64,000 nucleotides of DNA from the sequence record PX423614.1; one strand, 5' to 3'. Of this stretch, positions 1-64,000 are shown one piece after another; position 1 is the stretch's first letter; the number at the start of each line of letters is the position of its first letter. The DNA is from a phage. The position numbers were made by a program, and so were the translations under genes. Below the pieces are notes generated by a model, which was not told the origin of the DNA, did no database searches, and saw only the letters and a list, made by a program, of their open reading frames with translations.

Positions 1-186
1 AGCCTCTGTTAAGGGGCTATAATAGTGACTATGATCAGGCTAATGATAACCTATGATAACTACTAGTAACACTATGCAACTATACCATTGATGACCATCC
101 CCCATAGTTTGAATGTAATAACTTATGTGATTATTCATGAGTGGATTATTGATGTATGTATCATTAGACTGGTAGTTGTTTACTTT

Positions 187-261
187 AGTTATTATTTTTA
201 TTCTTTCTTTTAATCTTTTTCTTTTATTCTTTTCTTTTTCAGCGTTTCTTTTTTCTTTTGA
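187..261. repeat. T/C-rich polypyrimidine tract near the window's left end
   Basis: ~75 nt composed almost entirely of T and C on the + strand; no ORF. Confidence 0.5.
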
Positions 262-330
262 TGAGTAGATTTTTGACTGGTAATTTACTACCGCATGGTC
301 TGACCTGTTACCTGTAACTAACTTACATTA

Positions 331-430
331 TATCCTACCCGTTTCCCCTTCCTCGTTAGGCTTCTTACCCATTGGCTAACCTATGCGGCACGTCTTACCC
401 ATCTATCTATCCCGTTGGTCTACTACCCGT
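331..430. repeat. iteron-like direct repeats YTACCC(A/G)T at ~30-bp spacing
   Basis: CTACCC/TTACCC copies ending at 340, 370, 400 and 428. Confidence 0.5.
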
Positions 431-547
431 TCTATAAGTGTTATAAAATTGTAAACTGTATCTCTGAATAAGAAAGTTTAGTAAATTAAATTCCTTTTAT
501 ATTCAGTGAGTTAGGATTATAAATCTAAATAGTTTGAAAATAAGTGG

Positions 548-575
548 TTGACATGTTTTTCCTTTAATGTATAGT
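548..575 (+). promoter_or_regulatory. sigma70-like early promoter
   Basis: TTGACA (548-553), 16-bp spacer, TATAGT (570-575) with TG immediately upstream; ~135 bp before the first gene. Confidence 0.5.
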
Positions 576-709
576 TGCAATCGTAGTTTGAATTATCGTT
601 AATGAAGCAGTGATGTAAAGTAGTTAGCGGTGATAGTGAGTAGTGAAGGTTGATCAGCCTAAGTAACTACACACAACAAACAATCTTTCATCTATCAGGA
701 GTAGTAATA

Positions 710-1210
710 ATGGCTATCAAAGCAATGCAGGCTATCAATCTAGCGTCTTATGCACTGGTTGCAGCTATCGGTGTTAGTGTTATCGCTACCAATGTTCAGG
801 CTAAAGATGATAAAGCGTTATCCGCTCCTACAGGTCTGCAATCCTTTGTTAGCACGTTTAAGAATGCTCCTGATATGGTCTGCCGTGACGTTGGTAGTGA
901 TGGTAATGATGCCTTCTGGAAGGTGCATTTTAACTCTGTAACCGTAAAAGATGTGCGTGTCACTCTTACCCCGTTGGACGAGAAATCTGGCACTCAATCA
1001 GTTATTAAATTGAAACGTGCTGATAGTGATCGTGATATGGTGACGTATTCTCTGTATCAGAAGATTGAGAAAGAGAAATTACAGTTTGTAACTAATCTCG
1101 TTAGTTATGGTGATGTAAGTGAAACCGTACTCGCTACTACTGCTTATCATGACGGTGTAGCAGTTTATACAACCTTTATTAACTTTGCTAATTGTGAGGC
1201 TATTCAATGA
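710..1210 (+). CDS. secreted/periplasmic early protein
   Basis: AGGAG RBS 8 nt before ATG 710; hydrophobic N-terminal signal-peptide-like segment ending VQA; ORF track frame. Confidence 0.55.
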   Translation: MAIKAMQAINLASYALVAAIGVSVIATNVQAKDDKALSAPTGLQSFVSTFKNAPDMVCRDVGSDGNDAFWKVHFNSVTVKDVRVTLTPLDEKSGTQSVIKLKRADSDRDMVTYSLYQKIEKEKLQFVTNLVSYGDVSETVLATTAYHDGVAVYTTFINFANCEAIQ

Positions 1211-1455
1211 ACGAATCATTTGCAACCGTGATAAACGCCTACATGTGCATCCAGCATGGTGATTTGGTTATCAGTGGCAAGTATGGGCTTGTATTGATTC
1301 CTATCCGTGCATTAGTAACCTTGTCTTCATTACGTGCACGCATGACCATTGCTCAGTTGTCCGGCCTTGACCCGATGGATGCTAGCGAGTATCGTGATTT
1401 GCTGGTTAAGTCTGGTTTATCGCTGGAAGAACTGTTAACCGTCGAGGATAATTAA
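1207..1455 (+). CDS. hypothetical early protein
   Basis: ORF with ATGA start/stop overlap to upstream gene. Confidence 0.5.
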   Translation: MNESFATVINAYMCIQHGDLVISGKYGLVLIPIRALVTLSSLRARMTIAQLSGLDPMDASEYRDLLVKSGLSLEELLTVEDN

Positions 1456-1457
1456 CG

Positions 1458-1730
1458 ATGGAAACTATTGCCATTATTGAAACACATAATTACGGTGTAG
1501 GCGTTACGCTGAATTATGACGCTATGGCTGACGTTGGTAATTTGTTATTGATCACCCCTAGCGATATGAAAATTATTGCCTTCACTGGTATTATGCTTAT
1601 TGGTGCGGATTATCTTGAGCTAGCCCAGTTCTTTGCCCGTAATGGCCTACTATTGGACATTGACGAGGTGCAAGCCATTTGTGAAACCTTTGATAACCAT
1701 CTAGATAAGGTAGTAAGTGGTGACTCATAA
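1458..1730 (+). CDS. hypothetical early protein
   Basis: ORF tightly packed after previous gene. Confidence 0.5.
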   Translation: METIAIIETHNYGVGVTLNYDAMADVGNLLLITPSDMKIIAFTGIMLIGADYLELAQFFARNGLLLDIDEVQAICETFDNHLDKVVSGDS

Positions 1731-1821
1731 GTATTTCTTGCATTGCCTGATTGCTTTCTGTATCATGTTATTTATCTATGACATGTTTTTCTTTGTTGCA
1801 CATTCTTCTTGAGGTTGAATC

Positions 1822-2148
1822 ATGAAAACTAAGTTAGCTGTATGTGCTGCCTTGTTCGCTATTTCTTCCGTGTCCTATGCTGCCGTATTCAATGAGTCTA
1901 GCCTTGATGGTCTGCAATGCACCTATCTAATGGAAAACTATGACACTGGCAAGAAGTCCAGCAAGGTAGTATTGATTGACCTGAATGACTATGATCATCG
2001 TGTCGTTGATGGCAAGTATGCGATGCTTGTTAATGAAACTACAGGCAAACAAATCACCATAGATCACATGATGCGGTCTAGTATGACGTTGTTCGACGAG
2101 TCGATGAACGAAATAGCATCAGGTAATGGCACTTGCACCAATCCGTAA
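1822..2148 (+). CDS. secreted early protein
   Basis: N-terminal signal peptide MKTKLAVCAALFAISSVSYA; RBS-like GAGG upstream. Confidence 0.55.
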   Translation: MKTKLAVCAALFAISSVSYAAVFNESSLDGLQCTYLMENYDTGKKSSKVVLIDLNDYDHRVVDGKYAMLVNETTGKQITIDHMMRSSMTLFDESMNEIASGNGTCTNP

Positions 2149-2167
2149 CTAATCCGTAAGACTTCCT

Positions 2168-2193
2168 AAGCGCCCTTTTGAGGCGCTTTTTTC
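2168..2193 (+). terminator. rho-independent terminator
   Basis: hairpin AAGCGCC...GGCGCTT followed by T-run. Confidence 0.6.
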
Positions 2194-2354
2194 ATTTCTA
2201 AGGTGATTGCACATCTTGCCCCTGTTTAGCTCGTTAGAACGCCTCCTGTATGCCTTATTTTCGATTATAGGGCTTGTTTTCTTCCTCCCCTGATGTTATT
2301 CGTGTGCGCGTTCCTCTGTACACAAAAGAAAGTGAAATTATTTTAGAAAAAGGC

Positions 2355-2382
2355 TTGCAACGGTTTTATAATAGTGTATATT
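2355..2382 (+). promoter_or_regulatory. sigma70-like early promoter
   Basis: TTGCAA (2355-2360), 16-bp spacer, TG + TATATT (2377-2382). Confidence 0.45.
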
Positions 2383-2422
2383 GAATCTTGTCAGGACGTG
2401 ATGCATTAAGTTACCTCCTGAT

Positions 2423-2455
2423 AGGCTAGATGTTTAGCCTTGCTCTTTAATAATT
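2423..2455 (+). promoter_or_regulatory. rrn-type antiterminator element (boxB-like hairpin + boxA-like TGCTCTTTAATAATT)
   Basis: hairpin AGGCTA...TAGCCT immediately followed by TGCTCTTTAATAATT, near-identical to the E. coli rrn boxA TGCTCTTTAACAATTTA. Confidence 0.5.
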
Positions 2456-2507
2456 CGATTAGTGTATCTTGATAAACTCCCAACCATGCCATAATGAGGA
2501 TTTATCA

Positions 2508-2708
2508 ATGAACGTGTATACCTTCTCAAGCAAAGACACGCAAATCACTTGCACTAGCATTAACGTTACTAACATGATTATGAGAATAGTCGGTAGTACG
2601 CTACAGCAAGCTAAAGAGATGATAGCCGATGCCGATAAAGGCAAATCTATCGCAGTGTTATCGCTGGTAAGTACGGATAAAGATTTAACCTTTAAGCGTA
2701 TGAACTAA
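2508..2708 (+). CDS. hypothetical small early protein (66 aa)
   Basis: GAGGA RBS before ATG 2508; in-frame within track ORF 2469-2708. Confidence 0.5.
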   Translation: MNVYTFSSKDTQITCTSINVTNMIMRIVGSTLQQAKEMIADADKGKSIAVLSLVSTDKDLTFKRMN

Positions 2709-2780
2709 GGTAAGGTAAGGTAAGGTTAGCGGCCTTAATGGTCGCTAGTTTATCAAGATGCATTAATCGAAAAATAGTTG

Positions 2781-2808
2781 TTGACACATCGAATCACTAT
2801 GATAAGAT
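2781..2808 (+). promoter_or_regulatory. sigma70-like early promoter with AT-rich upstream element
   Basis: TTGACA (2781-2786), 16-bp spacer, TGa + TAAGAT (2803-2808). Confidence 0.55.
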
Positions 2809-2840
2809 GTTCACACGGTCAGCGATGACATAAAACATCC

Positions 2841-2874
2841 GGCACTAAGTGCCCCGCTCTTTAATAATTTATCA
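2841..2874 (+). promoter_or_regulatory. rrn-type antiterminator element (hairpin + boxA-like CGCTCTTTAATAATTTATCA)
   Basis: hairpin GGCAC-taa-GTGCC then CGCTCTTTAATAATTTATCA; 18/20 identical to the rrn boxA region GCTCTTTAACAATTTATCA. Confidence 0.55.
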
Positions 2875-2939
2875 TCTTGCCCTTTCGCAAAGATTCACGC
2901 GAGATAAGGGAAAGAATTAAAAGAAGATGATAAAAAGAG

Positions 2940-2967
2940 TTGACAAGCTAACACGATGTGTTAAGCT
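2940..2967 (+). promoter_or_regulatory. sigma70-like early promoter with A-rich UP-like element
   Basis: TTGACA (2940-2945), 16-bp spacer, TGt + TAAGCT (2962-2967); A-rich tract upstream. Confidence 0.55.
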
Positions 2968-2981
2968 GAAAGTGTAGTAAC

Positions 2982-2997
2982 CGCTCTTTAAAAATAT
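2982..2997 (+). promoter_or_regulatory. boxA-like element CGCTCTTTAAAAATAT
   Basis: third copy of the CGCTCTTTAA core about 10 nt downstream of the predicted start site. Confidence 0.45.
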
Positions 2998-3097
2998 GAA
3001 TCAGAAAGTTAAGCGCAACCGCTTACAATCTTGTTAATCCAATACGCGATTAACTGGTCATTCGAAAGAATAGACGAGAAAAAGATTTAAAAAGTGG

Positions 3098-3126
3098 TTG
3101 ACACGCTAAACAGGATGATTCATAAT
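3098..3126 (+). promoter_or_regulatory. strong sigma70 consensus-like early promoter
   Basis: TTGACA (3098-3103), 17-bp spacer, CATAAT (3121-3126); A/T-rich upstream. Confidence 0.6.
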
Positions 3127-3207
3127 GAGCACTCACTAGGCAACTAGTGAAACGTGAAACCACGGCGAACGGTGGCGGGAAGTGAGAAAGCACTTCGATA
3201 GATTTAC

Positions 3208-3227
3208 CGCTCTTTAACAATTTAAAC
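3208..3227 (+). promoter_or_regulatory. rrn-type boxA-like element CGCTCTTTAACAATTTAAAC
   Basis: matches the rrn boxA core GCTCTTTAACAATTT exactly; preceded by hairpin CCACGGCGAACGGTGG. Confidence 0.55.
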
Positions 3228-3229
3228 TT

Positions 3230-4039
3230 CTTCCTATATCGGTTGAACATGGTGAGCAATAATAACCATTGCAAGCTATGCCAGATAAAACGATGTAAGG
3301 CGCTCTAGAGTATCAGAGGAAACCGCTTTACAATCCCTTACTGGAAACGACACCACTGATAAATGAAGTTATTGAGTACATGCAAGGCTTAAGCTAATCG
3401 CCTACGGTTAAAGGGTAGCGGCGGCGGTGCTAGTAAAGTGCTACAATAATAGACGTTTATCGGGGTAGTTAAGTCCGACGAATTAACGCTCAATAGCGAG
3501 CGGCGGGAGGGGGTTAAAGAATGGCAAATTGCTATTTAACAATAAGGTTTAAGCGTGAGTATTTACTAAGTGAGTGTTTTGATACACATCAATAGCGATG
3601 TGAGTACATAAACATGTAGTGTAGTAAATCGTGAGAGAGATAATCAAACGCCAAAGTATCAGGCGGTCAATGACTCTTTACCATATGCTTTCCCATAGTA
3701 GGCGATAAGCAGGTTTAGAGAGTTGATATAAAAGGGTATCACGAAGCGAAAGCAAAGTAAATAGTAATGCCATCGGCTAGAAATTTAGCTAATTAGAGAT
3801 GGACGCGCTTGCCTTATTGTGATGATTGATCATCGCTGGCAAATCGGCTTTGTTTATAGCGATTAGTTAAATCCACCAGATGAAACATCACGGCAAGTTA
3901 GGCGGCAAGGTTAACTCCTGATAAGACCGCCTGATTTACCACTGGTTACTAGTAGTTAGTGATTAGTGTTAAGTCATTGTGACTTGAATAGCTCATAGAG
4001 AGCGGCGCATAGTGCGTTTACAATTGAAAGGTGAATATC
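3230..4039 (+). other. ~800-nt untranslated leader / candidate non-coding RNA region downstream of tandem promoter-boxA modules
   Basis: no ORF of 60 aa or more on either strand in the track; recurring motif GC(G/T)TTTACAAT at about 3019, 3339 and 4011; GCGGCGG-rich segments. Confidence 0.35.
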
Positions 4040-4942
4040 ATGGCTAAAGTTTTTAATCTGGTTAACGAATCCGGCTTTAATGCACTGGCAAACAACATTC
4101 GTAGTAACAACGCGGCAATCAAACAAGATGTTTCTAACTTCTTGTTAGGCCATTTGCAGCACTTCCGCACTAACGGTAAGAAACTGGATGTATTGCAGTC
4201 GGCGGTTGATTTTCTGTTAACTGAACGTTACCGTGATTTAGATGTAATTTCGGTTGCAATCTCTTTCCTTACTCCTATCAAATATAACACTGACGGGGCG
4301 AACGGTAAGAAGAAATGGATTAATCTGGAAGGTGAAGCGAAAGCTAAAGAAGATGCTAAACCGGAACAGGTTAAATCTAAAATGGAACAAAACCGCGCCC
4401 GCTGGTCGAACTCCTTTGAACGCTTTGCTAAAGGTGAAGACGTGCAGGTTGATAACCCAGCATTCTACAAAGGTTGTAATGACAACGTTCCGGTAGCAAA
4501 TCAAATCAACCAGAAGGTTAACGAAAACTTTAATCAGGATATTTATGCACTGGTTGACCGTCTGGCTGCAATCCGTATTGAAGCGGCACTACTGGCAGAT
4601 GAACGCAATGGCGCATCTTCTGACAATACCATCGCGTTGAGTGAAGAGGTTGGCAAAGTTAAGAAAACTTTTGATTCACTCCTTAAGAAAGTAACCGCGT
4701 CAACCGTATCAATCAGCGATGACTACCTGATCAATGCGTCAATGAAAGAGCTTGAGTCGCTGGACTCTTACGCTGATGAAATGGAAAAGGCGATCAACGA
4801 AATGACTGAGAAATTATCTAACCTTCGCGGTCGTATCTCAAACGCCTCAACTGTTAAAGCTAACGAGAAAGCTGCGCAGGAAGAGGAAGAAGTATTGCGC
4901 AAGGCCGCTGAGATTATGGCAGCGCGTCAACTGGCAGCATAA
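4040..4942 (+). CDS. abundant early protein of unknown function (300 aa)
   Basis: AAAGGTG RBS before ATG 4040; long ORF; followed by strong terminator. Confidence 0.6.
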   Translation: MAKVFNLVNESGFNALANNIRSNNAAIKQDVSNFLLGHLQHFRTNGKKLDVLQSAVDFLLTERYRDLDVISVAISFLTPIKYNTDGANGKKKWINLEGEAKAKEDAKPEQVKSKMEQNRARWSNSFERFAKGEDVQVDNPAFYKGCNDNVPVANQINQKVNENFNQDIYALVDRLAAIRIEAALLADERNGASSDNTIALSEEVGKVKKTFDSLLKKVTASTVSISDDYLINASMKELESLDSYADEMEKAINEMTEKLSNLRGRISNASTVKANEKAAQEEEEVLRKAAEIMAARQLAA

Positions 4943-4961
4943 CCAACAATAAAACACATGA

Positions 4962-4994
4962 GGCGCTATTCGAAAGGGTAGCGCCTTTTTCTTT
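4962..4994 (+). terminator. rho-independent terminator
   Basis: hairpin GGCGCTA...TAGCGCC followed by TTTTTCTTTT. Confidence 0.65.
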
Positions 4995-5049
4995 TACTAG
5001 TGCATTGATTCAGTGTGCTAATCAAAGAAACTAAAAAGAGATAAACACC

Positions 5050-5274
5050 ATGCCAAAACTGAAAACAGAAGTTAAGATGTATCGTAACATTCTCAACAAC
5101 ATGACCTATCGTAAAACCGATAAATACGGAATCGAATGCAAATGCATTCTTACTGGCGAGTGGTATCCGTCGCCGATTCAAGAACAAGCATTGATTGAAA
5201 ACTCTGTTACTTACACTATCACGCAGGAAACTAAGCTAGGCCGATTCCTTCGTAAGCTGGGGTTACGCAAATGA
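5050..5274 (+). CDS. hypothetical early protein
   Basis: ORF track; AAGAG upstream. Confidence 0.45.
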   Translation: MPKLKTEVKMYRNILNNMTYRKTDKYGIECKCILTGEWYPSPIQEQALIENSVTYTITQETKLGRFLRKLGLRK

Positions 5275-5492
5275 TCTTAACTCAATCCCATTTGTGCCCT
5301 ATCTGTAAGAAAGCACGTGCTAATAACAACCATCGCAAATGTAGCAGAATACTACAGCGTCGTCGTAATGATGCCGAGATGGATAAGATTAAAAAGAATC
5401 AGCATGAGCACGAAAGAAAACAAGCGGCGATTAGTGCATCAACTGTTATGTATCGTCGTGTAAGATCACTCCAATATAAAGGGGCTATTTAA
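5271..5492 (+). CDS. hypothetical basic protein with CxxC motif
   Basis: ORF with 4-nt overlap to neighbour; CPIC motif. Confidence 0.45.
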   Translation: MILTQSHLCPICKKARANNNHRKCSRILQRRRNDAEMDKIKKNQHEHERKQAAISASTVMYRRVRSLQYKGAI

Positions 5493-5701
5493 TGACCAGC
5501 TTAAGCACGTTAGAGAAGAAAGCTACTCGTTTGTTAGGACGTCGTGTCCGCTATCACTACCTGAATAAAGGTAAGGCATTAACCGGACGTATTACCACGG
5601 TATCTAGTTGTCGTGGTAAACTGATCTCTGTAAGTGTTCTCTTTGATGGCGAAAAGGTAGCAATTACACGTAGTTGGAAGTCATTTAGTTTAATTGATTA
5701 A
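5492..5701 (+). CDS. hypothetical protein
   Basis: ORF track; start overlaps upstream stop. Confidence 0.45.
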   Translation: MTSLSTLEKKATRLLGRRVRYHYLNKGKALTGRITTVSSCRGKLISVSVLFDGEKVAITRSWKSFSLID

Positions 5702-5771
5702 GTTATTTGGTTAAGCCTTGCTGTGTGGTAAGGCTTGCACGATATAATTTATCAGCGAAAGGAATAAAGAA

Positions 5772-6215
5772 ATGGCTAAATCTAAAATCAGCATGAAAGG
5801 CGGACGAGTGTTCTCTATGAGTGAGCTGGAAAAAGAAAAGCCAGCCGCTGTTAACCATATTAGCAAACGTAGCCTTAAACGAAGAGCTATCAAACAAGCC
5901 GCTCAAGAACATAAGCCTTCTACCGTAGCGAAGGTGTTAGGTCGTCGTGTTCATCGTGCTGATGCGCTTCTTCTTGCTGATCACAAGCGTTCTCTGTTAA
6001 CCAACGGTGCAGCAAAAACAGAACAAGAAAAACGTTTAGAAATCTTTTGTAACGGTCGCACTAAAGGTAAGCAGAAGAATAAAGGTAGCACTAAGCCACC
6101 GAAAGCATTTCCTACTACTAGCCAATGTGCACCAGATGTTTTCTACGCTGATAGTAAACATAAGTGGGGAGTTGAAAAATATATTGACCCAATCAAAACA
6201 GCAAGAGTTAAGTAA
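5772..6215 (+). CDS. hypothetical highly basic protein
   Basis: GGAATAAAGAA RBS region; Lys/Arg-rich ORF. Confidence 0.5.
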   Translation: MAKSKISMKGGRVFSMSELEKEKPAAVNHISKRSLKRRAIKQAAQEHKPSTVAKVLGRRVHRADALLLADHKRSLLTNGAAKTEQEKRLEIFCNGRTKGKQKNKGSTKPPKAFPTTSQCAPDVFYADSKHKWGVEKYIDPIKTARVK

Positions 6216-6245
6216 GCCCCTTCTGTACCAGTAGTCAACTACTAT

Positions 6246-6293
6246 GACGCTCTTCTTGAGCGTCTTTGTCTGCCGCCTTTGTGCGGCTTTTTG
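6246..6293 (+). terminator. tandem terminator hairpins
   Basis: GACGCTC...GAGCGTC then GCCGCC...GCGGC followed by TTTTTG. Confidence 0.5.
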
Positions 6294-6452
6294 CGTAGCT
6301 AGTGATGCCTAAAGGGAACCCCCTTTGTGAATCATTGGCATGGTTCAATCCCTATTGGATGGTCATTTGACCGGGCCTTTAACGAGGCCTCTTTTTTAAG
6401 AGTCTTTACGAGGATTCTTAAATGAGTGAGGTCATGTTCACTCTTTCAGGTC

Positions 6453-6479
6453 GCCCCGTCTTCGGATGGGGCTTTTTTA
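6453..6479 (+). terminator. rho-independent terminator
   Basis: GCCCCgtcttcggatGGGGC followed by TTTTTT. Confidence 0.65.
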
Positions 6480-6530
6480 TGCCCGTAAAACAGGGGGTAG
6501 TAAGTTCTGATAACGACAGCCCAGCTACTT

Positions 6531-6917
6531 TTGACATTGACTATTTATTATGAGGCAGGGAATCAGCCAACCGCTTGCAAAGCATTAGTAGCGGATACCG
6601 TAATAAACAGAATGTCACAACGAAAACTGACTGCCGAGCAGGTTATAAATCAACGAAACCAGTTCGAGTGGATACCCGTCCTATTAAAGAAGGAGAAACC
6701 TTTTAAGCGTTATGTAAAGCTGATTCGTGATGATAATCCTCTGACGAAGAAGTCAATCAGAGAGAGCGAGTGGCTTGCAAGGCGTGCACTGAAGAAAGGT
6801 TATGTGCCTTTGTACAGCGGTACATACTTTCAGAGTAAGAGCGAAGGGGTGCCAAAGTGGTATACCAATCCGATGTATTGTGGTGATTTAGTGTTCAATA
6901 ATAGCTCCCGCGATTGA
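6531..6917 (+). CDS. CwlJ/SleB-like cell-wall hydrolase domain protein
   Basis: motifs IYYEAGNQ, VINRM, NQFEWI, WLARRALKKG and YF...WY resemble the CwlJ/SleB hydrolase family; only in-frame start is TTG 6531. Confidence 0.45.
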   Translation: MTLTIYYEAGNQPTACKALVADTVINRMSQRKLTAEQVINQRNQFEWIPVLLKKEKPFKRYVKLIRDDNPLTKKSIRESEWLARRALKKGYVPLYSGTYFQSKSEGVPKWYTNPMYCGDLVFNNSSRD

Positions 6918-7118
6918 TTCATAGGTGCCAAGATTGACAAACTAAATTTCCTTATAAATCACACACTTATGATTTTCTCTGTAAAAAGTGGAAGTGATTT
7001 GGGACCAGAGGTAATGACTGTATATAGACCTCTGAAAATTATTGATAGAAATTAAGTTTAGAAATAATAAATTCTAAATAATATTTCTTATAATATCTTA
7101 CTTTAAGAGGATAAAGAT

Positions 7119-7424
7119 ATGACTTTAGAGGTTTATAAATTCCTTCTCGTACTCACTGTAACGATCTCTACTCTGGGATTTATTGCTTTAAGTAATAAGT
7201 CAGCAAGCTGGAAGCGTCGTTATGAGTTCCTTCTTAAGCAAGAGGAAGTCTTTAATGCTGATGTTCGTTCCAAACTGTTCAAAATGCAGGAGCAAATTGA
7301 AGCACGTAACGATCGTTTGGCTTCTTTGGGTTGGGAGATTAAGCGTATTCAAGATCTCAATAAGCAACTCACTGAAGAAATTAAACGCCAGAATGAGGAA
7401 ACAGAGGATGCGCTCAAAGGTTAA
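7119..7424 (+). CDS. membrane-anchored coiled-coil protein
   Basis: N-terminal hydrophobic helix then charged coiled-coil-like sequence; RBS AAGAGG. Confidence 0.5.
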   Translation: MTLEVYKFLLVLTVTISTLGFIALSNKSASWKRRYEFLLKQEEVFNADVRSKLFKMQEQIEARNDRLASLGWEIKRIQDLNKQLTEEIKRQNEETEDALKG

Positions 7425-7584
7425 GTTTACCACTGGTAACACTGTCCGCCTTGTTGGCGGTACTCAAACAGGTGTTATTCGTCGGAGAACAACGATTGAT
7501 GGTGTTCTCTGTTATCTTGTTCAGTGGAATGGTGAGTCTTCTCCTTCCTTCGAACGTCGTACTGATTTGGTGCTAGTCAAATGA
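7408..7584 (+). CDS. small protein (58 aa)
   Basis: ATG 7408 in frame of track ORF 7222-7584; GAGGA RBS; overlaps previous gene end. Confidence 0.4.
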   Translation: MRSKVKFTTGNTVRLVGGTQTGVIRRRTTIDGVLCYLVQWNGESSPSFERRTDLVLVK

Positions 7585-7814
7585 AGATGAACTTCGAAAT
7601 CATCCCAAAGGTTAAAGAAAAGCAGCTAATCTTCAGTGATCTCTCTAACGGGGATATTTTTAAATTTAAGAATGTTGATGCTGATACTTATCTTTGGATG
7701 AAAATTGACAAACGGTCTGCCATGAAGTTAAGTGACACTTCTGACATCACTGATGTATTTATCCATTCTGAAGTCTCTAAGTACAAATACAAAATTATCA
7801 TTGAGGGTAAGTGA
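7581..7814 (+). CDS. small early protein, member of GDxF paralog family
   Basis: shares a conserved L..G[DE].F motif (here LSNGDIF) with six other ORFs in 7.8-13.1 kb. Confidence 0.5.
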   Translation: MKMNFEIIPKVKEKQLIFSDLSNGDIFKFKNVDADTYLWMKIDKRSAMKLSDTSDITDVFIHSEVSKYKYKIIIEGK

Positions 7815-8044
7815 TGAAAATTAATCTCTTCTCTGTAGTTGTTACTAAAAAGCTCAGTGAGTTACGTCCGGGTGATGTATTCCGTTTACCGACTAACTCT
7901 GAAAATGTCTACCTAAAGACAGACACTAGCCTTAACGATATGCATCGTGTGGTTGGTCTTAGTCAGGGGACACTGTTCCAATTACAGGAAGACCATGAAG
8001 TTATCCCTGTACCTGATGTTCAAGTAACTCATATTGGTGGTTAA
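7811..8044 (+). CDS. small early protein, GDxF paralog family
   Basis: LRPGDVFRL...VIPVP motif pattern shared with paralogs. Confidence 0.55.
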   Translation: MMKINLFSVVVTKKLSELRPGDVFRLPTNSENVYLKTDTSLNDMHRVVGLSQGTLFQLQEDHEVIPVPDVQVTHIGG

Positions 8045-8269
8045 ATGAAGATTGATATTGATAATACCCCAGCGGTTGTAACTCTCGGTGATCTGAATTC
8101 GGGTGAAGTCTTCCAGTTTAACTACAACGAAACTCAATATTACATGCGTACTGCCTGTTATGGGGAAAACAAAAACTACTTTGTTAACCTCTCCACAGGT
8201 AAACGTGACTCTGAGTGTAAATCAACAGTGGTGCAGCGTGTACCTAATGTTCGACTGACCAATAAGTAA
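8045..8269 (+). CDS. small early protein, GDxF paralog family
   Basis: LNSGEVFQF pattern. Confidence 0.5.
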   Translation: MKIDIDNTPAVVTLGDLNSGEVFQFNYNETQYYMRTACYGENKNYFVNLSTGKRDSECKSTVVQRVPNVRLTNK

Positions 8270-8278
8270 CATCGACTT

Positions 8279-8306
8279 ATAGCCCTTGTGTTTATCAGAG
8301 GGCTAT
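8279..8306 (+). repeat. conserved hairpin ATAGCCCT...AGGGCTAT (copy 1 of a duplicated intergenic module)
   Basis: 8-bp stem; same hairpin at 13084-13111; both followed ~80 nt later by AACATCCG..GATAG. Confidence 0.5.
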
Positions 8307-8571
8307 GTGAGGATGTTCCTCAATTAACTATACTCTCAACGCCATATGGCTCACCGCTAGGGCGAGACTTGTCTCAAACATCCGGTGATAGACTAAAACC
8401 TGTTAATTTTCGAACAGCTTTCCGATATGTAGGGGTATGTATCGGTTTGGGATAGAGAACAATCTAGGGGTAGAGAGTTCTCGACAGTTAGTACAAGCGG
8501 AAGCCTTAACGTGTAGGGCTTCCCTTTATATTAACTGGCAAACCTGCCTCCACCAACAAAGAGAGAACGAT

Positions 8572-8712
8572 ATGAAGAAGACAACCAAACGTATGAACCG
8601 TCCTGAACGTATGGATGCAGTAGCAAATGGTGCTCTGAAGATTGAGTCTGCCATGCTTCGTCTGACAACTAACATCCGTAAGCGTCAAGGTGATTGGTTC
8701 TACGGTGGATAA
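8572..8712 (+). CDS. small basic protein (46 aa)
   Basis: AGAGAG RBS-like before ATG 8572; in frame of track ORF. Confidence 0.35.
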   Translation: MKKTTKRMNRPERMDAVANGALKIESAMLRLTTNIRKRQGDWFYGG

Positions 8713-8721
8713 TTAATAATG

Positions 8722-8754
8722 GGCTGCCCTTCGGGGTGGCCTTTGTTGTTTTAA
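8722..8754 (+). terminator. terminator-like hairpin with ttcg loop
   Basis: GGCTGCCCttcgGGGTGGCC followed by TTTGTTGTTTT. Confidence 0.5.
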
Positions 8755-8795
8755 TTAAGGGACAACTCTTACTTAAACTAACAAGAGAGGTTGAT

Positions 8796-9047
8796 ATGTT
8801 CAATCGTTTATTTGACCGTAAAGGTCGCACTGACATACTGATACCTTCTATCGGTGTGCCAGCTAAGTTCGGTGAGATACGTGCTGGTGATTTCTTCATG
8901 GAATCAGGTCGTCTTCATCTGAAGATCAACCTCGATCACGCTGTTGAAATCCTCAGTGATGATAAGCCAATCATCGGCACTTCGGTGTACAGTGCAAACC
9001 ATACTGTATTTGTTGTCAATGTTCAGATTGAGATTAAATCACCATGA
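8796..9047 (+). CDS. small early protein, GDxF paralog family
   Basis: AGAGAGG RBS; IRAGDFFM pattern. Confidence 0.5.
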   Translation: MFNRLFDRKGRTDILIPSIGVPAKFGEIRAGDFFMESGRLHLKINLDHAVEILSDDKPIIGTSVYSANHTVFVVNVQIEIKSP

Positions 9048-9301
9048 AGACAAACTTCCGAGCAGCAGTTATTACGAAAGTAATAGCAGTTGGTGATGTA
9101 ATGATGCAAGTTCCTCTGAACACTCGTTACATTGCCATTGACCGAATGGGTTATGTGTGGGCTTGGAAGTGGAAGCCTACTTACAATAAACTGTTCGACG
9201 AATACCAGTGCGCTGGGCCTTACATGCCAACGTTGGTTGGTGTGTATGAAGACGGTCCTTGTCGTACTCCTCAGTTAATTGAACTACCGGCGTGTGCTTA
9301 G
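9044..9301 (+). CDS. hypothetical protein
   Basis: ORF track; overlapping start/stop with neighbour. Confidence 0.45.
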   Translation: MKTNFRAAVITKVIAVGDVMMQVPLNTRYIAIDRMGYVWAWKWKPTYNKLFDEYQCAGPYMPTLVGVYEDGPCRTPQLIELPACA

Positions 9302-9302
9302 T

Positions 9303-9467
9303 ATGATTAAATGGTTCAAGCGTCTTGTGCATCTGCATGATTGGGTAATCCTTGAAAAATATACGCTGAAGATTACTGACGATCACGGTGGGACAAAGCA
9401 CAAAGGTCTTCGCTATATTATGCAGTGTAAAGTGTGTGGTCATGTTACCAAGCGTGACATGATCTAA
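9303..9467 (+). CDS. small Cys-containing protein, tandem paralog 1 (MIKWFKRL...)
   Basis: N-terminus MIKWFKRL and C-terminal CKVCGH shared with the next gene. Confidence 0.5.
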   Translation: MIKWFKRLVHLHDWVILEKYTLKITDDHGGTKHKGLRYIMQCKVCGHVTKRDMI

Positions 9468-9476
9468 GGGATCATT

Positions 9477-9641
9477 ATGATTAAATGGTTCAAGCGTCTC
9501 TTTCATTTCCATGAGTGGGAAGATCTTTCTACTTATGAATTGACGATCACAAATAAACTTACTGACAGAGAGCGACAAGGGTTGCGTATCTACTCTCGCT
9601 GTAAAGTGTGTGGTCTGCACAAGAAAACAGATCTGATCTAA
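9477..9641 (+). CDS. small Cys-containing protein, tandem paralog 2
   Basis: MIKWFKRLFHFHEW...CKVCGLHKKTDLI, paralog of 9303-9467. Confidence 0.5.
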   Translation: MIKWFKRLFHFHEWEDLSTYELTITNKLTDRERQGLRIYSRCKVCGLHKKTDLI

Positions 9642-9649
9642 GGGGTGTT

Positions 9650-9859
9650 ATGTTCTTTCGTAAGAAAAAGCCCGAAGATTCTGGATGTAAACACGAGTGG
9701 GTGATCACTGAAAACCTACACATCACTCACGCTAAAGATACTCCAGTAGAGAGAAAAGAGTCTCGTGTATCTCGTGTCTGTAAGCGCTGTTTGAAAATAG
9801 AACAGCATAAAGTTCCCGGTCATATCGGTCATGATGTGGCCTTGCGTATTTTCACTTAA
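9650..9859 (+). CDS. small Cys-containing protein, distant paralog 3
   Basis: CKHEWVITE...CKRCL pattern; ATG 9650. Confidence 0.4.
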   Translation: MFFRKKKPEDSGCKHEWVITENLHITHAKDTPVERKESRVSRVCKRCLKIEQHKVPGHIGHDVALRIFT

Positions 9860-9868
9860 ACAAATCCA

Positions 9869-9944
9869 GCACCCTTAGCTCAATGGACAGAGCAGCGACC
9901 TTCTAAGTCGTTGGTTACAGGTTCGAATCCTGTAGGGTGCACCA
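9869..9944 (+). tRNA. tRNA-Arg (anticodon UCU)
   Basis: cloverleaf: acceptor GCACCCT/AGGGTGC, D-stem GCTC/GAGC, anticodon stem-loop with TCT at positions 34-36, T-arm ACAGG-TTCGAAT-CCTGT, encoded 3' CCA. Confidence 0.85.
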
Positions 9945-9962
9945 ATCAACGTAGGAGGGTTT

Positions 9963-10103
9963 ATGACCTCTGAGTTTAATGAGTGGTTCGATGATATCTT
10001 TACTTCTCCTTTGTTCAGCGAAGAAGAAAGAGAAGAACTTAAAACCTACCTATGGATGGCTTGGCGAGATAGCCGCCGTAAGGCGCTTCAGGAGGGATCA
10101 TGA
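9963..10103 (+). CDS. small acidic protein (46 aa)
   Basis: strong AGGAGG RBS before ATG 9963; stop overlaps next start. Confidence 0.45.
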   Translation: MTSEFNEWFDDIFTSPLFSEEEREELKTYLWMAWRDSRRKALQEGS

Positions 10104-10426
10104 GCTGGGGTGGTGTAATTACCTTAACCTGTATCTTTATCGCCTGTGTAGCTCTTACAGGCTGTGTACAGCATCGTCCTGATGGATGGTGTGCATTATC
10201 TGTAGAAGGTGTCTGTGTTTCCCGTTGGCATAGTGGGGAGAAGGTTCCTAGCGGTGAAATTGATATGCGTTATGCTGGCGCTTCTTGTTCAAATGGCGGT
10301 GCTGTTGATGAGAAGGCTTATGCAGGGCGTGATATGGAGACACAAGGTGATTGGTCGCGTTATGACTTTATCTCCCGTGGTGTACAGTGTAGTGGCTCTG
10401 TGACAACAACAGGTAAGGAGTGGTGA
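10100..10426 (+). CDS. putative lipoprotein
   Basis: signal peptide with lipobox-like LTGC; Cys-rich mature part. Confidence 0.5.
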   Translation: MSWGGVITLTCIFIACVALTGCVQHRPDGWCALSVEGVCVSRWHSGEKVPSGEIDMRYAGASCSNGGAVDEKAYAGRDMETQGDWSRYDFISRGVQCSGSVTTTGKEW

Positions 10427-10427
10427 T

Positions 10428-10682
10428 ATGTCTGGTCATTATTCTGATACGAAAGCATTGCTTGAAACAGCAGCTAAGACTTCATGCCAACAGCAAGTAA
10501 AAATGTTGTTGGTTGATATTAACAATCTGCGCTGGCTTATTAAAGAAGGTCATCTTGGAAACGCTGCCTATTACAACGTTAAAGATATCCTTCGCCGCCA
10601 GCACTTCCTTATCCACGGAAACGTGGTCACTCGCAACTACCAATGGAACGGTCAATGGTTACAGCAGCGTATGTCCTCCTGA
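10428..10682 (+). CDS. hypothetical protein
   Basis: ORF track; AGGAG RBS. Confidence 0.5.
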   Translation: MSGHYSDTKALLETAAKTSCQQQVKMLLVDINNLRWLIKEGHLGNAAYYNVKDILRRQHFLIHGNVVTRNYQWNGQWLQQRMSS

Positions 10683-10909
10683 TTTATGTTATTGGTTGGT
10701 GGTTGGCAGCCATTGTAGTTAAATGGTGCTTCAAAACCAATACACTCTACAACTTCTTCCATTCCTCATGGAGTGGTAAGCCTGATGAATACTCTATTTG
10801 GACGGTGATATTCTTCTGGCCTTTTATGCTGATCTTTATCCTCTTCTTACCTTTACTTATGTTGATAGGTTGGGTAATGGATAAGGTGACAATCTTTGTT
10901 ACTAAGTAA
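10643..10909 (+). CDS. small integral membrane protein
   Basis: two to three hydrophobic helices; true start uncertain. Confidence 0.4.
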   Translation: MERSMVTAAYVLLIYVIGWWLAAIVVKWCFKTNTLYNFFHSSWSGKPDEYSIWTVIFFWPFMLIFILFLPLLMLIGWVMDKVTIFVTK

Positions 10910-11185
10910 TATCGTGAAGGATTCTTACGAGAGTCCTTTGAGATAGGACTTCAGATCTCCTATCAACTAACCGCTCAATGTTGAGCATTTTATTCACATA
11001 AGCCCCTCATGGGCTGGGTTTAATGCCGGTAAGCGTTTTACGCTATCCACTACAGCATCGGATTGTTAGGTCTTACATGCAATATTAATTAATAGGATAT
11101 GGGAGGATTCGTCCCCTCCCCCTATTTATGAAAGCATTCTTCCGAGAGTTCTCTCATAAATTGGTCCATAACTAAAGGTGGTAAA

Positions 11186-11440
11186 ATGAAAGTTAACAAA
11201 CCAGCCAGTAAGAACGCAATACCACTCAGCGCTCTGCGTCTTGGGGATTGCTTCATGTACCCTAACAGTGAAGATGGTGATTTGTACATCTTACTGTCTA
11301 CCGAGTTCTCAACTCGACTCTGCATCAAGGGCGCGGACGAGCATAGACTTGTAGCCTGTCTTAACACAGGCCGAGCGACAGCTCCTCGTAAAGATGTTGC
11401 TGTTATTCCTATTAAAGCTGAAGCAACTATTAAGGAGTAA
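11186..11440 (+). CDS. small early protein, GDxF paralog family
   Basis: LRLGDCFMY pattern; AAAGGTGG RBS. Confidence 0.55.
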   Translation: MKVNKPASKNAIPLSALRLGDCFMYPNSEDGDLYILLSTEFSTRLCIKGADEHRLVACLNTGRATAPRKDVAVIPIKAEATIKE

Positions 11441-11443
11441 GCA

Positions 11444-11707
11444 ATGGCTCTGACCATTAACAAAACTCGTATTGCGGATATTCCTCTAATGGTGGCAGGT
11501 GTTTCTATCGGTTCTTTCTTTACTTTGAAAGAAGATAAAGAACAAACCATTTACATGAAAGTGAACAAAAGCTCTAATGGTTGTGAATACCACCGAGCTG
11601 TGTCTATGCAGAGTGGATACGTTCGTAATATGGCATCCAATATGCCAGTTGGTGTTGTGTTTGAATCAGCAACTCTGGATTTAGTGGAGAAGATCAGTGA
11701 AACATAA
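11444..11707 (+). CDS. small early protein, divergent GDxF-family paralog
   Basis: similar length and hydrophobic pattern; AAGGAG RBS. Confidence 0.45.
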   Translation: MALTINKTRIADIPLMVAGVSIGSFFTLKEDKEQTIYMKVNKSSNGCEYHRAVSMQSGYVRNMASNMPVGVVFESATLDLVEKISET

Positions 11708-11954
11708 AGACCATCCAAAGTATGTATCGCTATTGGATGCAGCCCTTCTCTGCACGTACTGGCTCCTTATTGTTATTGGGGTTGTGCTAATGATATGTGG
11801 TGTCGTACAGTTCTTTATGTATCTGCAAAGCGTGTTAGATATCACATTAGCTAACACTATAATCCTTGCAATTCTCGGTATTATTGCTTTCTGTGTGATT
11901 GTCTTCTTCGTTTGGTTATCTATGAACGACGACTCTACACACACCTTCTATTGA
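11697..11954 (+). CDS. small integral membrane protein
   Basis: two long hydrophobic helices. Confidence 0.45.
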   Translation: MKHKDHPKYVSLLDAALLCTYWLLIVIGVVLMICGVVQFFMYLQSVLDITLANTIILAILGIIAFCVIVFFVWLSMNDDSTHTFY

Positions 11955-11967
11955 CAGGAGAGAATCA

Positions 11968-12084
11968 GTGAGAAAACGTGCCTACTCTGAAGAAGAAATG
12001 GTTAACCTGAAAGGATTCGGTCAACGACAGCCCGATGGTTCAGTTATCTGGTACATTAACGGACAGAAAAAGGCAAGTAAATAA
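11968..12084 (+). CDS. small protein (38 aa), GTG start
   Basis: AGGAG RBS before GTG 11968; followed by terminator-like hairpin. Confidence 0.3.
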   Translation: MRKRAYSEEEMVNLKGFGQRQPDGSVIWYINGQKKASK

Positions 12085-12152
12085 GCCCTCTTCTCTCCTC
12101 CTTTTAACTACTATGACGCCTCTCTTTTCGGCGCTGTTTTGGAGCTTCAAAA

Positions 12153-12566
12153 ATGTCTGGGAAATTCCCTAACGTAAGCAAGAAATTGGCTTACTTAACG
12201 TATAAAGAAAACATTGACCTTCTGGTCAAGCTATATCCGGCTTCATTCAACAAGCAATTCCCTCTTCCTTTGGAGCCTAATGTCCACAAGGAAATCGCCC
12301 GCAAGACTGGTTGGTCAGCGGAGAAAACAAGCATGGTGCTCAACATCTGGACTACTCGTATGGAGTATGTGATGATGGCCTGTAGCACTGGTAAACGCTT
12401 CAAGCTGCACTCTGTAGCTATGAAGATTCGTAGCCCTATTGACCCTGAGCCGATGGCTGGCTTTATTAGCCGTCTGAAATCTTTCCGTGATCGTGGTCGT
12501 GTAGTGAAATTCAAGCATGACTTCTCTTACAAGTTTGGATACGAAGCGTTCCAATTTGTTGTTTAA
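12153..12566 (+). CDS. ProQ/FinO-domain-like RNA-binding protein
   Basis: N-terminal region aligns by eye with the ProQ/FinO domain (LYPASF, PLPL, WTTRMEYVMMACSTGKRFKLHS versus ProQ FPHCF, PLKIGI, YTSSWRYL...G.RVDL). Confidence 0.4.
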   Translation: MSGKFPNVSKKLAYLTYKENIDLLVKLYPASFNKQFPLPLEPNVHKEIARKTGWSAEKTSMVLNIWTTRMEYVMMACSTGKRFKLHSVAMKIRSPIDPEPMAGFISRLKSFRDRGRVVKFKHDFSYKFGYEAFQFVV

Positions 12567-12593
12567 TCTCTCTTTAATGTAAGGTAATAAAGC

Positions 12594-12827
12594 ATGTCTA
12601 AAGTTAGCGCAATTGATGCCATCCGTCAGCCGTTCCAGTTCCAGTCTAAATCAACTCAGACCCACAGCGAACCTAAACAGATTCGTCTGGGCGGTACAGA
12701 GAAGACTGTATTCGATATTGCGAAAAATAAAAGCGTAACCATCGTCGAAGGCGGCGAACTGGTTAATGTTTCCCACCGTATTCGCACTGGCAAGACTGCC
12801 AAAGATCGTGCTAAGAAAGGTTTGTAA
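12594..12827 (+). CDS. hypothetical protein
   Basis: ORF track; RBS-like AAGG. Confidence 0.45.
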   Translation: MSKVSAIDAIRQPFQFQSKSTQTHSEPKQIRLGGTEKTVFDIAKNKSVTIVEGGELVNVSHRIRTGKTAKDRAKKGL

Positions 12828-13078
12828 TGCAAATTTCCAATAAAACACCTCCTGAGCCTACTGTTCAAGTAAAAGATATGACACCGGGAGATGTGTTTCG
12901 TTCGGTTGAATATCCGGGGGAATTCTTTATCCGAATCCCTTCTGCCTCTGTTGCTGGTATCGCTAAGCCGGTAACAGCAGTTCAGTTGAGCACAGGTCAT
13001 CTCTTCCGTTTAGAGATTGACATGGCAGTTATTCCTGTTCCGACAGCAATCCTCCGCTTCGACGGAGATACAGAGTAA
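12827..13078 (+). CDS. small early protein, GDxF paralog family
   Basis: MTPGDVFRS...VIPVP; closest paralog of 7811-8044. Confidence 0.55.
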   Translation: MQISNKTPPEPTVQVKDMTPGDVFRSVEYPGEFFIRIPSASVAGIAKPVTAVQLSTGHLFRLEIDMAVIPVPTAILRFDGDTE

Positions 13079-13083
13079 CATCT

Positions 13084-13111
13084 ATAGCCCTCGTGAGTAT
13101 CAGAGGGCTAT
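13084..13111 (+). repeat. conserved hairpin ATAGCCCTC...GAGGGCTAT (copy 2 of duplicated intergenic module)
   Basis: 9-bp stem; homologous to 8279-8306; followed by GCTAGGGAGAG and GAACATCCG..GATAG as in copy 1. Confidence 0.5.
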
Positions 13112-13319
13112 GTGAGCTATTCTGGCTCAACTAACCTAATCTTAATTTAATCTTTCCCGTATGGGGCCGATGCTAGGGAGAGGAATAATCCTCGAACATC
13201 CGTCGGATAGAATATTTTAAGAGCAGGTTATCCACAGATATTGGGTGATATCTATTTAATTGGCCTTAAAGCTTGGCTCTCTTATGAGAGTCCTTTTTTA
13301 AGTTCAAAGAAGAGGTTGT

Positions 13320-13487
13320 ATGGATAATAAGTTGAAAGCTAAATTCTTATTGGCAGCAATCTTTATTTGCTTAGCCACTGTGGGGTTTGTCAGGATGTAC
13401 TCTTTTGCATCTTGCGAGTTAAGCAAGAATAACAGAGGGTCTTACAACTGGCTAACCAATCAATGTGACAAACAGGAGAAGTTATGA
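13320..13487 (+). CDS. small membrane/secreted protein (55 aa)
   Basis: AAGAGG RBS; hydrophobic N-terminus; stop overlaps next ATG. Confidence 0.4.
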   Translation: MDNKLKAKFLLAAIFICLATVGFVRMYSFASCELSKNNRGSYNWLTNQCDKQEKL

Positions 13488-13846
13488 ACCTACGCCCCAT
13501 TAAAGGCCATGTGAACCTGTCTACGCTTCATAAAGTAGCAAATGATTTAGGTGGTATGGATGAGGAAGATCTGAAACAGCAACTGCTTTGGATTTCTCAT
13601 GGTATCAAGGCGGCAAAGGCCAAAATGGCTCGTGCACAAGGTAAACTAAAAGCGAATAAATATCTTATTCGCCGTCGTAATACCTTACCTCAGGATGTGG
13701 TAAGTTTAGCTTTATCAGGATATAAAGCAGCAGAGGTAGAGCTTCAGGAAGCAGAGTTTGAAAAAATGCGCTTCCAAGAGAACTATCGAAACTTCCGTAG
13801 TATTGACTACATTCGCAAATCTCTGAGCCTTTTGGTAGCAGAGTAA
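13484..13846 (+). CDS. hypothetical protein
   Basis: ORF track; AGGAG RBS. Confidence 0.5.
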   Translation: MNLRPIKGHVNLSTLHKVANDLGGMDEEDLKQQLLWISHGIKAAKAKMARAQGKLKANKYLIRRRNTLPQDVVSLALSGYKAAEVELQEAEFEKMRFQENYRNFRSIDYIRKSLSLLVAE

Positions 13847-13856
13847 AGAGGTAAAA

Positions 13857-15074
13857 ATGTTCCCTGTAACACTTCAAAGCTGGAAAGAATCAGAAGACGT
13901 TGTAACTGTTTGGCCTCCTTGTTATGGTTTCCTGAAAGCAGGTTACTATCAGGGTGGTGATTATGGTGAAGATGAAGACGGTGATCCTGACTACTACTGC
14001 ACATACGACAGCAACTACGGCTGGAATATCCGCATTAAGGTGTGGAGTAAAAATATGATGGTTCGTCAAGGCACTGCCGAAGAGAACGTTCTCGAAAACA
14101 TGATGCCTATGTCCGAAATCAAGTACATCTGGAACTCTGGTACACACCTTCCCGCTTATGGTGTAAAACGCTATGGTGATAAAGAGCCTATTGCCACTCA
14201 ATATTTCCGTGAAGGGGTGGAGAATGGAGACCCTCGTCCACCTTCCCACGTAGAAACATGGGCAGAAGAAAACAACCGTCCTGATATTACTGATCGCGCT
14301 GTAATGGAAGCTTTTGAAGCATTCATGGATAAAGATTCTGACTCATGTCTGGTGTGGCATGAAGCAGGATTCATGGGTGTTTGTACTGATGGTTGTCCTG
14401 CTGATCGCGCTCTGTTCTATCTGATGCTGAATCGCACATTCTATACAGATGATGAAAAATCTGCTGTGTATGAAATGTTGAACAAGATGTATAAGAAGGG
14501 CTGGTCTCCTTTAGCCTCTCTTGCATTCAGCCGACTGATCAACTCTTCAGTGGATGTGTTCGGTAACGAACGTGTTGCTTTAACAGGGAATGATTATGAT
14601 TCCTGTATCTTCCAAGCATCTCTGTATACAGTGGGTGTTGGCAGTACAATGGTTGAACCTCGCCAGACCAAGTGGCGACAGTGTGAATACACCGAAGGTG
14701 AAGGGCATCTTCGTGATGAAGACTTCCCCAGTCTGCTCTACCGTAGTGAAGGTGTGCGAGACTGTCGAGTGAATAACTCAATGTTCTTACCAATCCTTCT
14801 TCCTCAGTATTGCAATCTGCCGAATGGTGAACGTCCGGTCATCACAGAGAAGTCACTCTTGGTTGAATTTATCCGAGAAGTGGCTGAATCTGAAACATCT
14901 TTTGATAAAATTGTGTTCGGTTATAACTGGAACAATGAAACAGCTTCAGCTCGAAGCTACAACACGTATAACATTATCAGTAGTATGTCCAATGGACTGA
15001 CAGGTAGTAATTATACAGTACGTCCCTCAGAAGAGTGGGAAACCATTATGGAAAAATTATTCTTTAATAAATAG
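13857..15074 (+). CDS. hypothetical protein (405 aa), first gene of ligase cluster
   Basis: long ORF with no motif I recognise; acidic Gly-rich N-terminus; co-oriented and tightly linked with the ligase genes. Confidence 0.55.
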   Translation: MFPVTLQSWKESEDVVTVWPPCYGFLKAGYYQGGDYGEDEDGDPDYYCTYDSNYGWNIRIKVWSKNMMVRQGTAEENVLENMMPMSEIKYIWNSGTHLPAYGVKRYGDKEPIATQYFREGVENGDPRPPSHVETWAEENNRPDITDRAVMEAFEAFMDKDSDSCLVWHEAGFMGVCTDGCPADRALFYLMLNRTFYTDDEKSAVYEMLNKMYKKGWSPLASLAFSRLINSSVDVFGNERVALTGNDYDSCIFQASLYTVGVGSTMVEPRQTKWRQCEYTEGEGHLRDEDFPSLLYRSEGVRDCRVNNSMFLPILLPQYCNLPNGERPVITEKSLLVEFIREVAESETSFDKIVFGYNWNNETASARSYNTYNIISSMSNGLTGSNYTVRPSEEWETIMEKLFFNK

Positions 15075-15082
15075 AGGCGAAT

Positions 15083-16033
15083 ATGTCAATCTCCGCATCG
15101 ATTGCTCCGGTAACACCGGCAGAGGATTTCGGTGAGTCAGTGTTCAAAGGAAGAGCTTGCTTTGGTACTTTTAACTGTATGCACATGTATTCTGTTACAG
15201 ACATTAACGGTGAAAGTCGTAACCGAACAAGCCTTCGTGATAGAACTTCAGAAATTGAAGTTATTAACTTCTGGCCTCACAATTTTTATGGCGTACCAGC
15301 TAAAGATATCGAAAGAGCTTTGGTTGAAGCAACAGACATTTTTAACTCAATGTCTTGCTATAAAGATATGTTCTCTGTCACTTCGGTGAACTCTATTGCC
15401 GTGAACCTTCGAAACCATCCAGCAGACAAGGTGTTTACTGGACTAATGACCATCCGTAGCTATTTGGATGGTGATTTTAATGGAATGGAGTTCCTTCAGG
15501 AAGGCGTACAAGACAAGGAAGAGTTGCTTAAGCGACAACGAATCGGTTTAGCTCTACGCCTAGCTGGTTTAAGTCGTAACTTCTTTGGTCGCTGGTGTTA
15601 TAGTAATGACGTAGACTCAACTGATGAGTCAGCAGCGACTTATTTTGATGGTGACATGAGTGCAATTGCATTTCTGCCACTAATTTGCACCACTGATGAA
15701 TTTTCTGAAAACGTATGGGTTCAGAATGTGTTCGGTGTTGATGATAACCGAGATGGTTATGTACGAAACCATAATGATGGAGTTCTCCGTCGTATGGCAC
15801 GTCGTCGTGACCAAGACCCTGACCATTACGAGAGTATGAGTGAATGGTTACGTCTCTGGTCAACTTGTGCAGGTCACAAGAGAGAAGTATTAGATCAGCG
15901 TATGGATAGAATTACTGTTCGTAGTTTTATTGAACGTCTGATGCAAGCAGTACCTTCCTCAATGACACCAGAAGAAGCTGGTGCCCGTGTTGTTTCCCTT
16001 TTTGATGAACTCGTGGAGTATTACAATGACTAA
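15083..16033 (+). CDS. hypothetical protein (316 aa), ligase cluster
   Basis: long ORF; no recognisable motif. Confidence 0.55.
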   Translation: MSISASIAPVTPAEDFGESVFKGRACFGTFNCMHMYSVTDINGESRNRTSLRDRTSEIEVINFWPHNFYGVPAKDIERALVEATDIFNSMSCYKDMFSVTSVNSIAVNLRNHPADKVFTGLMTIRSYLDGDFNGMEFLQEGVQDKEELLKRQRIGLALRLAGLSRNFFGRWCYSNDVDSTDESAATYFDGDMSAIAFLPLICTTDEFSENVWVQNVFGVDDNRDGYVRNHNDGVLRRMARRRDQDPDHYESMSEWLRLWSTCAGHKREVLDQRMDRITVRSFIERLMQAVPSSMTPEEAGARVVSLFDELVEYYND

Positions 16034-16832
16034 GCGCGCTTTCCTTATTGGCTCTGACCCTGAAATGTTTGTTCGTACTGCTTCCGGTATTATCACCTCT
16101 GTGGCTGGTAAGCTGGGCTGTTCTAAAGATAATAAAATTGATCTGGCTCCTGATGTTCGTCTTCAAGAAGACAACGTTCTGGCTGAGTTTGATATTAACC
16201 CACAGAAAGGGTTTGAAGCGTTTGATGATAATATTCAGCGTGGTATTGATCTGACTAACAAAGTTCTCAATGAACGTGGCATGGAGGCAGCACTTGGGAT
16301 TAGCTCTCATGTGTTCACTTCAGAAGAACTTGAATCATTCCACCCGTCAGCTTTTGTATTTGGCTGTACTCCTGATTTCAATGCCTTCACTGGACAAAAG
16401 AACCCTTCACCAGTCGCAACTGATAAGGGTTTGCGTACTGCTGGGGGTCATGTGCACCTTGGTGTCTCCGGGACTTTAGAGATTACTCGACAAACTCAAA
16501 TGATGTTGGGTGTGTTGTGTGATTACTTCCTGTCCTTGCCAGCTGTGATCATGGATAAAGACACTCGTCGTAAAGAGTTGTACGGAAAGGCTTCTGCCAT
16601 TCGCTACAAAGATTACGGTATTGAATATCGTTCTCTTTCTAACTTCTGGATTGGTGATAAGTCCACTCGCAAGTTTGTTTATGAGCAAGTGGATAAGGTT
16701 GTTCAGGGTTGTGATATGGAAGTGTTGATGTCACTTCACTCTCGCCTTCCAATTGAAAAGCTTCACAACATCATCAACAGCAACGATGTTAAAGAAGCGG
16801 ATAAATTCTCCTCTAAACTCCAGATTGTATAA
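16026..16832 (+). CDS. amidoligase-like protein, paralog A
   Basis: shares four ordered motifs with the 17465-18565 product: GSDPEMF/GIELEVEG, LAEFxxxP/CELVxxxP, GGHVH/STHVH, YGIEYRS/GSVEFRIS; start 16026 has a GGAG RBS. Confidence 0.4.
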   Translation: MTKRAFLIGSDPEMFVRTASGIITSVAGKLGCSKDNKIDLAPDVRLQEDNVLAEFDINPQKGFEAFDDNIQRGIDLTNKVLNERGMEAALGISSHVFTSEELESFHPSAFVFGCTPDFNAFTGQKNPSPVATDKGLRTAGGHVHLGVSGTLEITRQTQMMLGVLCDYFLSLPAVIMDKDTRRKELYGKASAIRYKDYGIEYRSLSNFWIGDKSTRKFVYEQVDKVVQGCDMEVLMSLHSRLPIEKLHNIINSNDVKEADKFSSKLQIV

Positions 16833-16841
16833 GGTGATATT

Positions 16842-17468
16842 GTGAGCTTGTTAAGAGATTTTCAACACTATTATTGTGGAACATGGATTGCTCAGCGATC
16901 ACCTGATGGTAAAAACCTCCCTCTATATGTGCTTGATGTTCGTCAGCAAGGTAACTTTGATATCGACGACTATTCACACGACGCTGAAATGTCTTTAGTG
17001 TTTGAGGCGGAACGCTGGACTAAAAACTCTGAAGGTCAGTTTGAACGTCAGGTTGTTAGTAATATCCCAGTGTTTGATCACAGCCTCATTCTGGAGTCTC
17101 CAGATGTAGGATACCTTCAGCATGGTAATAACATGGTGAGCTGGACCCATATCAACCCTGTTCGTCAGCGAGCTAAAGGCTTGATGGGGAATAAACTTCG
17201 TGGTGCTCCGCCTTCTCTCGGACGTTCGATTCCGGGTGATTTGGTGTACAACCTGTTTAATCCAGAGTTTGAAGGGTTGGTTACTCGTTTCATCTATATC
17301 AATCCTGTCGATGGAAAAGTTTATTACAAAGGAGCTTACGTTGGAAACGTGCTTCTTGAAGCTGGTTATGGCGACAATGGTCGTCAATCTTTAAACCTTC
17401 TGGAGAAGTTCAAGCATATTTCTTCAGACCTGTCATCATATAATGTAGAGTTGGTGGAATCATTATGA
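16842..17468 (+). CDS. hypothetical protein (208 aa), ligase cluster
   Basis: ORF track; between the two amidoligase-like paralogs. Confidence 0.5.
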   Translation: MSLLRDFQHYYCGTWIAQRSPDGKNLPLYVLDVRQQGNFDIDDYSHDAEMSLVFEAERWTKNSEGQFERQVVSNIPVFDHSLILESPDVGYLQHGNNMVSWTHINPVRQRAKGLMGNKLRGAPPSLGRSIPGDLVYNLFNPEFEGLVTRFIYINPVDGKVYYKGAYVGNVLLEAGYGDNGRQSLNLLEKFKHISSDLSSYNVELVESL

Positions 17469-18565
17469 CAACCGTAGCACAAGTTTTTGGATACCGTAAC
17501 CCTCGCTTATCTGAACCGCATCCAAGTATTGCTTTTCAGTGTGGTGTTGGTATTGAGTTAGAAGTCGAAGGTACAACTGACATTGACGCTGATATGTGGG
17601 TTTGTACTGAAGATGGCTCTCTTCGTGATGGTTGTGAATTAGTATGTGCACGACCTTACAACGGTGAAGAACTACTTCGTGCTATTAACAATCTGAGTGA
17701 AGCAGTACAGGATTCCGGAGCCGAGGGAACTTGGCGCTGCTCCACTCACGTTCATATGGATATGCGTGACGCTGATAGTAATATCCTTAAGAAAGTTATT
17801 CTTGGATGGACGTTCTATGAAAAGATGATGTTCAAATGTTCTGGATACCATCGCTATCGTAGCAACTTCTGTCCAGCTTTTGCTGTCGTTCAAGCACAAG
17901 TTATGAATGCTTCGTCAGCGTTCAACCGAGACGGGGAAGCTTTCTTCCACTCTCTTGTTAATAGCTGGGATAAATATACCTCCCTTAATCTTTTGCCTCT
18001 ATCTCAATTTGGTTCTGTTGAGTTCCGTATCTCAGAGCCGAAGTGGAAAAAGAGCCAACTTCTGAATCTGGTCAACCGCTTCTTGGTTCTCAAGAAACTG
18101 GCTGTTGAATATGCAGATTTAGACAATGAAGCTTATGTTGAGAAGTTGAATGAGCTGCGCTTCGCTCCTATGATTCAACATCTACCCCTAGACTATACTC
18201 CAAGAGACAGCGATCTCACTGAAGGGTATCGTCTTGCTCGTGATATTCTCTTCTGTCGTGAGCAATCTGTAACTTTGGTTGGTCGTGTTCGTGTGCAACA
18301 GACTGGCCCTGATGGTGAAGTCCTTATCAACTTACGTGATATGAATGACTTCTATGGTTTCTTGGGATATGTGCGCGGTAATGCCAACAGTGTCTACGAA
18401 GAGATCATGACCTACTACACCCCTCAGATTGAAAGCACTCGAATCGCAACGGTTCGTGAAATTCGTCACATATTTGCATTGATGCGTGAATCAGGTAGCA
18501 GTGATGATAACGTCACTGGTTATATTCCAGACCATCTGGAAATGCAATTAGAACGACTGCTGTAA
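17465..18565 (+). CDS. amidoligase-like protein, paralog B
   Basis: E-x-E, E, H-x-H and E-x-R motif series shared with paralog A; this pattern is typical of glutamine-synthetase-like carboxylate-amine ligases. Confidence 0.4.
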   Translation: MTTVAQVFGYRNPRLSEPHPSIAFQCGVGIELEVEGTTDIDADMWVCTEDGSLRDGCELVCARPYNGEELLRAINNLSEAVQDSGAEGTWRCSTHVHMDMRDADSNILKKVILGWTFYEKMMFKCSGYHRYRSNFCPAFAVVQAQVMNASSAFNRDGEAFFHSLVNSWDKYTSLNLLPLSQFGSVEFRISEPKWKKSQLLNLVNRFLVLKKLAVEYADLDNEAYVEKLNELRFAPMIQHLPLDYTPRDSDLTEGYRLARDILFCREQSVTLVGRVRVQQTGPDGEVLINLRDMNDFYGFLGYVRGNANSVYEEIMTYYTPQIESTRIATVREIRHIFALMRESGSSDDNVTGYIPDHLEMQLERLL

Positions 18566-18642
18566 CACAACGGGCGCTCTTATACAGGGCGCATTTAAAG
18601 GTTAATTAGATGAAAGGGTTTACCCTTCAGGTGGATTAGAAA

Positions 18643-20676
18643 ATTTGTGGTATCGTATTAGCTGGCGGCAACATGACCTCAGCAGATTTGGACATTTTCA
18701 ACCAACTTCTGTATGCTGGTGTTTTCCGTGGACAGCACTCAACTGGTGTGTTTGGTCAGCGTAAAGGTGAAAAGCAAGTCTTCTCTTATAAAGAAGCTCT
18801 TCCTTCTTATGCTTTTATGCTCCAGACAGAATATACAAATATTACCAAAGGGCTTACGAACTACGTAGTTCCTCCTTCGTGGATTGTTGGTCACAGCCGA
18901 CATGCCACTCGTGGGGCTGTCAATGCTCGAAATGCTCACCCATTTACTCACGGGGATATTACTCTGGTTCATAATGGAACCCTGTTAGATCAAGATCTCC
19001 TTCCTGACAGTAAGCGTTTCGAAGTTGATAGTGAAAACATCTGCCACTCAATTAACACCATTGGAGCAGCAGAGACTATCCAAAAACTGGATGGTGCATT
19101 CACTTTGATTTGGCATGATGCTAAAGACAACACGCTTCACATTATCCGTAATGATGAGCGTCCTTTCCACCTAGCCCGCTGTGGTTTGGATTGGTTTGGA
19201 GCTTCTGAAGAAGCTATGCTTATGTGGATTTTAGAGCGTTCTAAGTCCCATAAGAACCGTATCAATGACCACTTCGAATGTAAAGTGGGAACTGAGTATA
19301 TCTTTGATGTGTCTAACAGTCGTATGACTCTGGTTCAAGAGGTGGAGCACACGCTTCCGGTTTTTACGGTAACGAGTCGCTGGGGCGGCTATTACTCGAA
19401 CTCCTCTCTTTATCAGAACCAACAGACAAACAAATCAAGCAGCAGCACAAGCGACATTTACGGAAACAAAGACGACAAGCCCGGCGTGACAAGCGGAGAC
19501 ATTCGTCGTCGTAAAGCGATTGAAGACCAGAACAAACTGGCTGCCGATCGTGGTCTTCCTTATCGTCGTGATGGTCGTGTGGATATTATTCCTCATGAGT
19601 TCCATGCTTATAACAACACAGATCGTGGTAAGATGGTTGGTTACATCTACGATGATAAAGCTCAAGAGTATGTCGAAGGGGATGTTCACAACGTAGCCAA
19701 AGATGAATATCTTAAGGCTCTTGAAAACCCAAAGGTAGTATATCGCGGGACGATTGCTTGTATCTCCGAAGTGGACAGTATGATTCGCCTCGTACTAACT
19801 TCAGGGCTGTTTGTTGATGCTACAGATAAGGAGCCTCAAAGCACTACTGCTGATTTTGATGATGATATCCCTTTTGATGCAGAGGACTCCTTCATCACTA
19901 AGAATGGTGTAGAAGTCACTCGTAAGTTCTGGGAATCTCACTCTCATGGTGACTGTGGTGGTTGTGATAAGCACATTGACTGGAAAGATGCTCGTAAGGC
20001 TGTGTTTGCTTATCAGGCATACTGGCATCCAGAATGCTTCGAAGCGTTATCTAAAACCTCTGAAGAGGAAGAAGATGTGCCTTTGGGTGTATGTGCTATC
20101 TGTGGTGAAGTCAAGACTGATTTCGAGTTTGACAACGAAATGAGTAAACTTCGTGGTGAAGACGTTTGTTATATCTGCTCCAAAGAAATCAAAGATAAAG
20201 TAAAGAATGTTACTCTATCTGAAGGTTATATTTGGACTAAAGCAGTAGACACAACCAACCCACGTCGTCCTGAAGTAGCTGTTCGTGTTGATGAACGTAT
20301 GCTTAGCCGTATGATTGTAATGGTCAGCTCAGCAAAACGTTCAGGGGATATTACACTTGCAGATGTTCCTAATTCGTATTTGGAAAAACGTGGTGGTGAT
20401 ACTTATGCCATCTCTGTTTATGGTCCAAAGAATTCCCCAAAGGAGGTACCCGCTGAGAAAGCGGAGACATTTCCAGAAAAGTCAACCTCTCTCCGAAAAA
20501 CAGTTGTCAGTTATGATGGACAACGAACAGCTGAGTTTACAAAAGCCCTCTGGACTTCAATTGGGTTTTGTGCAGTCTGTTATAAACAAATTCCGTGGCG
20601 TGATGCAGAAACTTGCTCACTGAACAAAGAAAACAGGGTGATCTGTAATTCAGATTACTGTAAAGGTAAACACTAA
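18643..20676 (+). CDS. class-II glutamine amidotransferase-like domain fused to Cys-rich zinc-ribbon-like C-terminal region
   Basis: in-frame upstream extension encodes CGIVLAGG, matching the N-terminal nucleophile block (M)CGIVG of PurF/GlmS/AsnB; RG..STG, GHSRHATRG, NAHPF and VHNG motifs; C-terminal CGGC, CAICGE, CYICSKE, CAVCYKQ clusters; first in-frame ATG is at 18673. Confidence 0.55.
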   Translation: MCGIVLAGGNMTSADLDIFNQLLYAGVFRGQHSTGVFGQRKGEKQVFSYKEALPSYAFMLQTEYTNITKGLTNYVVPPSWIVGHSRHATRGAVNARNAHPFTHGDITLVHNGTLLDQDLLPDSKRFEVDSENICHSINTIGAAETIQKLDGAFTLIWHDAKDNTLHIIRNDERPFHLARCGLDWFGASEEAMLMWILERSKSHKNRINDHFECKVGTEYIFDVSNSRMTLVQEVEHTLPVFTVTSRWGGYYSNSSLYQNQQTNKSSSSTSDIYGNKDDKPGVTSGDIRRRKAIEDQNKLAADRGLPYRRDGRVDIIPHEFHAYNNTDRGKMVGYIYDDKAQEYVEGDVHNVAKDEYLKALENPKVVYRGTIACISEVDSMIRLVLTSGLFVDATDKEPQSTTADFDDDIPFDAEDSFITKNGVEVTRKFWESHSHGDCGGCDKHIDWKDARKAVFAYQAYWHPECFEALSKTSEEEEDVPLGVCAICGEVKTDFEFDNEMSKLRGEDVCYICSKEIKDKVKNVTLSEGYIWTKAVDTTNPRRPEVAVRVDERMLSRMIVMVSSAKRSGDITLADVPNSYLEKRGGDTYAISVYGPKNSPKEVPAEKAETFPEKSTSLRKTVVSYDGQRTAEFTKALWTSIGFCAVCYKQIPWRDAETCSLNKENRVICNSDYCKGKH

Positions 20677-20687
20677 GAGGTATAGTT

Positions 20688-20921
20688 ATGGAAGTTCGTA
20701 AACTGATGTTGGATAACGTGGTAACTACCCGCCGTATTCCGATGACAAGCACAGGATGTGATAACCTCCGAGCAATTCAGAAGTGGATGCAAGAAGGTAT
20801 TGGGAAGCTGGTTGACTCTCCAGTAGAAATCCCTTTTCCAACCGTTATCAATAACGTGTTGGCTGACTATGTTAAAATGAAGGGGATTAAAGTTGAGCCT
20901 CATGTCAAGCAAGGGAGCTAA
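20688..20921 (+). CDS. hypothetical protein
   Basis: ORF track; GAGG RBS. Confidence 0.45.
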   Translation: MEVRKLMLDNVVTTRRIPMTSTGCDNLRAIQKWMQEGIGKLVDSPVEIPFPTVINNVLADYVKMKGIKVEPHVKQGS

Positions 20922-21123
20922 GCCTCACCTGACAATGCTGGAGTATCAACAACTCCGACTTCAACAACTGGTAACGGAGCAGCGAAAGCTGTATCCGTTT
21001 GCTTTTAACTTAATCGACTCTCCAAGCGATGCCCAAGAAGACGAAATGTTCGCTGAGTATTGGGCAATCGAAGCTAAAATTCAATCCTGTCGTAACGAAA
21101 TTCTTAAACTAAAAGGTATCTAA
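20893..21123 (+). CDS. hypothetical protein
   Basis: ORF track. Confidence 0.4.
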   Translation: MSLMSSKGAKPHLTMLEYQQLRLQQLVTEQRKLYPFAFNLIDSPSDAQEDEMFAEYWAIEAKIQSCRNEILKLKGI

Positions 21124-21125
21124 AA

Positions 21126-22361
21126 ATGACTACTCGTATCCGTGTTCTTCCGTATGGCCCGTCTGATTCTGTTAACGCTCTGGTATCTGCTATCAGTGAT
21201 ACTATCCGTGATGAACGCATCAATGCTAACGTGATGGGGCTTCTTTCAGAGAATAGCCGCTGGCGTTCTCGTGAAGGTGATGTGGTTGTTAACTACGGGA
21301 ACCGTCGCTATCCTGAATCATTCTTTGGTTCTGCAACCGTCCTTAACCGTACCGCAGCCTTATATATGGCAGCGAACAAACGTCGTGCTTTCAGTGTGAT
21401 GGACCAAGCAGGTGTTAAAACTGTGGAATACACAGATGTTCAAGAGACTGCTCAGGAGTGGTCAAACACTGGTAATATTGTGTATGAGCGCCATGAGCTG
21501 ACTGGTCACTCTGGTTCGGGCATTGTTGTTGTAGAACCGGGTGATTCAATTGGTCAAGCTGAACTGTACACCAAAGGTATTCAAGGCCCACGTCGTGAAT
21601 GGCGTGTCCATGTGTTCAAAGGTGTAATCACCTATGTTCAGAAGAAGATTCGTCGCAATGGTTATCGCGAAGACCCTAACTATCGTGAAGATATTCGTAA
21701 TCACCACACTGGCTGGGTTTACTCAAGCTCCTTCACAGATGCTCCGAATGACGCCTCTCTGATCAATGCAGTGAAAGCTGTTGAATCAATGGGTCTGGAT
21801 TTCGGTGCAGTTGATATTATCACCAAAGGTCAAGAAGCGTGGGTACTGGAAGTTAATACAGCACCGGGCCTGACTGGTACAACTCTGGATACTTACCGTC
21901 ATAACATTCTTGAGTTTGTTAAAGCTCAAAACCCTCTCTATACTCCTCAGTATAAAGTGGTTTACCAGACTCCGATTGAAGATGGAGACGGTGAGTTGGT
22001 GGATGATATTGAAAGTGCTGATGATGAAAACTTTGCACTGGAAGGACAAGTAGCACAGCCGATTGATTCAGTTGATGTGGTTCCTGAAGAAATGCAACTG
22101 GAAGGTCAGATGAATACTCAAACTATTCGTAATGCACCTACTGGCTACACTTTGTCTCGTGGCTACTGGATTGCAAATATCCGTCATGTCCACAACAACC
22201 TGCAACCGAATGCAATGTCTGCCAATGTCATCCTGTTCTGTGATGGTCGTAACTTCTACCGCAGTGGTTGGAACGTTCCGGTCAATCCAGTCCAGATTCA
22301 TAACCCTCGCAAGTTAGAGTCTGTCAATGTTGAAGGTAGCGAAGTAGCAGTAACTCTGTAA
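21126..22361 (+). CDS. ATP-grasp family ligase (RimK-like)
   Basis: GSGIVVV, E-W-R-VHVF and the DFGAVDII...VLEVNTAPGL block typical of ATP-grasp enzymes such as RimK, glutathione synthetase and D-Ala-D-Ala ligase. Confidence 0.6.
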   Translation: MTTRIRVLPYGPSDSVNALVSAISDTIRDERINANVMGLLSENSRWRSREGDVVVNYGNRRYPESFFGSATVLNRTAALYMAANKRRAFSVMDQAGVKTVEYTDVQETAQEWSNTGNIVYERHELTGHSGSGIVVVEPGDSIGQAELYTKGIQGPRREWRVHVFKGVITYVQKKIRRNGYREDPNYREDIRNHHTGWVYSSSFTDAPNDASLINAVKAVESMGLDFGAVDIITKGQEAWVLEVNTAPGLTGTTLDTYRHNILEFVKAQNPLYTPQYKVVYQTPIEDGDGELVDDIESADDENFALEGQVAQPIDSVDVVPEEMQLEGQMNTQTIRNAPTGYTLSRGYWIANIRHVHNNLQPNAMSANVILFCDGRNFYRSGWNVPVNPVQIHNPRKLESVNVEGSEVAVTL

Positions 22362-22387
22362 TTAAATTAAACAAAAAGGAATTTGTA

Positions 22388-22630
22388 ATGTTGTCTATCG
22401 AAGATTTGATCAGCCGTGGAATGACCGAAGAAAAAGAGCCTCTGATTGTAGGCTCTCGTAAAGCTATCAACCAACTCTGTGAAGAGTTCGGTATCACAAA
22501 TAAGAGAATGATTGGTAATCAGTTCTCTGCAATCATCACCTTCCTCAAACGAGGTGATAAATGTTCAATGGAATGTGCTGAGCGTATCATCGCAATTGCA
22601 CAAGCAGATAAGGGAGTAACAAGTCTGTGA
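22388..22630 (+). CDS. hypothetical protein
   Basis: ORF track; AAAGGAA RBS. Confidence 0.45.
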   Translation: MLSIEDLISRGMTEEKEPLIVGSRKAINQLCEEFGITNKRMIGNQFSAIITFLKRGDKCSMECAERIIAIAQADKGVTSL

Positions 22631-22812
22631 ATAAATACACAATCATGTTTCGTACAATGTCAGCAGAAGGAAATATTCAATCTCTGGACATTCAAGCAGA
22701 TCGCTTTGAATCACTTGGAACAAGTGTTAACTTCTTCCGAGGTACAGAGCTAGTGGGTACATTCCAATCTGATGTGTTGACTGGTGTGATCAAACACTTC
22801 GAAGTAGAATAA
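22627..22812 (+). CDS. hypothetical protein
   Basis: ORF track. Confidence 0.4.
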   Translation: MNKYTIMFRTMSAEGNIQSLDIQADRFESLGTSVNFFRGTELVGTFQSDVLTGVIKHFEVE

Positions 22813-22869
22813 TTTGCTTTAGCCTCTTCGAAAGAGGAGGCTAGTTCGAATTTAACTAGAGGTTGTAAA

Positions 22870-23286
22870 ATGGTTAATAATAAACTGGATATGTTTAAAA
22901 GTCGTATCTTAGATGTAGAGTATTCCAAAAACCTCTTTGAGAAGCACAAGAAAGAGGCAAAGGAAGAGTTAGAAAGTCTTCTGAAAGATGAAGAGATTCC
23001 TCTCTTTGATCGTTGGTGCTTGTTTCTGGAACACGGTGACTTATTTCCTGTAGCTTCAAGTGTAATTAGTAGAGCTGTTACAAGTGCAGTGGAAGGTTTT
23101 TATGACTTGGAAAGATACCGAACTTATATCTTCTCTGATATTTTTGAAGAATACTGGTTTGGTGAAAAAGAGTCAATTTCTGATGAAACCAAGAAAGCCA
23201 TTAAGGGATGTTTTGAAGAATTCCCTGAAAAGCCAATCCGATCAATCATCTTCTCTGGATATTCTGGTTTCCAACATGATTGGTAA
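22870..23286 (+). CDS. hypothetical protein
   Basis: ORF track; GAGG RBS. Confidence 0.5.
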   Translation: MVNNKLDMFKSRILDVEYSKNLFEKHKKEAKEELESLLKDEEIPLFDRWCLFLEHGDLFPVASSVISRAVTSAVEGFYDLERYRTYIFSDIFEEYWFGEKESISDETKKAIKGCFEEFPEKPIRSIIFSGYSGFQHDW

Positions 23287-23292
23287 GCAGCC

Positions 23293-23490
23293 ATGAAAAA
23301 GATTCTATTTTTCCTCTCCTTATTCAGTGTGTCAGCGATCGCCGCTGATGAATGCATCTCTAAAGATTCAGGGAGAGGTCAAATCATAACTCAATGCGGC
23401 AGCCATGTAACAGTTGTCGATTCTATAACTCAAACAGTTCTCGTGTGTAACGGGACTTCTTGTACAAAAGAAATTTTAAACAAAAGGTAA
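23293..23490 (+). CDS. small secreted protein
   Basis: signal peptide MKKILFFLSLFSVSAIA. Confidence 0.45.
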   Translation: MKKILFFLSLFSVSAIAADECISKDSGRGQIITQCGSHVTVVDSITQTVLVCNGTSCTKEILNKR

Positions 23491-23494
23491 TGTA

Positions 23495-23926
23495 ATGTCT
23501 GATAAAGTATTAGTTGCAACGTATGGTTCTCTTCGTAAAGGTCAACACAACCACGCTATCAATGCTCGTGCAGGTGGTGTGTCTATTGGTGAAGGGTGGA
23601 CAGTAAACAACTGTAACCTGTATCAGTATTGCACAGCATACTTCCCAAGTGTATCTTTGGAGCATGACAGCAATGGTAAGCCTGTTCGTGTAGAAGTCTT
23701 TGAAACAACCCAAGCTGGTCTGGAAGGTCCGTATGACGGTCTGGAAGGTCATCGTGGTAATGATAACCCATACACCTTTTACAAGCGTACACTGATTCCA
23801 GTATTATTGGACAGCGGTGAAACTGTGGAAGCGTGGATTTATCACATCGACGAAGAACAAGATGTTCTGGTTGAATCTGGTGACTGGACAGCATATCTGG
23901 CAGGTGAGAAGGATGACAGTAACTGA
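23495..23926 (+). CDS. gamma-glutamyl cyclotransferase-like (AIG2/GGCT family) protein
   Basis: N-terminal YGSLRKG motif, LEGPYDGLEGH...Y.R and C-terminal AWIY match the AIG2/GGCT fold signature. Confidence 0.6.
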   Translation: MSDKVLVATYGSLRKGQHNHAINARAGGVSIGEGWTVNNCNLYQYCTAYFPSVSLEHDSNGKPVRVEVFETTQAGLEGPYDGLEGHRGNDNPYTFYKRTLIPVLLDSGETVEAWIYHIDEEQDVLVESGDWTAYLAGEKDDSN

Positions 23927-24119
23927 CAGGCAGAAGTTAAGAAAGCTGGAATCTGACTACTTGAAGATGCGGTGGAAGATTAATCGTTATGAAAAGTTTG
24001 TCAGTATGCTCACACCTGATAAGCACTCTGAAGAATTTATTCACAGAACAAAGCAAACCTTGCAGGGTTTTAGAAACTTGCAAGATGATGTGTGGGAAGA
24101 AATACGATCGTTTTACTAA
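23913..24119 (+). CDS. hypothetical protein
   Basis: ATG 23913 within track ORF; AAGG RBS. Confidence 0.35.
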   Translation: MTVTDRQKLRKLESDYLKMRWKINRYEKFVSMLTPDKHSEEFIHRTKQTLQGFRNLQDDVWEEIRSFY

Positions 24120-24154
24120 GAAGATTGCTCAAGGAATTCCAAGGAGGATAGAGC

Positions 24155-25945
24155 ATGTCAAAGATCATTTTGGGAGACACAGGCTGTAAAGAGTGTATCT
24201 CTCATGGTCGTGATAAGACCCGCAATCACATGATTCTCTTCCGAAATGAAGAGTCCGGTGAGGAGTGGGGTTCATGTAACAGATGTGGTGCGTATGAAAT
24301 CTTCGAGAAAGGAATGACGCCCACTCCTAATGAAAAGAAAGAGCTGTCCCCTGAAGAACTCCGAGAAGTCTTAGACGATTGCTTAGAGCTTCCTCAGGGA
24401 GAGTTGACCCGTCGCTTAATTCCTAAAGCTGTATCTGAACGCTATGGATGCCGTATTGGTTTAAGTCAAACAGACGGTCAAACTCCTGACAGCTACTTCT
24501 TCCCTCGCGAACGTGATGGGAATATTGTTGGATATGAAGTAAAACTTCTAGACAGCAAGAAATTCTATTATGTAGGTAATGTGAAAGAAGCCGACTTATT
24601 TGGTATGGCTCAAGCACAACGTGGCGATGTTTACAATAAGAAGCTCTTCATCTTTGAAGACCCACTCTCTTGTATGTCTGGATTCCACGTACTTACTGCG
24701 TTCACAAACGCAACTAATATCAAACCTGCTTGTGTCTCTCTTCCGTTCGGTGCAGGTTCAATCTCTTCTGTGTTGTCAAGAAATCGTGATTTTATTAATG
24801 GTTTCGAGGAGATTGTACTCTGCATGGACAATGATGATGCAGGCGAGATTGCATTGACTAAAGGTCGTTCTCTGTACCCACATGTCAAGTTTGCAAGAAT
24901 TCCAAAAGGTACGTTTACTTACAACGGACAGGAAAAGGAAATCAAAGATGCAAACGACATGTTACTGGCAGGGAGAGGTCAAGAGCTTTTCAATAATCTG
25001 AAGTATTCAGCTAAGCGGGAATCTCCTGCTGGAGCTGTTACAGTTTTTGATTGTCTTGAAGACGCTCTGAAGAAAGCGGAATGGGGTATCCCTTATCCGT
25101 GGAAAACTCTCAATGACATGACCTTTGGTATTCGTTGGGGGGAGATGGTTGCAATCGGCGGTGGTGTTGGTTCAGGTAAAACCTTAATCGCACACGAACT
25201 GGTAGCATGGCTTTGCCTTGAGCATGGTTTTAATGGTGGTGGCTTCTTCTTGGAAGAGAAGGTAGGCATGTCTGTTAAGAACATTGCTGGCAAGTCTGCA
25301 TCTGTTCCATTTCACCGACCGGATGTTGAGTATGAAGAAAGTCAGCTACGAGATGAAGCACTTCGATACGCTGATAAGTTTTTCTTGTACGACAACTTTG
25401 GACAGAATGAGTGGGAAGACATTAAGCAGTGTATTCGCTTTTGGGTAGTTGAGAATCAATGTAAGTTTATCATCCTTGATAACATCACTGCATTGGTATC
25501 TCACTTAACTCCATCCGAAGTGAATACAGAAATCAGTAAGATTGCTTCAGAGCTTGCTGGTATGTGTAAGGAATTAGACTTCACTGCTTTTGTGTTATCT
25601 CACTTGAATGCTCCGGCGGGCGGTGCCCCTCACGAAGAAGGTGGTCAGGTTAAAGAAGTACAGTTTACTGGCTCACGTTCATTAATGCGCTGGTGTCAAT
25701 GTATTATCGGTTTCGAACGTAATAAACAAGCGGATGGGTTAGGTAAAAACTTGTCAATCATACGTCTGCTCAAAGAGCGTAACTATGGACAGACGGGGGT
25801 TTGCTATACCAAATATATTAACGAAACAGGTCGTCTTGTAGAACGAGAAGATCATGAAGTTGATGAAGATAATCCGTTTACAGTCACCAACGGAGAAGAT
25901 GCAGCTTCCTTACTTTCACAAGAAGGGGAGGCACGTCCGTGGTAA
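24155..25945 (+). CDS. bifunctional DNA primase/helicase (T7 gp4-like)
   Basis: N-terminal Cys4 zinc ribbon (CKEC...CNRC), primase-type acidic motif MDNDDAGE, Walker [10 protein letters not shown], Walker B IILDN. Confidence 0.8.
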
Positions 25946-26487
25946 AGAAACTGTATGCGTTTGATATTGAAGGTGATAACCTCTATGACGGTATTCAGAA
26001 TGTCTGGTGTATATGGATATTTGATGTACTGTCTGGAGAACGGTGGGGGTATCGCCCTCACCAAATTGAAGAAGCACTACACAAACTGAAAGAAGCTGAT
26101 GTAGTAATAGGTCACAATATTATTGATTTTGACCTTCCTGCTTTGTTTAAATTCTACTCTCATGTGATACCTTTTCGTTTTAATGTCTTTGATACCCTGT
26201 GCCTGAGTCGATACCTCAAGCCTGACCGTATTGGTGACAGTCCAGAATACCCCAAAGGCGACCCTAGACATGGCCCTCGCGGTCATGGCCTCAAGCAATG
26301 GGGCGAATTTCTGGGAGAGCTGAAGGGTGATTATGGCGAACAGGAAGAAGCATGGGATGCATTCACTGAAGACATGTTCACATATTGTGAGCAAGACGTT
26401 AACTTGACAGTTAAGGTTTACATGTGTCTTTGCCAAATGGCAGGATTTGATTATAGAAATCCCCCATCTCTCAACTGGAAAATGTAG
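25939..26487 (+). CDS. DNA polymerase family A 3'-5' exonuclease domain, encoded as a separate gene
   Basis: Exo I FDIEGD, Exo [10 protein letters not shown], Exo III YCEQDV; aligns with T7 DNA polymerase residues ~1-190; GTG start overlapping helicase stop; TAG stop at 26485. Confidence 0.75.
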
Positions 26488-26489
26488 AA

Positions 26490-27962
26490 ATGATTAAGAT
26501 TCCATTGTCTGAATTGAACCTTCAAGAAGGAGAAGCCCTCAGTGTAGGGCTTGACCTGATTCGTAATTTGATCAGAGATAACGTAGTCCCTGATGGCATC
26601 TATCCTGTTATTGCAGGTGGTGCTATCCGTGATACGTTCTTCCAAAATAGAACTCCGAATGATGTTGATATCTTCCTAGTTCAAGGAGGGTTTCGTTGGA
26701 ACACTCGTCAGGAAAACAGCCCTGCTAACGTAGGTAATGCTGCACTTTTCCTTGACAACTTCTTATCTTGGACAGAAAGTAAGGGGCTTCAGGTTACATC
26801 TCGACTAATTCAGCCTGTTAACGGGACAACCTATGCTGAAGCGCTTTTCACTTTCCAAGAGATTCTGGAAATTGAGATTGATCAAGTTAAAATCCAGATG
26901 ATGATTAATCTACCTTTGGATATGGATACTTTAAGCCGTCGCTTCCCTATGATCTGTCAAGGGTTTATGACTCTTGGTAATCTGTATGTGTCAAACGAAG
27001 GTTTGTTTGCAATGTCATACACTCGTGACATTCCTGTGGTATCTAGTCGTGAAATGAAGTACGTTCACAAGAAGTGGCCTGAAGCAACTGTTGCAGTTTA
27101 TAGCAGTTCTACCGAATATATGCACCTTGCAATGGGAGCTTTCGGTGAGCCAGAAGTTCACCTGATTAGTGATTTAGTTGGACCTATGGCTGGTGTAAAT
27201 TTATATCAGAATCAGCGTCGTCATTATACCCTGAAGATGATGGAAACTATATTAAACATTCCTCAGGAAAGGGGTCGTAGTTATCTGGACGAGGAAGTTA
27301 ACCTACAGACAGAATGGTCTAGTGGATTAACCACTATAGGTGCTGAAGCAATCACGCAGCCTTGGACTCCGGGAACTAACAGACGAGATCTTCAAGCTTT
27401 TAATGAAGAAACTTCTCGAACAGTTCGAGGAGGTGTTGTAGGGTATAACGTACAACCTCATGAAAGACCTCGTGACACTTTCACTGGCAGTTTTGGTAGT
27501 GCACGCTCTTCTGGAGTGGATACTCGTACATGGCATGTCCAAGGAGGAACTGCTCGTCCTATTCCCTCTCCGTCAATGGATGATTTGCAGCGTTCTCGTC
27601 GTTCATGGGAAACAGTAAGCTCTGTTGTTCAGGGTCTACGTGCTAGAGATATTGAACGTGTAGAAGTTGGTGATTTGCCAACCCCTACAGAAGATCGAGT
27701 ATCAGCTATAGCGGCTCGTGAAGCTGCTCATATTGGTTTTGCATCATTAACTAATGACGCTAACGAAGCTCCTCGACCTGTTGGTCGTCGTAATGGTCTA
27801 GCTCACTCTGACACTGCACTTGGTGCAGAACTACGAGCAGCAGCTCGTGAGCTATCTGGTGAGCTTCACAACAACCTAGCAGGTGTTACACTATCTCGTG
27901 AAACAGCTCGTAATATGATTAATAATTTGGCATCATCTGTACAAGGAAACAGAAACTCATGA
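26490..27962 (+). CDS. polymerase-beta superfamily nucleotidyltransferase with disordered Arg/Ser/Thr-rich C-terminal half
   Basis: VIAGGAIRD...NDVDIF matches the GG...DxD head-domain signature of CCA-adding/poly(A) polymerase-type nucleotidyltransferases. Confidence 0.45.
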   Translation: MIKIPLSELNLQEGEALSVGLDLIRNLIRDNVVPDGIYPVIAGGAIRDTFFQNRTPNDVDIFLVQGGFRWNTRQENSPANVGNAALFLDNFLSWTESKGLQVTSRLIQPVNGTTYAEALFTFQEILEIEIDQVKIQMMINLPLDMDTLSRRFPMICQGFMTLGNLYVSNEGLFAMSYTRDIPVVSSREMKYVHKKWPEATVAVYSSSTEYMHLAMGAFGEPEVHLISDLVGPMAGVNLYQNQRRHYTLKMMETILNIPQERGRSYLDEEVNLQTEWSSGLTTIGAEAITQPWTPGTNRRDLQAFNEETSRTVRGGVVGYNVQPHERPRDTFTGSFGSARSSGVDTRTWHVQGGTARPIPSPSMDDLQRSRRSWETVSSVVQGLRARDIERVEVGDLPTPTEDRVSAIAAREAAHIGFASLTNDANEAPRPVGRRNGLAHSDTALGAELRAAARELSGELHNNLAGVTLSRETARNMINNLASSVQGNRNS

Positions 27963-28492
27963 GTCTTTTAGGTTCTCAAGAATTACACAGCGTTATCGAT
28001 AATGGCTTTTTAGATGCGGAGCATAAATATGTTAACGCTGCTAGCGTGGATATCCGTATTGGTGATACTATCCTTGTTGAAGAACAGGCTGATGGTATTG
28101 TTGACATTGATGCTAAAGAAAACCTCAAGTGGAAAGAAGTGAAAATCCCTGAAGATGGCATTGTCATTACTCCGGGACAGTTCTTCTTAGCTCACTCTAT
28201 GGAAGAATTTAACCTTCCAGACAATATTTCAAGTCTGTTTGTACTCCGCTCCTCAATGGCTCGTTGTGGTTTAAACCACTTACATGCTGGGTGGGCTGAT
28301 GCAGGGTTTAACAGCAGTAAGCTAACCTTTGAGTTCCATAACGTTACCCACAATCACAGCTTACGAGTTCGTGCTGGGATGCGTGTTGGTCAAATGGTTA
28401 TGTTTGAACACTCTCACGCTGGTGATGATTCCTATGCAGTGAAGGGTCGTTATAATAACTCTGATGGGGTTGTTGCTTCTAAAGGCGTATAA
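27959..28492 (+). CDS. dcd: dCTP deaminase (Dcd)/dUTPase superfamily protein
   Basis: aligns with E. coli Dcd: ASVDIRIG, ITPGQFFLAHS, RSSMARCGL, AGWADAGF, catalytic-Glu block TFEF, GMRVGQMV. Confidence 0.65.
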   Translation: MSLLGSQELHSVIDNGFLDAEHKYVNAASVDIRIGDTILVEEQADGIVDIDAKENLKWKEVKIPEDGIVITPGQFFLAHSMEEFNLPDNISSLFVLRSSMARCGLNHLHAGWADAGFNSSKLTFEFHNVTHNHSLRVRAGMRVGQMVMFEHSHAGDDSYAVKGRYNNSDGVVASKGV

Positions 28493-28708
28493 TTGATGGA
28501 GTTTGGAACAATGAAAAGACGTTGGGTAGTCCGCGTTCACTGGAGCAGTGGTACAGAATCAATGGGTATCAGAAACACTCGTCAAGAAGCTCGCGCTCAT
28601 AAGAAGTTCTTATTAAGCTGCGAAAGTACTATTGACAAGATCACTATCCACAAAGCTCAGGACTTTAAATCAGGTCGTTTCTATATCAGCGGAAAGGTAC
28701 ATTACTAA
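28493..28708 (+). CDS. small protein, KVHY-tail family copy 1
   Basis: W.VRV.W...TRQEAR...I.IHK...KVHY pattern shared by four ORFs. Confidence 0.5.
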   Translation: MMEFGTMKRRWVVRVHWSSGTESMGIRNTRQEARAHKKFLLSCESTIDKITIHKAQDFKSGRFYISGKVHY

Positions 28709-28914
28709 TGGCTAAATTATGGGCAGTTCGTGTTAAATGGGCTAACAAAGATCTTGGTGGTGATTGTCTTAAACTGTTTGACACACGACAAGAAGCTCGT
28801 CTTGCTAAGAAAGCTACAAAAGCTTTAGGTCTCGCTGAAAAAGTAGAGATTCATCGTTGGTTTCAAAATGATAATAACAGTGCAGGATCCTTGACTAGCA
28901 AGGTTCATTACTAG
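28708..28914 (+). CDS. small protein, KVHY-tail family copy 2
   Basis: LWAVRVKW...TRQEARLAKKA...SKVHY. Confidence 0.5.
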   Translation: MAKLWAVRVKWANKDLGGDCLKLFDTRQEARLAKKATKALGLAEKVEIHRWFQNDNNSAGSLTSKVHY

Positions 28915-28966
28915 TTGGTAGTAGATATGATAACTCTCAAATGTATATACAGTATAAGAATATTGT

Positions 28967-29314
28967 ATGAAACAGGAGAGAGTTATGTTAGATTTGAGTA
29001 AAGTGGCCCCGCCATCTGAAGAGATTAGCAAAGCTAAAGTTATGCAGCAGTTCTATCATCGTGATATGCTTGGTCGTTATATCAAGAATCGTGATGTTGT
29101 TGCATGGTCTATTGGAAATCAAGGTTATCTTCTCAAAGTGTTGCAAGTTACTGGCTCAACAGCCAAGCGAGTCAAAGTCTATGACCCTGAAATGGGGCGT
29201 TCTAAATCAGTAGACCCTCAGAATTGCATTGTTATCACACAACAGGTCATGGATAACATTGCTCGTAATGTAGCTAATTCAACTAACTTAGAAGGGGATG
29301 CACCTAATGCATAA
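28967..29314 (+). CDS. hypothetical protein
   Basis: ORF track; AAATGTATATA motif about 25 bp upstream. Confidence 0.45.
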   Translation: MKQERVMLDLSKVAPPSEEISKAKVMQQFYHRDMLGRYIKNRDVVAWSIGNQGYLLKVLQVTGSTAKRVKVYDPEMGRSKSVDPQNCIVITQQVMDNIARNVANSTNLEGDAPNA

Positions 29315-29873
29315 TAATGTCTTCGACTTACCTGAACTAACACGAGTGGGTTCTAGCAACCCATTCTCTACTACTGACTCTTCTATCTCTCGTCTTGAGG
29401 GAATGAATAAACTGATTAGCGGTAACAGCTTAGAACACATCTTGTGTGGTGTGCAAGCTAACCTTGAACTTCTACACATCAAAGCAAAGAACTACCACTG
29501 GAACGTCTCTGGAGCTGGTTTCCAAGGTGTTCATGGTATGTTCGATGAGTTAGAAGATTATGCTCGTGAGGCAGGCGACCGAATAGCAGAGCGTATGCGC
29601 TTTCACTGTGTTAAAGTGGATGCTACTGCTAGTAACTATTTAGGTCATGCTTGGTTCCGAGAAGGTAACGCTGATCTCGACATGGACGGTATGCTTTCCG
29701 ACATGTGCATGACTCTGATGTGTATCATTGAAAAGATGGACGAGTTTGATTCAGACTTGTGCACTTATCCAGTTGACCAGAGTATGCTTCAAGAAATTAA
29801 TGAAGGTCTTGGCAAGTTCTGCTACTTCGTCAAGAGCAACATGTCCCACTCCAGTGGTGACGTGTCTTACTAA
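29298..29873 (+). CDS. Dps-like ferritin-superfamily protein
   Basis: HWNVSGAGFQGVHGMFDELEDYAREAGDRIAER matches the Dps signature H-W-N-V-x-G...H...F.E...E; alternative internal start at 29403 possible. Confidence 0.55.
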   Translation: MHLMHNNVFDLPELTRVGSSNPFSTTDSSISRLEGMNKLISGNSLEHILCGVQANLELLHIKAKNYHWNVSGAGFQGVHGMFDELEDYAREAGDRIAERMRFHCVKVDATASNYLGHAWFREGNADLDMDGMLSDMCMTLMCIIEKMDEFDSDLCTYPVDQSMLQEINEGLGKFCYFVKSNMSHSSGDVSY

Positions 29874-29930
29874 TCAAACCTCCGCCCTGTCTCTTTGTTT
29901 AAGAGGTGGGGCGAACTTCTTTATAAGGAT

Positions 29931-30116
29931 ATGAGTATGTTTTCAGCAATCGTATGGTCTGTATGGGCAATTCTTGTTGGTGGTATCGTTTATCTGGCTC
30001 AGAAGCAGATGCTTAAAGAGAATCCGAATGATGCTAAACCTATTAAACATGGCAGCATTGCTCTGGTAATTTTCTCTGTTGTTATTCCTTTCCTTCTCCA
30101 CCTGTTGACTGCATAA
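29931..30116 (+). CDS. small membrane protein (two helices), tandem paralog 1
   Basis: AAGGA RBS; hydrophobic helices; paralog of the following interrupted gene. Confidence 0.5.
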   Translation: MSMFSAIVWSVWAILVGGIVYLAQKQMLKENPNDAKPIKHGSIALVIFSVVIPFLLHLLTA

Positions 30117-30125
30117 GGGTTTGAT

Positions 30126-30315
30126 ATGATTTCACTGATTGTGTGGGCCGTGTGGTCGTTAATAGTTGGTACTGTTATATATATATAAAGCTCGAAATTT
30201 AGCAATTAAAGAAAACCCAGCAGAAGAGGATGTTAAAGCTATCAAGCTAGGTAGTGTTGTTCTGGTACATTTTGCTATAACACTACCTCTTGTTATTATT
30301 CTTTGTATGCTATAA
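30126..30315 (+). pseudogene. frameshifted tandem paralog of 29931-30116 (interrupted at an (AT)5 tract)
   Basis: frame 0 stops after 20 codons within ATATATATATA (30177-30187); a +1 shift restores a C-terminal half similar to the upstream paralog. Confidence 0.4.
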
Positions 30316-30505
30316 GGAATCCAAAGAGTGAAACTAAACCTACCTGAAGAATTACAAGCACATGCCATTATCGTTAGTGGCTGTGTGATGGGTCTTGGTC
30401 AGACAAAGAAGATTGCTCATGACTTAGCAAAAGGTCAGTATAAATCTTTTATTGTTGTTCCTGCTACCCAGCGTCATATCAACCTGTTTATTAACAAGGA
30501 ATAGA

Positions 30506-30781
30506 ATGAGTAAAGTAATTAAGTTTTATAGTAATTCATGTGCTCCGTGTGCAGCTATGGCTCCTGTGTTTAAGAAGGTTGTGGCTGACTATAGTGTAGA
30601 AGTTGAAGAAGTAAATATCTCTGAAGGTGATGGTCGAGAGCGAGCCGTTGAATATGGTGTTCGCAGTATCCCAGCCTTTGTCGTCCCTGATAAGAACAGT
30701 GGTGCTCATTATAGTTTATCAGGTATGCAAACTGAATCTAATCTCCGTGCATTTTTAGACACGGCTCTGAAAGGTATTTAA
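30506..30781 (+). CDS. thioredoxin/glutaredoxin-like protein (CxxC active site)
   Basis: KFYSNSCAPCAAMAP CxxC motif in thioredoxin-fold position; downstream IPAFVV cis-Pro-like motif. Confidence 0.5.
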   Translation: MSKVIKFYSNSCAPCAAMAPVFKKVVADYSVEVEEVNISEGDGRERAVEYGVRSIPAFVVPDKNSGAHYSLSGMQTESNLRAFLDTALKGI

Positions 30782-30782
30782 T

Positions 30783-30998
30783 ATGGAAAAGAAACCTTGG
30801 ATTACTTTTTGGGTAGTTAAGTGGTTTAATTTTGATAGCACAATCCCTAGCCTCTCCTCGTACACAACACGGAGAGAGGCTCGCCGCTTTAAGCGAGCTT
30901 TAAAAATTGCTAACACTGGTGCTTCTAAGATCACAATCCAGAAAGGGATTGAAACAGAAAGTGGAAGCAATCTGATTTATAAAAAGATTTACTATTAA
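30783..30998 (+). CDS. small protein, KVHY-tail family copy 3
   Basis: WVVKW...TRREARRFKRALK...ITIQK...KKIYY. Confidence 0.5.
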   Translation: MEKKPWITFWVVKWFNFDSTIPSLSSYTTRREARRFKRALKIANTGASKITIQKGIETESGSNLIYKKIYY

Positions 30999-31013
30999 AG
31001 AATAGGTGCTATT

Positions 31014-31226
31014 ATGACTCAAGGAAAAGATGTGTATTTTTGGGCTGTTGTTTCTGAATATCCAGAGATGGAGTATCCAAGGGTTAACACGTGTGCTACT
31101 CGTAAAACTGCACGATGCACTAAACGTGCCCTCAAGAAGATGGGTCGTGATTCGAAGATTTCAATCCACCGTGCATATATGACAGCAGCGGGTTTCATTG
31201 TAGTAACACCAAAAGTTTATTATTAA
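31014..31226 (+). CDS. small protein, KVHY-tail family copy 4
   Basis: FWAVV...TRKTARCTKRALK...ISIHR...PKVYY. Confidence 0.5.
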   Translation: MTQGKDVYFWAVVSEYPEMEYPRVNTCATRKTARCTKRALKKMGRDSKISIHRAYMTAAGFIVVTPKVYY

Positions 31227-31240
31227 GGAAGAGTTCAAGG

Positions 31241-31891
31241 ATGAATGAACAATTACAAGCAACACTAATTGAAGCAATGGGAAATGACAAAACCGTTGTT
31301 AACGCAGCTCGGGTTTCTTTTGGAGTCACTCGTGAAGGAGAGTTAAATGAACGTGATGAACGCCTTATCAAATTCCTTGCCAGAGAAAAACACTGTACAC
31401 CATTCCGTCATCCGACAATTAGCTTCCGATGCAAAGCGCCAATCGCAATTGCGAGGCAGCTGGGCAAGCATCAAGTTGGATTCTCGTGGAACGAAATGTC
31501 CCGGCGGTATAAAGATGGAGCAGTTGAACTCTTCATCCCTAAAGAGATTTTTGAAAGACCTTCGGACCTCCATGCAGGTGCGGGGAATCTCCTCACCACA
31601 GGAGCACAAAACTCTGCACTAGTCCTGATTAATCGGGCATATGAAACAGCTCTTGAGTCATATGATGAGTTGATTAAGTTCATCGCTCCAGAGCAAGCTC
31701 GATTCGTACTACCTCAGGGAATGATCACTGAGTGGGTGTGGACAGGCTCTTTATATGGTTGGTCAGAGTTGTGTCGTCAGCGACTGTCCGACCATGCTCA
31801 GTATGAAGTACGAGTGTTCGCATCAACGGTCGATGAAGAGCTTCGTAAACTTTTCCCAATCTCATGGGACGCACTACGTGAAGCCCACTAA
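31241..31891 (+). CDS. thyX: ThyX-like flavin-dependent thymidylate synthase homolog with divergent RHR motif
   Basis: KHQVGFSWNEMSRRY resembles the ThyX signature RHR-x-x-S-xxxx-S-x-RY but RHR is replaced by KHQ. Confidence 0.5.
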   Translation: MNEQLQATLIEAMGNDKTVVNAARVSFGVTREGELNERDERLIKFLAREKHCTPFRHPTISFRCKAPIAIARQLGKHQVGFSWNEMSRRYKDGAVELFIPKEIFERPSDLHAGAGNLLTTGAQNSALVLINRAYETALESYDELIKFIAPEQARFVLPQGMITEWVWTGSLYGWSELCRQRLSDHAQYEVRVFASTVDEELRKLFPISWDALREAH

Positions 31892-32063
31892 AGTGTGTAG
31901 CTTCTGTCAAAAGCAGAAGCTTCTTATCAATTTCAAGCTGAACGAGGAAACAGGTTTGGGTCATGCTTTTTGTCATGATTGCAGGTACTACCTTGAACAG
32001 AAGCAACACATAAACTGGTTGCATTACTACAAACCTAACACCTACAAGCACAAGGTTATCTAA

Positions 32064-32543
32064 ATGAAAGCTATTTTTGAAGGAAGAGAATATGATGTTC
32101 CTGAGTGGACCAAATACATAGCCCGCGATTGTGATAATCAGGTTTGGGCATATGGAAATACACGACCTATGTTTAATGAAAACACTGGCAGTTGGTCTAA
32201 TATGTCAAAACTACCGGGATATATTCGGTTGCTTGGTTCTTCTAGGCGTCCTGTAGGTTTCGCTGCTGACTCTCTTGTTGAGGTCGGTGTTGAAAAAGGG
32301 GTAGACAAGCCAGAAACAATTTGGGTATTGTCTTCGAGTACTCCAATCAAAGGGAGTCGTGGGATTTCCTTCTACGTTGAGCCTGTCGCTTACTTCAAAA
32401 AGAAGCCAACCACCAACTCTCTGATGTTAAAGAACATTCCTTATTCCCAAGTTGCTACTCTGTTAGATAATGGAACAGTGCTTGTTGAGAATAATGGGAC
32501 AAATCAAATCTTTTATGATTTAGAAGAAAGGGTTTTGGAATGA
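32064..32543 (+). CDS. hypothetical protein
   Basis: ORF track. Confidence 0.5.
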   Translation: MKAIFEGREYDVPEWTKYIARDCDNQVWAYGNTRPMFNENTGSWSNMSKLPGYIRLLGSSRRPVGFAADSLVEVGVEKGVDKPETIWVLSSSTPIKGSRGISFYVEPVAYFKKKPTTNSLMLKNIPYSQVATLLDNGTVLVENNGTNQIFYDLEERVLE

Positions 32544-32860
32544 TCAACAATAATACATTTAGGACTGGTAACGGAAATGAAATCAGTCCTGCTGAAGTGA
32601 TTAAACGACACAGAACACAGATGCTTATCCACTCCTATTTGTATTATTGGTTGGATGACCCAATCTGGTCTGACGATAAGTGGCAACAAGTGGCTGATGA
32701 CTTAACCACCTTGCAAGAGATGTATCCTGAGCCTATTGGATTCTTCGATTCAGAGTTCAATGGATGGAATGGCTCCACTGGTATGCATCTTCCTCATGAC
32801 GAGCGTATAGCTTGTATGGCTACTGAAGTATACCGTTTACATAAGGACAAATCAATCTGA
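32540..32860 (+). CDS. hypothetical protein
   Basis: ORF track; overlapping start/stop. Confidence 0.5.
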   Translation: MINNNTFRTGNGNEISPAEVIKRHRTQMLIHSYLYYWLDDPIWSDDKWQQVADDLTTLQEMYPEPIGFFDSEFNGWNGSTGMHLPHDERIACMATEVYRLHKDKSI

Positions 32861-33038
32861 AATGTTTTAAATGTGAATCAACTCTTCTCCATTTGGACTC
32901 GAAAGTAATACGGGAGCTTGCCAAAGGCTCCCCGACTAAAGGGAAGAATAAGAAGTTTGTCGAAATTAAGGTTATAGGTATCCATTGCTCAGAGTGTAAA
33001 TCCTGTAGCTTCTTATATGAAGAACACGGAGGTAGGAA

Positions 33039-33776
33039 ATGAGTCGTAGAGAATCTCGGAAAGCATCACGGAGAGAATTACGTCGTGAAGCTCTCGTCAC
33101 CAAGAAAGGAAAGCGGGAATTTGAAGAAGTAGTTCTTGCTAAGCCGGTAGTACCTCAGAACCAATTCCAGAGTGAGCTGCTTGATGCAATTAAAACCAAA
33201 CAGGTTGTATTCACAGATGCTCCTGCTGGTTGTGGTAAGACCTTCGTAATTACTTCTACAGTAATTGATGCTCTGAAGAGTGGGAAGATTGAGAAGATTA
33301 TCCTAAGCCGGCCTGCTGTTGGTATGGGTAATAGTCTTGGATTACTTCCCGGTGGGCTTCGTGAGAAGTTTGAACCATACCTAATGCCAATCGTTGATGT
33401 TATTACTCAGCGCTACGGTAAAGGTTTCTACGAATGTCAAGTAGGTAATGGTAATATTGAGTTCGTACCTCTGGAATATCTACGTGGTCGCTCGTTCAAC
33501 GATGCTGTCGTGATTGTTGATGAGTTCCAGAACACTACTCCTGATGAAGCATATTCAATCATGACACGTCTTGGTGAAACCTCTCAGATGTTCTGCATGG
33601 GGGACACTAACCAGCACGACATGCGTGGTGAGAGCGGTCTTGATTGGGCTACTGATTTCATCTACCGTCACCAGTTATTTGAGTTTGCCGCTCTAGTAGA
33701 TGGCGAATCAGATGATATTGTTCGTTCAGGTTTCTGTAAAGCTATTGTTAAAGCAATGGAATCTGAAAAATCATAA
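33039..33776 (+). CDS. phoH: PhoH-like ATPase
   Basis: Walker A DAPAGCGKTF, Walker B VIVDEFQN and overall PhoH-family pattern. Confidence 0.7.
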   Translation: MSRRESRKASRRELRREALVTKKGKREFEEVVLAKPVVPQNQFQSELLDAIKTKQVVFTDAPAGCGKTFVITSTVIDALKSGKIEKIILSRPAVGMGNSLGLLPGGLREKFEPYLMPIVDVITQRYGKGFYECQVGNGNIEFVPLEYLRGRSFNDAVVIVDEFQNTTPDEAYSIMTRLGETSQMFCMGDTNQHDMRGESGLDWATDFIYRHQLFEFAALVDGESDDIVRSGFCKAIVKAMESEKS

Positions 33777-33823
33777 ACATAATGTATACTCCTTAGTGTA
33801 CACTGATATGTTAAGGAGTTGTG

Positions 33824-34138
33824 ATGACCGATAAGGCGAAACGTGATTATGCACAAGAACGAAGAACTGCAATCGCAAGGGGTGAGACCGGCGTTGGTAG
33901 CAAGAGCGGAGATGCTCAGCGCCACCGTGCACGTCGCATCGTTGAAAAGCGCGATGGAAAAGCTGCTGTCCGAGGTAAAGATGTTGGACACAAACGATCA
34001 ATCAAGTCGGGAGGTTCTAATGCGTCAAGTAACTTACGTGTTGAATCAGTCTCTCGAAATCGCTCGAACGGCGGCAAAAGTGGAGATCGTGCTGGAAAAT
34101 CAGCAGGCGGTCGCAAAGGAGCTTTAAGCTCAAGTTGA
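33824..34138 (+). CDS. highly basic Arg/Lys/Gly-rich protein
   Basis: AAGGAG RBS 9 nt before ATG; TAATGTATA motif 36 bp upstream; an alternative overlapping frame (33843-34127) also stays open. Confidence 0.45.
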   Translation: MTDKAKRDYAQERRTAIARGETGVGSKSGDAQRHRARRIVEKRDGKAAVRGKDVGHKRSIKSGGSNASSNLRVESVSRNRSNGGKSGDRAGKSAGGRKGALSSS

Positions 34139-34143
34139 TATAA

Positions 34144-34174
34144 GGCTACCCATTTCGGGTGGCCTTTTCTTTTA
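34144..34174 (+). terminator. rho-independent terminator
   Basis: GGCTACCC-atttc-GGGTGGCC followed by TTTTCTTTT. Confidence 0.6.
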
Positions 34175-34194
34175 TAGAACCTAAGGTAATAAAT

Positions 34195-34446
34195 ATGTCT
34201 AAAGTAACTTATATCACTGTAACTGATTTCCTCCCTTCTCTGAACACAACTGAGAGCTATACTTTTCCTGTAGAAAATGTTACAAGCTCTGTTGAAATGA
34301 TTAAGTTTAATCAAACAACAGCTCGTACTAACGTGGCTCTTCGTGGTCCTGATGGCAAGTTCATCTCCTTCCGTGATAAGGTTGTTCCTAAGCGTATTGC
34401 TAAATCTATTGAAAATCTGAAACCTTTCCCTAACTTTGGTGCATAA
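34195..34446 (+). CDS. small protein, tandem paralog 1 (TARTNV...GKF...NLKPFP)
   Basis: shares TARTNVALRGPDGKFISFRD and NLKPFP with the next gene. Confidence 0.5.
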   Translation: MSKVTYITVTDFLPSLNTTESYTFPVENVTSSVEMIKFNQTTARTNVALRGPDGKFISFRDKVVPKRIAKSIENLKPFPNFGA

Positions 34447-34447
34447 T

Positions 34448-34705
34448 ATGAAGATTAGCTTAATCCAAATTCGTGATCATCTCTTTAATGGTGACGCTCA
34501 GACTCATGACTACAAGGTTAATCAAGGACAACACCCTACCAATCACCTGATTGGAGGGATTTCTTTATTACCTAATAAAACAGCACGGACTAATGTAATG
34601 ATTCGTGGTAAGGATGGTAAATTCCTCTCTTATCGTGACCCTGAAATCTGTGCTATTGTTCGTACAGCCATGAACAACCTAAAACCATTCCCGACAGTGG
34701 AGTAA
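34448..34705 (+). CDS. small protein, tandem paralog 2
   Basis: TARTNVMIRGKDGKFLSYRD...NLKPFP. Confidence 0.5.
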   Translation: MKISLIQIRDHLFNGDAQTHDYKVNQGQHPTNHLIGGISLLPNKTARTNVMIRGKDGKFLSYRDPEICAIVRTAMNNLKPFPTVE

Positions 34706-34708
34706 GTT

Positions 34709-35062
34709 ATGCCAGTACCTCAACGCCTAGAACGTCACTGCGTTCTCAAATGGGATAATATTCATGATAACCTCTCTATTCAAGAGTTTCGTCAGTTTAT
34801 CGAATTGACAGCGAAGATTAACCGAAACCAACCAGCTCGAAACTTTGTGGTGGTTAGCGATAAGTATCCAGAGCTGTATGAGCAGGTGTGGGGGATGAAA
34901 CTAGCACAGGTTCAGAGGAATAGTAATGAACGGAGAGAAGCTCGTAGACAGCGAGCAGAAGATGTTCCAGCAGTCTTTTATGTGGATGAATTGGCTGATT
35001 CATATGAAGCTTTAGATATTGTTGAAGACAACCAAGCATTCACAGATTTAATATACCAATAA
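34709..35062 (+). CDS. hypothetical protein
   Basis: ORF track. Confidence 0.5.
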   Translation: MPVPQRLERHCVLKWDNIHDNLSIQEFRQFIELTAKINRNQPARNFVVVSDKYPELYEQVWGMKLAQVQRNSNERREARRQRAEDVPAVFYVDELADSYEALDIVEDNQAFTDLIYQ

Positions 35063-35075
35063 CTATAAGGAGTGG

Positions 35076-36770
35076 GTGATGGATAACCCTGATAAGTTAC
35101 CTTTCATAACGGAGATGACAGTCGCTGATATAATCTCAAAACAGGCGAAGCATGGAGTCAACTTCAACAGAAGAAACGCTCGGTGGTTTGTTCACCTTCT
35201 CAAAGAGATTATTGTCAATATTGATAAAGAACTGATTCCTCTCCTCCCCAAAATGCGGGTGGATGGTTCAACTTATTCCAAACCTTTTAAGAAGTCCGGT
35301 GCTTTACAGAAGTGGCCTCAACTCTATTGTGATAGGGTTGGTCTTAAAAGAGAAGATATCGGTGGGGCGTTTACTTGCGTTGAGTATGTAGACTTTGACC
35401 CATCAAAAGATGCACGTATCAAAGAAGCCTTGATGGATGAAGGTTTTATACCTCCAGAGTGGAATTATTCTAAGAAACCTTGGAATACTTTTGAAATTCG
35501 TAAAGCTATGAAGAAGTATGGTACATACTCTGCATGGTATTCTGCTTGGATTCGAGGTAACGCTAAAGAGAAACAGACAGCAGAGATGATAGATGCTGAT
35601 ATCCGAAGGTTTTTGGATAAACACTTCCGTTATCATACTGTCAATTATATGAAAGCCTATGTCAGCGGTTTAGGTCTTAACCCTAACAGGAAGAAGCCTG
35701 TAACCTTTGATGAAATCAAAAAAGTTTTGGCTACATCAAACAAGTGGCCTACAGCCCCTACAAACCTTGAGGAGACTCTTGAAGAGGGGCTTGGGGGTGA
35801 GCTAGGGGGTGTAGGAAGTTTGCTTAAGAGACGCGTTGTAGCGGCTCACAGGCTAGGTTTGATTAGCGGGCTTATCGACAAGGAACGTAAAGATGGTAAG
35901 TTGTCCGCCGAAGCTAATAGCTGCGCTACTCCGACATTTCGTTTTAAACATCGCATTGTTGTTAATATTCCTTCTCGCGGTTTGTTTGGTCACGAGTGCC
36001 GCAGTCTTTTTCAATCTGACTATTCCTCAGACGATAGTCATAACCATCCTTTCATCATTACCAACCATATCCCTGATGGGTGTTACGTACGAAAGGGTAC
36101 TAACATTATCTATGAAATGGGAAAACCGGGCAAGAAAGACAAACCAATAGGTGCTTATAAATTTTATGTACCTGCTGGTCGTGAAGTCTTCTTAGGTTAT
36201 GATGGCTCTGGTCTTGAGCTGAGGATGCTCGCTCACTACCTTATCAAAGAGTGTCGTGAGATGCTCGCTGAAGCAGAGCGGGAAAACAACCCAGCTAAGA
36301 AACGGGAAGCTGAACGCGGTCTAGCTTCTGCTGTTATGTACAGAGATATTCTTTTAGAAGGAGATATTCACTCACATAACCAAAAACTTGCTGGCCTTCC
36401 TACTCGTGATAATGCTAAAACATTTATCTACGCATTCAACTACGGAGCTGGTGACGCTAAGTTAGGAAGCATCGTAGGTGGTGGCTCTGACGAAGGGGCT
36501 ATCATGAGAGCAAGATTCTTAGCAGAGAATCCTTGTATTGCAATCCTTATTGAACGTATGACAGAGAAAGCACAAAGTGGATATATCTACGGTGTGGATG
36601 GACGTCGTATTACAATGAGAAGAGATGCAACTGGAAAGGTTATGGTCCATAAAGCCTTAAATACGCTCCTACAGAGCGCTGGGGCGATTGTTATGAAGTA
36701 TGCAATGCTATTCCTCAATAAATGGATTGAGCGTGATGGTGTTCGTTGTGCGAAGGTTATCGACATGCAT
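35076..36770 (+). CDS. DNA polymerase family A polymerase domain, exon 1 (thumb, palm, fingers through motif-C His)
   Basis: aligns with T7 DNA polymerase and Klenow: motif A DGSGLELR, motif B RDNAKTFIYAFNYGAG, KALNTLLQSAGA; exon ends at the motif-C His codon CAT at 36768-36770. Confidence 0.8.
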
Positions 36771-37378
36771 AAACTTTCATTGTGCATGTAAAAGTTGGTG
36801 AACTCGGTGAAACCCTACCATTAAGTTGGGGGCAATACCGAGCTAAGCTATTAGGAGATGATATGGCTAAGAAAACTCTTGTTTTGGAAACAACCGAAAC
36901 AGGGTGTATCATCCCTATCTCACACAAACTTAACAAAGATGGTTATTTCAGAAAAGTAATAGATGGCAAATGGGTCATGTATCATAGATATGTTTGGGAA
37001 GAATCTTTTGGTTCTATTCCTGATGGTTATGAAATAAATCACAAATGCAAGAATAGGGCTTGTTCCAATCTTGAGCACTTAGAAATGATTGAAGGTTCAG
37101 AACATGCAATAGAATCAAACACTGGAAGAAATGGAGATAGACAAGAAGCTGCAAGGCTTTATTGGCTAGAAACAGAATGCTCTGGTGTACATCTTGCAGA
37201 GAAGTTTGGTGTGAGCTTCGGAATCGGTTGTAGATGGATTCGGAAGTGGAAAGTGTAGAGACTATCCTAAGGGAGTAGGGGGTTAACAGGGAAACCCTCG
37301 AAGCGCCAACAACAGCAAATTAGCTATGCTGTTATGATATAGTCCGATACCCGAAGTAATTTGGGAATAACATAAATG
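36771..37378 (+). mobile_element. group I intron interrupting the polymerase gene at motif C
   Basis: 5' exon ends in U that can pair with intron GUGCAU to form P1 with a U-G wobble; intron ends in G; R-like AGACTA and S-like GATATAGTCC core elements; exon 2 resumes with DEGQFTVHRDDV matching Klenow DELVFEVHKDDV. Confidence 0.65.
36864..37258 (+). CDS. intron-encoded HNH homing endonuclease
   Basis: GYEINHKCKNRACSNLEHLE HNH motif; TAGGAG RBS; located inside the intron. Confidence 0.65.
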
Positions 37379-37531
37379 GATGAAGGCCAGTTCACTGTAC
37401 ATCGTGATGATGTTAATATTCTGCGCACTCTCACTGAAGAGTGTGTCCGTAAAGCAGGGGAATACCTCAAGATGGAATGTCCTCTTGCATCAGATTGTAA
37501 GATTGGGCTTAACTGGAATCATACTCACTAA
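37379..37531 (+). CDS. DNA polymerase family A, exon 2 (C-terminal 50 aa)
   Basis: DEGQFTVHRDDVNIL...GLNWNHTH aligns with the polymerase C-terminus (T7 ...GPNWAICH). Confidence 0.65.
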   Translation, partial: DEGQFTVHRDDVNILRTLTEECVRKAGEYLKMECPLASDCKIGLNWNHTH

Positions 37532-37842
37532 TGATTGATATCAAAACTGAAGTTAAATATAATCCCAAGCTCAATTTTGATGCTTGGGCAAAACTGATTC
37601 TTGATATACCTCTCCAAGATGTGGGTTACACACAAGTAACCTGCACAGCAGAAATTCCTACTCATGGGTTACGTCCGTGGAAAGGCGTATCAGTTGTAGA
37701 TGTGATAAAAGAGATGGTTAAAAGATGTGCCACTCAGTACGGAGGTGCATTAGAAGGTCGTCATTTCTACTACACCCGTAAGCAGGAGTCAACACAATAC
37801 GAAACTTTCATTGAAGTTAACCTCTTTGTGGTGGAGAAGTAG
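37531..37842 (+). CDS. hypothetical protein
   Basis: ORF track; start overlaps polymerase stop. Confidence 0.45.
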   Translation: MIDIKTEVKYNPKLNFDAWAKLILDIPLQDVGYTQVTCTAEIPTHGLRPWKGVSVVDVIKEMVKRCATQYGGALEGRHFYYTRKQESTQYETFIEVNLFVVEK

Positions 37843-37882
37843 TGACTAGTTCAGTGGAAGAGTTGAATGGTATTACGAAATG

Positions 37883-37909
37883 AACTAGTCTTATTGATTA
37901 GTTCTTTTT
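37883..37909 (+). terminator. rho-independent terminator
   Basis: GAACTA...TAGTTC followed by TTTTT. Confidence 0.5.
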
Positions 37910-38224
37910 AAGGAGACAAGGAAGTGGAAGAAGTAAAAAGTTCTGAATGGTGCTTGAAGCAACAAAAGCTCGCACAGGATGAAGGTCGTTTTGAAGACGC
38001 TAAAGCTTATGGTGAATTATTTCAAACATGGGTAGAACGAGAGGAGAAAGCTAAATGATGGACCTGATTCGTAAACCCGCCCCAAAGTGGAACATCTATT
38101 ACCAAGATTCCACTGGTAAATTTCATAACCAACTGGTTTATACTGATGAAGAGCGCGATGAAGTCGTTGCTCAGATTGAAGCAGATGGTGGTACAGTTCT
38201 CAAAATCTACGAAAGGAATTAATA

Positions 38225-38467
38225 GTGACTCTAACCTCTAAAGAATTAAAAGAAACTCTGGAAACAACCGAAGGTAAACAACATCTCCTTGCACAGATTC
38301 ACTCTATGGGTAAGGATACCTTACGTCAAGCTTTGTATGAACTGACTACTGCTGTTATCCAGATTGAAGCTAACGCTGAAGAAAGTTTGATTAAGTTAGA
38401 AGCTGCTAATGCAGAAATCAATGGATTGAAGGTTCGTATTATCGAGCTGGAAACACAAAATAAATAA
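38225..38467 (+). CDS. coiled-coil protein
   Basis: ORF track; heptad-like sequence. Confidence 0.45.
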   Translation: MTLTSKELKETLETTEGKQHLLAQIHSMGKDTLRQALYELTTAVIQIEANAEESLIKLEAANAEINGLKVRIIELETQNK

Positions 38468-38490
38468 GCTACCTTCGGGTGGCTTTTCTT
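38468..38490 (+). terminator. terminator with ttcg tetraloop
   Basis: GCTACC-ttcg-GGTGGC followed by TTTTCTT. Confidence 0.55.
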
Positions 38491-38505
38491 GTCTAAGGAG
38501 CTGGT

Positions 38506-38898
38506 ATGAAGATTGGCTTAGATTATGACGACACTTTTACAGCGGACAAAGAGATGTGGACACATATCATAGGACTTATGAAGTCCCGTGGTCATGATGT
38601 TCGTATCGTGACTTACCGATTCGCTGAACCTAATGGGTATACAAATGAAGAACTACTGGCAGATGCAGCAAGTCTAGATATTCCTGTTATCTTTTGCAAC
38701 GGTGTTCAGAAGGATTCCGTCACTCAGAGCTTGGGTTTCTTTGTGGATGTTTGGATTGATGACTTCCCTGTAGGTATCCCTAAAATGGACCACCTAGATG
38801 GTATGCTGAAGGGCGTAAGGCTTAATGACCTTAGAGCAGCACCTCCGGTAGAAATAGCCTCTCCTGTATACTCTGAAGAGCCTCTGGTGATACGATGA
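38506..38898 (+). CDS. HAD-like phosphatase candidate
   Basis: N-terminal GLDYDDTFT resembles HAD motif I DxDxT; weak. Confidence 0.3.
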   Translation: MKIGLDYDDTFTADKEMWTHIIGLMKSRGHDVRIVTYRFAEPNGYTNEELLADAASLDIPVIFCNGVQKDSVTQSLGFFVDVWIDDFPVGIPKMDHLDGMLKGVRLNDLRAAPPVEIASPVYSEEPLVIR

Positions 38899-39085
38899 AG
38901 AAGTTTCTAATCTGGTCTATTGTAATTGCTCTGTTTCTTTGGGTGATGGATGCTCTTGGAGATTACAGTAAAGAAGATTGCGAGACTCGAATCTCAAAAG
39001 AGTTTAAATCAGAGACCAAGTGGGTTGATGGTCGCTGTTATGTTGAAGGTTGGAGTCGTACTACAACTCGTTAATAAGGATTAAA

Positions 39086-39310
39086 ATGATTTACGTTCAC
39101 ACCTATAAGATTGGAAAGAAAATAGTTGACCGAATTCACTATGATGAAGCGGAAGCTCAGGCTTCTCTAGCGGTTCTTGGTGGCAAGGTTAAGAATTACA
39201 TAGAGGCTGATAAACCGACTAAGGGCGTCCCTATTCTAGAGTATCTCGGGACAAACAACCCAGTAACAGCGATGACTGTTATCAACAGTAAACAAAGGGA
39301 GTTGCTATAA
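39086..39310 (+). CDS. hypothetical protein
   Basis: AAGGA RBS before ATG 39086. Confidence 0.45.
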   Translation: MIYVHTYKIGKKIVDRIHYDEAEAQASLAVLGGKVKNYIEADKPTKGVPILEYLGTNNPVTAMTVINSKQRELL

Positions 39311-39513
39311 TGTCTAATGAATATATTATTAAAAATGATGCGACAGGTTTGTTTCAATTTATCACAGATGCGACAGATTATGGGCAACTTATCAACTTTG
39401 TAGAGCTTGCAAAGCTCAAGGAAGAAATTGATGCTTTATATGCCGATGAGCAATCTCGTCTCTTACAAGAATCCTTGAGTGGAGATTATATCTGCGATGG
39501 TTGCACTATCTAA
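39310..39513 (+). CDS. hypothetical protein
   Basis: ORF track. Confidence 0.45.
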   Translation: MSNEYIIKNDATGLFQFITDATDYGQLINFVELAKLKEEIDALYADEQSRLLQESLSGDYICDGCTI

Positions 39514-39656
39514 ACGGTATAAAGTCTGGCTAGACGAAGGGGCTGAGTATTCTGAGGGTTTTGGCTGGAGAGTTATTTTAGAAACAGACGATAGGGAGGA
39601 GGCTGAAACGAAAGCTGAATCCTTCAACTACTCATATTACGAGGACACATACGAGA

Positions 39657-40277
39657 ATGGCTGAAGTTTATTTTGCAGGTGATGGTCACCTAGGCCATCG
39701 TAACATCTGTAAATTTAGGAAGAAGTTTAGTAGTATTGAAGAACATGATAAAGCTATCTTAGCAGCGTTTGATCATGTTACTAAACGCGATAAAACTTTC
39801 TTTACAGGTGACTGGGTGTTTGAGAAGTATGCACTTGATATTATCGCTGAAGTAAAGGGAGAGAAACATCTTGTCTTAGGGAACCATGACAGATTAGAAC
39901 TTCTCCCTGATATGATGAAAGTCTTTAGACACATCAGTGGTGATTATAAATACAAAGAATTTTGGGTAACTCATATTCCTATTCACTCTGATGAAATGAG
40001 AGGGAAGTATAATATCTATGCTCATACTCATAATTCTACTATTAGAGATTGGAGATACTTTTGTACTTCAATGGAACAAATTGATTACAGAGCTGTGTCT
40101 CTGCAAGAAATTAGAAAAGAATTAGAAAGTAGGAAAGATTGGGTAGCTTCTTTATTACAAAAAGATTATCCAGTTACTGATAAAGTACAAGAGATGTTAA
40201 GCAAACAAGCAGAATCTAACTTACCTTATCAGAGAACAGTAGAACAAACCAGTTTTAAAGGTCTTTTAGAATGGTAG
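39657..40277 (+). CDS. calcineurin-like metallophosphoesterase
   Basis: GDGHLGH and LGNHD motifs match the GDxHG / GNH[DE] phosphoesterase signature. Confidence 0.55.
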   Translation: MAEVYFAGDGHLGHRNICKFRKKFSSIEEHDKAILAAFDHVTKRDKTFFTGDWVFEKYALDIIAEVKGEKHLVLGNHDRLELLPDMMKVFRHISGDYKYKEFWVTHIPIHSDEMRGKYNIYAHTHNSTIRDWRYFCTSMEQIDYRAVSLQEIRKELESRKDWVASLLQKDYPVTDKVQEMLSKQAESNLPYQRTVEQTSFKGLLEW

Positions 40278-40610
40278 AAGTTATTGTTTTAAGTTAAGTT
40301 TTCTTTTGATTTTAATAGAGAATCAAAGTCCTAGGAGTCCTCAACCTAAATCAAGGATTTCCTTAATTCTCTATTTTTATCTCGCAGGTGTCTCCTGCCC
40401 TTCGGTACTTGCAAGGGTTACAATGATTGCCCAATATACAAGCCTGCAATAGCTTTACTAGCTATACCATATATACATTACTACTTGTCATTATCTACTA
40501 CCAAAAAGGTTATAGTATAATAGAACCTTATCTGTATAAGTGTAATGTATATAGTATACAAACCGCTCAAAGAGAGCAACAATCTTAAATCTATATAAGG
40601 AAATATTAAT

Positions 40611-41351
40611 ATGTCTATGATCCCTGAACTGTCTGTATCCCGTAAATCCAACTACGATGTAATCCCTGATGGTGAGTACGAAGCACGTATTGTTCGTGTT
40701 GTAGGTTTGGGTGTTCACAATCGTGACCCTTGGATTGACCCTAAAACCAAAGCAGTTACTCCTAAGAACCCAGCTTTCCGTATGGACTTAGCTTTTGAGC
40801 TGATTGGCGTAGATGCAACAGGGACTGATAATGAAGGCAAACCTCTGGACCCTCGTCCTGCTTGCCAGTTTAAATCTTTTGATGTAAACCCACGAGCTAA
40901 GAACTCTGGTATTCTAAATCTGATTAAAATGATCGACCCAAGTGTTCAAGCACTGAAAGGTGATTTGGGTTGGTTTAAAGATATGCTGTTAGGTCAGCCT
41001 GTTAACATTCTGGTTAACTCTTACACCAATAAAGCTGGTGAGAAGAAAAACTCCATTAAAAGCATCACTCCAATCCCGACTAAATATCGTGACGCGGTAG
41101 GTGCTCCTCGTAGTGAGTTGATCTTCTTCGAACCATATGCTGAGACTGATGCTAACTTAGCTGCTTATCAAGCAATCTTCCCATTCCAACGTAACCTCTT
41201 GACTCAAGCTAATGATGCTAAGAACATTCCTCTGGCTGGTCGTGAAGTTACCAAAGCTTCTGACACTGAACAGAAGGACGCAACTCCGAGTATCCCTACT
41301 ATTAATGAAGAGCCGCAGTCTACCTTTGAAGAGGACGACTCTCCATTCTAA
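40611..41351 (+). CDS. putative single-stranded DNA-binding protein (T7 gp2.5-like architecture)
   Basis: acidic C-terminal tail ending in Phe (EEDDSPF); strong RBS, upstream TAATGTATA motifs and strong terminator downstream; assignment by architecture only. Confidence 0.35.
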   Translation: MSMIPELSVSRKSNYDVIPDGEYEARIVRVVGLGVHNRDPWIDPKTKAVTPKNPAFRMDLAFELIGVDATGTDNEGKPLDPRPACQFKSFDVNPRAKNSGILNLIKMIDPSVQALKGDLGWFKDMLLGQPVNILVNSYTNKAGEKKNSIKSITPIPTKYRDAVGAPRSELIFFEPYAETDANLAAYQAIFPFQRNLLTQANDAKNIPLAGREVTKASDTEQKDATPSIPTINEEPQSTFEEDDSPF

Positions 41352-41373
41352 GAATCTCTCCTTGTAATAGCTT

Positions 41374-41397
41374 AGCCACCTTCGGGTGGCTTTTTTC
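41374..41397 (+). terminator. rho-independent terminator
   Basis: AGCCACC-ttcg-GGTGGCT followed by TTTTTT. Confidence 0.7.
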
Positions 41398-41409
41398 GTT
41401 GGAGTTAAA

Positions 41410-41757
41410 ATGGAAAACCTTAAACACACTATAGGTTTTATAGTCTTCATAGCTCTTGTTTTCTTTGGAGGTGTTAGGTTCGAGCAACTTCGAAATGACA
41501 GTAAAGCTCTTGACCAAGAGAAGAAACAACAAGAGATAGAGATTGAGAGAGCTAAGGCTGCTGATGAAGTGGCTCAGAGAGTTCTGACTGGTTTATCAAA
41601 CTGGAAGAAGAACACGGAAACTATTTACAAAGAGATGCATTATGAAAAAACTAAGCCAGTTTTTTACAATGTGTGTGCTAGCGATGAGTATGTCAGCTTG
41701 TTCAACGAGCGACAACAGCAGGCAGTTAGTGCCCTTACCAACAAACCTAAAAACTGA
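41410..41757 (+). CDS. i-spanin-like protein (N-terminal TM helix, periplasmic coiled coil)
   Basis: hydrophobic helix IGFIVFIALVFFGGV then charged helical region; an embedded out-of-frame lipoprotein ORF begins inside it. Confidence 0.5.
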   Translation: MENLKHTIGFIVFIALVFFGGVRFEQLRNDSKALDQEKKQQEIEIERAKAADEVAQRVLTGLSNWKKNTETIYKEMHYEKTKPVFYNVCASDEYVSLFNERQQQAVSALTNKPKN

Positions 41758-41902
41758 GTGTGATGTAGACCTCCCTTTACTTCAGAGTGGACAGGGAGTA
41801 GCACTTGCAACAACACTTGAGTGGTATCAGGATAATTATATAACCTGTGCTGCTAATCACAATGGTTTACTTAAAGCTCTCAAAGAGAGAGGGATACAAT
41901 GA
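41642..41902 (+). CDS. o-spanin-like lipoprotein, overlapping i-spanin in another frame
   Basis: signal peptide with lipobox MSACS; overlaps 3' end of previous gene. Confidence 0.5.
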   Translation: MKKLSQFFTMCVLAMSMSACSTSDNSRQLVPLPTNLKTECDVDLPLLQSGQGVALATTLEWYQDNYITCAANHNGLLKALKERGIQ

Positions 41903-42123
41903 TAAGAGCAGAACTTACAATACCAGAAGGCGTTACTCAACTTCATGCAGTATGGGAATACAACAATCAAGTTTGGGGACGAACCTTTAAGTTCTTTGTA
42001 GATGGAGATCAATCCTATTGGGCCTATTATGACTCTGAAGAAGATATGTGGATTAAGGTAAGTGGTATTCAGACAGCCATTCCTTGTCCTGACACAGCAA
42101 TGTATCTATTCTGTGTAGCCTAA
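41899..42123 (+). CDS. hypothetical protein
   Basis: ORF track. Confidence 0.45.
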   Translation: MIRAELTIPEGVTQLHAVWEYNNQVWGRTFKFFVDGDQSYWAYYDSEEDMWIKVSGIQTAIPCPDTAMYLFCVA

Positions 42124-42147
42124 CATAAAGTAAGTTAAGGACGACTT

Positions 42148-42798
42148 ATGAAGAAGAAGACAACACCCACACGCTATCGTATTCATGGCATTCCTATTAA
42201 ATATTATCCAACCTTCGATGAATTTTATCGAGAGAACTGGAAAGTTGTGCATAAGTATTTTATGTATGACATTAAAGATTATCACGAGGCAGAGGATGTT
42301 GCTCAGGAAGTGTTACTGAACGCTTGGCGTTTTGTATTTGCAAAGCAAGAAGAACTTCTGCTCACTGATGAAAAAGATATTGAGCACATGACTTATCGTG
42401 TCAAGAATATCATCTGGTCGATTCGTTCTAATCGTCAGACAGTTGGAGACCGACGTATCTACTCTATTCCAGAAGCTGATATGTTTAGACCTCCTGAGAT
42501 GAATTCATGGGAAAGTCCTTTAGAGATTGCGATGGATAAGCATGATTCTACTGGAGACCCGTTCTTGGAATCTAGAATCTTTTTCTTCTTCCAAGACCTG
42601 AGTGACATTATGGAAAACCGTAAGATGGCAAGCATGTTCTCAATGCTCTTTCTCGGCATCCCACATGATCACATCCAGCAAGAGTTGGGAATTTCACACG
42701 GAACCTTCTATCGTCGTTATTCAGAGAATCGTGATCTGTATGAAGCGGTAGTAGAGAAGCACTTTGATAAAGAAGATCTTCAAGGGATGATTCAATAA
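42148..42798 (+). CDS. phage-encoded ECF-like sigma factor
   Basis: region-2-like [15 protein letters not shown] and C-terminal region-4-like helix-turn-helix [20 protein letters not shown]. Confidence 0.55.
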
Positions 42799-43394
42799 TG
42801 AGTAAACCATTAGTAGTAATTCTGAATGGACCACCGGGTTGTGGTAAAGATACAATCGCTAATTCTTGGTTAGAGAAAACACTTGGTAACACCGAGTTTA
42901 GGCCGCATGTAAAGGCTTTTAAGGAGCCTATGTATCGAGTGGCTGCTGCTGCATTAGGTCTACCTCTTTATGAGTTCATGGAGCTGTACAACGACCGTGA
43001 GTGGAAAGAACATAGCCGTCCTGAATGGGACGGTAAGTCAGTTCGAGACTTGATGATTGCAACTAGTGAGAACTATCTGAAGCCCATGTTTGGTGAGACC
43101 TGCATGGGTAAACTTGCTGTTAGCAGTATTCAACAACGCACCCCAACACAGAATGATGTTATTGTATTCTCTGACGGTGGGTTTAAAGCAGAAGTTGAAG
43201 AACTGGAAAAACATTTCCATGTTCGAGTAGTTCAGATTCTCCGAGATGGATGCTCCTTTGAAGGGGACTCCCGTTCTTATATCGAAGGAATAAACCTACC
43301 AACCTACCTCCTCTTTAATGACCGTTCTGTAGAAGAGGCAGTGGAGGATTTGGAGTGGATTATTGAGGGGACACGGAGAGGTCTCTATGTCTGA
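42798..43394 (+). CDS. P-loop nucleotide kinase (dNMP kinase-like)
   Basis: Walker A LNGPPGCGKDT at N-terminus; size and pattern like phage dNMP kinases. Confidence 0.45.
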   Translation: MSKPLVVILNGPPGCGKDTIANSWLEKTLGNTEFRPHVKAFKEPMYRVAAAALGLPLYEFMELYNDREWKEHSRPEWDGKSVRDLMIATSENYLKPMFGETCMGKLAVSSIQQRTPTQNDVIVFSDGGFKAEVEELEKHFHVRVVQILRDGCSFEGDSRSYIEGINLPTYLLFNDRSVEEAVEDLEWIIEGTRRGLYV

Positions 43395-44208
43395 TGTAGT
43401 CTATCCTGAAGTAGCAATTGTGGATGCAGATGTTCTACGGTATGAAGTTGGTGCTCTTACACAAGAGCATCCATTCCTAGATACAGGTCGTGTTCCGGTT
43501 GATTATGGATTCTTAATTGAACGTCTCCAACACAAAATTGATGTAATCATTGCAAGGTCAGGTTGTGAGAAAATAATCTTTTACTTCAGTGAAGGTGGTA
43601 ATTTTCGGTTTGATATTGCTAAGCAGCAAGGTTATAAAGCTAATCGACCACCGGGAGAAAGACCTCACCACTGGCAAAATGTTAGTGACTACATTAAAGA
43701 GAATTACGAATACGTAGAAGTTTTTGGGAGAGAGGCAGATGATGCCTTAGCTGAAAGACAGAGACGTGATAAGAACACTATCATTTGCACCCGTGATAAA
43801 GACTTGTTAATCACTCCCGGATGGCATTACCGTTGGGCTTGCGGGGAGAGACAGAAAGAGGTACCTCCTCATTATGTATCAGAGGAAGTAGCATGGCAGA
43901 ACTTCTTCTACCAGATGCTGATCGGGGATAGCACAGATAATATTCCCGGATGTGGTGAGAAGGTTGAAATGATGTGGGGTGGCAATCTAGTAATGCGTCG
44001 TAAAGGCATTGGTAGTAAGGCTGCAATCAAACTTATTGAGAAGGTATTCGATAAGTGGACTCTTTATCATATTATACGAATGGAATACTATAAAAGGTTC
44101 GAGGAAGAAGCAGAAGATAAGATGTTAGAAAACGCTCGATTGCTCTTCGTTGGACAAGCTGAAGGTGACCTCTTTGATTGGTCATGGTTAGATAAAACTT
44201 GGGAATAA
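43387..44208 (+). CDS. 5'-3' exonuclease (FEN family, T7 gp6-like)
   Basis: GYKANR, EADD, TRDKDL and GDSTDNIPG motifs align with T7 gene 6 exonuclease; track ORF begins at 43363. Confidence 0.65.
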   Translation: MSDVVYPEVAIVDADVLRYEVGALTQEHPFLDTGRVPVDYGFLIERLQHKIDVIIARSGCEKIIFYFSEGGNFRFDIAKQQGYKANRPPGERPHHWQNVSDYIKENYEYVEVFGREADDALAERQRRDKNTIICTRDKDLLITPGWHYRWACGERQKEVPPHYVSEEVAWQNFFYQMLIGDSTDNIPGCGEKVEMMWGGNLVMRRKGIGSKAAIKLIEKVFDKWTLYHIIRMEYYKRFEEEAEDKMLENARLLFVGQAEGDLFDWSWLDKTWE

Positions 44209-44218
44209 GGATATTATA

Positions 44219-44410
44219 ATGGGTAAATTTGACTATCGTTCGTATGATGAAAACTCCTCTACTCGTGAATCTCGTAAAGATCAAAAGATTAAGCACCAAG
44301 CATTTGATCGTCGCACAGGTCGTATCCCTCGTGCTGATAAAGAATCACACCGAGTCAATAAACGCATTTGGGAAGACGCTGATATGGATGTAGGTTATGG
44401 CGAAAGCTGA
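44219..44410 (+). CDS. hypothetical basic protein
   Basis: ORF track. Confidence 0.4.
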   Translation: MGKFDYRSYDENSSTRESRKDQKIKHQAFDRRTGRIPRADKESHRVNKRIWEDADMDVGYGES

Positions 44411-44801
44411 GAAGACAAGATGCTCTGGTCAGTGGACTGAAGCACGTTATAACTCCTTCATTAAGTCAGGGATTCGTTCTCTGACTAGGAAATGGAAACC
44501 TATGTTTGATTCTCTCAAAGAAGCTCAGACAGAACGTAAAATCAACCCTAAAACTGGCAAACTGGCAATGCACTATAAGTGTGCTATGTGTGGTAATGAT
44601 TCTCCTCTTAAAGACGTAGCAGTAGACCATATAGAGCCTATTGTTCCAGTGGACCATGAAGCTACTTGGGATGAAATCATCGAGAGGGCTTTAGTTGAGA
44701 AAGATGGTTTTCAAGTCTTATGCAAAGAGCCTTGCCATAAGATAAAAACTAAGGAAGAGAATGATGCAAGACGCGAATTTAAAAAATCTAGAGACTCCTG
44801 A
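44397..44801 (+). CDS. HNH endonuclease
   Basis: CAMCG...VDHIEP...CKEPCH HNH/zinc motif. Confidence 0.55.
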   Translation: MAKAEKTRCSGQWTEARYNSFIKSGIRSLTRKWKPMFDSLKEAQTERKINPKTGKLAMHYKCAMCGNDSPLKDVAVDHIEPIVPVDHEATWDEIIERALVEKDGFQVLCKEPCHKIKTKEENDARREFKKSRDS

Positions 44802-45063
44802 AGAAAGAGAAGTCTTTGAATCTATGAACAAGGAAAACACACATGATCAAGTATCTACGAAACAAGTTCTTCGCTTTAGCTATCGTAATTGGAGAGGCGA
44901 AGTTGCAGACCGCTCCGTTATTCCTTTACGAACCTCAGTTGCTTCTTCCCGTTATCATAATGGGGGCAAACCTTGTTGGATAATGACCGCTTGGGACAAC
45001 GACAAGAACGACATTCGAGAGTTCAAACTCTCTGATATTATTAAGTATTATGATTTAATCTAG
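44761..45063 (+). CDS. hypothetical protein
   Basis: ORF track. Confidence 0.45.
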   Translation: MMQDANLKNLETPEEREVFESMNKENTHDQVSTKQVLRFSYRNWRGEVADRSVIPLRTSVASSRYHNGGKPCWIMTAWDNDKNDIREFKLSDIIKYYDLI

Positions 45064-45253
45064 GAGATTTTATGATTGAAGAAGAAAATTGGGATGTATG
45101 ACGAATTTGATGGATTCTAGTAGCCTTGGGTTTTCTCTTTGTTCTAATAGTTCCTATTAAGAGTAAGGACACACCCCTACTGTACAGTAGATATGGCAAG
45201 AGAAGTGATAAAGGTTTGATATAAAACGTCGAACCTGTATCTAGAAATAAAGA

Positions 45254-45289
45254 AGCCCCCTTCCTTTTTACAGGTTGGGGGCTTTTCTT
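45254..45289. terminator. bidirectional terminator between convergent + and - strand modules
   Basis: AGCCCCC...GGGGGCT hairpin flanked by an A-run upstream and T-run downstream. Confidence 0.6.
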
Positions 45290-45291
45290 GT

Positions 45292-48200
45292 TTACTCCTT
45301 AGCTCGAACTCTAACACGAAGTTTAGCTTGACGCTTACTTCTCTCCAACTTGTCAGACAGAGAACCACGTTTGACTTTCAACTCTCCCTCGTCATTATAC
45401 TTCTCCAAGAACTGTAAATACTCTTGTCGAGTAGTTGTCTTGTAAGAAGGAATCTTAGCATTAGGATTCGCTTCAATCACACGTCTAATCTTAGCTACAT
45501 CATCCCTCCCTAAAAGTTTCCCTTTAGCTTGTTCTGCTGTAGAACCAAAGATTTTCTCAAGTGCTCGAGATTTGTTACCACCTGCTGAAGCAGCACCAAG
45601 TTTCGCAATAGCAGAATAATCATCAGCACTAAACCAAGCCACTGGATTATCTCCATAACGTTTCTTGTTCTCAGCAGCAGTCTGTAGAGCACGCACAAAT
45701 CGACGGTTGTTACCAGCCTTATCTGCACCATGAACCCTATCTAGAACCTCTGCAACACTCGCCAACTCCTGCAAGTCTTTCCCTTCAATAAAAGCTTTCT
45801 CTGCTTTGTTAGCAAAGTCATCTTCCTGCTTCTTAATACTTTCAAGAATATCAGAGTTAGCCTGAGATCTTTCATCCTCAGGTAGAGCCGAACGAATCTT
45901 CTCCATTTCTTTCTCTTCATCTAAAAGTTTCTTAAAGTCAGAATCAACTTTACGAGCATCTTCGATAGCTTTTGATGTTTCTGCATCAAGGTCAGAAGCT
46001 TTCCCATCTGCATCACCAGTTGCCTTAGCAATCTCTCTTTCGATTGGAGTAGCTGTTTCATACTTCTTAACAAACTTCTCTACGTCAGATTCGATACGAG
46101 CACGAGCATTCTGATGTTCCACTGGAGTCATAGGTTTCTCTAACAAAGCATACCGATTGTCCATATAAGAACCAGCATACGCTTCAGCATCCTCCCTAGA
46201 AACCCCCTTCTCTTCCAGAGTATTGACTAAACGCTTATGAATGTCATCACGTTGACGTTGAACTGCCATTAGGTCATTCTCTCGTTCCTGAGCTTCTTTC
46301 AGAGCCTTATCTCTCTTCACTCTAGAATCAATATCAAACCTACGGTTCATTTCCTCAGCCTGTTCATACATCCTATTCCACTTAGCCTCACGAGCATCTT
46401 CCTCTGCTTCGGTCAAACGACGTTTGCGATCGAGATAATCACTCTCAGCGTTGTGAATACGTTCAATAATACTACGGAAACGCTCTGGTGGTACTGGAGA
46501 GTTTTTATCGTGGTGAGCAGCAAGCTGTTTCAAAGTACGACCTTCCTGAGCTTCTCTGACACTTTCAGGCAATTCTTTGAACATCTTCTCCATCTCGGAT
46601 TTCTGAGCCGCTATAGCTTCCAAGGACTGCTTTTCAGCTTCCATAGCTGCCTTGGCATCATTACGAGCCTTAGCTCTGTTACGGAGCGTCTCAAGACGTT
46701 CTTGACGTGCTTGCAAGTGTTTAGCCGCTGCTTCGTATTGAGAGTTCTTGTTAGCCTTGTTGAACATGTTAACTTCTCGGTTATAGGTATTAATAAACCC
46801 ATCCCACACATCCTTCATTTGACCAACTTCCAAAGCCTCAACCCTTCCAGCTTTCTCTGAAGATTTAAACTTACTCTCCACAAAGTCTTCCATGATCTTA
46901 CGCATAGCATCTTTCTGAGCAGGACGTAAAGGTTCTGCATCAAGCAGTGTACCAATTTCATCCTGAAGCTCTTTCTTCTGATCTACCAGTTTAGGAGCAT
47001 CTTTCTTGTCAAACGCTTTATTCTCTTCCAGAGCCTCTCGATAGAGACGGTCAAATTCATCATCTCTCTGTTTCTGATATAAACGTTCAGCTCTTCGTTT
47101 CAGTGAATCTAGGCTTGTGACGTTTCCACCCAAACCCTTCTCTTCAGCACGTAAAGCCTTAGTAGCAATATCAGAAGGCAATCCACGCTCTTTTACCCAA
47201 TCAGCAAAAGAAGAACGAACATGTTGAGACTTAGCAGAAGCAATACCTTGCTGTGAAGCTAGCTGGTTTCTAGCCATCTCTTCATGACGCTGTGTGTTGT
47301 TTGCTTGGTCTTCCTGACGGATACGACGCATAAGCTCTTTAGGGTCTCCTTTATAAGAAAGGAAGTTTTCCGCAGTAGCTTTAGCTTTAGCAGCAGCCGA
47401 ATACAAAGAACGAGCAAATCGGTCAGCACGATCTTTTGTTGCCTGACGGGCAGCAGTTGACATGGAAGCCAGACGCTCTACACCGAGTGATGGTTTAACA
47501 GGCTCAGGAGCCTTCTCAGGAGCTTTAGGCGCACGAGCAGGTAATGGCTCAGGTTTCTCTTGAGGTTCCTCTACGGTCTTCTCAGGAGCTTCTTTGGCAC
47601 GTTCTGCTTCCTCTGCTTCTTGACGTTTCTTCGCTTCTGCTACAGCCCTGCGCTGAGCTACTAGCTCTCTCGCTGTCAATGCTTCTTGCTGTGGTTCAGG
47701 TTCTGGAGTAGTGCTTTCTTGAGCCTGAGCAGCTTCCGCTTCTTGACGTCTAAGTTCTGCTTGTTGTAGAGCACGTCTTTGAGCAACTAAATCTCTTGCC
47801 GTAAGAGGTGTTTCAGTAGGAGCTGGAGAGGAAGGAATTTCTTCCGTCACAGTAGTAGCAGAAGGCTCCTCACGAACCGGTTCGGAAGGGGCATCATTTT
47901 GGGTACGGAATTTGATGTCTTCTGTGGTTGGTTCTTCTTCCATTTTTGCTCTTGCTTCTTCGGCTTGAGTTCTAGCTCGTTGTACTTCTAAATCCGCTCT
48001 AGCCAAAGAACGAATAGCTTCACTATTAGCTGACTGTTGTTTCTCTCGTTGAGCACGAGCACGGTCAGAAGTGAAACGATTAAGCACATACTTAGCCGCA
48101 CCAAGAGGATTCTTAACCAAGACAGGAGCTGGAGCTTCACGGAAACCATCATCAGTCAGAGAGGTCCAACCGCGATCTTGGTTGCTCATGAACTTAGCCG

Positions 48201-49737
48201 TGTTATTTAAAGTGAAAGCATCTTGAATAGGATTAAACCCTTCAGGCATACCTTTCAGTTTCTTCAACCCACCAATAGCCTTCTTCATCTCTGGAGAAAC
48301 ATTCTCAGAGAGTTTTTGCAACTGAGTAGCTTTATCAATAAAGTTATTTAGATCTTCACCATCACGAGCTTTGAAACGATTTGCTTCACTGTAGAAGGTC
48401 TTGTAGGCATCAATAAAGTCACGGTCAGCTTGTGTACGATTCTTAATGTCAATAGCACTACCGGTAAAGTCACCACTCGCTCGGAGAGCTACTAACTCTC
48501 GGTCTAGGTTGTCTAGAACATCAGTAAGAGCTTTGGTGTTGTCTTTAGTGTAGTCAGCCATCGCATCTTTCATTGCTACAGCTTGTTTCTGGTTATACTC
48601 ATTGTCAGCAAAAGCTTTACCTTGAGTCTTCTTAGGAGAAGCTAAAGGATTGAGACCGGGAACGTTAGAACTGTCTTTCTGAACAGTAGCAGCCTTCTCT
48701 GCACGACTTTGGTCTGTATTTAAGATGCGCTGAACAGCAGGAGAATCCATAGCAACTGCATCAGTGATACGGAAACCGTTTTCATCTAGAAGATTTAAAG
48801 CAGAAGCAGCATTAGCATTCTCAGCTTTAGAGTAGGCTTCACGAAGTTCATCAGCATTAGCAGCTTTACGAATCACTTCATCTTCAGCAGCAATGTCAGT
48901 TTTAACATGCTCAGGAGTACGGTCAAATACTTGAGGGCTAGAACGACTTATCAATCCATGAACCCCACCAATTGCCCCACCATAAGCAGCACCAAGTGCA
49001 CCCTCTTCAATAGCCCCTTCTAAGACATTAGCGAGAGTAGTATCATCCCCATGTTTGTTCTGAGCTTCAGCAGCACCTACAATAGCACCACCCTTAGCAC
49101 CCGCAACTGCGTTGGAAGCTACGCTCTGTCCTACACGACCAAGAGTCGTAGAAGCTGTACCAGTCATACCCGGAAGGATTTTCTGAGCAGCGTAGTTAGC
49201 GCCACCAACAAGAGCAGCATCCAGAACTGATTTGTCTTCATCTTCTTTTGGAGTTTGGTCAGCATATGCACGACCTGTTTCACGAGCCGCAATAACAGCA
49301 GCAGCAACAGCAGGGTTTGCAACTGTCAAACCAATATCAGCAGCAACTCCAGCATACTGACCAGCTGTTTTACCAAAACCATCTTCTATCTTAGATAAGC
49401 GCTCTTCCAACAATTGCTTGGAGTTCTCTTGAATACGCTTACCGTAGCTTGTTTCTGAACCAGTTAAGTTTTCACCAATCTCTACCAGCCCACCTATACC
49501 TCTAGCAGCACTAGCTGCAATGTTAGCACCACCAGATTGAAGAGCGTTAGACACACCTTGAGCAAACTCCCCAATAGCACCTCGTTCTTCTTGTTGTGGT
49601 TGCTCTTGTGGTTGAGTCTCAGGAATAGTGCCCCCTGCTGCCTTGTATTGTTCTCTCATTTGAGCCTGTTGCTCTGGAGAGGCATTCAGATACGCAGGAG
49701 CTTTGGAAGCTTCTTCCCACGATTTTAAATTAGCCAT
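45292..49737 (-). CDS. large internal virion protein (1481 aa)
   Basis: very long ORF with Ala/Gly-rich N-terminal region and extensive charged helical segments; TAATGTATA motif about 50 bp upstream on the - strand. Confidence 0.6.
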   Translation of the reverse strand: MANLKSWEEASKAPAYLNASPEQQAQMREQYKAAGGTIPETQPQEQPQQEERGAIGEFAQGVSNALQSGGANIAASAARGIGGLVEIGENLTGSETSYGKRIQENSKQLLEERLSKIEDGFGKTAGQYAGVAADIGLTVANPAVAAAVIAARETGRAYADQTPKEDEDKSVLDAALVGGANYAAQKILPGMTGTASTTLGRVGQSVASNAVAGAKGGAIVGAAEAQNKHGDDTTLANVLEGAIEEGALGAAYGGAIGGVHGLISRSSPQVFDRTPEHVKTDIAAEDEVIRKAANADELREAYSKAENANAASALNLLDENGFRITDAVAMDSPAVQRILNTDQSRAEKAATVQKDSSNVPGLNPLASPKKTQGKAFADNEYNQKQAVAMKDAMADYTKDNTKALTDVLDNLDRELVALRASGDFTGSAIDIKNRTQADRDFIDAYKTFYSEANRFKARDGEDLNNFIDKATQLQKLSENVSPEMKKAIGGLKKLKGMPEGFNPIQDAFTLNNTAKFMSNQDRGWTSLTDDGFREAPAPVLVKNPLGAAKYVLNRFTSDRARAQREKQQSANSEAIRSLARADLEVQRARTQAEEARAKMEEEPTTEDIKFRTQNDAPSEPVREEPSATTVTEEIPSSPAPTETPLTARDLVAQRRALQQAELRRQEAEAAQAQESTTPEPEPQQEALTARELVAQRRAVAEAKKRQEAEEAERAKEAPEKTVEEPQEKPEPLPARAPKAPEKAPEPVKPSLGVERLASMSTAARQATKDRADRFARSLYSAAAKAKATAENFLSYKGDPKELMRRIRQEDQANNTQRHEEMARNQLASQQGIASAKSQHVRSSFADWVKERGLPSDIATKALRAEEKGLGGNVTSLDSLKRRAERLYQKQRDDEFDRLYREALEENKAFDKKDAPKLVDQKKELQDEIGTLLDAEPLRPAQKDAMRKIMEDFVESKFKSSEKAGRVEALEVGQMKDVWDGFINTYNREVNMFNKANKNSQYEAAAKHLQARQERLETLRNRAKARNDAKAAMEAEKQSLEAIAAQKSEMEKMFKELPESVREAQEGRTLKQLAAHHDKNSPVPPERFRSIIERIHNAESDYLDRKRRLTEAEEDAREAKWNRMYEQAEEMNRRFDIDSRVKRDKALKEAQERENDLMAVQRQRDDIHKRLVNTLEEKGVSREDAEAYAGSYMDNRYALLEKPMTPVEHQNARARIESDVEKFVKKYETATPIEREIAKATGDADGKASDLDAETSKAIEDARKVDSDFKKLLDEEKEMEKIRSALPEDERSQANSDILESIKKQEDDFANKAEKAFIEGKDLQELASVAEVLDRVHGADKAGNNRRFVRALQTAAENKKRYGDNPVAWFSADDYSAIAKLGAASAGGNKSRALEKIFGSTAEQAKGKLLGRDDVAKIRRVIEANPNAKIPSYKTTTRQEYLQFLEKYNDEGELKVKRGSLSDKLERSKRQAKLRVRVRAKE

Positions 49738-49807
49738 AACGTCTCCTTATAAATAAAAATGTCCTACCTCCTATATACATTATAAGAGATAGGACTTAGG
49801 TCTTAGA

Positions 49808-51475
49808 TTACTGGAACATCCAACTCGTATCTGCCGCTGAAGAAGAAAGAGCACCTGTTAAGCGAGGATTTGTAGTATCTCCACCAACAGCTGCTTCGGC
49901 TTCATTCTCAAACGTACCGAATGGGTCATAGAAACCAGCAGAGGGGATAGCACGGTTGACAAGAGCTGTAGCTCTTTTCTTATCCATACCAGAACCGATA
50001 TATGCCTCAATTGTTGCTTTCTTAGCATCCTTCACACCTTTCTCAGCGGAAGTAGCACCAACAGTTGCCTGCTTACGAGCATACGACAGAGCAGCATCAG
50101 AAGGACGATAGCCTGCTTTAAGGGACCAAGTATTACCAACCTTAACAAAGATTGACGGGTCTTCTGCAAAGTGAGCCAAGTCATCAGCTTGGAGAGAGCG
50201 GTTAGCACCAATTTCTGCCCTTGCGGAGTTCATGATAGCCTGCATGTAAGCAGAACGAGCAGTTTGATAATCCTTATCTTTAACAGCTTTGTCAGCTAAA
50301 TCCAAGTCTTTATGAGACTGATTAAACAGACCCGCTTTTTCTGCCCACTGCTTAGCAACGGTACCTTCTGCTGTGTTCTGAGCCAGACGAACTTCTTTAG
50401 GGTTGAAAGTAAAGCTCTGAGCAGCTTTCTCTGCACGCTCTGCTTTAACTTGATCACGATATCCAATAAGTTCTTTCTGTTTCTCGAACTGAGCATTAGC
50501 ACGTTCTTCAGCAGCACGACGAGTTTCAGCAGCACGTTCCCGCATCGAATTCTCTTGAATCTGTTGACGTCTATCCCACTCACGATTGGCACGTTCTTCA
50601 TCCTGAGCAGCAAGAGCCATTTTCTCCTGAGGACTCATCTGACGCATCTTGAGAAGAGAAGGATCTCCCGAAGCAATTGCAGCAGCAACTGAATCTTGAG
50701 AGTAGCCTTGTTCTAACAGAGCATCACGGTTGGCTTCTAGTTGTTGTTTAGTTTCATCCTGAGCAGCTAAGCCAGAACCAATCTGGAAAGCTTCAATAGG
50801 GGATTTACCTGACATAATAGAAAGACCAACACCCATTAAGCCAGTGTAGAAACTAGACTTCTGGTAGAACGGTTGCTTCTGAAGCTCATTCCAAGCTTGT
50901 GCTGGATCTTTAGCTTTAGCTACTTCCATAATATCATTATTAATACGTTCTTGGTCTTTAGCACGAGTTGCACCAGCCATACCTTCAGGAGCTGGATTAC
51001 TATTAGCTAGAGTGTTAATAACATTCTGAGCCTGTTCCACTTGAACTGGAGAGAACTCTTTATCTGTTTCTTCCAGAGGTTTACGAGGAGGAGTAACAGG
51101 AAGCGGGTCACTAGGCATCAACCCAGCAGCTTGTAGACCCTCATCAGAGGATAGATCTGGGTTATTTATAGCAGGAGCTGGTTCGCCAATATCAATACCC
51201 TGAAGGCTTGTAGGAGTCCCTTGATTCTCTGCTTCCATAAGGCGCTGTCTAAATCCCGGATTTAACATAGCTTCTTGGTCTTCTTGAGCATTGGCAACAA
51301 GAGAAGACAAACCTACAGGAGAAGCAGGAGGTCTCCGGTTATACATAGAAACATCAGCAGCTGGATAAGCAGGTCTTGCCATGTATGGAGAGGCCGAAGC
51401 GGCCCCTTGTTTAACACCATAAATCTGATTTCTTGGGTCTTGACTGCGAAGATACGCATAAGAAGTTTGTTGCAT
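49808..51475 (-). CDS. virion internal protein (555 aa)
   Basis: ORF track; part of co-directional late operon. Confidence 0.55.
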   Translation of the reverse strand: MQQTSYAYLRSQDPRNQIYGVKQGAASASPYMARPAYPAADVSMYNRRPPASPVGLSSLVANAQEDQEAMLNPGFRQRLMEAENQGTPTSLQGIDIGEPAPAINNPDLSSDEGLQAAGLMPSDPLPVTPPRKPLEETDKEFSPVQVEQAQNVINTLANSNPAPEGMAGATRAKDQERINNDIMEVAKAKDPAQAWNELQKQPFYQKSSFYTGLMGVGLSIMSGKSPIEAFQIGSGLAAQDETKQQLEANRDALLEQGYSQDSVAAAIASGDPSLLKMRQMSPQEKMALAAQDEERANREWDRRQQIQENSMRERAAETRRAAEERANAQFEKQKELIGYRDQVKAERAEKAAQSFTFNPKEVRLAQNTAEGTVAKQWAEKAGLFNQSHKDLDLADKAVKDKDYQTARSAYMQAIMNSARAEIGANRSLQADDLAHFAEDPSIFVKVGNTWSLKAGYRPSDAALSYARKQATVGATSAEKGVKDAKKATIEAYIGSGMDKKRATALVNRAIPSAGFYDPFGTFENEAEAAVGGDTTNPRLTGALSSSAADTSWMFQ

Positions 51476-51489
51476 AATTATTCTCCTAA

Positions 51490-52458
51490 TTAAGAGCTAG
51501 CTAAGCCACCGATAACACCGCCAGCTAAAGCACCCCAAGGGCCAAAAGCTGAACCAGCAGCAGCACCACTAGCAGCACCACCTAGGAAGCCTCCGCTACC
51601 ACCAGATGTTTTAGTAGTTGTGGTTGTCCCTAAAGCTCCATTAAGAACCCCGGCAGCACCTAGTTGATTGTTAATATCCTGCCAACCCCAATTAGCAGCA
51701 TTCTGAGCATTCTCATAAGCATTGTTCAAATCAGACTGCTGTTGTTGCTGCTGTTGCAGTCCTGCATTCCACTGATTCATCATTTGCTGTTGTGATAACT
51801 GACCAGCTTGGTTTCCTAGATTAGCAAGATTGGAGCCAATGTTAGATAAACCACCCAAAGCAGATGCTTGTGTTTGTCTATTACCAGAAAGAATGTTCTG
51901 TGCTTGAGTTAGAGCGGAGTCATAAGCACTATTAGTAATATTGGTTGCTGTGTTCTGCATCTGGTTCAGAGCATCACCTTGAGCAAAAGATTTAGCCATA
52001 CGTGCACCAGAACCTTGCTGACCAGCAAACTGCTGAGAAATTTGAGGAAGTGCATTCCTAGCCAAACTCTGTTGGGTTTGTTCATTATTCGCTGCAATAG
52101 CTGCTTGCACAGCCTCATCGTCATAGAGCTGGCCTGCAAGAGCACCAATCTGTTCTCCAGTGATTTGACCAGAGTTTGCAAGGTTGTTGTATCCAGAGTA
52201 TGCGTTATCTAGATACCCTAAACCAGATTGGGCAGCATCCATGTATTGAGAAGAAAGTGCACCTAATGCACCAGATTGTGATAGATTGTTCAGAGCCTCT
52301 TGCTGGTTTTGATTAAGTCCAACATTTTCTCGATACACATAATCGCCTGAACTAGTGTTATTAACCTGATTGACCAACTGATCAATATAGGATTGAATGT
52401 AGTCAGGTCTTGTCATTTTAGAAGTAGTCTTGCTACTCCCACCACCAAATAAAGCCAT
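51490..52458 (-). CDS. Gln/Asn/Gly-rich virion protein, paralog 1
   Basis: N-terminus MALFGGGSSKTT and Q/N-rich repeats shared with the next gene. Confidence 0.55.
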   Translation of the reverse strand: MALFGGGSSKTTSKMTRPDYIQSYIDQLVNQVNNTSSGDYVYRENVGLNQNQQEALNNLSQSGALGALSSQYMDAAQSGLGYLDNAYSGYNNLANSGQITGEQIGALAGQLYDDEAVQAAIAANNEQTQQSLARNALPQISQQFAGQQGSGARMAKSFAQGDALNQMQNTATNITNSAYDSALTQAQNILSGNRQTQASALGGLSNIGSNLANLGNQAGQLSQQQMMNQWNAGLQQQQQQQSDLNNAYENAQNAANWGWQDINNQLGAAGVLNGALGTTTTTKTSGGSGGFLGGAASGAAAGSAFGPWGALAGGVIGGLASS

Positions 52459-52467
52459 AGCTCCTCC

Positions 52468-53520
52468 TTAATTTGCTCCAAAGGCTCCTAGAACACCACC
52501 TAAGATATTACTCCCTGCGGTAGATAACCAGTTGCTCTGACCGTTCTGTTGAGACAGGTTTGAGCCACCAATCATAGGACCAGCCATCCCAGCTTGACCT
52601 CCAGAAGCATTGTACGAATTCCAAGCATTAGTAGTTTGCTGGTTAGGGGTAAAAGCACCTAGACGACCAGCAATACCAAGACCAGTAACCCCAGCACCAA
52701 GGATTTGTTGTGAAGCATTAGGGGCAGCACCTCTATTAGTAATAGTGTACCCAGCCATTGGACTTACTGAGTTTAATACATTAAGCTGATTGTTAAGCTG
52801 ATTCCAACCATACTGCTGACTGCCAATATCATTCTCCCAATTGTTGTTAGCTTGGAGTTGATCTTGCTGCTGTTGAAGGTTTCCAGCAGTGAGCTGATTC
52901 TGTATTGCCTGTTGACCAGCTTGCACCCCAGCAGCTCCTAGGTTCAGATTCTGATTTGCTAAACCAGACTGAGCATTGAGCAAACCTTGCTGATAAGAGT
53001 TGTTATTCAGAAGATTACTAACACCCATATTTTTACCCTGAATAGAGCGAGAGAGGTTAGTATTCGCTGAAGAAAGAGCAGCACCTTGAGCAGCAGCGCG
53101 TCTCAGAGAGCCTGAGTCAGAGCCATTGCCAAGAGATACATTAGCAGCAGCTTTGCCTGTAGACTTAGCTAGTGCAGAGTTATTTAATCCAGAACTAAAG
53201 TTATTAACATCTTGAGCAGAGATACCACCTTTATTGACTAGGTTTTGGTATTTCTGAGCCAACTCATTCATCTGGTCTAGCCCTTGTTGAGTCCGAGGGG
53301 TATACATCTGACTGAGTTGGTTAAGTGTGTTAGAGTTTGCTAAATTAGAAAGAGCTGCCGTTTGGCCTTCATTGAAGCCCGCTATATTGCGACTGATGAA
53401 CCCTTGGTCATTTTGATTCATAGCTTGGGCATTGGCTACAATCTGTTTCAGAAGAGCATCAACCTGAGAAGACGGAGCTACCGTAGTCTTAGATTTAGGA
53501 GCAGAACCGAAAAGAGACAT
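52468..53520 (-). CDS. Gln/Asn/Gly-rich virion protein, paralog 2
   Basis: N-terminus MSLFGSAPKSKTT; Q/N-rich. Confidence 0.55.
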   Translation of the reverse strand: MSLFGSAPKSKTTVAPSSQVDALLKQIVANAQAMNQNDQGFISRNIAGFNEGQTAALSNLANSNTLNQLSQMYTPRTQQGLDQMNELAQKYQNLVNKGGISAQDVNNFSSGLNNSALAKSTGKAAANVSLGNGSDSGSLRRAAAQGAALSSANTNLSRSIQGKNMGVSNLLNNNSYQQGLLNAQSGLANQNLNLGAAGVQAGQQAIQNQLTAGNLQQQQDQLQANNNWENDIGSQQYGWNQLNNQLNVLNSVSPMAGYTITNRGAAPNASQQILGAGVTGLGIAGRLGAFTPNQQTTNAWNSYNASGGQAGMAGPMIGGSNLSQQNGQSNWLSTAGSNILGGVLGAFGAN

Positions 53521-53529
53521 ATGTCCTCC

Positions 53530-54327
53530 TTATCTGTAAATGTCAGTACCTATGCTAGACAGACGTCTCAGCACAGCTTGTGTTTGTGGACTATATCGAG
53601 AACCTGCTTGAGTAGGGGCATGTGCTCTCTGTACAGTTTGAGAGTTAGGCTGTTTTCCTGCAAGCATAGAAGCAGCTGCCAACACAGCATTACCAAAGTT
53701 CTGTTGAGGTTTTTGATCTTCTCCAGACTGTTGTTCATCAGAGTAAAACTCAACAGGACGACCACCCAAAGCCCCAGCCTTGCTTGCAGCCATCTCTGCT
53801 TGAGTGGGAGCATTTGCAGCACCTTCTCTGGCCAATGTGTTAGGGTCAAACTGGTCCACAGGTTGTACTGCTTTCAAAGCACCTACAGGATTAGCCACTT
53901 GTGCCGCTGCTGTGTTCTTATCAAAGAATGGTAGGAACAGCTTATTATTCATTGAATCTAAAGCTTGAGGTGTAAACCCTTTCTTACCAGCAAACATTTG
54001 CTTAGCACCACCAGTCCCTTCTGAATATCCCACCAAAGCCTTCCTCACATCACCGTCAAAAGCTTTCAGGTTATCTCTTAAATATCTAGCACCCATGTCA
54101 ATATTCTTTGCAGGGTCTAACCTATCTTCAAGTTTATATCCATAATCTTTAGCCAACCCCTTACTGATTTGCATTAAACCTACTGGCCCTGTACCAGATT
54201 CAGCAGAAGGTCTTCCACTAGACTCTCTCTGAATAACTGCGTGAATGAGAGCAGCAGGAATGCCATATTTCTTAGAAGCTTGCTGAACCAAAGGGTCAAG
54301 CTCCGACACTCCTAGTATCTTTGTCAT
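53530..54327 (-). CDS. virion-associated lytic transglycosylase (SLT domain)
   Basis: QRESSGRP...GPVGLMQISKGLAKDYGY matches the SLT catalytic E-S...GLMQ motif. Confidence 0.7.
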   Translation of the reverse strand: MTKILGVSELDPLVQQASKKYGIPAALIHAVIQRESSGRPSAESGTGPVGLMQISKGLAKDYGYKLEDRLDPAKNIDMGARYLRDNLKAFDGDVRKALVGYSEGTGGAKQMFAGKKGFTPQALDSMNNKLFLPFFDKNTAAAQVANPVGALKAVQPVDQFDPNTLAREGAANAPTQAEMAASKAGALGGRPVEFYSDEQQSGEDQKPQQNFGNAVLAAASMLAGKQPNSQTVQRAHAPTQAGSRYSPQTQAVLRRLSSIGTDIYR

Positions 54328-54339
54328 AAAAACTCCTTA

Positions 54340-55371
54340 TCATAAACCTGCAAAAATCTTAGCAGCGTTGATTACAGGGATGGAGATATTAACAGCAGCA
54401 TTAGAACCTAAGTCATAGCTGTTAGACCATTGGAACATATATCTACCATATCCAGTTCCTATTGAAGATCCTGACATGGTATGAGAACGCATTTGTTGAT
54501 AATACCAACCACCCCCACTTCCTCTAATAGCTCCAACTCCAGAAGACAGAGGAATCATAGGATAAGCTAAGCCAGTATCTCCACCTGCTGAGCCTACGAA
54601 AGTGTCTACTGTAAAAGGAGACCTATAAGTAGAGAATACGCACTGAGTAGTTCCGGGAGAGTATATATTTAAACCGCCGTTGTGTTCAGGAACCCCAGCA
54701 CCATTACAAAATACAGCAACCCTAGCAAACACAGAACCACCTTCATTAGTGTTGCCGTTGTTATAAGACCTGTTTTGATAAACTCGAATCACCCTATCTC
54801 CTGATGTATAAGATAAACCAACACCACCATCAGACCAGTTAGCAAAAACTACAGCATTAGGCATATAGAAACCACCAATATCAGGTATCTGTAGAGCGTT
54901 GTTTATAGTTCCTTGCCAAGCCCAGATACATTGACCCACAACCCCAGCATCTGAGATAGAGAAGTAGTCAGCTGTATTAGAGAAGGTTATTCCATAGTTC
55001 CTATCAGCTCTTGGGTAGATTTGATATATATTGAAACCACAGTCAAACAAGGGGTTGCTTCCCGGATTTTGATTTAATGTAACCCTGAACGATGTGTTAT
55101 TCTCTACATAAATATTGTTGACACAATATACATCAGGAATTAAGTTAGGAGGAACCTCCCATTGCCAACAAAGAGATCCTGTTGGTACAATCACTATCTG
55201 ACCACTCCCATCCCACCCGCTAATAGGAAAAGACCTTCCAGCCCCATTAAAGTTAAAACTCCCACTTATTGAATTTTTTATTTGAGGAAAAGTACTTCCG
55301 CTATCAATAAAGAGAGGAGCCGGGGAAGCTGGTCCCGGTCCTACAGGTTGACACCATATTCCATAAGCCAT
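54340..55371 (-). CDS. tail-associated protein
   Basis: ORF track; Gly/Ser/Asn-rich. Confidence 0.5.
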   Translation of the reverse strand: MAYGIWCQPVGPGPASPAPLFIDSGSTFPQIKNSISGSFNFNGAGRSFPISGWDGSGQIVIVPTGSLCWQWEVPPNLIPDVYCVNNIYVENNTSFRVTLNQNPGSNPLFDCGFNIYQIYPRADRNYGITFSNTADYFSISDAGVVGQCIWAWQGTINNALQIPDIGGFYMPNAVVFANWSDGGVGLSYTSGDRVIRVYQNRSYNNGNTNEGGSVFARVAVFCNGAGVPEHNGGLNIYSPGTTQCVFSTYRSPFTVDTFVGSAGGDTGLAYPMIPLSSGVGAIRGSGGGWYYQQMRSHTMSGSSIGTGYGRYMFQWSNSYDLGSNAAVNISIPVINAAKIFAGL

Positions 55372-55372
55372 A

Positions 55373-56353
55373 TTACCAACTCCCTATCCTGATTCTCAGT
55401 GCACCACTCCCGTCATAGAAATCGATTCTGTTCCCATTCATCCAGAGCTGTGCTCCACCTGTACCACCCATCACAAAATCCCCACCAACAGTAAGTCTCC
55501 AGTTTGAACCACTCATAGAGCCAGCAGTGATCTTGTTAGCTGTAAGATTGGCAATCTGACCATCAGTAATCCACACGTTATCTATCTGAGCAAACTGGAT
55601 ACGAGCATTAGCAATCTGAGCAGTTGTGATATTGACGTTCTTAATATCAGCAAACTCTATCTTAGCTCGACCTCCTTCAAATACAAAAGGTGTATTACCC
55701 GAGTTACCATCACCTACAACAAACTTATCAGCTGTAACTTGGAACTGACTATTCGTGCCGTTGTTAGTTAGTTTGACACCAGCATACCTACCGTTGACAT
55801 TTGAGTTAATTCCCCACGTAGCTTCGTAGTCAGATAGCTTCATATAAGAAGATAGACTGCTGTTAATGTTGGAGATCTCTGTTTGAACTAAGCCAATTTC
55901 CTCTCCCTGCTGGTTTACGATTCCCTCAACAGATTGTATCTTAACCTCATTACCTTCTATAGAAGTTTTAAACCCTGCCATAGAACTTTCTAGCTTAACT
56001 GGCGGTTGTACTGAATTATCCCAAATATCTTCAGTGGACAGATTGCCCATCTGTGTTTGAATATCAGCAATAGCTGTTTCGATCTCTGTAGTAATTCTGT
56101 TTTCAAGTTCATCAAATTGAAGATTCATTGCATTAAGAGCTTTAATCCTAACATCAATTTCTTCATGTATTTCATCAATGGCTTGAAACATCTGATTAGT
56201 TGCTGTACTAACTTTTTGTAGTTCATCATAGACGGCAACGTTGTAAGTTTCTGTATCCTGCACATTGTTTAGAAAACCAACATTGTACGGAAGTGTGGTG
56301 TTGTTTCTACCAGTATTCTTTCGAAAACCTCCAGCACCCATAAGTACCTCCAA
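55373..56353 (-). CDS. tail-associated protein
   Basis: ORF track; N-terminal helical region then beta-rich. Confidence 0.5.
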   Translation of the reverse strand: MEVLMGAGGFRKNTGRNNTTLPYNVGFLNNVQDTETYNVAVYDELQKVSTATNQMFQAIDEIHEEIDVRIKALNAMNLQFDELENRITTEIETAIADIQTQMGNLSTEDIWDNSVQPPVKLESSMAGFKTSIEGNEVKIQSVEGIVNQQGEEIGLVQTEISNINSSLSSYMKLSDYEATWGINSNVNGRYAGVKLTNNGTNSQFQVTADKFVVGDGNSGNTPFVFEGGRAKIEFADIKNVNITTAQIANARIQFAQIDNVWITDGQIANLTANKITAGSMSGSNWRLTVGGDFVMGGTGGAQLWMNGNRIDFYDGSGALRIRIGSW

Positions 56354-56355
56354 TT

Positions 56356-56383
56356 AAAAACAATAAAAGGGGCCGAAGCCCCT
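56356..56383 (-). terminator. intra-operon terminator/attenuator hairpin on - strand
   Basis: on - strand GGGGC-ttcg-GCCCC followed by TTTTATTGTTTTT, between two late genes. Confidence 0.45.
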
Positions 56384-56388
56384 ATTTG

Positions 56389-59300
56389 TTATCTTCGACC
56401 GCCAACACTAAACTCTATGGTTAAACCATTCATAGAAGCATTACTGTTAACATCATTATCTATAACATTATAGAATAGGTATGGATGGTTCAGTCTCACG
56501 GATACATGACGATCTGAGCCTACCCTAAACTCTTTAGTTGAGTGATTGTGTCCATACTCGTTTGAGAATTGACTTCCACCGACTTCAAAAGTATAAGTAC
56601 CTGTACCAGTAACTTGAGGTCTAAATCTATTAATATGTTTTTGATTCCACTCATTAGTGACATTATCAAAATCAATACCAGTTCTTTCTAACCTCATTTC
56701 TAAAGGTTTTTCTATAATCCTATCATTGGTTCTATCATAGATGTAGTCCAGAGCACCAACATCCACTTGATAGAATCCCTTCAGGAAAGAGCCAACTATT
56801 GTAATCCTTTGACGGAAGTTATTAGCATCCTTTCTCCAGACTAATTGGTTAATAGAGGGATCATCCCAAGTGATCTCTTGAAAATCTGCCCAGATTGGAC
56901 CTCTCTCAAGAACTGGTGGATCGACTAACCCAATACACTGAGCATATGGTATTGTACGGAAAGACCAAGTGTCAAACTCATAATTCCAAACAGCGGCTTT
57001 ATTACAAGCAAAACTCTCTTTAGGCTCTCCCGGACCTACATATAAAACCCAAACCTCTTTCTTGTCTTGGTGTAGGTGAACTCTAGTAGCTAGAGGGTTT
57101 ACTAGACAGATCTCATTAATGAGAAGATTCTTGACTCGGTTAGATGCTATAGATTTTTTAGATGCACCATTATGTAAGATCACATCATTTTGAGTTACTA
57201 CGAAGTGTCCACCTTCGACTTCAACTGCACACTCAGGAGCAAGTATGCCAGAGTCATTAAACAGTTTCTTAAACATAAGGGGCTGATATGTGTTATTGGT
57301 TGGAGAACCAATGTAGGTTTCGAACTCCGTGTAAACAAAAAGGTAATCTTTCAGAGGAAGTACATCAATCAAGCTTCCGTTAGAATCTGCTAAATCTATA
57401 TACCCAGCGTACCCATTTTCCAAAGCCTCAGTTTGACCAACAATGTTTGCTGATAGGTCTGAAGTTGTTAAACGATCATAAGCATAATCATCCCAAAGAG
57501 ATGGAGCTTTGTTTTCGTTAGCGAAATTCGACCACCGAAGTCTTAGAGGGTAGTGAGTAGTTACACCAGATGCATTAGATTCCCTCATATTCAGAGCAAA
57601 AAGTCTGTTGTTGAATGCACGAATACGCTCACACTTCCAGTTAAATTTCTTAACAGAAGGGTTGCCATCATTATCAACGACTGTTTGCTCACCCCATCCC
57701 GGAAGATCTACGAAATACTCAGATTCAAACTCTTTGACCTGTGGTGTTTCATAATGAGTGGTAGCCACTGCACAGTTAGAGATTATGGTGTGATACCAAG
57801 GATAGTCGTCAAAAGCATCATAATCTTTCTGAGTCATTTGACTAGCAGTACAAGTAACTTTGATCTCACCTTTACGAATAGCTGTCAGTTTTAGAGATTT
57901 CCCGGTAGTAGATGTGGTTGAAACATATCCTGCTTTGTCCACTGTCCACTGATAGAAATACTCTCCCTCAGGCAAAGCATTGGCTGTAATTACAATATCT
58001 TCCCCAACATCAAGAGAGGCATCGATGATATCTAGTGATAAAGATTGCAACGGAGTATCGCTGGACATGAGTGCAGCTCGTGCAAAACCTTCCATATCAT
58101 TGACGTTTGAGTAATCATAGAAGTTGTTACCTTCATACATTCCTGAGGTATCAACTCCAGATGGCTCATTAACAAAATATAAAACCTCTTCTGATTCGAT
58201 AGGAACATTATTGGTTTCTTCTCGTATAGAATCTACTACAGGTTCTGATAAGGTCATTGCAGAAGTTCGCATCATTCTCCCAGCTAAATCAACCCTCACT
58301 GTACAGGTTGCTGATCTATCACCCTCTTGAGTAACAGCTGTGATTTCAGTAAACCCAGCTAGTAACCCTGTTATTACCGCTTCTGTACTATTTCCAGAAA
58401 CTGTGGCAATGGTAGGATTAGAGGAAGTCCAAGTTATGCTTTTATTGGGAGCATCTGAAGGATTAACCGTAGCAGTTAAAACATACTGAGTACCTCTGCT
58501 CATTTGAACGCTTGTCTGACTCAGAGTGATACTGTCTATCTGAGGTATAACAGTAACTTGACAAGAAGCACTCTTAGTTCCGTTATCAGCAGTTATTGTT
58601 ACAGTACCCTCACCATTAGCAGACAAAGTAGCTGTCAGTGTATTAGCATTAGGTGTTACAGACACAACAGAAGCATTACTAGAGACCCAAGTTACAGGAG
58701 TTTTTCCAGTAACAGCAGTTAGCGTTGTGTTACCACCTTTGCGGACAGTTATTGTATCCTGACTTAAGAAGATACCAGAATCACCATCTATGATGTTTAC
58801 TGCAATCTGAGTACTAATAGATTTATCAGCTGTTGATACAGTAACTACTAAATTCCCTTCTTTTTCATAAGACGTCAAGGTTGCAGTTTTAGAGTTCTCG
58901 GTGTCAGCTTCTACTTTACCATAAGAAGAATTACTAACCTCCCAAACTAAAGCTGTGTTATTAGCATCTTCAGGAAGAATAGAAACTTCCAAGGTTTTAG
59001 TTTGATTGAAATTCATTGAAATAGAAGTTTCTTTAGGAACAATCTGAGAAACAACCGGATATATCTTAATAGAAGCGGAAGCTCTTTTTGTGACAGTAGC
59101 AACCTTTCGGCTAATATCTGTCAAACTTTCATCTGTTAGCTTGTATAGCTTTTTGTCTGTACCAACAATCAGAAAGCTATTACCTGCACTATAGTAGTCA
59201 AAAGGCATTGATATAAAAGAAAGTGGTGTAATCTCTTTATCTTCTTCTACATAAGAAAGAGGGGCATTGCCCCCCGTCTTAAAAACTCTTTGCTCTACAA

Positions 59301-59406
59301 AGCGGGCATTGATAGCATTAGTGAAAGCATTAGGTGCTAAATCAGTTGGAGCTTGGTCAGCAATAACCCCTACAGCCCCTAAAGATTTTATTGGATAAAG
59401 CGCCAT
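56389..59406 (-). CDS. large tail protein with bacterial Ig-like (Big_2-type) domains
   Basis: two segments with the Big_2 pattern (TVTITADNGTKSASCQVTV; EITAVTQEGDRSATCTVRV). Confidence 0.55.
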   Translation of the reverse strand: MALYPIKSLGAVGVIADQAPTDLAPNAFTNAINARFVEQRVFKTGGNAPLSYVEEDKEITPLSFISMPFDYYSAGNSFLIVGTDKKLYKLTDESLTDISRKVATVTKRASASIKIYPVVSQIVPKETSISMNFNQTKTLEVSILPEDANNTALVWEVSNSSYGKVEADTENSKTATLTSYEKEGNLVVTVSTADKSISTQIAVNIIDGDSGIFLSQDTITVRKGGNTTLTAVTGKTPVTWVSSNASVVSVTPNANTLTATLSANGEGTVTITADNGTKSASCQVTVIPQIDSITLSQTSVQMSRGTQYVLTATVNPSDAPNKSITWTSSNPTIATVSGNSTEAVITGLLAGFTEITAVTQEGDRSATCTVRVDLAGRMMRTSAMTLSEPVVDSIREETNNVPIESEEVLYFVNEPSGVDTSGMYEGNNFYDYSNVNDMEGFARAALMSSDTPLQSLSLDIIDASLDVGEDIVITANALPEGEYFYQWTVDKAGYVSTTSTTGKSLKLTAIRKGEIKVTCTASQMTQKDYDAFDDYPWYHTIISNCAVATTHYETPQVKEFESEYFVDLPGWGEQTVVDNDGNPSVKKFNWKCERIRAFNNRLFALNMRESNASGVTTHYPLRLRWSNFANENKAPSLWDDYAYDRLTTSDLSANIVGQTEALENGYAGYIDLADSNGSLIDVLPLKDYLFVYTEFETYIGSPTNNTYQPLMFKKLFNDSGILAPECAVEVEGGHFVVTQNDVILHNGASKKSIASNRVKNLLINEICLVNPLATRVHLHQDKKEVWVLYVGPGEPKESFACNKAAVWNYEFDTWSFRTIPYAQCIGLVDPPVLERGPIWADFQEITWDDPSINQLVWRKDANNFRQRITIVGSFLKGFYQVDVGALDYIYDRTNDRIIEKPLEMRLERTGIDFDNVTNEWNQKHINRFRPQVTGTGTYTFEVGGSQFSNEYGHNHSTKEFRVGSDRHVSVRLNHPYLFYNVIDNDVNSNASMNGLTIEFSVGGRR

Positions 59407-59415
59407 AGTTCCTCC

Positions 59416-60219
59416 TTAGCTAATACGTCTCCAGATATGCGCTGCTCTGAAAGGCGGCAAAGTGTTGATAGGTTGTCTCGATACATCATCACGTCCAAAA
59501 CTAACAGAACCTGTAATCGAGTGAGAGTGAGTGTTAGTATCAGTTACCTGAGTATAACCACCACCCGGACTATACCAATTAGGACTGCTGTTGTGACCGC
59601 TAGCATCCCCACGACCCATCGTGATATTATGTGAGTGAGAATAAGAACTAACTTGAAAACTGGAACCATTGATTGTAGTAAGAGGCATATTGTCAGCACG
59701 GATTGTGTTGAATACTCGACCTCCTGTGCCACCTGCTTGGAATTCCACACGCTGGGCGTTAGGAACCGAACCGTCAGGGTTAACAACACCAGTACCCATA
59801 ACAACACCAGTTACTTTAGCCCAAGAACCGAAGCCAAGAGAGCTGGAGTCTCCCGGATTAATATCTTCTTCAGTGATGTAATAAGAACCAATACGGTATA
59901 GTTTATTTTGCATCCAATTCAACATGAAAGCTTCCATCTGACCTTTGGTTACAGCATCTTTATCACCAGTTCCCGGAGTTAAGTTTTTGATCATCAAACC
60001 TCCAACATCCATAGAATCTCCAGTAAAGGAGACCTTGTTTGCTAGGATGTTGAAAGAATCTGAGTCAAGTTGAACCGGCTCTGTGATGTTAGGGAAAGTG
60101 TTAATTAAGACTTGTTTGACCAGTCGTATCTGGGCAGCCCCTTCATAAAGATAGTCCCTATCCCGTGGGTATAGGGGGTTTAAATCGGTAGTAACTACCG
60201 CAGTTGTTTCGATAGCCAA
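59416..60219 (-). CDS. tail fibre-like protein
   Basis: DAVTKGQMEAF motif resembling tail-fibre N-terminal attachment region; Gly/Ser/Thr-rich distal part. Confidence 0.45.
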   Translation of the reverse strand: MAIETTAVVTTDLNPLYPRDRDYLYEGAAQIRLVKQVLINTFPNITEPVQLDSDSFNILANKVSFTGDSMDVGGLMIKNLTPGTGDKDAVTKGQMEAFMLNWMQNKLYRIGSYYITEEDINPGDSSSLGFGSWAKVTGVVMGTGVVNPDGSVPNAQRVEFQAGGTGGRVFNTIRADNMPLTTINGSSFQVSSYSHSHNITMGRGDASGHNSSPNWYSPGGGYTQVTDTNTHSHSITGSVSFGRDDVSRQPINTLPPFRAAHIWRRIS

Positions 60220-60231
60220 AAGGCACCTCCA

Positions 60232-60723
60232 TTAATATTTTCCTGTAGTGTATAGATTTGCTTCTGCAACCCTGCGATTGTGAAGTCCCGGACTCCGCTG
60301 CTTTACACCTTTAACAGTTATCTTATCCCAACGTAAGAACTCTGAGTAAACATCACCCTTCACATCTCCGTTGATCACTTTCCTAAGTTTTGAAGCTGAC
60401 AAAGCACCACCACCAACATTAAAGTTGAAAGAAGTGACAGCATCAAATTCATGAGCTAGCATAGGAACTCTTATGTTTTTCTGAGTAGCACGAACAGAGT
60501 CTTGTGTGTCTCTATCTAGCAGAGCTAGACAATCCTCTATAGAATACGTTAATCCCTGTCTAACTGGATACCCATTCATATCGCGCGTAGCCCCAACACA
60601 TATCGTCCAGATACCTGCGGAATCTTGGTAAGCACGAGTTCTCATACCTTCATGCTTCATGATGAATTCCATCCCTTCTGGGCTTAAGCTCAGTTGTATC
60701 GGTGGCAATGCGACATTATCCAT
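60232..60723 (-). CDS. lysozyme (glycoside hydrolase family 24-like)
   Basis: EGMRTRAYQDSAGIWTICVG matches the T4/lambda-type lysozyme catalytic block EGxxxxAYxDxxGxWTIGxG. Confidence 0.7.
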   Translation of the reverse strand: MDNVALPPIQLSLSPEGMEFIMKHEGMRTRAYQDSAGIWTICVGATRDMNGYPVRQGLTYSIEDCLALLDRDTQDSVRATQKNIRVPMLAHEFDAVTSFNFNVGGGALSASKLRKVINGDVKGDVYSEFLRWDKITVKGVKQRSPGLHNRRVAEANLYTTGKY

Positions 60724-60753
60724 TTTTCACCTCCCTTTCTAGTTAGCCCTAAG

Positions 60754-60972
60754 TTACTGAAGCATGTTTCTCAGAGCACTAGAATCAGAGTCCGGACAAA
60801 TAACCACAAGATTATTTTGAATTGTACGCTGCTTACATGATGCACTTAACTTCTCAATTGGTGCAGGTTGTGTTACCAGAGGATGCACTGCGTTAACAGG
60901 AACAGCCACTGACACAGCAAAACCGGTAGCAACACAAGCTAACCCATAACTGATTTGTTTCATCATTTTCAT
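60754..60972 (-). CDS. small lipoprotein
   Basis: signal peptide with lipobox-like GLAC. Confidence 0.45.
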   Translation of the reverse strand: MKMMKQISYGLACVATGFAVSVAVPVNAVHPLVTQPAPIEKLSASCKQRTIQNNLVVICPDSDSSALRNMLQ

Positions 60973-61066
60973 CTTCGTATCTCCTATGTGTATTCCTTTT
61001 GTGATATAGTAGTTTCATTACTTCTTGAACATACTTACTACTAAAGCCCCCAAAGGGGCTATTAGA

Positions 61067-63256
61067 CTACTTACTAGACTTAAGCTCTGACACCTCTTTC
61101 TTAAGATCTTCAACCTGCTTCATAAGTTCAAGAATAGCTTCATGGTGCAACGCAGCAGCAACGCCCGTGGTGTTAACTGACTTTACGTTATCCAACACAG
61201 ATCCGTCTCGCAGAGTGACTGGTGAAGCCTTTGTTTCTGATACAGCTTCAGGAAAATCCTTCTCTACGTCCTGTGCGATGAATCCGTACCCTGTTGAGCC
61301 ATTGGTTTCCAGAACCCATGAAACCCCCTTGATATTCTTCATCTTAGAGAGTGGGTCACTGATGCGCTCAATATTGCTTTTAACTCGTTCATCAGATGTA
61401 CTTCTCCATTCTTGGCATCTTGCTATACCATCAGATCCAAATAAGTATGAGGCACTGCTACCAAGCCCATCATAGACGTTAATCTGCACGCGGTCCAATG
61501 CTGTTGTGCCACTTCTGACTCCGCCAAGTAACCAATTCCCGTCATACCAGTCGCCGCCAACGGAGTTTATATAACCTCCTTCCGGCACATTCGCGTAGTT
61601 TATCATCCTGATGGCGTTTCTTTCTGAAGCTGCGACCCCAACAGAGTTTAATGGTTGTACAATGACATCATTCGGTCTGACGTATGCGTCAATATGTAAT
61701 GCGCCATCAGGCCGTAGTGTGCCAATCTGAGTCTCTGCGCTTGGGAAGTACAAAGTACCAGCTTGGTTGAATGACCATTCTTGCACCCCATTGGATACCA
61801 CAGCGCCTTGTTCAGATGCCAACCCACCAATTCTCCCATATGCCTGAAGATATGCTTGATACCTTAGGCTTGTACCAATCTTATATTCAGATTTGACACT
61901 ACCACCCCTGACAACCGTTCCGGATGCAGGTTCTGTCGAGTCACTATTAATAACAGACCAAGAAGTATTAGCAGCAGTAAATCCACCGTGTGCACGGATA
62001 GTCCAAACACCAATAAAGTTACGAGGTATGGCATTTGCAGTAATACCGTATCTACCATATGTTAGATCAGATTGACTTGCATCAAATCTAATATTAGTAT
62101 ACAGCCCGGCACCACCAGAAACAGGCCACACACCTTGAGTTGAAGTTGTAGAGGTAAAAGCTCCATCAGTAGCTACTTGACCTTGAGAACTAGCTGCGGT
62201 AAGAAGAGTATGGGCAGTGTAGGCAACAATGTTAGGCAGTGCAGCATCATAAGCCAACCCATTATTAACAGAGTATCCTCCATCACCACGAGCAAACAAT
62301 TCTTTAAGAGAGCCAGCCTGAACACCATTTCGGTCAGGCACACGGAAGGTTGTCGTACCGTTCCCTGTAGAGTATTTCCCTCTTTGCTGAGCATCAGCCA
62401 ACCAAGCAGAATCGCTAATAGGTGTTAGTAATTGAGCATAAGCCCATAGGTCTGGATAGTCAGCACGATTGAGAAGCTGCCCGTCTGAAGGTACTTCAAA
62501 AGCTGGGATGAAAGCACGACTGTCACGTAGGTGAAAATCACCAATACCAAAGTTAGAAATACCACTCATGGTAGGACCACCAGAACCACCACCACTATTA
62601 CGAAGCTGTCTCAGTGTCACTGCATCATAATCACCAACTGCATCAGGGACAGTTACTGGTTGAGTGAAAGTAACTTTCTGTGTGAGCTGTTTGATATCAG
62701 AGTTAATACCAGTACGAGTTACACCAATGGTACGCCCTTTGGAATCTTTGACGTAGGAACCAATTGAAGCGAAAGGTAAATCCTCAACTTCTGGGCGATA
62801 TCTTTTGGAGTATACCGGGTATTTAGTTTCGACTCCAGAATCGTTCTGATCAACAACCTGAAGACGACCAGCAGAATGAATCTCAACCCCCTGAACAGAA
62901 GAAGCATAACTTCCAAGTTTGATGGTGTTCTCAGGGGTGACTTTAATCATATCTACCGATTCAACACCATTACCACCGCCAGAGCGAATAGGTGTGTCAT
63001 TATTAACAAAGGGGTCATCTTTAAAAAGAGCATTTGTCATAATGGGATTGATAGCGTCGGTTACATATTGCTTAGTAGCCCCTTCTGCTTTCGTTTGATA
63101 GGTTGCTTCAGCGTCAGACTTCTGAAGATATTTTTCTGTTAAGTTGATAGCACCAGCGGCCCCATCTACAGTAGATACACCCACAACTGCGGCATCTCTA
63201 GTAACTACCACGTGAGGCATCATTATCCCAGATTTGGGCATTAATTCTCTAGACAT
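61067..63256 (-). CDS. tail fibre/spike with C-terminal intramolecular chaperone (peptidase S74-like) domain
   Basis: C-terminal SDERVKSNIERI...GYGFIAQDVEKDFPEAV matches the self-cleaving chaperone domain of endosialidase-type tail fibres. Confidence 0.65.
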   Translation of the reverse strand: MSRELMPKSGIMMPHVVVTRDAAVVGVSTVDGAAGAINLTEKYLQKSDAEATYQTKAEGATKQYVTDAINPIMTNALFKDDPFVNNDTPIRSGGGNGVESVDMIKVTPENTIKLGSYASSVQGVEIHSAGRLQVVDQNDSGVETKYPVYSKRYRPEVEDLPFASIGSYVKDSKGRTIGVTRTGINSDIKQLTQKVTFTQPVTVPDAVGDYDAVTLRQLRNSGGGSGGPTMSGISNFGIGDFHLRDSRAFIPAFEVPSDGQLLNRADYPDLWAYAQLLTPISDSAWLADAQQRGKYSTGNGTTTFRVPDRNGVQAGSLKELFARGDGGYSVNNGLAYDAALPNIVAYTAHTLLTAASSQGQVATDGAFTSTTSTQGVWPVSGGAGLYTNIRFDASQSDLTYGRYGITANAIPRNFIGVWTIRAHGGFTAANTSWSVINSDSTEPASGTVVRGGSVKSEYKIGTSLRYQAYLQAYGRIGGLASEQGAVVSNGVQEWSFNQAGTLYFPSAETQIGTLRPDGALHIDAYVRPNDVIVQPLNSVGVAASERNAIRMINYANVPEGGYINSVGGDWYDGNWLLGGVRSGTTALDRVQINVYDGLGSSASYLFGSDGIARCQEWRSTSDERVKSNIERISDPLSKMKNIKGVSWVLETNGSTGYGFIAQDVEKDFPEAVSETKASPVTLRDGSVLDNVKSVNTTGVAAALHHEAILELMKQVEDLKKEVSELKSSK

Positions 63257-63296
63257 TTAAATCTCCTTAAAGCTCCCCGAAGGGAGCATTGTTAAA

Positions 63297-63932
63297 TTAC
63301 TCAGAAGGCATTTCAACACGAACTGAAATAAAAGCATCACTCGGGATATCAATAGGATCGCCGTCAGAGAAACCTTCTATCTCATTTCTAGCAAAAACCG
63401 GAGAGGTTGGATGGGTTCTGTGATAGGTTTTAACTAAAATAGAACCATCTTCTTTAATCTCATAGTCCAACCAAATCCTAGGTTGTTTGTTGCGGTCAGT
63501 AGGAATTTCAAAGCCGCCGTCAATGCCTCCCCATTTTGCATCTGCGTTTAAGCCAAGGCAACCGGTAATCAAGTACTCACCAACACTTTGCCGAATGACA
63601 TTAACCCCCTCAGATTCCTCGTTCGTCTCATATCGACCGTTGGAGTAAATATGAACTACCGGAGATGCCGCTTTGATAAATCCGTTTACATCAACAGTGG
63701 TGTTTTTGTTTGTAAAACAATGGACATATTTTGTTGTTCCGTCTGCAATCCTTATTGCGTAAGTTATACGACCATAGTCTGAGGCTTCGCCATTAGACCC
63801 TGCATATGATACACCGTGGGCAACCCAGAAGTTAGTATCCTCTGGCTGCATATACCAGTAGCAGTTAAACATGTCTAAAGTAAACAGTCCATTCCCGGAG
63901 GCATGTTGGACGCGATTACCAGAACCACCCAC
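63297..63932 (-). CDS. hypothetical virion-module protein
   Basis: ORF track. Confidence 0.5.
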   Translation of the reverse strand: MGGSGNRVQHASGNGLFTLDMFNCYWYMQPEDTNFWVAHGVSYAGSNGEASDYGRITYAIRIADGTTKYVHCFTNKNTTVDVNGFIKAASPVVHIYSNGRYETNEESEGVNVIRQSVGEYLITGCLGLNADAKWGGIDGGFEIPTDRNKQPRIWLDYEIKEDGSILVKTYHRTHPTSPVFARNEIEGFSDGDPIDIPSDAFISVRVEMPSE

Positions 63933-64000
63933 ACCTGTGTTTGATGGAGTGGTACTTAGCGCTCCAATATTGAACCTTGCACCAGCAGCATCCCCAGCAC

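Follow-up and report, generated by a model that had tools for sequence, protein, structure and literature searches.

The glutamine amidotransferase gene of the phiEco32-like coliphage in record PX423614.1 almost certainly starts at an ATT codon at position 18643 and not at the downstream ATG at 18673, because only the ATT start, as read from the sequence, retains the catalytic cysteine. The 64,000 nucleotide stretch analysed, here termed the window, is 100% identical to phage IME267 over the 801 bases compared. The best explanation overall, held with considerable confidence, is that translation would begin at AUU 18643, with a Shine-Dalgarno (SD) sequence and a hairpin adjoining it, and that formylmethionine would then be removed to leave Cys as residue 1. 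The features of the start region and of the gene are the following.

18629–18634, plus strand: AGGTGG, the SD sequence, 8 nt (18635–18642) before the ATT.
18637–18639, plus strand: in-frame TAG, one codon (AAA) before the ATT, barring a canonical start upstream in the amidotransferase frame.
18640–18642, plus strand: AAA, the codon separating TAG from ATT.
18643–18645, plus strand: ATT, the putative initiation codon (AUU, fMet-tRNA), from sequence, conservation and the GenBank annotation of relatives.
18646–18648, plus strand: TGT, catalytic Cys, predicted residue 1 after removal of the initiator Met, from the family alignment and the alignment with 1ecb.
18673–18675, plus strand: ATG, internal Met11, used as start codon in RefSeq IME267, SU7, HC-25922 and ECBP2.
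18643–20676, plus strand: complete amidotransferase gene of 677 codons, counted from the ATT, and a stop codon, from the ORF list.
Residues ~1–235 of the product: class II glutamine amidotransferase domain, from Pfam GATase_6/7/4 matches and the family alignment.

The bases singled out in an earlier note on this DNA (TAG, ATT, the Cys codon, ATG and AGGTGG) were all confirmed by reading the sequence, including the spacing of exactly 8 nt between the SD-like sequence and the ATT. TGT is followed by GGT ATC GTA TTA GCT GGC GGC AAC and then by the ATG, and translation from the ATT reads I-C-G-I-V-L-A-G-G-N-M. As only AAA and ATT lie between the in-frame stop at 18637 and the Cys codon, ATT is the sole near-cognate start that retains the Cys, just as the note had claimed. 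The mechanical ORF list gives a 667-aa ORF beginning at ATG 18673, because ATT is not one of its listed start codons. The mature N-terminus predicted from the ATT start is Cys-Gly-Ile-Val-Leu, with the tryptic peptide CGIVLAGGNMTSADLDIFNQLLYAGVFR, while that predicted from ATG 18673 is Met-Thr-Ser-Ala-Asp. A scan of the window for other ATT, ATC or ATA starts provided with an SD and a hairpin returned only 18643.

The gene is flanked by an amidoligase gene on one side and an ATP-grasp gene on the other. Its product matched Pfam GATase_6 with 53.7 bits (cut-off 27) and GATase_7 with 25.1 (cut-off 25). A single-sequence search of the PDB with the window protein gave nothing; a profile of the family was required, and it matched PurF, GlmS and AsnB structures with E values of 1e-8 to 1e-5. 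In the profile alignment the Cys at 18646 corresponds to Cys1 of mature E. coli PurF (1ecb) and also to the MCGIVG N-termini of other PurF structures, including 8w7d, and the catalytic-Cys column is invariant in the family alignment. R29-G30, H110-N111-G112 and D129-S130 are likewise invariant among nine sequences 39–83% identical to the window protein. Across the family, the RG, HNG and D(S/T)E motifs align with those of PurF and GlmS; the Arg-Gly after the first strand, the oxyanion-hole Asn-Gly and the Asp of D-S/T-E are all kept in the window protein. Judged by family models, the position of the Cys and these motifs, the gene product is a class II (Ntn) glutamine amidotransferase, for which a Cys1-dependent glutaminase activity is predicted; the N-terminus had been recognised as such in the earlier note, and the GATase_6 match and the alignment with PurF Cys1 bear this out. 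Cys would stand directly after the initiator Met only with the start at ATT 18643, and the further claim that a start at ATG 18673 loses the nucleophile is sustained, the Cys that aligns with PurF Cys1 being encoded upstream of that ATG. The C-terminal ~440 residues contain several CxxC pairs. The amidotransferase domain is all that supports the database name 'L-glutamine-D-fructose-6-phosphate aminotransferase'.

In the mechanism proposed, the AGGUGG sequence, 8 nt upstream, would hold the 30S subunit at AUU 18643, with a hairpin (18611–18629) set directly against the 5' side of the SD, and initiator fMet-tRNA would decode the AUU. Deformylase and methionine aminopeptidase would then strip the fMet, exposing the Cys at 18646 as residue 1, where it would serve an Ntn-type glutamine amidotransferase as nucleophile. 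Its partners in action would be the products of the amidoligase, COOH-NH2 ligase and ATP-grasp genes nearby in the early-gene cluster. Removal of fMet exposes the Cys in the same way in PurF, GlmS and AsnB, and it is from such established knowledge of class II amidotransferases that we infer fMet initiation and Met removal here. The SD of the window is predicted to form a duplex of -5.9 to -7.0 kcal/mol with the 3' end of 16S rRNA.

The start region proved to be exceptionally well conserved, the block concerned being:

18597–18650, plus strand: invariant leader block, AAAGGTTAATTAG ATGAAAGGGTTTACCCTTCAGGTGGATTAG AAA ATT TGT GG, 54 nt, in 97 records.

These 54 nt, which comprise leader, ATT and TGTGG, are 100% identical in 97/97 phiEco32-like (Gordonclarkvirinae) records of the phage collection, a figure that includes GenBank/RefSeq pairs of the same phage, so that distinct phages number fewer than 97. 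A query in which ATG replaced ATT reached 98.1% in all 97, which means that none has ATG. The coding DNA flanking the block retains only 20–70% invariant positions per 30-nt bin. Against phiEco32, with which the average identity is 76%, the 58 nt from 18593 to 18650 are the fourth-longest exact match of the window. The rarity of ATT start codons is the one point in favour of a sequencing or assembly error, or of a decaying pseudogene, and the probability of either is practically negligible. Identical sequence occurs in 97 database records from many laboratories, the ORF is intact over its 677 codons, the SU10 homolog was detected by mass spectrometry and the same layout recurs in unrelated metagenome contigs; this reading is refuted by the 97-record identity and the absence of an ATG variant.

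Initiation at ATG 18673, with a product that lacks the Cys nucleophile and with the CGIVLAGGN codons as an untranslated relic, is the reading adopted by RefSeq for IME267, SU7, HC-25922 and ECBP2, and this ATG is indeed the first canonical start codon. It is nevertheless highly improbable. In place of this ATG, CTG is found in the Kuravirus sequences examined and CTC in KBNP1711, and therefore it cannot be the conserved start. Codons 18646–18672 are conserved and vary almost exclusively in a synonymous manner (GGT/GGC, GCT/GCA, GGC/GGG/GGT, GGC/GGA/GGT and AAC/AAT), the single amino-acid change seen being N to S; such variation is the pattern expected of translated sequence. ATT-TGT-GG is present in 97/97 records, and the remaining catalytic motifs, of no use without Cys1, are all preserved. 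The SU7 record annotates a 4-nt ribosome-binding site, GGCG/GCGG, in the codons GGC GGC, 4 nt before the ATG, and this is a far poorer match than AGGTGG. In the Grimontviridae homologs of Proteus phage P59, Vibrio phage Vp_R1, Cronobacter phage GAP52 and Salmonella phage SE131, the exactly aligned position carries ATG-TGT, beginning MCGIVLAG, and all four are annotated as starting at that ATG. The earlier note had suggested looking for an ATG at this position in related phages, and these homologs supply it. Its case for a non-AUG start gains from ATT in 97/97 records, ATG-TGT in Grimontviridae, the missing downstream ATG in Kuravirus and the synonymous codons.

Three features were recognised in the leader upstream of the block's start codon.

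18574–18592, plus strand: stem-loop GCGCUCU-UAUAC-AGGGCGC, 9 nt past the amidoligase stop codon.
18611–18629, plus strand: hairpin UGAA(A)GGG-UUUA-CCCUUCA, 7 base pairs and one bulge, its 3' end touching the SD.
18610–18639, plus strand: in-frame mini-ORF ATG AAA GGG TTT ACC CTT CAG GTG GAT TAG (MKGFTLQVD*), ending 3 nt before the ATT.

The first stem-loop is present in both the minimum-energy and the centroid folds, and in Kuravirus its arms are GUGCCUC...GGGGCAC, the pairing being kept despite changes on both sides. It resembles a terminator or an mRNA-stabilising hairpin, with a poor U tract, and in the phage 4E8 record a terminator is annotated within the 801-base match that includes it. 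The second hairpin has a folding energy of -6.1 kcal/mol, the mean of shuffled sequences being -2.1 (p=0.043), and in Aeromonas phage BUCT695 the sole change inside it falls in the loop. The whole leader is not unusually stable (z=-0.36), and only these two local hairpins stand out. Rfam 15 gave no match on the plus strand of 18566–18660, and its sub-threshold matches in 18450–18800 lie elsewhere or on the other strand. No sigma-70 promoter was detected in 18566–18660, matches in the wider region being no commoner than in shuffles, and the phiEco32 gp36 promoter motif tAATGTATA (PMC4281155) is absent from the leader. The window contains no second copy of the hairpin or leader sequence; a leader-like match with three mismatches at 53964–53982 lies inside coding-like sequence and is probably due to chance. 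A -1 frameshift at AAATTTG (18641–18647) was also discarded, as neither of the frames concerned is that of the amidotransferase and no ORF upstream leads into it.

The mini-ORF raises the possibility of re-initiation, in which ribosomes would translate it from AUG 18610, stop at UAG 18637 and restart 3 nt further on at AUU 18643, aided by the SD. AUU remains the start codon in this variant and the mini-ORF delivers the ribosomes. The mini-ORF shares the frame of the gene, is preceded by AAAGG at 8 nt from its AUG and is invariant in the 97 records, where selection for the peptide consequently cannot be told apart from selection for the RNA; its BUCT695 counterpart, MKGLTLQAD*, differs in two amino acids but starts and stops at the same positions. 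An upstream ORF or gene also ends at -6 or -7 in three other lineages of the gene family (L039, L066 and L071). Re-initiation is nonetheless considered unlikely. Four further lineages (L048, L050, L089 and L099) have no ORF ending beside the ATT, and an upstream ORF is thus not general to ATT starts of this kind. Two bases of the mini-ORF AUG, U and G, form pairs at the foot of the hairpin at 18611–18629, and in GAP52 the same ATGAAAGGA string is out of frame and serves as the SD of an ATG start, which suggests that the AUG of the mini-ORF may be a relic.

The in-frame mini-ORF could also be joined to the gene by read-through of UAG 18637, giving MKGFTLQVD-X-K-I-Cys... with a 12-residue propeptide that the enzyme would itself cut off. 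Self-processing propeptides are known among Ntn amidotransferases, and that of B. subtilis PurF has 11 residues and is self-removed. Read-through is hardly credible here, as the only tRNA in the 64-kb window is tRNA-Arg(TCT) and no suppressor tRNA is present, while an upstream ORF in frame with the gene is missing from most other ATT lineages. In L071, TAA stands immediately before the ATT and the ORF upstream of it is in a different frame. In addition, a strong SD correctly spaced to the ATT would be purposeless. Direct initiation at AUU 18643 remains the preferred reading.

The start codon was then considered across the gene family, in which ATT or ATC starts occur in about 20 divergent lineages. 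An 80-locus IMG/VR sample contained 13 ATT, one ATC and one TTG start, the remainder being ATG, and 12 of the 13 ATT loci have no in-frame canonical start upstream. The TAG-AAA-ATT arrangement of the window is also found in five unrelated metagenome lineages. A fixed layout, namely a 5–7 bp hairpin, GGAGGAT, 6 nt and ATT-TGT, is common to lineages that were sampled without fixing the spacer. The SD spacing of the window fits the fixed register of the ATT/ATC lineages (GGAGG at -13 to -9), its AGGUGG being weaker than the GGAGG of most other ATT lineages. A hairpin ends 1–3 nt before the SD in 18–19 of 21 ATT/ATC lineages (combined p 1.4e-12), and a separate hairpin test was positive in 10/12 ATT/ATC lineages against 6/68 ATG lineages (Fisher p=2.7e-7); in the remaining two ATT/ATC lineages (L069 and L089) the test truncated the hairpin, which runs into the first bases of the SD. 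Hairpin, SD register and AUU/AUC start thus occur together across the family. The SD of ATT/ATC lineages is stronger than that of ATG lineages whose intergenic gap is similar (-8.7 vs -6.0 kcal/mol, p=5e-4). GGAGGAT-N6-ATT-TGTGG was found in 12 family members in IMG/VR (9 distinct), against one with GGAGGAT-N6-ATG-TGTGG. The pattern GATTAGAAAATTTGTGGNAT returned from IMG/VR only five phiEco32-like contigs and three chance matches.

ATG relatives stand at 61–72% identity to several ATT lineages, whose identity with other ATT/ATC lineages is only 44–56%, which implies repeated switching of the start codon. Nearest-neighbour identities were used for this judgement because the neighbour-joining tree of the N-terminal domain is poorly resolved at depth and does not permit the ATT/ATG switches to be counted. 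One may tentatively see in the ATT a case of a dedicated, selected start module, common to many phage class II amidotransferase lineages, that would make a weak, IF3-discriminated codon usable; we rate this reading a little short of probable. With the same reserve, its parts would be a 5–7 bp hairpin of arbitrary sequence 1–3 nt before the SD, GGAGGAU, an A-rich 6-nt spacer, AUU/AUC and UGU-GG. Alternatively, lineages may drift neutrally between two equivalent states, AUU with a strong start region and AUG with a weak one; the nearest ATG relatives of ATT lineages do carry weaker SDs. In the phiEco32-like phages a single T-to-G change would give ATG, yet it is seen in 0/97 records, from which the weak codon appears to be kept on purpose. 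The purpose is likely to be low synthesis or IF3 sensitivity, with the strong SD and hairpin making AUU workable. In E. coli reporters AUU initiates at about 1–2% of the AUG level (bioRxiv 10.1101/063800); being so poor an initiator in these constructs, it may keep amidotransferase output low.

The closest counterparts of the window gene are its orthologs in phiEco32 (gene 83, phi32_83, ABY52884.1, glutamine amidotransferase), SU10, LAMP and Bas87. The 58-nt leader and start region of gene 83 is identical to that of the window. The window gene is the Suseptimavirus (IME267) version, its protein being ~83% identical to the phiEco32 version over the N-terminal domain; unlike the latter, it carries an additional ATG in frame at codon 11, the start chosen by RefSeq and several other records. 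[quoted passage not shown] The window gene shares with them a conserved AUU where AUG is one mutation away, but it is an early gene of a phage, and IF3 feedback and product toxicity are not part of the case here. A hairpin against the SD and a fixed GGAGGAU-N6 register are, to our knowledge, not features of infC or pcnB. The true start of Enterococcus faecalis ebpA is a rare ATT that attenuates expression, and databases mis-annotate a downstream in-frame ATG (PMC4447247). It resembles the window gene in both its rare ATT and the annotated downstream ATG; it differs in encoding a pilus tip protein of another organism, and its ATT start was tested experimentally, that of the window being predicted from sequence. 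With PurF, GlmS and AsnB the window protein shares the MCGIVG-type N-terminus, the requirement for Cys as residue 1 and the R-G, H-N-G and D-S/T-E motifs; it differs in having no recognisable synthase domain of those enzymes, its CxxC-rich C-terminal ~440 residues being unrelated.

Databases already contain the ATT start: the GenBank CDS of phiEco32, SU10, LAMP and Bas87 begins exactly at this codon. In the RefSeq records of IME267, SU7, HC-25922 and ECBP2 the CDS begins at the downstream ATG and the first ten residues are lost, and the annotation of SR02 starts further downstream still, with the loss of more residues. RefSeq entries are short by 11 codons in Aeromonas phage BUCT695 and by 37 in Pseudomonas phage O4, and in a 60-record sample the first ten codons lie outside any CDS in 45. 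The SU10 homolog was found by mass spectrometry as an early gene product, and no N-terminal peptide of it is reported in the SU10 proteomics text or supplements covered (PMC4281155). No paper on this ATT start was found; the SU10, SU7, tf and TC6 papers are silent on it, and Savalia 2008 and Pavlova 2012 lay outside the search. Descriptions of a hairpin-SD-ATT module were not encountered in the papers searched or in Rfam, nor did these papers yield any of the 54-nt invariance or of recurring ATT/ATC starts in this gene family.

The truncated database models describe an enzyme without its nucleophile, and cloning from them would therefore yield a dead protein; the same mistake will recur with any gene caller that does not accept ATT. 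In one clade, 54 nt around the start are unchanged while neighbouring genes diverge to 76% identity, and across this phage enzyme family AUU or AUC has been used repeatedly and always together with the same arrangement of accessory RNA elements. If these parts do form a selected module, enzyme levels could be kept low, or could rise as host IF3 declines after infection, and in lineages mutating to AUG the hairpin and the strong SD would both subsequently be lost. The gene offers a natural and readily tested system for asking which mRNA context enables AUU initiation and why a virus prefers AUU.

Re-reading of the window sequence confirmed every coordinate of the earlier note, which had placed the start of the amidotransferase gene (18643-20676, + strand) at an ATT upstream of the first in-frame ATG. 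The start site is laid out as follows.

Start site, read from the window sequence
18629-18634, Shine-Dalgarno (SD) sequence AGGTGG, 8 nt ahead of the ATT
18637-18639, in-frame TAG, followed by AAA
18643-18645, ATT, directly before TGT
18646-18648, TGT (Cys), followed by GGT ATC GTA TTA GCT GGC GGC AAC
18673-18675, ATG, directly after this run of codons

AUU 18643 is thus the sole codon able to initiate a protein retaining the Cys as Cys1. The ORF list places the start of a 667-aa ORF at the ATG, because ATT is not among the listed start codons.

The region is 100% identical to that of Escherichia phage IME267 (Gordonclarkvirinae, Suseptimavirus), and 97 phiEco32-like phage records (E. coli, Shigella) match it at 78-99% identity. 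Three genes neighbour the amidotransferase gene.

Neighbouring genes
End at 16832, phiEco32-type COOH-NH2 ligase
17465-18565, Amidoligase_2 gene
21126-22361, RimK-like ATP-grasp gene

In phage SU10 this block is counted among the early genes, and the amidotransferase (gp85) was seen by mass spectrometry and tabulated at 63.8 kDa (PMC4281155). For the current SU10 GenBank CDS (55290-57320, 676 aa) the expected mass is about 76 kDa, hence the gene model may have changed since publication.

The ORF includes a class II glutamine amidotransferase domain (Pfam GATase_6, 53.7 bits, cut-off 27). Alignment of the N-terminal domain of nine sequences, 39-83% identical to the window protein, disclosed invariant C2, G3, R29-G30, H110-N111-G112 and D129-S130. 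The derived profile matches PurF, GlmS and AsnB structures, and aligns the Cys with the first residue of mature PurF from E. coli (1ecb) and with the MCGIVG start of 8w7d. Therefore a product initiated at ATG 18673 would be without its nucleophile, as had been proposed. No family was assigned to the C-terminal ~440 residues (window 19350-20676), which carry several CxxC...CxxC pairs and gave in Pfam only a weak LIM match (E=0.008, below cut-off); support for the database names GlmS-like and purF is confined to the N-terminal domain.

The earlier note had asked whether homologs have ATG at this position, and this is the case in Grimontviridae: Proteus phage P59, Vibrio phage Vp_R1, Cronobacter phage GAP52 and Salmonella phage SE131 all carry ATG as the aligned codon, from which their CDSs are annotated (MCGIVLAG). 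The codon is ATT in every phiEco32-like sequence. A 54-nt query comprising the leader, ATT and TGTGG was found at 100% identity in 97 of 97 records, which include some GenBank/RefSeq pairs of one phage, while the ATG version gave 98.1% in all 97, so that ATG occurs in none. The window ATG 18673 is CTG in the Kuravirus sequences examined and CTC in KBNP1711, and the nine codons 3' of the ATT differ between lineages almost only synonymously. This comparison excludes a sequencing error, pseudogene decay and a conserved start at 18673. The earlier interpretation is accordingly well supported, and AUU 18643 is under strong constraint.

Four features were distinguished from the amidoligase stop (18565) up to the ATT.

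Leader of the amidotransferase gene
18574-18592, stem-loop, pairing preserved in Kuravirus despite changes on both arms
18597-18650, invariant block, identical across 97 records
18610-18639, in-frame mini-ORF MKGFTLQVD*, within the invariant block
18611-18629, hairpin with its 3' end touching the SD, within the invariant block

The segment 18593-18650 is the fourth-longest exact match to phiEco32 in 64 kb (mean identity 76%), and one of just two non-coding stretches among these matches. The two longest, 60479-60555 (77 nt) and 33899-33970 (72 nt), both fall inside long ORFs, where a very conserved coding sequence is the probable explanation. At 10903-10966, 64 nt are identical in the window and phiEco32 and include the palindromic segments GGATTCTTACGAGAGTCC and GAGATAGGACTTCAGATCTCCTATC; located just past an ORF ending at 10909, this segment appears to be intergenic and a second ultra-conserved non-coding element.

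Aeromonas phage BUCT695 (NC_070977.1, 1501-1590) has the same leader with ATT at 88% nucleotide identity; the loop of the hairpin and the SD each contain one change. The phage is a member of another family, Grimontviridae, and its amidotransferase and that of the window share 57% identity. In GAP52, which among the sampled proteins is its nearest relative (63%), the start is ATG and the leader short. This suggests that the leader is under very strong selection or has been transferred between phages. Neither a sigma-70 promoter nor an Rfam family was found to explain the conservation, and the window held no second copy of the leader motif.

Two further observations concern the upstream region. 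In six loci (L006, L008, L009, L021, which is BUCT695, L027 and L031), from Grimontviridae and from the sister clade of the phiEco32 group that has ATG, the sequence TTTAAATGTAAA recurs at 20-35 nt ahead of the amidotransferase gene. AATGTA is common to this sequence and to tAATGTATA, the published promoter motif for phiEco32 gp36, and its position in the window is occupied by TTTAAAGGTTAA. Rfam also gave a match to ES003 sRNA that stays below threshold (25.9 bits, gathering score 37, E=0.004). Located at 18456-18518, within the amidoligase gene at its 3' end, it overlaps a terminator-like stem found by pattern scan (18499-18518) and is probably due to chance.

The codon preceding the catalytic Cys was tabulated in 80 IMG/VR loci encoding relatives: ATT in 13 (5 phiEco32-like), ATC in 1, TTG in 1 and ATG in the remainder. 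All ATT loci but one are free of an in-frame canonical start upstream, and in one, L071, TAA lies immediately ahead of the ATT. Read-through of the TAG followed by self-cleavage of a propeptide is unlikely, since no suppressor tRNA was found and the arrangement is not general. The sole tRNA gene in the window is as follows.

9869-9944, tRNA-Arg (anticodon TCT), with an annotated tRNA-Arg counterpart in phiEco32

Most ATG genes directly adjoin the gene ahead of them or overlap with it (median gap 1 nt), whereas ATT/ATC genes follow an intergenic gap of 4-161 nt (p=5e-5). The SD is stronger in ATT/ATC lineages (-8.7 versus -6.0 kcal/mol for ATG genes with similar gaps, p=5e-4), and a hairpin of 5-8 bp ending 0-3 nt ahead of it was scored in 10 of 12 lineages with ATT/ATC but in 6 of 68 with ATG (Fisher p=2.7e-7); the two exceptions, L069 and L089, have a hairpin that runs into the first SD bases, and the test truncated it. 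Hairpins were individually better than shuffles in 15 of 21 ATT/ATC lineages (combined p 1.4e-12), and the stem sequences all differ. A fixed register is common to the ATT/ATC lineages: GGAGG occupies -13 to -9, A stands at -8 and T at -7, and -3 to -1 is A-rich; no fixed register was seen in ATG lineages.

In IMG/VR, GGAGGAT-N6-ATT-TGTGG matches 12 family members (9 distinct) and GGAGGAT-N6-ATG-TGTGG only 1, yet ATG members are about fivefold commoner. A metagenome scan for AGGNGGATTAGAAAATTTGTGG recovered 6 contigs that are phiEco32-like and 7 that represent 5 distinct unrelated lineages, the latter all with TAG-AAA-ATT followed by a family ORF (ICGIWAV..., ICGLVGIM..., ICGIFGV..., ICGIVGIA...). 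Within the window the module occurs at 18643 only. Several ATT lineages are 61-72% identical to ATG relatives and only 44-56% to any other ATT/ATC lineage; therefore the start codon has switched repeatedly. Judged from its sequence, Pseudomonas phage O4 is a cultured-phage case of a predicted AUC start, with ATC-TGT at positions 151-153 of NC_031274.1 41534-42403 (reverse complement) and, ahead of it, the hairpin AACCTCgttGAGGTT as well as CGGAGGAT.

At AUU 18643 the SD stands at the distance preferred in the family, with the hairpin directly against it. By what is established for class II amidotransferases and for bacterial initiation, the codon would be read by fMet-tRNA, after which deformylase and methionine aminopeptidase would expose the Cys. 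IF3 discriminates against AUU, and hairpin, strong SD and A-rich spacer together would render initiation workable. The mini-ORF may bring ribosomes to the AUU by termination and re-initiation, but part of its AUG is base-paired within the hairpin and upstream ORFs are not general in ATT lineages. In E. coli reporters the output of AUU is ~1-2% of that of AUG (bioRxiv 10.1101/063800). Selection appears to have kept the weak codon, as the one-step change to ATG was never seen in the clade; it might serve low expression, IF3-dependent timing or something else. Lineages may also have passed neutrally from AUU with a strong start region to AUG with a weak one and back.

The CDS begins exactly at the ATT in GenBank phiEco32 (phi32_83), SU10, LAMP and Bas87, at the ATG in RefSeq IME267, SU7, HC-25922 and ECBP2, and still further downstream in SR02. 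In a spread sample of 60 records, a CDS covers the first ten codons in 9, is absent there in 45, and 5 have no annotation whatever. The RefSeq CDS is 33 nt late in BUCT695 and 111 nt late in O4, whose annotated protein consequently misses the catalytic Cys. At the level of annotation, then, the start is known but inconsistently applied; the literature search found no paper discussing it, and no descriptions of the module or invariant leader. Being already in some GenBank records, the ATT start is not a discovery but a further case, by which the amidotransferase gene joins AUU-initiated genes such as infC, pcnB and ebpA. Two things are added: documentation that RefSeq and most of the other records mis-annotate the gene, and the family-wide hairpin-GGAGGAU-N6-AUU module together with the 54-nt leader that is invariant in the 97 phiEco32-like records.

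Follow-up and report, generated by a model that had tools for sequence, protein, structure and literature searches.

Separate genes for the exonuclease and polymerase parts of a phage family A DNA polymerase are an already known arrangement, described since 2008. A passage of PMC3517423 (2012, citing the 2008 phiEco32 paper) places exonuclease and polymerase on separate genes; the same was described in PMC9965538 (2023) and PMC3890496. The vocabulary of RefSeq and PHROGs includes 'DNA polymerase exonuclease subunit', and 'DNA polymerase part I/II' is also in use. In LUZ24-like and related Pseudomonas phages (LUZ24, PaP3, tf, UFV-P2, and NV1), the enzyme is annotated as 'DNA polymerase part I / part II', and the exonuclease gene lies directly behind the primase/helicase gene. 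The original prediction had assumed that the split examined here was new. Since the split has been documented for both phiEco32-like and LUZ24-like phages, its discovery value is small. In literature searches, no biochemical study of a split phage Pol A exonuclease subunit was found, and no biochemical test of complex formation, proofreading level, or the role of a phage thioredoxin.

The window, i.e. the whole stretch of 64,000 nucleotides that was analysed (PX423614.1), is from a phiEco32-like coliphage (Gordonclarkvirinae, Suseptimavirus-like). The coordinates of the features are listed in Table 1. The primase/helicase and exonuclease genes overlap by their stop and start codons, respectively (GTGGTAA). 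As in the T7 replisome, the gp4-like primase/helicase has an acidic C-terminal tail, which ends with Trp; its last 30 residues include 8 acidic and 1 basic, and those of T7 gp4 include 9 and 1, respectively. The 5'-3' exonuclease is also separately encoded in T7 (gene 6) and is the other nuclease listed as separate from the polymerase in the phiEco32 group (PMC9965538).

Table 1. Features of the split polymerase locus in PX423614.1 (positions in the window)
Feature	Position	Strand	Basis
T7 gp4-type primase/helicase	24155..25945	+	Pfam DnaB_C + Toprim_2
Stand-alone 3'-5' proofreading exonuclease subunit (predicted), 182 aa	25939..26487	+	PF01612, PHROG, fold
Block between exonuclease and polymerase genes, ~22 co-oriented ORFs	26490..35062	+	ORF list, Pfam, PHROG, relatives' annotation
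Nucleotidyltransferase	26490-27962	+	Pfam/PHROG scans, relatives' annotation
dCTP deaminase	27959-28492	+	Pfam/PHROG scans, relatives' annotation
Thioredoxin	30506-30781	+	Pfam
ThyX	31241-31891	+	Pfam/PHROG scans, relatives' annotation
Ligase-like gene	32540-32860	+	Pfam/PHROG scans, relatives' annotation
PhoH	33039-33776	+	Pfam/PHROG scans, relatives' annotation
Strong terminator-like hairpin between both polymerase genes	34142..34166	+	10-bp stem, then TTCTTTTATA
Polymerase exon 1, 564 codons	35079..36770	+	PF00476, T7 gp5 alignment, intron-free allele junction
Group I intron, 608 nt	36771..37378	+	RF00028, exact removal, helices, T7-like homologues
HNH homing endonuclease, intron-encoded, 131 aa	36863..37258	+	PF13392 HNH_3, E=3e-12
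Polymerase exon 2, 50 codons + stop	37379..37531	+	intron-free alleles, T7 gp5 alignment
5'-3' exonuclease, own gene	43363..44208	+	PHROG 107 exonuclease, E=8e-63

The gap from the exonuclease to the polymerase gene measures 8.6 kb; ECBP2 annotates 21 genes there. The annotation of this block was compared with that of ECBP2, SU7, UKE3, and Bas87. In SU7 and Bas87, an HNH gene adjoins thyX, whereas the window lacks it. Families of small paralogous ORFs are also present in the block. A terminator is annotated in SU7 at the site equivalent to the hairpin listed in Table 1 (L002:11563-11607), and a second terminator-like hairpin is located at 29883-29913, also between the exonuclease and polymerase genes. 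The two hairpins suggest that these genes belong to different transcription units, in which case equal exonuclease:polymerase stoichiometry would not be guaranteed.

The exonuclease ORF has its own ribosome-binding site, starts with GTG, and ends with TAG at 26485-26487. Its product matches PF01612 above the curated cut-off of Pfam and is assigned to PHROG 38876 (E=3e-67) and PHROG 403 (E=3e-37) under the subunit name given above. All three exonuclease motifs are present, as judged by the patterns DxE (Exo I), Nx3(F/Y)D (Exo II), and Yx3D (Exo III): D9-I-E11; N60...D65; and Y149...D153. The residues D9, E11, D65, Y149, and D153 do not vary among 24 homologues with identities as low as 35%, a conservation that points to purifying selection for activity. 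The protein is equivalent to T7 gp5 residues 1 to ~200, and its only sequence matches in the PDB are to T7 gp5 (residues 4-142). The top 27 PDB matches retrieved by Foldseek with the AlphaFold model (pLDDT 92) are all T7 polymerase (E=1e-10, TMq ~0.7), the best match among other nucleases being weaker by about five orders of magnitude. Homologues down to 47% identity are all stand-alone proteins of 163-193 aa; overall, homologue lengths of 163-208 aa were recorded. Among the best 150 cluster representatives, 81 have the size of a fused protein and 44 that of a stand-alone one, the fused forms being the more distant relatives. In the Vibrio phages N4 and ICP3 (39-40% identity), the exonuclease domain lies inside the annotated DNA polymerase gene.

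The polymerase ORF begins with GTG at 35076, but the likelier start is ATG at 35079, which is served by the ribosome-binding site AAGGAG and is the annotated start in relatives. The alignment of its N-terminus with T7 gp5 starts at about residue 205; the polymerase therefore has no exonuclease domain, and none of its close homologues has one. Exon 1 encodes the thumb, the fingers, and the palm up to the His of motif C. Exon 2 begins with the catalytic Asp-Glu of this motif and aligns to T7 gp5 residues 654-704. Motif C is whole only once the intron is removed; otherwise, the polymerase frame continues to a stop at 36791. Motif A (DGSGLELR, D375), motif B (RDNAKTFIYAFNYG), and motif C (MHDE, D565) are invariant in 45 homologues. 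The spliced polymerase is predicted to comprise 614 aa. The top 27 fold matches of its model (pLDDT 90) are all T7 polymerase (E=2e-26).

Joined in silico, the exonuclease and the polymerase align along all of T7 gp5, with the break falling into the linker between the two domains. The exonuclease ends at about T7 residue 200 and the polymerase begins at about residue 205, with nothing missing or duplicated and without surplus sequence. The two domains are not on one polypeptide, each gene having its own start, stop, and ribosome-binding site. Judging from these sequence comparisons, we consider it probable that the locus encodes an anciently split polymerase of the T7 gp5 type, the parts of which form a non-covalent trans-proofreading pair, with an additional intron in motif C. 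An ancient break at the linker that joins the exonuclease domain to the polymerase domain would have divided the gene of a T7 gp5-type family A polymerase. Its exonuclease half would have kept its place immediately after the primase/helicase gene, the stop codon of the one overlapping the start codon of the other, while the polymerase half would have come to lie 8.6 kb downstream, nucleotide-metabolism and small genes having accumulated between the halves. Most likely, the two proteins assemble non-covalently into a T7-like holoenzyme, in which the 182-aa subunit would proofread in trans. Proofreading in trans appears to be the best reading of the split. Apart from the split, the polymerase gene carries the mobile group I intron with its HNH homing endonuclease in motif C.

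Alternatively, the exonuclease could be an independent nuclease acting in host DNA breakdown, recombination, or primer/flap processing, and the polymerase could operate without proofreading. The distance between the two genes and the terminator-like hairpins within it are consistent with this possibility, as is the coupling of the exonuclease gene to the primase/helicase gene and not to that of the polymerase. We nevertheless regard an independent nuclease as rather unlikely. The nearest relatives of the exonuclease outside the clade are the exonuclease domains of fused T7-like replicative polymerases, and its fold is far nearer to that of T7 gp5 than to those of other nucleases. It accompanies an exonuclease-less T7-type polymerase in both lineages inspected, and this pairing is also reported in the literature for related phages. 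Moreover, the T7 gene order would predict the 5' end of gene 5 at just this slot behind the primase/helicase gene.

One extension of trans-proofreading, which we consider doubtful, is that the exonuclease is not a constant partner of the polymerase but can dissociate from it, and that translational coupling ties its supply to the primase/helicase, making the proofreading of a family A polymerase tunable. If this were true, replisome assembly or the stage of infection would set fidelity or exonucleolytic idling, and docking or processivity might be provided by the lineage-specific polymerase inserts (residues 147-168 and 389-416) or by the phage thioredoxin. The idea of a phage thioredoxin as a polymerase factor has already been published (PMC7881722). 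T7 gp5 uses E. coli thioredoxin, whereas the thioredoxin of the window is phage-encoded and its role in the polymerase is speculative. The segment matching the T7 thioredoxin-binding loop (262-338) is ~29 aa shorter, shows little similarity in the alignment, and is predicted to be structured in the monomer model.

The intron is inserted between the His and Asp codons of motif C. Excision of 36771-37378 yields a 1845-nt ORF, equal in length to the intron-free alleles of UKE3 and Bas87, which share 99% amino acid identity with it and have the identical junction CAT|GAT. The last base of exon 1 is U, and the last intron base (37378) is G. In P1, the exon sequence ACAUGCAU pairs with GUGCAUGU over 8 bp, with a terminal U.G at the splice site; in P10, UUCAUU pairs with GAUGAA of exon 2 over 6 bp. 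The helices P3, P4, P7, P8, and P9 were also identified. Pair counting on a MAFFT alignment of the ORF-deleted introns was dropped because P8 and P7.2 were misaligned between lineages, and the helices were checked for each lineage instead. Across four lineages, P3, P8, and P9 covary, the pairing being kept by different sequences, whereas P4 and P7 hardly vary; in P4 of Vp_R1, one G-C pair is replaced by G-U. The intron shares 65-68% nucleotide identity with introns that occupy this site in gene 5 of T7-like phages; joined CDS are annotated for three of these homologues. The HNH gene starts with ATG at 36863 behind the ribosome-binding site AGGAG, its open frame reaching upstream to GTG at 36782. 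ORFs of 131 aa occupy the equivalent position in 10 homologous introns, and relatives annotate the intron ORF as HNH or homing endonuclease.

As predicted from these features, an active polymerase requires removal of the intron from the mRNA by splicing, so that the enzyme is encoded in three coding pieces, not two. The original prediction had described a DNA polymerase made up of two genes. It was right in separating the exonuclease from the polymerase but not in the number of pieces, having missed the intron in the polymerase gene. The 182-aa product with three exonuclease motifs and a TAG stop that it had proposed was recovered, as were its more than 20 co-oriented genes between the halves (~22 ORFs in 8.6 kb), while its polymerase start at 35076 holds for the ORF and probably not for the protein.

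A free-standing HNH gene would, in contrast, cut the polymerase gene so that the enzyme worked as three separate polypeptides, one of them a 50-aa peptide bearing the catalytic Asp. The presence of a 51-codon ORF with its own ATG at 37376 fits this layout, and relatives annotate two 'DNA polymerase' CDS and an HNH CDS. The whole-window Rfam scan at gathering thresholds gave no group I intron match, and the RF00028 match (26.7 bits, E=1.8e-4) is below the gathering score of 50; since the 396-nt ORF probably splits the model, this is weak evidence against an intron. The P1 and P10 guide pairings, however, coincide precisely with the two junctions, the sequence contains the conserved core GAUAUAGUC and P7, three helices covary, and homologous gene-5 introns of T7-like phages are annotated as spliced. 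Introns at this site in PhiI and W31 are reported as self-splicing (Bonocora and Shub 2004, in the form in which PMC3428280 cites that work). After the mapping of P1 and P10 and the covariation analysis, a free-standing HNH gene that divides the polymerase into peptides was rejected as very unlikely. Suseptimavirus records do not annotate the motif C intron as an intron. Given its homology to the gene-5 intron of the T7 group, the two 'DNA polymerase' CDS and the HNH gene annotated in several Suseptimavirus genomes should become a joined CDS.

The layout of the segment was examined by megablast against 50,697 phage records. The colinear 12.5-kb segment was found in 18 records at at least 80% coverage, and 99 records gave a partial match. 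The order primase/helicase, exonuclease, insert, polymerase, and 5'-3' exonuclease is present in ~100 records of Gordonclarkvirinae coliphages. The original prediction had allowed for a rearranged genome or an assembly artefact and had named gene order in related phages as a check. An artefact or a recent rearrangement in one genome has only the unusual layout in its favour and was rejected as extremely improbable: the layout is common, the 18 colinear records are independent, the gene order is kept in a phage of another genus (the distant Pseudomonas phage NV1, with an insert of only 2 kb), and stand-alone exonucleases are encoded by many metagenomic contigs, which reach lengths of 112 kb. 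Joining of the halves by trans-splicing, a split intein, or ribosomal bypass can be dismissed just as firmly, in agreement with the original view that the gap is neither an intron nor an intein: a real group I intron elsewhere in the polymerase gene means that splicing machinery is at hand, but permissive Rfam scans gave no relevant RNA-family signal at the 3' edge of the exonuclease or the 5' edge of the polymerase gene, the T7 gp5 alignment left no extra residues for intein halves at the junction, each gene has its own translation signals, and ~22 genes lie between them.

Bacterial Pol III follows a similar principle: the alpha polymerase and the epsilon proofreading subunit (DnaQ), a 3'-5' exonuclease of the DnaQ fold, are separate polypeptides acting together. 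The Pol III core, however, contains a family C polymerase, whereas that of the window belongs to family A, and both sequence and fold matches place the exonuclease in the Pol A/T7 lineage, not in that of epsilon (DnaQ). T7 gp5 is the best sequence and fold match to both halves and also possesses Exo I-III and motifs A-C. It is one polypeptide of 704 aa, in contrast to the split enzyme of the window, which also carries additional insertions in its thumb and near motif A.

The intron has its counterparts in the gene 5 introns of PhiI and W31 (group IA2, HNH), which share its insertion point after the His of HDE, corresponding to E. coli Pol I site 881. Introns of this type are ~600 nt long and have a 131-aa HNH ORF with a ribosome-binding site at the same position and the conserved core. 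The gene 5 intron is also carried by 13a, K1F, and JeanTinguely. The host gene of the window intron, however, encodes an exonuclease-less polymerase of a different phage subfamily. P1 and P10 of this intron are fitted to the exon sequence around it, P5 is extended by 9 nt, and the P7.2 region is reduced in length.

In the LUZ24-like phages, an exonuclease-less polymerase that is ~40% identical to the coliphage polymerase is located downstream. The flanking genes for amidoligase and gamma-glutamyl cyclotransferase, as well as the 5'-3' exonuclease, are common to these phages and the window, and the polymerase of LUZ24 also has a group I intron, the splicing of which is confirmed. The LUZ24-like gap, however, is ~2 kb, compared with 8.6 kb here, and two stretches of the coliphage enzyme (residues 147-168 and 389-416) have no counterpart in the LUZ24-like polymerase. 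The phiEco32/Kuravirus-like coliphages ECBP2, SU7, SU10, YF01, and Bas86-88 do not differ from the window in architecture or gene order and share 93-96% nucleotide identity with it across the whole segment. There is no essential difference between this group and the window, but the motif C intron is found in only about 11 of the 99 related phage records.

The gene exo encodes a 3'-5' exonuclease whose match to Pfam family PF01612 exceeds the curated cut-off; it also matches the PHROG 'DNA polymerase exonuclease subunit' families (E=3e-67 and 3e-37). The original prediction of three exonuclease motifs in a 182-aa ORF ending at TAG was borne out. The motif residues are D9 and E11 (Exo I), N60 and D65 (Exo II), and Y149 and D153 (Exo III), all invariant across 24 homologues with identity down to 35%. 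PDB sequence matches were confined to residues 4-142 of T7 DNA polymerase (gp5). The AlphaFold model of exo (pLDDT 92) is predicted to share this fold: T7 polymerase occupied the top 27 Foldseek positions and outscored any other nuclease by about five orders of magnitude.

The ORF of pol, the polymerase half, begins at 35076/35079 and matches PF00476 and T7 gp5, whose fold is also predicted by the pol model. Concatenation of exo (182 aa) and pol (614 aa) gave a full-length alignment with T7 gp5. The break is located in the interdomain linker, with exo ending at about T7 residue 200 and pol starting at about residue 205, and nothing is duplicated or missing there. The proposed arrangement of two genes with 8.6 kb and more than 20 co-oriented genes between them was confirmed, the gap comprising about 22 co-oriented ORFs. 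Residues 147-168 and 389-416 of pol (window ~35517-35582 and 36243-36326) are present in coliphage-type enzymes and absent from the LUZ24-like ones; these lineage-specific segments may serve in docking or processivity.

A megablast search of phage records with window 25500-38000 (12.5 kb) as query returned 99 matching records, 18 of which were colinear over at least 80% of the query with 91-96% identity. All are phiEco32-like coliphages of C3 morphotype from the Gordonclarkvirinae, mostly Suseptimavirus, and include ECBP2, UKE3, IME267, SU7, EK010, and Bas86-88. The order exo, gap, pol was identical in all related genomes compared. The split is therefore no artefact, and the rearrangement or assembly error considered as an alternative in the original prediction is excluded. 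That prediction overestimated the novelty of the split, which is already known: 'DNA polymerase part I/II' appear in PMC3890496, and RefSeq names ECBP2_0072 and Bas87_0070 'DNA polymerase exonuclease subunit'.

Homologues of exo down to 47% identity are all stand-alone proteins of 163-193 aa, and the contigs that carry them reach 112 kb. Close homologues of pol all lack the exonuclease domain, out to the LUZ24-like 'DNA polymerase part II' (~40% identity). Pseudomonas phage NV1 shows the gene order of the window: gamma-glutamyl cyclotransferase, primase/helicase, overlapping exo, seven small genes (2 kb), pol, and 5'-3' exonuclease. At greater distance, most relatives of exo form the N-terminal domain of a fused polymerase, as in Vibrio phages N4 and ICP3 (39-40% identity), where the domain lies within the annotated DNA polymerase gene; the best 150 representatives include 81 proteins of fused size and 44 of stand-alone size. 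In the simplest history, a gene-5-like gene would have split long ago at the linker between its domains. The half that became exo would have retained its ancestral place behind gene 4, as judged from the T7 gene order, and genes would have accumulated between the halves afterwards. The small paralogous ORFs of the block fit local duplication.

The best-supported and likely reading is a non-covalent two-subunit polymerase of T7 type with proofreading in trans. It is supported by the strict conservation of the exo catalytic residues and by the overlap of exo with the primase/helicase gene together with the acidic tail of the helicase. The start codon of exo overlaps the primase/helicase stop codon (GTGGTAA) and lies downstream of a ribosome-binding site, GGGGAGG, an arrangement suggestive of translational coupling. 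The helicase tail (window 25856-25945) has eight Asp/Glu among its last 30 residues and a terminal Trp; it is similar to that of T7 gp4, which is also acidic and ends in another aromatic residue, Phe. In T7, the acidic tail of gp4 docks onto gp5. One caution for this model is that exo and pol, separated by terminator-like hairpins, probably belong to different transcription units. A literature search found no reports on exo-pol interaction or fidelity. The phage thioredoxin gene noted at 30506 is present (30506-30781, PF00085), and the suggestion that thioredoxin serves processivity has already been published for C3 podophages (PMC7881722). The pol segment matching the thioredoxin-binding loop of T7 is about 29 aa shorter, shows little similarity in the alignment, and is predicted to be ordered.

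The original prediction overlooked an interruption of pol. A stop at 36791 ends the frame; next comes an HNH ORF (PF13392), after which the frame resumes in a 51-codon ORF, '(M)DEGQ...'. Exact deletion of the intervening element gave an ORF of 1845 nt, the length of the uninterrupted UKE3 and Bas87 alleles, with 99% protein identity to them and the same CAT|GAT junction, the His|Asp of motif C. The Rfam group I intron match is sub-threshold (26.7 bits, E=1.8e-4); it takes in P9 and the conserved core GAUAUAGUC. An internal guide forms P1 with the final 8 nt of exon 1, including the canonical U.G pair at the splice site. Neighbouring bases of the guide form P10 with the opening 6 nt of exon 2, and the last intron base is G. 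Compensatory changes keep P3, P8, and P9 paired in four lineages. Together with homologous introns elsewhere, these features identify the element as a predicted group I intron. Splicing would be required for a functional polymerase, because unspliced RNA would yield an enzyme without the motif C aspartate. Only 11 Gordonclarkvirinae records have the intron, as expected of a mobile element. The Suseptimavirus records ECBP2, SU7, and PE006 carry two 'DNA polymerase' CDS and an HNH gene rather than a joined CDS, and our literature search found no description of an intron in these Suseptimavirus genomes.

Features of the window with their coordinates
Feature	Coordinates	Remarks
tRNA gene	9869-9941	Rfam 73 bits
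exo	25939-26487	GTG start, TAG stop, 182 aa
Predicted group I intron with HNH homing endonuclease	36771-37378	608 nt, in pol
ECF-type sigma factor	42148-42798	after replication block
dNMP kinase	42798-43394	after replication block
5'-3' exonuclease	43363-44208	after replication block

The tRNA was the sole RNA family at or above the Rfam gathering score in the window. Four ORFs of ~70 aa between exo and pol (28493-28914 and 30783-31226) are paralogue-like, with a '...TRQEAR..KK...I.IH...' core and KVHY, KIYY, or KVYY ends. Just upstream of pol, a strong terminator-like hairpin (34142-34166) precedes adjacent ORFs of 95 and 89 aa (34159-34705) that share 'TARTNV.(L/I)RG.DGKF(I/L)S(F/Y)RD...NLKPFP' and represent a tandem duplication. 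A free-standing HNH endonuclease gene lies directly upstream of thyX in SU7 (L002:7794-8285) and Bas87 (L004:7409-7876) and is absent from the window (31226-31241) and UKE3, so the block has a second site at which the presence of a homing endonuclease varies. At ~45 kb, gene orientation and GC skew flip and large minus-strand genes start.

Many close homologues of pol (window 35079-37531), including P0050-P0053, P0114, and others (77-87% identity), are cut short within motif B after ~450 aa, and their ends fall at two or three positions that differ slightly (...RDNAKTF, ...TFI, or ...FIYAFN). Elsewhere in the group, pol is thus broken at a second hotspot, and the gene is a recurrent target of mobile insertions. 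The window intron adds a further member, at a known site, to a well-characterised family. It shares 65-68% nucleotide identity with the gene-5 intron of T7-like phages, annotated as a joined CDS in 13a, JeanTinguely, and K1F, and also found at this identity in Sekstaphage-1, VSG32, YenP_WX2, and AhaP_PT2; the more distant Vp_R1 has an intron of similar relationship. The ten homologous introns with mapped boundaries (K1F left out) all follow the His codon of 'HDE', are ~600 nt long, and contain an HNH ORF of 131-139 aa. This is the site of the PhiI/W31 intron (E. coli Pol I 881), for which self-splicing has been reported (PMC3428280).

Follow-up and report, generated by a model that had tools for sequence, protein, structure and literature searches.

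The gene downstream of the DNA polymerase exonuclease subunit in this phage encodes a nucleotidyltransferase (NTase) head of class II type, in which motif A is strictly conserved while further catalytic positions are replaced. We tentatively favour its interpretation as a lineage-specific, stand-alone class II-type head (aa 1-232), joined by a linker to a disordered, Arg-rich and Lys-free tail of ~205 aa, expressed with a replication/dNTP-supply block and presumably transferring nucleotides to nucleic-acid 3' ends. The stretch of DNA analysed (64,000 nt, hereafter the window) stems from a Suseptimavirus, a phiEco32-like E. coli podophage. The features are compiled in the table.

Features of the NTase gene and its neighbours in the window (aa, residue numbers of the NTase unless a gene length is given)
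Feature	Coordinates	Strand	Basis
DnaB-type primase/helicase, first gene in the conserved block	24155..25945	+	ORF, profile matches, synteny
DNA polymerase A 3'-5' exonuclease subunit, 182 aa, directly upstream of the NTase	25939..26487	+	Pfam, PHROG
NTase, complete CDS	26490..27962	+	ORF; phrog_12715 match; RefSeq names of relatives
NTase core (folded part, aa 1-232), a class II-type head with lineage-specific additions	26490..27185	+	
Motif A, first half, G43-G44-A-I-R47-D48 (GGxxRD, nucleotide-binding turn)	26616..26633	+	invariant; aligns to class II GGAVRD
Motif A, second half, D58-V-D60 (predicted metal-binding carboxylate pair)	26661..26669	+	invariant; class II alignments
Beta-hairpin, aa 124-143, with always-acidic 124, invariant I125 and invariant Q136 (26895-26897)	26859..26918	+	strands 122-130, 133-143
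F152-P153-M-I-C156-Q in place of class II motif B (RRDFTxNA)	26943..26960	+	profile alignments, family counts
Family signature helix S185..P197 (S-x-R-[ED]-x-x-Y-V-H-K-K-W-P)	27042..27080	+	model helix 186-195; Y191, K195 invariant
Linker, partly ordered, aa 233-285, ending in W276-S-x-G-L	27186..27344	+	pLDDT 35-74; dN/dS 0.16
Predicted disordered tail, aa 286-490, 25 Arg, 0 Lys, Ala/Ser/Gly/Thr-rich	27345..27959	+	composition, pLDDT, dN/dS
Hypervariable stretch, aa 299-327, a cluster holding most of the in-frame indels among close relatives	27384..27470	+	alignment
Last ~45 aa, almost unchanged within the genus, candidate docking module	27825..27959	+	alignment; low-confidence helices 443-462, 470-485
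dCTP deaminase, directly downstream of the NTase	27959..28492	+	PF22769, E 1.5e-34

The ORF starts with ATG and encodes 490 aa followed by a stop codon. Its product is matched over essentially its full length (aa 1-483) by the PHROG 12715 profile (E 1.8e-165), it shares 98% nucleotide identity with vB_EcoP_PAS59, and the RefSeq product name in EK010, SU7 and ECBP2 is "nucleotidyltransferase". The phiEco32 gp73, SU10 gp74, EK010 gp088, SU7 gp072 and Bas86-92 homologues belong to the same family (PHROG 12715, Gordonclarkvirinae), and a 2025 paper already displays the conserved NTase locus. The gene is therefore one that has been annotated and never characterised, and its recognition from sequence alone in an earlier note on this DNA amounts to a correct re-discovery; literature searches returned neither a functional study of the NTase family or of phrog_1614 nor a published transfer assay. 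Protein identity is 84-98% among Suseptimavirus members (84.6% for TH34) and about 33% to the Kuravirus homologue, over aa 1-283. Throughout the Gordonclarkvirinae members of PHROG 12715 the synteny is identical, and apart from the length and sequence of the tail, which vary by genus, they show no substantive difference from the window NTase. The family is small (29 clusters among 1.8 billion proteins). Word-indexed searches, whether by the entire protein or by aa 1-290, reach only relatives of at least 83% identity, and remoter members required a four-lineage profile; a 3044-aa protein, P0100, matched in the exhaustive search, is repetitive and unrelated and was discarded. Neither phmmer against the PDB nor an NCBIfam scan gave a match for the NTase. 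The Pfam flag PF26128 is precomputed on Kuravirus homologues; our own Pfam scan did not reproduce it.

The model of the core domain (pLDDT 89.3) superposes on solved NTases with the alpha/beta fold of the Pol-beta superfamily, and about 150-160 of its 232 residues superpose on class II structures. The best 30 Foldseek matches in the PDB are nearly all class II enzymes, which rank higher than CD-NTases; class II CCA-adding enzymes and PAP I are the best structural matches, and share with the window protein the motif A GGxVRD...DxD. The stretches VIAGGAIRD (aa 40-48) and NDVDIF (aa 57-62), which the earlier note had quoted as a GG...DxD signature in the N-terminal half of a CCA-adding/poly(A) polymerase-like NTase, are not chance matches, since G43, G44, R47, D48, D58 and D60 are invariant in all 97 distinct family cores that cover them. 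In the model, A-G43-G44 forms an hG[GS] turn between strand 37-42 and helix 44-51, and D58-V-D60-I lies on strand 58-65 in the pattern [DE]h[DE]h. The assignment to this fold class is likewise upheld by profile comparisons: motif A (GGAIRD...DVD) aligns to PDB 6ibp by hmmsearch (E 0.0016) and to a five-sequence class II profile by hhalign (probability 84%, E 7e-6), where, as with single class II sequences, motif A is the only part of the family that is aligned. A forced global alignment to class II was unreliable and not used. The core is under strong purifying selection (dN/dS 0.07), and conservation of the linker is limited to the E. coli phage genera. Core net charge is -10 (pI 4.7); charge does not tell nucleic-acid enzymes from small-molecule ones, the head and neck of E. 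coli Cca being equally acidic.

Other positions of the catalytic centre were compared with those of class II enzymes and PAP I (PF01743). Candidates for the third carboxylate (h[DE]h on a neighbouring strand) are position 124, which is always acidic (D in 67, E in 31 of 98 cores), and position 127, which is E in 85 of 98; HMM alignment to 6ibp sets Gln101 (in Suseptimavirus) near the class II third-carboxylate Glu. The invariant Q136 (98/98) is aligned opposite the invariant Asp133 of the phrog_1614-type NTases (hhalign probability 95%). Motif B (RRDxxxN) is replaced, with P153 in 98/98 and C156 in 87/98 cores where class II has Asp and Asn; this equivalence runs via an intermediate profile, in which class II D92/N96 correspond to phrog_1614 D150/N154 and these to P153/C156 here. 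Motif B discriminates ribose from deoxyribose. Motif D (EDxxR), the protein template for C and A, was not detected, as the profile-profile alignment ends after motif A; its place may be occupied by the helix R-[ED]-x-x-Y-x-x-K-K (aa 187-195), with Tyr at the class II Arg position. The helical neck, body and tail domains, which bind tRNA/RNA in class II, are absent. Pfam PolyA_pol (PF01743) has no match at E <= 1 in the window NTase, and the Kuravirus homologue scores 19.1 bits, under the cut-off of 23. As Gln136, Pro153 and Cys156 replace Asp, Asp and Asn, we interpret the catalytic centre as remodelled, and the NTase might not be a polymerase.

The nearest relatives are the stand-alone phrog_1614-type NTases of Autographiviridae (phiKMV ORF16, LUZ19 gp16, LKD16 ORF16, phiAS7 gp3, Ahp1 gp19 and PP2 gp18), which are also uncharacterised. 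The family aligns to their profile over 137 columns (hhalign probability 95%, E 3e-8), they appear as Foldseek matches with E values of 1e-9 to 1e-4, and as a group they align to class II with a probability of 97% (E 6e-10). Both have a small class II-type head with GG..RD, P.D.D, a conserved Tyr and Phe and a beta-hairpin. By contrast, the phrog_1614-type proteins keep the invariant Asp133, Asp150 and Asn154, whereas the window family has invariant Gln136 and Pro153 and a near-invariant Cys156, and with 170-255 aa they are devoid of a long disordered tail. Motif B in LKD16 and phiAS7, suspected by eye, was not shown by single-sequence hhalign and became significant only with a ten-sequence profile. 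The genes of both groups sit in the DNA replication module. Those of the phrog_1614 type adjoin DNA polymerase or ligase, or lie at most two small ORFs away, in eight of the ten phages examined; ligase or full-length polymerase is their usual neighbour, in place of the exonuclease subunit and dCTP deaminase found here. RlaP (PF10127) and MenT-type NTases, which extend RNA or tRNA 3' ends by one or a few nucleotides, are different families with no detected sequence relationship, and their partners are RNA ligases or antitoxins instead of replication genes.

The C-terminal ~200 aa, described earlier as Arg/Ser/Thr/Gly-rich and probably disordered, indeed have such a composition and are predicted to be disordered, with the refinement that the last ~45 aa are not featureless. 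The tail consists of 12% Arg, 11% Ala, 9% Ser, 9% Gly and 8% Thr, and AlphaFold pLDDT falls below 50 from residue 269 through the C-terminal end. Tails are Arg-rich and Lys-free family-wide (Fisher p 2e-15) despite a tail GC3 of 0.19, and this bias of Arg over Lys looks to be under selection. A dN/dS of 0.33 and exclusively in-frame indels indicate weak purifying selection on the tail, and intragenic recombination has occurred between core and tail. Between genera there is no sequence similarity of the tails; short motifs apparently shared by eye (SFxxAxG, RW, NLA and a C-terminal EEVR-type helix) were dropped after phmmer and jackhmmer gave a best E of 0.008 in a tiny database. E. coli PAP I also has a basic disordered C-terminus, whose last 70 aa include 13 Arg and carry a net charge of +6. 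The resemblance extends to the abundance of Arg, but the window tail differs from PAP I and class II in being Lys-free and not net basic (net charge 0 in Suseptimavirus).

The NTase gene is embedded in a compact gene block. Its ATG starts 2 nt past the stop of the upstream ORF, as the earlier note had it in placing the gene right after a polymerase exonuclease gene, and that ORF matches DNA_pol_A_exo1 (PF01612, E 3.2e-5) and the PHROG "DNA polymerase exonuclease subunit" (E 2.8e-67). Translational coupling across this gap is likely. The NTase stop codon and the dCTP deaminase start codon overlap (ATGA). The order primase/helicase, polymerase exonuclease subunit, NTase and dCTP deaminase is kept, with abutting or overlapping codons, throughout the three E. 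coli phage genera and also in family members of only ~30% identity; in every genome checked the neighbours are these replication and dNTP-supply genes. Within strongly colinear phage genomes such adjacency is evidence of co-expression, not of shared function. Scans for promoters and terminators inside the NTase gene gave nothing above chance, and an Rfam scan of 22-32 kb gave no match.

The tRNA 3'-end repair suggested earlier is not supported and appears improbable. In this reading the enzyme would restore the 3' ends of tRNAs damaged in the course of infection or by a defence aimed at tRNA. The closest solved structures are CCA-adding enzymes, motif A is class II in form, a phage tRNA is present in the window, GenBank and proteomics annotations carry a tRNA-repair-type name, and analogous small Autographiviridae proteins have been named tRNA nucleotidyltransferase from HHpred. 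However, CCA is already encoded in the phage tRNA-Arg(TCT) gene, which lies unlinked, 16.5 kb from the NTase gene; the genome holds no other RNA-repair genes, and the host already has Cca. The protein itself, with motif B replaced (P153/C156), motif D undetectable, neck, body and tail domains absent and PolyA_pol under threshold (Kuravirus) or absent (window protein), is not supported as a CCA-adding enzyme, and its context is always one of replication and dNTP supply, not translation. The remodelled centre raises the alternative of a non-polymerising, nucleotide-binding pseudoenzyme or regulator, which would keep the NTP-binding half, lose processive transfer and serve the replication/dNTP module as a nucleotide sensor or scaffold, tethered by the tail. 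Invariant Gln136, Pro153 and Cys156 in place of the invariant Asp, Asp and Asn of the relatives, and Gln101 at the class II-equivalent third-carboxylate position in Suseptimavirus, are in line with this; new invariant residues (Y191, K195, acidic 188) suggest a new function, and the long disordered tail, its genus-conserved C-terminal module and the core/tail recombination fit a modular tether. We nevertheless consider it rather unlikely, since strong purifying selection keeps GG, R47, D48, D58 and D60 invariant, as is typical of NTases that are active, and the acidic residue 124, together with E127 in most members, could supply a third ligand from the adjacent hairpin strand. Gln, moreover, can still ligate Mg2+.

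A further alternative connects the gene with the genome's protection. The BASEL collection paper (PMC11990801) speculates on a role in DNA modification or restriction evasion: it reports a remarkable RM resistance of Gordonclarkvirinae, in which neither modification genes nor inhibitors are known, and draws attention to the NTase locus. NTase and dCTP deaminase would accordingly make or install a non-canonical nucleotide in a covalently modified genome. EcoRI, EcoRV, EcoKI and EcoP1I sites are near-normal in frequency within the window, so that site avoidance does not explain the resistance; HindIII sites are present as well. With the class II motif B lost, the enzyme could be less selective for sugar or nucleotide, and the gene is tightly coupled to replisome genes. 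Against this, the phage has ThyX thymidylate synthase and a dNMP kinase, so that the dCTP deaminase can be accounted for by normal dTTP supply, with dU-DNA unlikely. The literature search found neither reports of modified bases or restriction-refractory virion DNA nor in-vitro restriction data for these phages, and their genomes are deposited as ordinary sequence records. We know of no DNA-modification pathway that uses a class II NTase head, and the related phrog_1614 proteins occur in T7/phiKMV-like phages, which to our knowledge are not known for modified DNA. Such a pathway is thus a slender prospect, and slightly more doubtful still is the bolder variant in which the remodelled site and the coupling to exonuclease subunit and dCTP deaminase reflect a new replisome-associated activity, e.g., a dNTP-dependent reaction that would tag or modify the ends or bases of phage DNA and underlie the RM resistance, with the Arg-only tail as a replisome tether. 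Very improbable is the synthesis of a second-messenger nucleotide, or an anti-defence enzyme making or consuming signalling nucleotides: PADLOC models gave no match at E <= 1 in four family members, class II enzymes outrank CD-NTases structurally, GGxxRD is the class II form, and the gene lies in the conserved replication block and not in a variable accessory region.

For the stand-alone class II-type head that we favour, catalysis, a nucleic-acid 3' end as acceptor and the part played by the tail are inferred. The core would take an NTP or dNTP with Mg2+ via the GGxxRD turn and D58/D60, and the nucleotidyl group would then be moved, template-free, onto the 3'-OH of a nucleic-acid end. In class II enzymes, nucleotide choice and the grip on tRNA come from the neck, body and tail domains, none of which the core has; selecting the acceptor would therefore presumably fall to the disordered tail or to partner proteins from the replication module. 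Roughly weighed, an RNA 3' end is the foremost candidate acceptor, itself doubtful; a DNA 3' end with dNTP is unlikely, as is, to the same degree, the lack of any polymer acceptor (nucleotide binding, small molecule or protein), and other acceptors are more unlikely again. The acidic core and the tail of net charge 0 mark no obvious nucleic-acid-binding surface, which speaks weakly against a nucleic-acid acceptor, but the Cca head and neck are just as acidic.

A label such as "class II CCA-adding enzyme domain" should consequently not be taken to mean tRNA CCA repair. The NTase is among the very few enzyme-like, lineage-defining and uncharacterised genes of the Gordonclarkvirinae, a phage group used in therapy studies, and the published puzzle of their strong RM resistance without known protection genes points to its locus. 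With Bas86-88, genetically tractable family members on E. coli K-12 are at hand, and the question is directly testable. The value of the present analysis lies in a sharper annotation: a remodelled catalytic centre and a tail whose composition is apparently under selection.

The reading frame that the earlier note had placed directly after the gene of a polymerase exonuclease is confirmed. It encodes a nucleotidyltransferase (NTase) whose start lies two bases behind the stop codon of the exonuclease gene, and the motifs VIAGGAIRD and NDVDIF are in place at residues 40-48 and 57-62. The upstream product matches PF01612 (the 3'-5' exonuclease domain of family A DNA polymerases), and its gene overlaps that of a DnaB-type primase/helicase in front of it. 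On the other side, a dCTP deaminase gene (PF22769, E 1.5e-34) begins with a start codon that shares bases with the stop codon of the NTase gene. At the DNA level the NTase gene is 98.3% identical to that of Escherichia phage vB_EcoP_PAS59 and 94-95% to those of EK010, SU7 and ECBP2, all of the genus Suseptimavirus, subfamily Gordonclarkvirinae (phiEco32-like prolate podophages). The RefSeq product name is "nucleotidyltransferase", and the protein belongs to PHROG 12715 over its full length (E 1.8e-165). A homologue was detected by one peptide among the early gene products in SU10 proteomics (PMC4281155), and the conserved locus is drawn in a supplementary figure of the BASEL collection paper (PMC11990801). 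Public annotation and the literature already record both the gene and its surroundings, so the finding is not novel; a literature search for a functional study of the protein found none.

Features of the window discussed in the text
Feature	Position	Strand	Remarks
tRNA-Arg(TCT)	9869-9944		single phage tRNA; 3' end ...AGGGTGC-A-CCA
Ligase/amidotransferase cassette	~13857-23926	+	
Promoter-like site	23778-23807		upstream bracket of NTase block; site class not above chance
DNA polymerase exonuclease subunit	25939-26487	+	182 aa; PF01612 E 3.2e-5; PHROG E 2.8e-67
NTase CDS	26490..27962	+	490-aa ORF
Dps/ferritin-like gene	29298-29873		hairpin directly after
Terminator-like hairpin	29883-29913	+	13-bp stem, 7 GC pairs; strongest of region; class not above chance
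DNA polymerase, polymerase subunit	35079-36791		
Lys-poor ORF	51490-52458	-	structural region; 1.2% Lys
Lys-poor ORF	54340-55371	-	structural region; 0.6% Lys

The NTase is a stand-alone nucleotidyltransferase head of class II type (the CCA-adding enzyme/poly(A) polymerase group) with a remodelled catalytic centre. The full-length AlphaFold model, built with the family alignment, is confident for the N-terminal domain only, with pLDDT below 50 for residues 269-490; a model of aa 1-232 alone reaches a mean pLDDT of 89.3 and a pTM of 0.85. Class II enzymes lead the Foldseek ranking of both models, and the "CCA-adding/poly(A) polymerase-like context" first proposed is therefore right as far as the head domain is concerned. 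It does not extend to a complete class II CCA-adding enzyme or poly(A) polymerase, a candidate that we reject: Pfam scores are below threshold, motif B is replaced, motif D (EDxxR) has no counterpart detectable in profile-profile alignment of the family with class II, and neither the full-length nor the domain model shows the helical neck, body and tail domains. The Pfam scan of the window NTase gave no match, and a Kuravirus homologue scored 19.1 bits against PolyA_pol, under the cut-off of 23. Alignment was restricted to motif A both for the family profile against PDB sequences (best E 0.0016) and in an hhalign comparison with a class II profile of five sequences (25 columns, probability 84%). 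PF26128 is a precomputed flag on many Kuravirus homologues; our own Pfam scan of one Kuravirus homologue, P0023, did not report it.

The class II motifs other than A were tested by way of a linking family. A Foldseek search of viral models returned numerous podophage proteins that are small and consist of a "PolyA_pol head" on its own; two of them, LKD16 ORF16 and phiAS7 gp3, belong to PHROG 1614, the second-best PHROG for the window NTase and also for distant family members. A ten-sequence profile of this type, with GG..RD, D.D, F115, D133, D150, N154 and R182 invariant, aligns with class II (probability 97%, E 6e-10), FDxxhNQ standing opposite RRDFTxNA of motif B, and with the NTase family over 137 columns (probability 95%, E 3e-8). 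Its D133, D150 and N154 align with Gln136, Pro153 and Cys156 of the NTase, respectively. Among the 98 distinct family cores over which conservation was counted, Gln136 and Pro153 are invariant and Cys156 occurs in 87. Further invariant residues are G43, G44, R47, D48, D58, D60, F62, I125, Y191 and K195; W94, Y115 and M138 are near-invariant, and positions 124 and 188 are Asp or Glu throughout. In Suseptimavirus, Gln101 occupies the position that an HMM alignment sets close to the Glu of class II, and 66 of the 98 cores have Glu there. The median dN/dS of the core (0.07, eight Suseptimavirus genes) indicates strong purifying selection. The conservation pattern says that the half of the site which binds nucleotide and metal was retained and the remainder of the catalytic centre rebuilt; E124 and E127, on the first hairpin strand, are candidates for the third metal ligand.

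An exhaustive HMMER search with aa 1-290 against 1.84 billion cluster representatives matched only 29 clusters, none of them a canonical CCA-adding enzyme or poly(A) polymerase, with similarity limited to about aa 1-210. Only 98 of 50,697 isolated phage records, from Escherichia and Shigella phages, carry the gene, and the carriers were identical whether the window protein or distant metagenomic members served as query; those listed are phiEco32-type Gordonclarkvirinae. Suseptimavirus, Kuravirus and Nieuwekanaalvirus share the gene order primase/helicase, exonuclease subunit, NTase, dCTP deaminase, and so do uncultured relatives that are only ~30% identical. Wherever checked, the family neighbours the exonuclease subunit and dCTP deaminase, whereas in PHROG 1614 relatives an annotated DNA polymerase or ligase adjoins the NTase gene or lies at most two small ORFs off (8 of 10 phages examined). 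In uncultured phiEco32-like relatives (L006, an 81.6 kb contig of SRR18162984, and L009-L011) the same replication block is followed downstream by NrdD (anaerobic ribonucleotide reductase) and a radical-SAM activase, neither of which is in the EK010 annotation.

This colinear gene order shows that the NTase gene is co-expressed with replisome and dNTP-supply genes, and says nothing on mechanism. The terminator-like hairpin, of a class not above chance, probably ends the replication-gene transcription unit. phiEco32 gp79, a middle gene (PMC8948821), lies 3 kb upstream in the same orientation, from which we infer middle-class expression of the block. Two separate genes encode the family A DNA polymerase, one for the exonuclease subunit and, ~8.6 kb downstream, one for the catalytic polymerase subunit; between them lie nucleotide-metabolism genes and, in EK010, HNH endonuclease genes.

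The tail is under selection, predicted to be disordered, and Arg-only. Its 205 residues include 25 Arg and 0 Lys, with Ala, Ser, Gly and Thr abundant; composition and low pLDDT agree with the initial description of an Arg/Ser/Thr/Gly-rich, probably disordered C-terminus of ~200 aa. Within the genus its dN/dS is 0.33, the last ~45 aa are nearly unchanged, and the indels, all in frame, fall mostly at aa 299-327. Between genera, tails extend 39-258 aa beyond core residue 232 and share no significant sequence similarity. Across 26 non-redundant members the tails contain 0.6% Lys and 10.0% Arg, the cores 2.3% and 5.9% (Fisher p 2e-15); for comparison, each averages 5.8% in the window proteome. With a third-position GC of 0.19 in the tail, mutational bias would favour Lys codons, and the avoidance of Lys looks selected. 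A simple polycation is ruled out by the net charge of about zero in the window protein; elsewhere it is -10 (a Kuravirus member) or +3 to +6 (short distant members). Comparison with SU7 gives dS of 0.43 in the core and 0.05 in the tail, with ECBP2 0.08 and 0.37, and this discordance within the same phage pairs indicates recombination within the gene.

The two Lys-poor ORFs of the structural region are not Arg-rich. A large conserved cassette upstream of the replication genes (EK010 annotation), likewise present in distant relatives, encodes a COOH-NH2 ligase, an amidoligase, a GlmS-like glutamine amidotransferase, an ATP-grasp enzyme, a gamma-glutamyl cyclotransferase and two large hypotheticals; a link with the Lys-free tail is pure speculation.

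Our best mechanistic guess, plausible but somewhat short of probable, is that the NTase would perform untemplated nucleotidyl transfer onto a nucleic-acid 3' end, the acceptor being chosen by the tail or partner proteins. That it binds nucleotides without being a polymerase seems unlikely. The suggestion of a tRNA 3'-end repair enzyme is not supported: the sequence of the single phage tRNA ends in CCA, which is hence encoded by the tRNA gene itself, 16.5 kb from the NTase among early genes, no RNA ligase or polynucleotide kinase/phosphatase is found in the complete EK010 annotation, and class II motifs and domains are missing from the NTase. CCA repair is therefore a minority hypothesis, and a rather doubtful one.

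Equally doubtful is the published speculation on DNA modification. It is kept alive by near-expected numbers of sites in the window for EcoRI (12), EcoRV (17), EcoKI (6) and EcoP1I (101), since avoidance cannot then explain resistance to enzymes of these specificities. However, the phage also encodes ThyX and a dNMP kinase, so that the dCTP deaminase looks like ordinary dTTP supply, and the literature search gave no report of modified DNA in these phages. Other words in the window deviate from expectation: CCWGG (Dcm/EcoRII) is missing (0 vs 83 +- 10), as is CTGCAG (PstI; 0 vs 17), GGATCC occurs once (9 expected), GATC is halved (126 vs 241) and CAGCAG is over-represented (85 vs 35). A signalling or anti-defence enzyme, the other function initially considered, is highly improbable. 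The interest of the NTase lies in its being a lineage-defining putative enzyme for which tractable model phages are now at hand.
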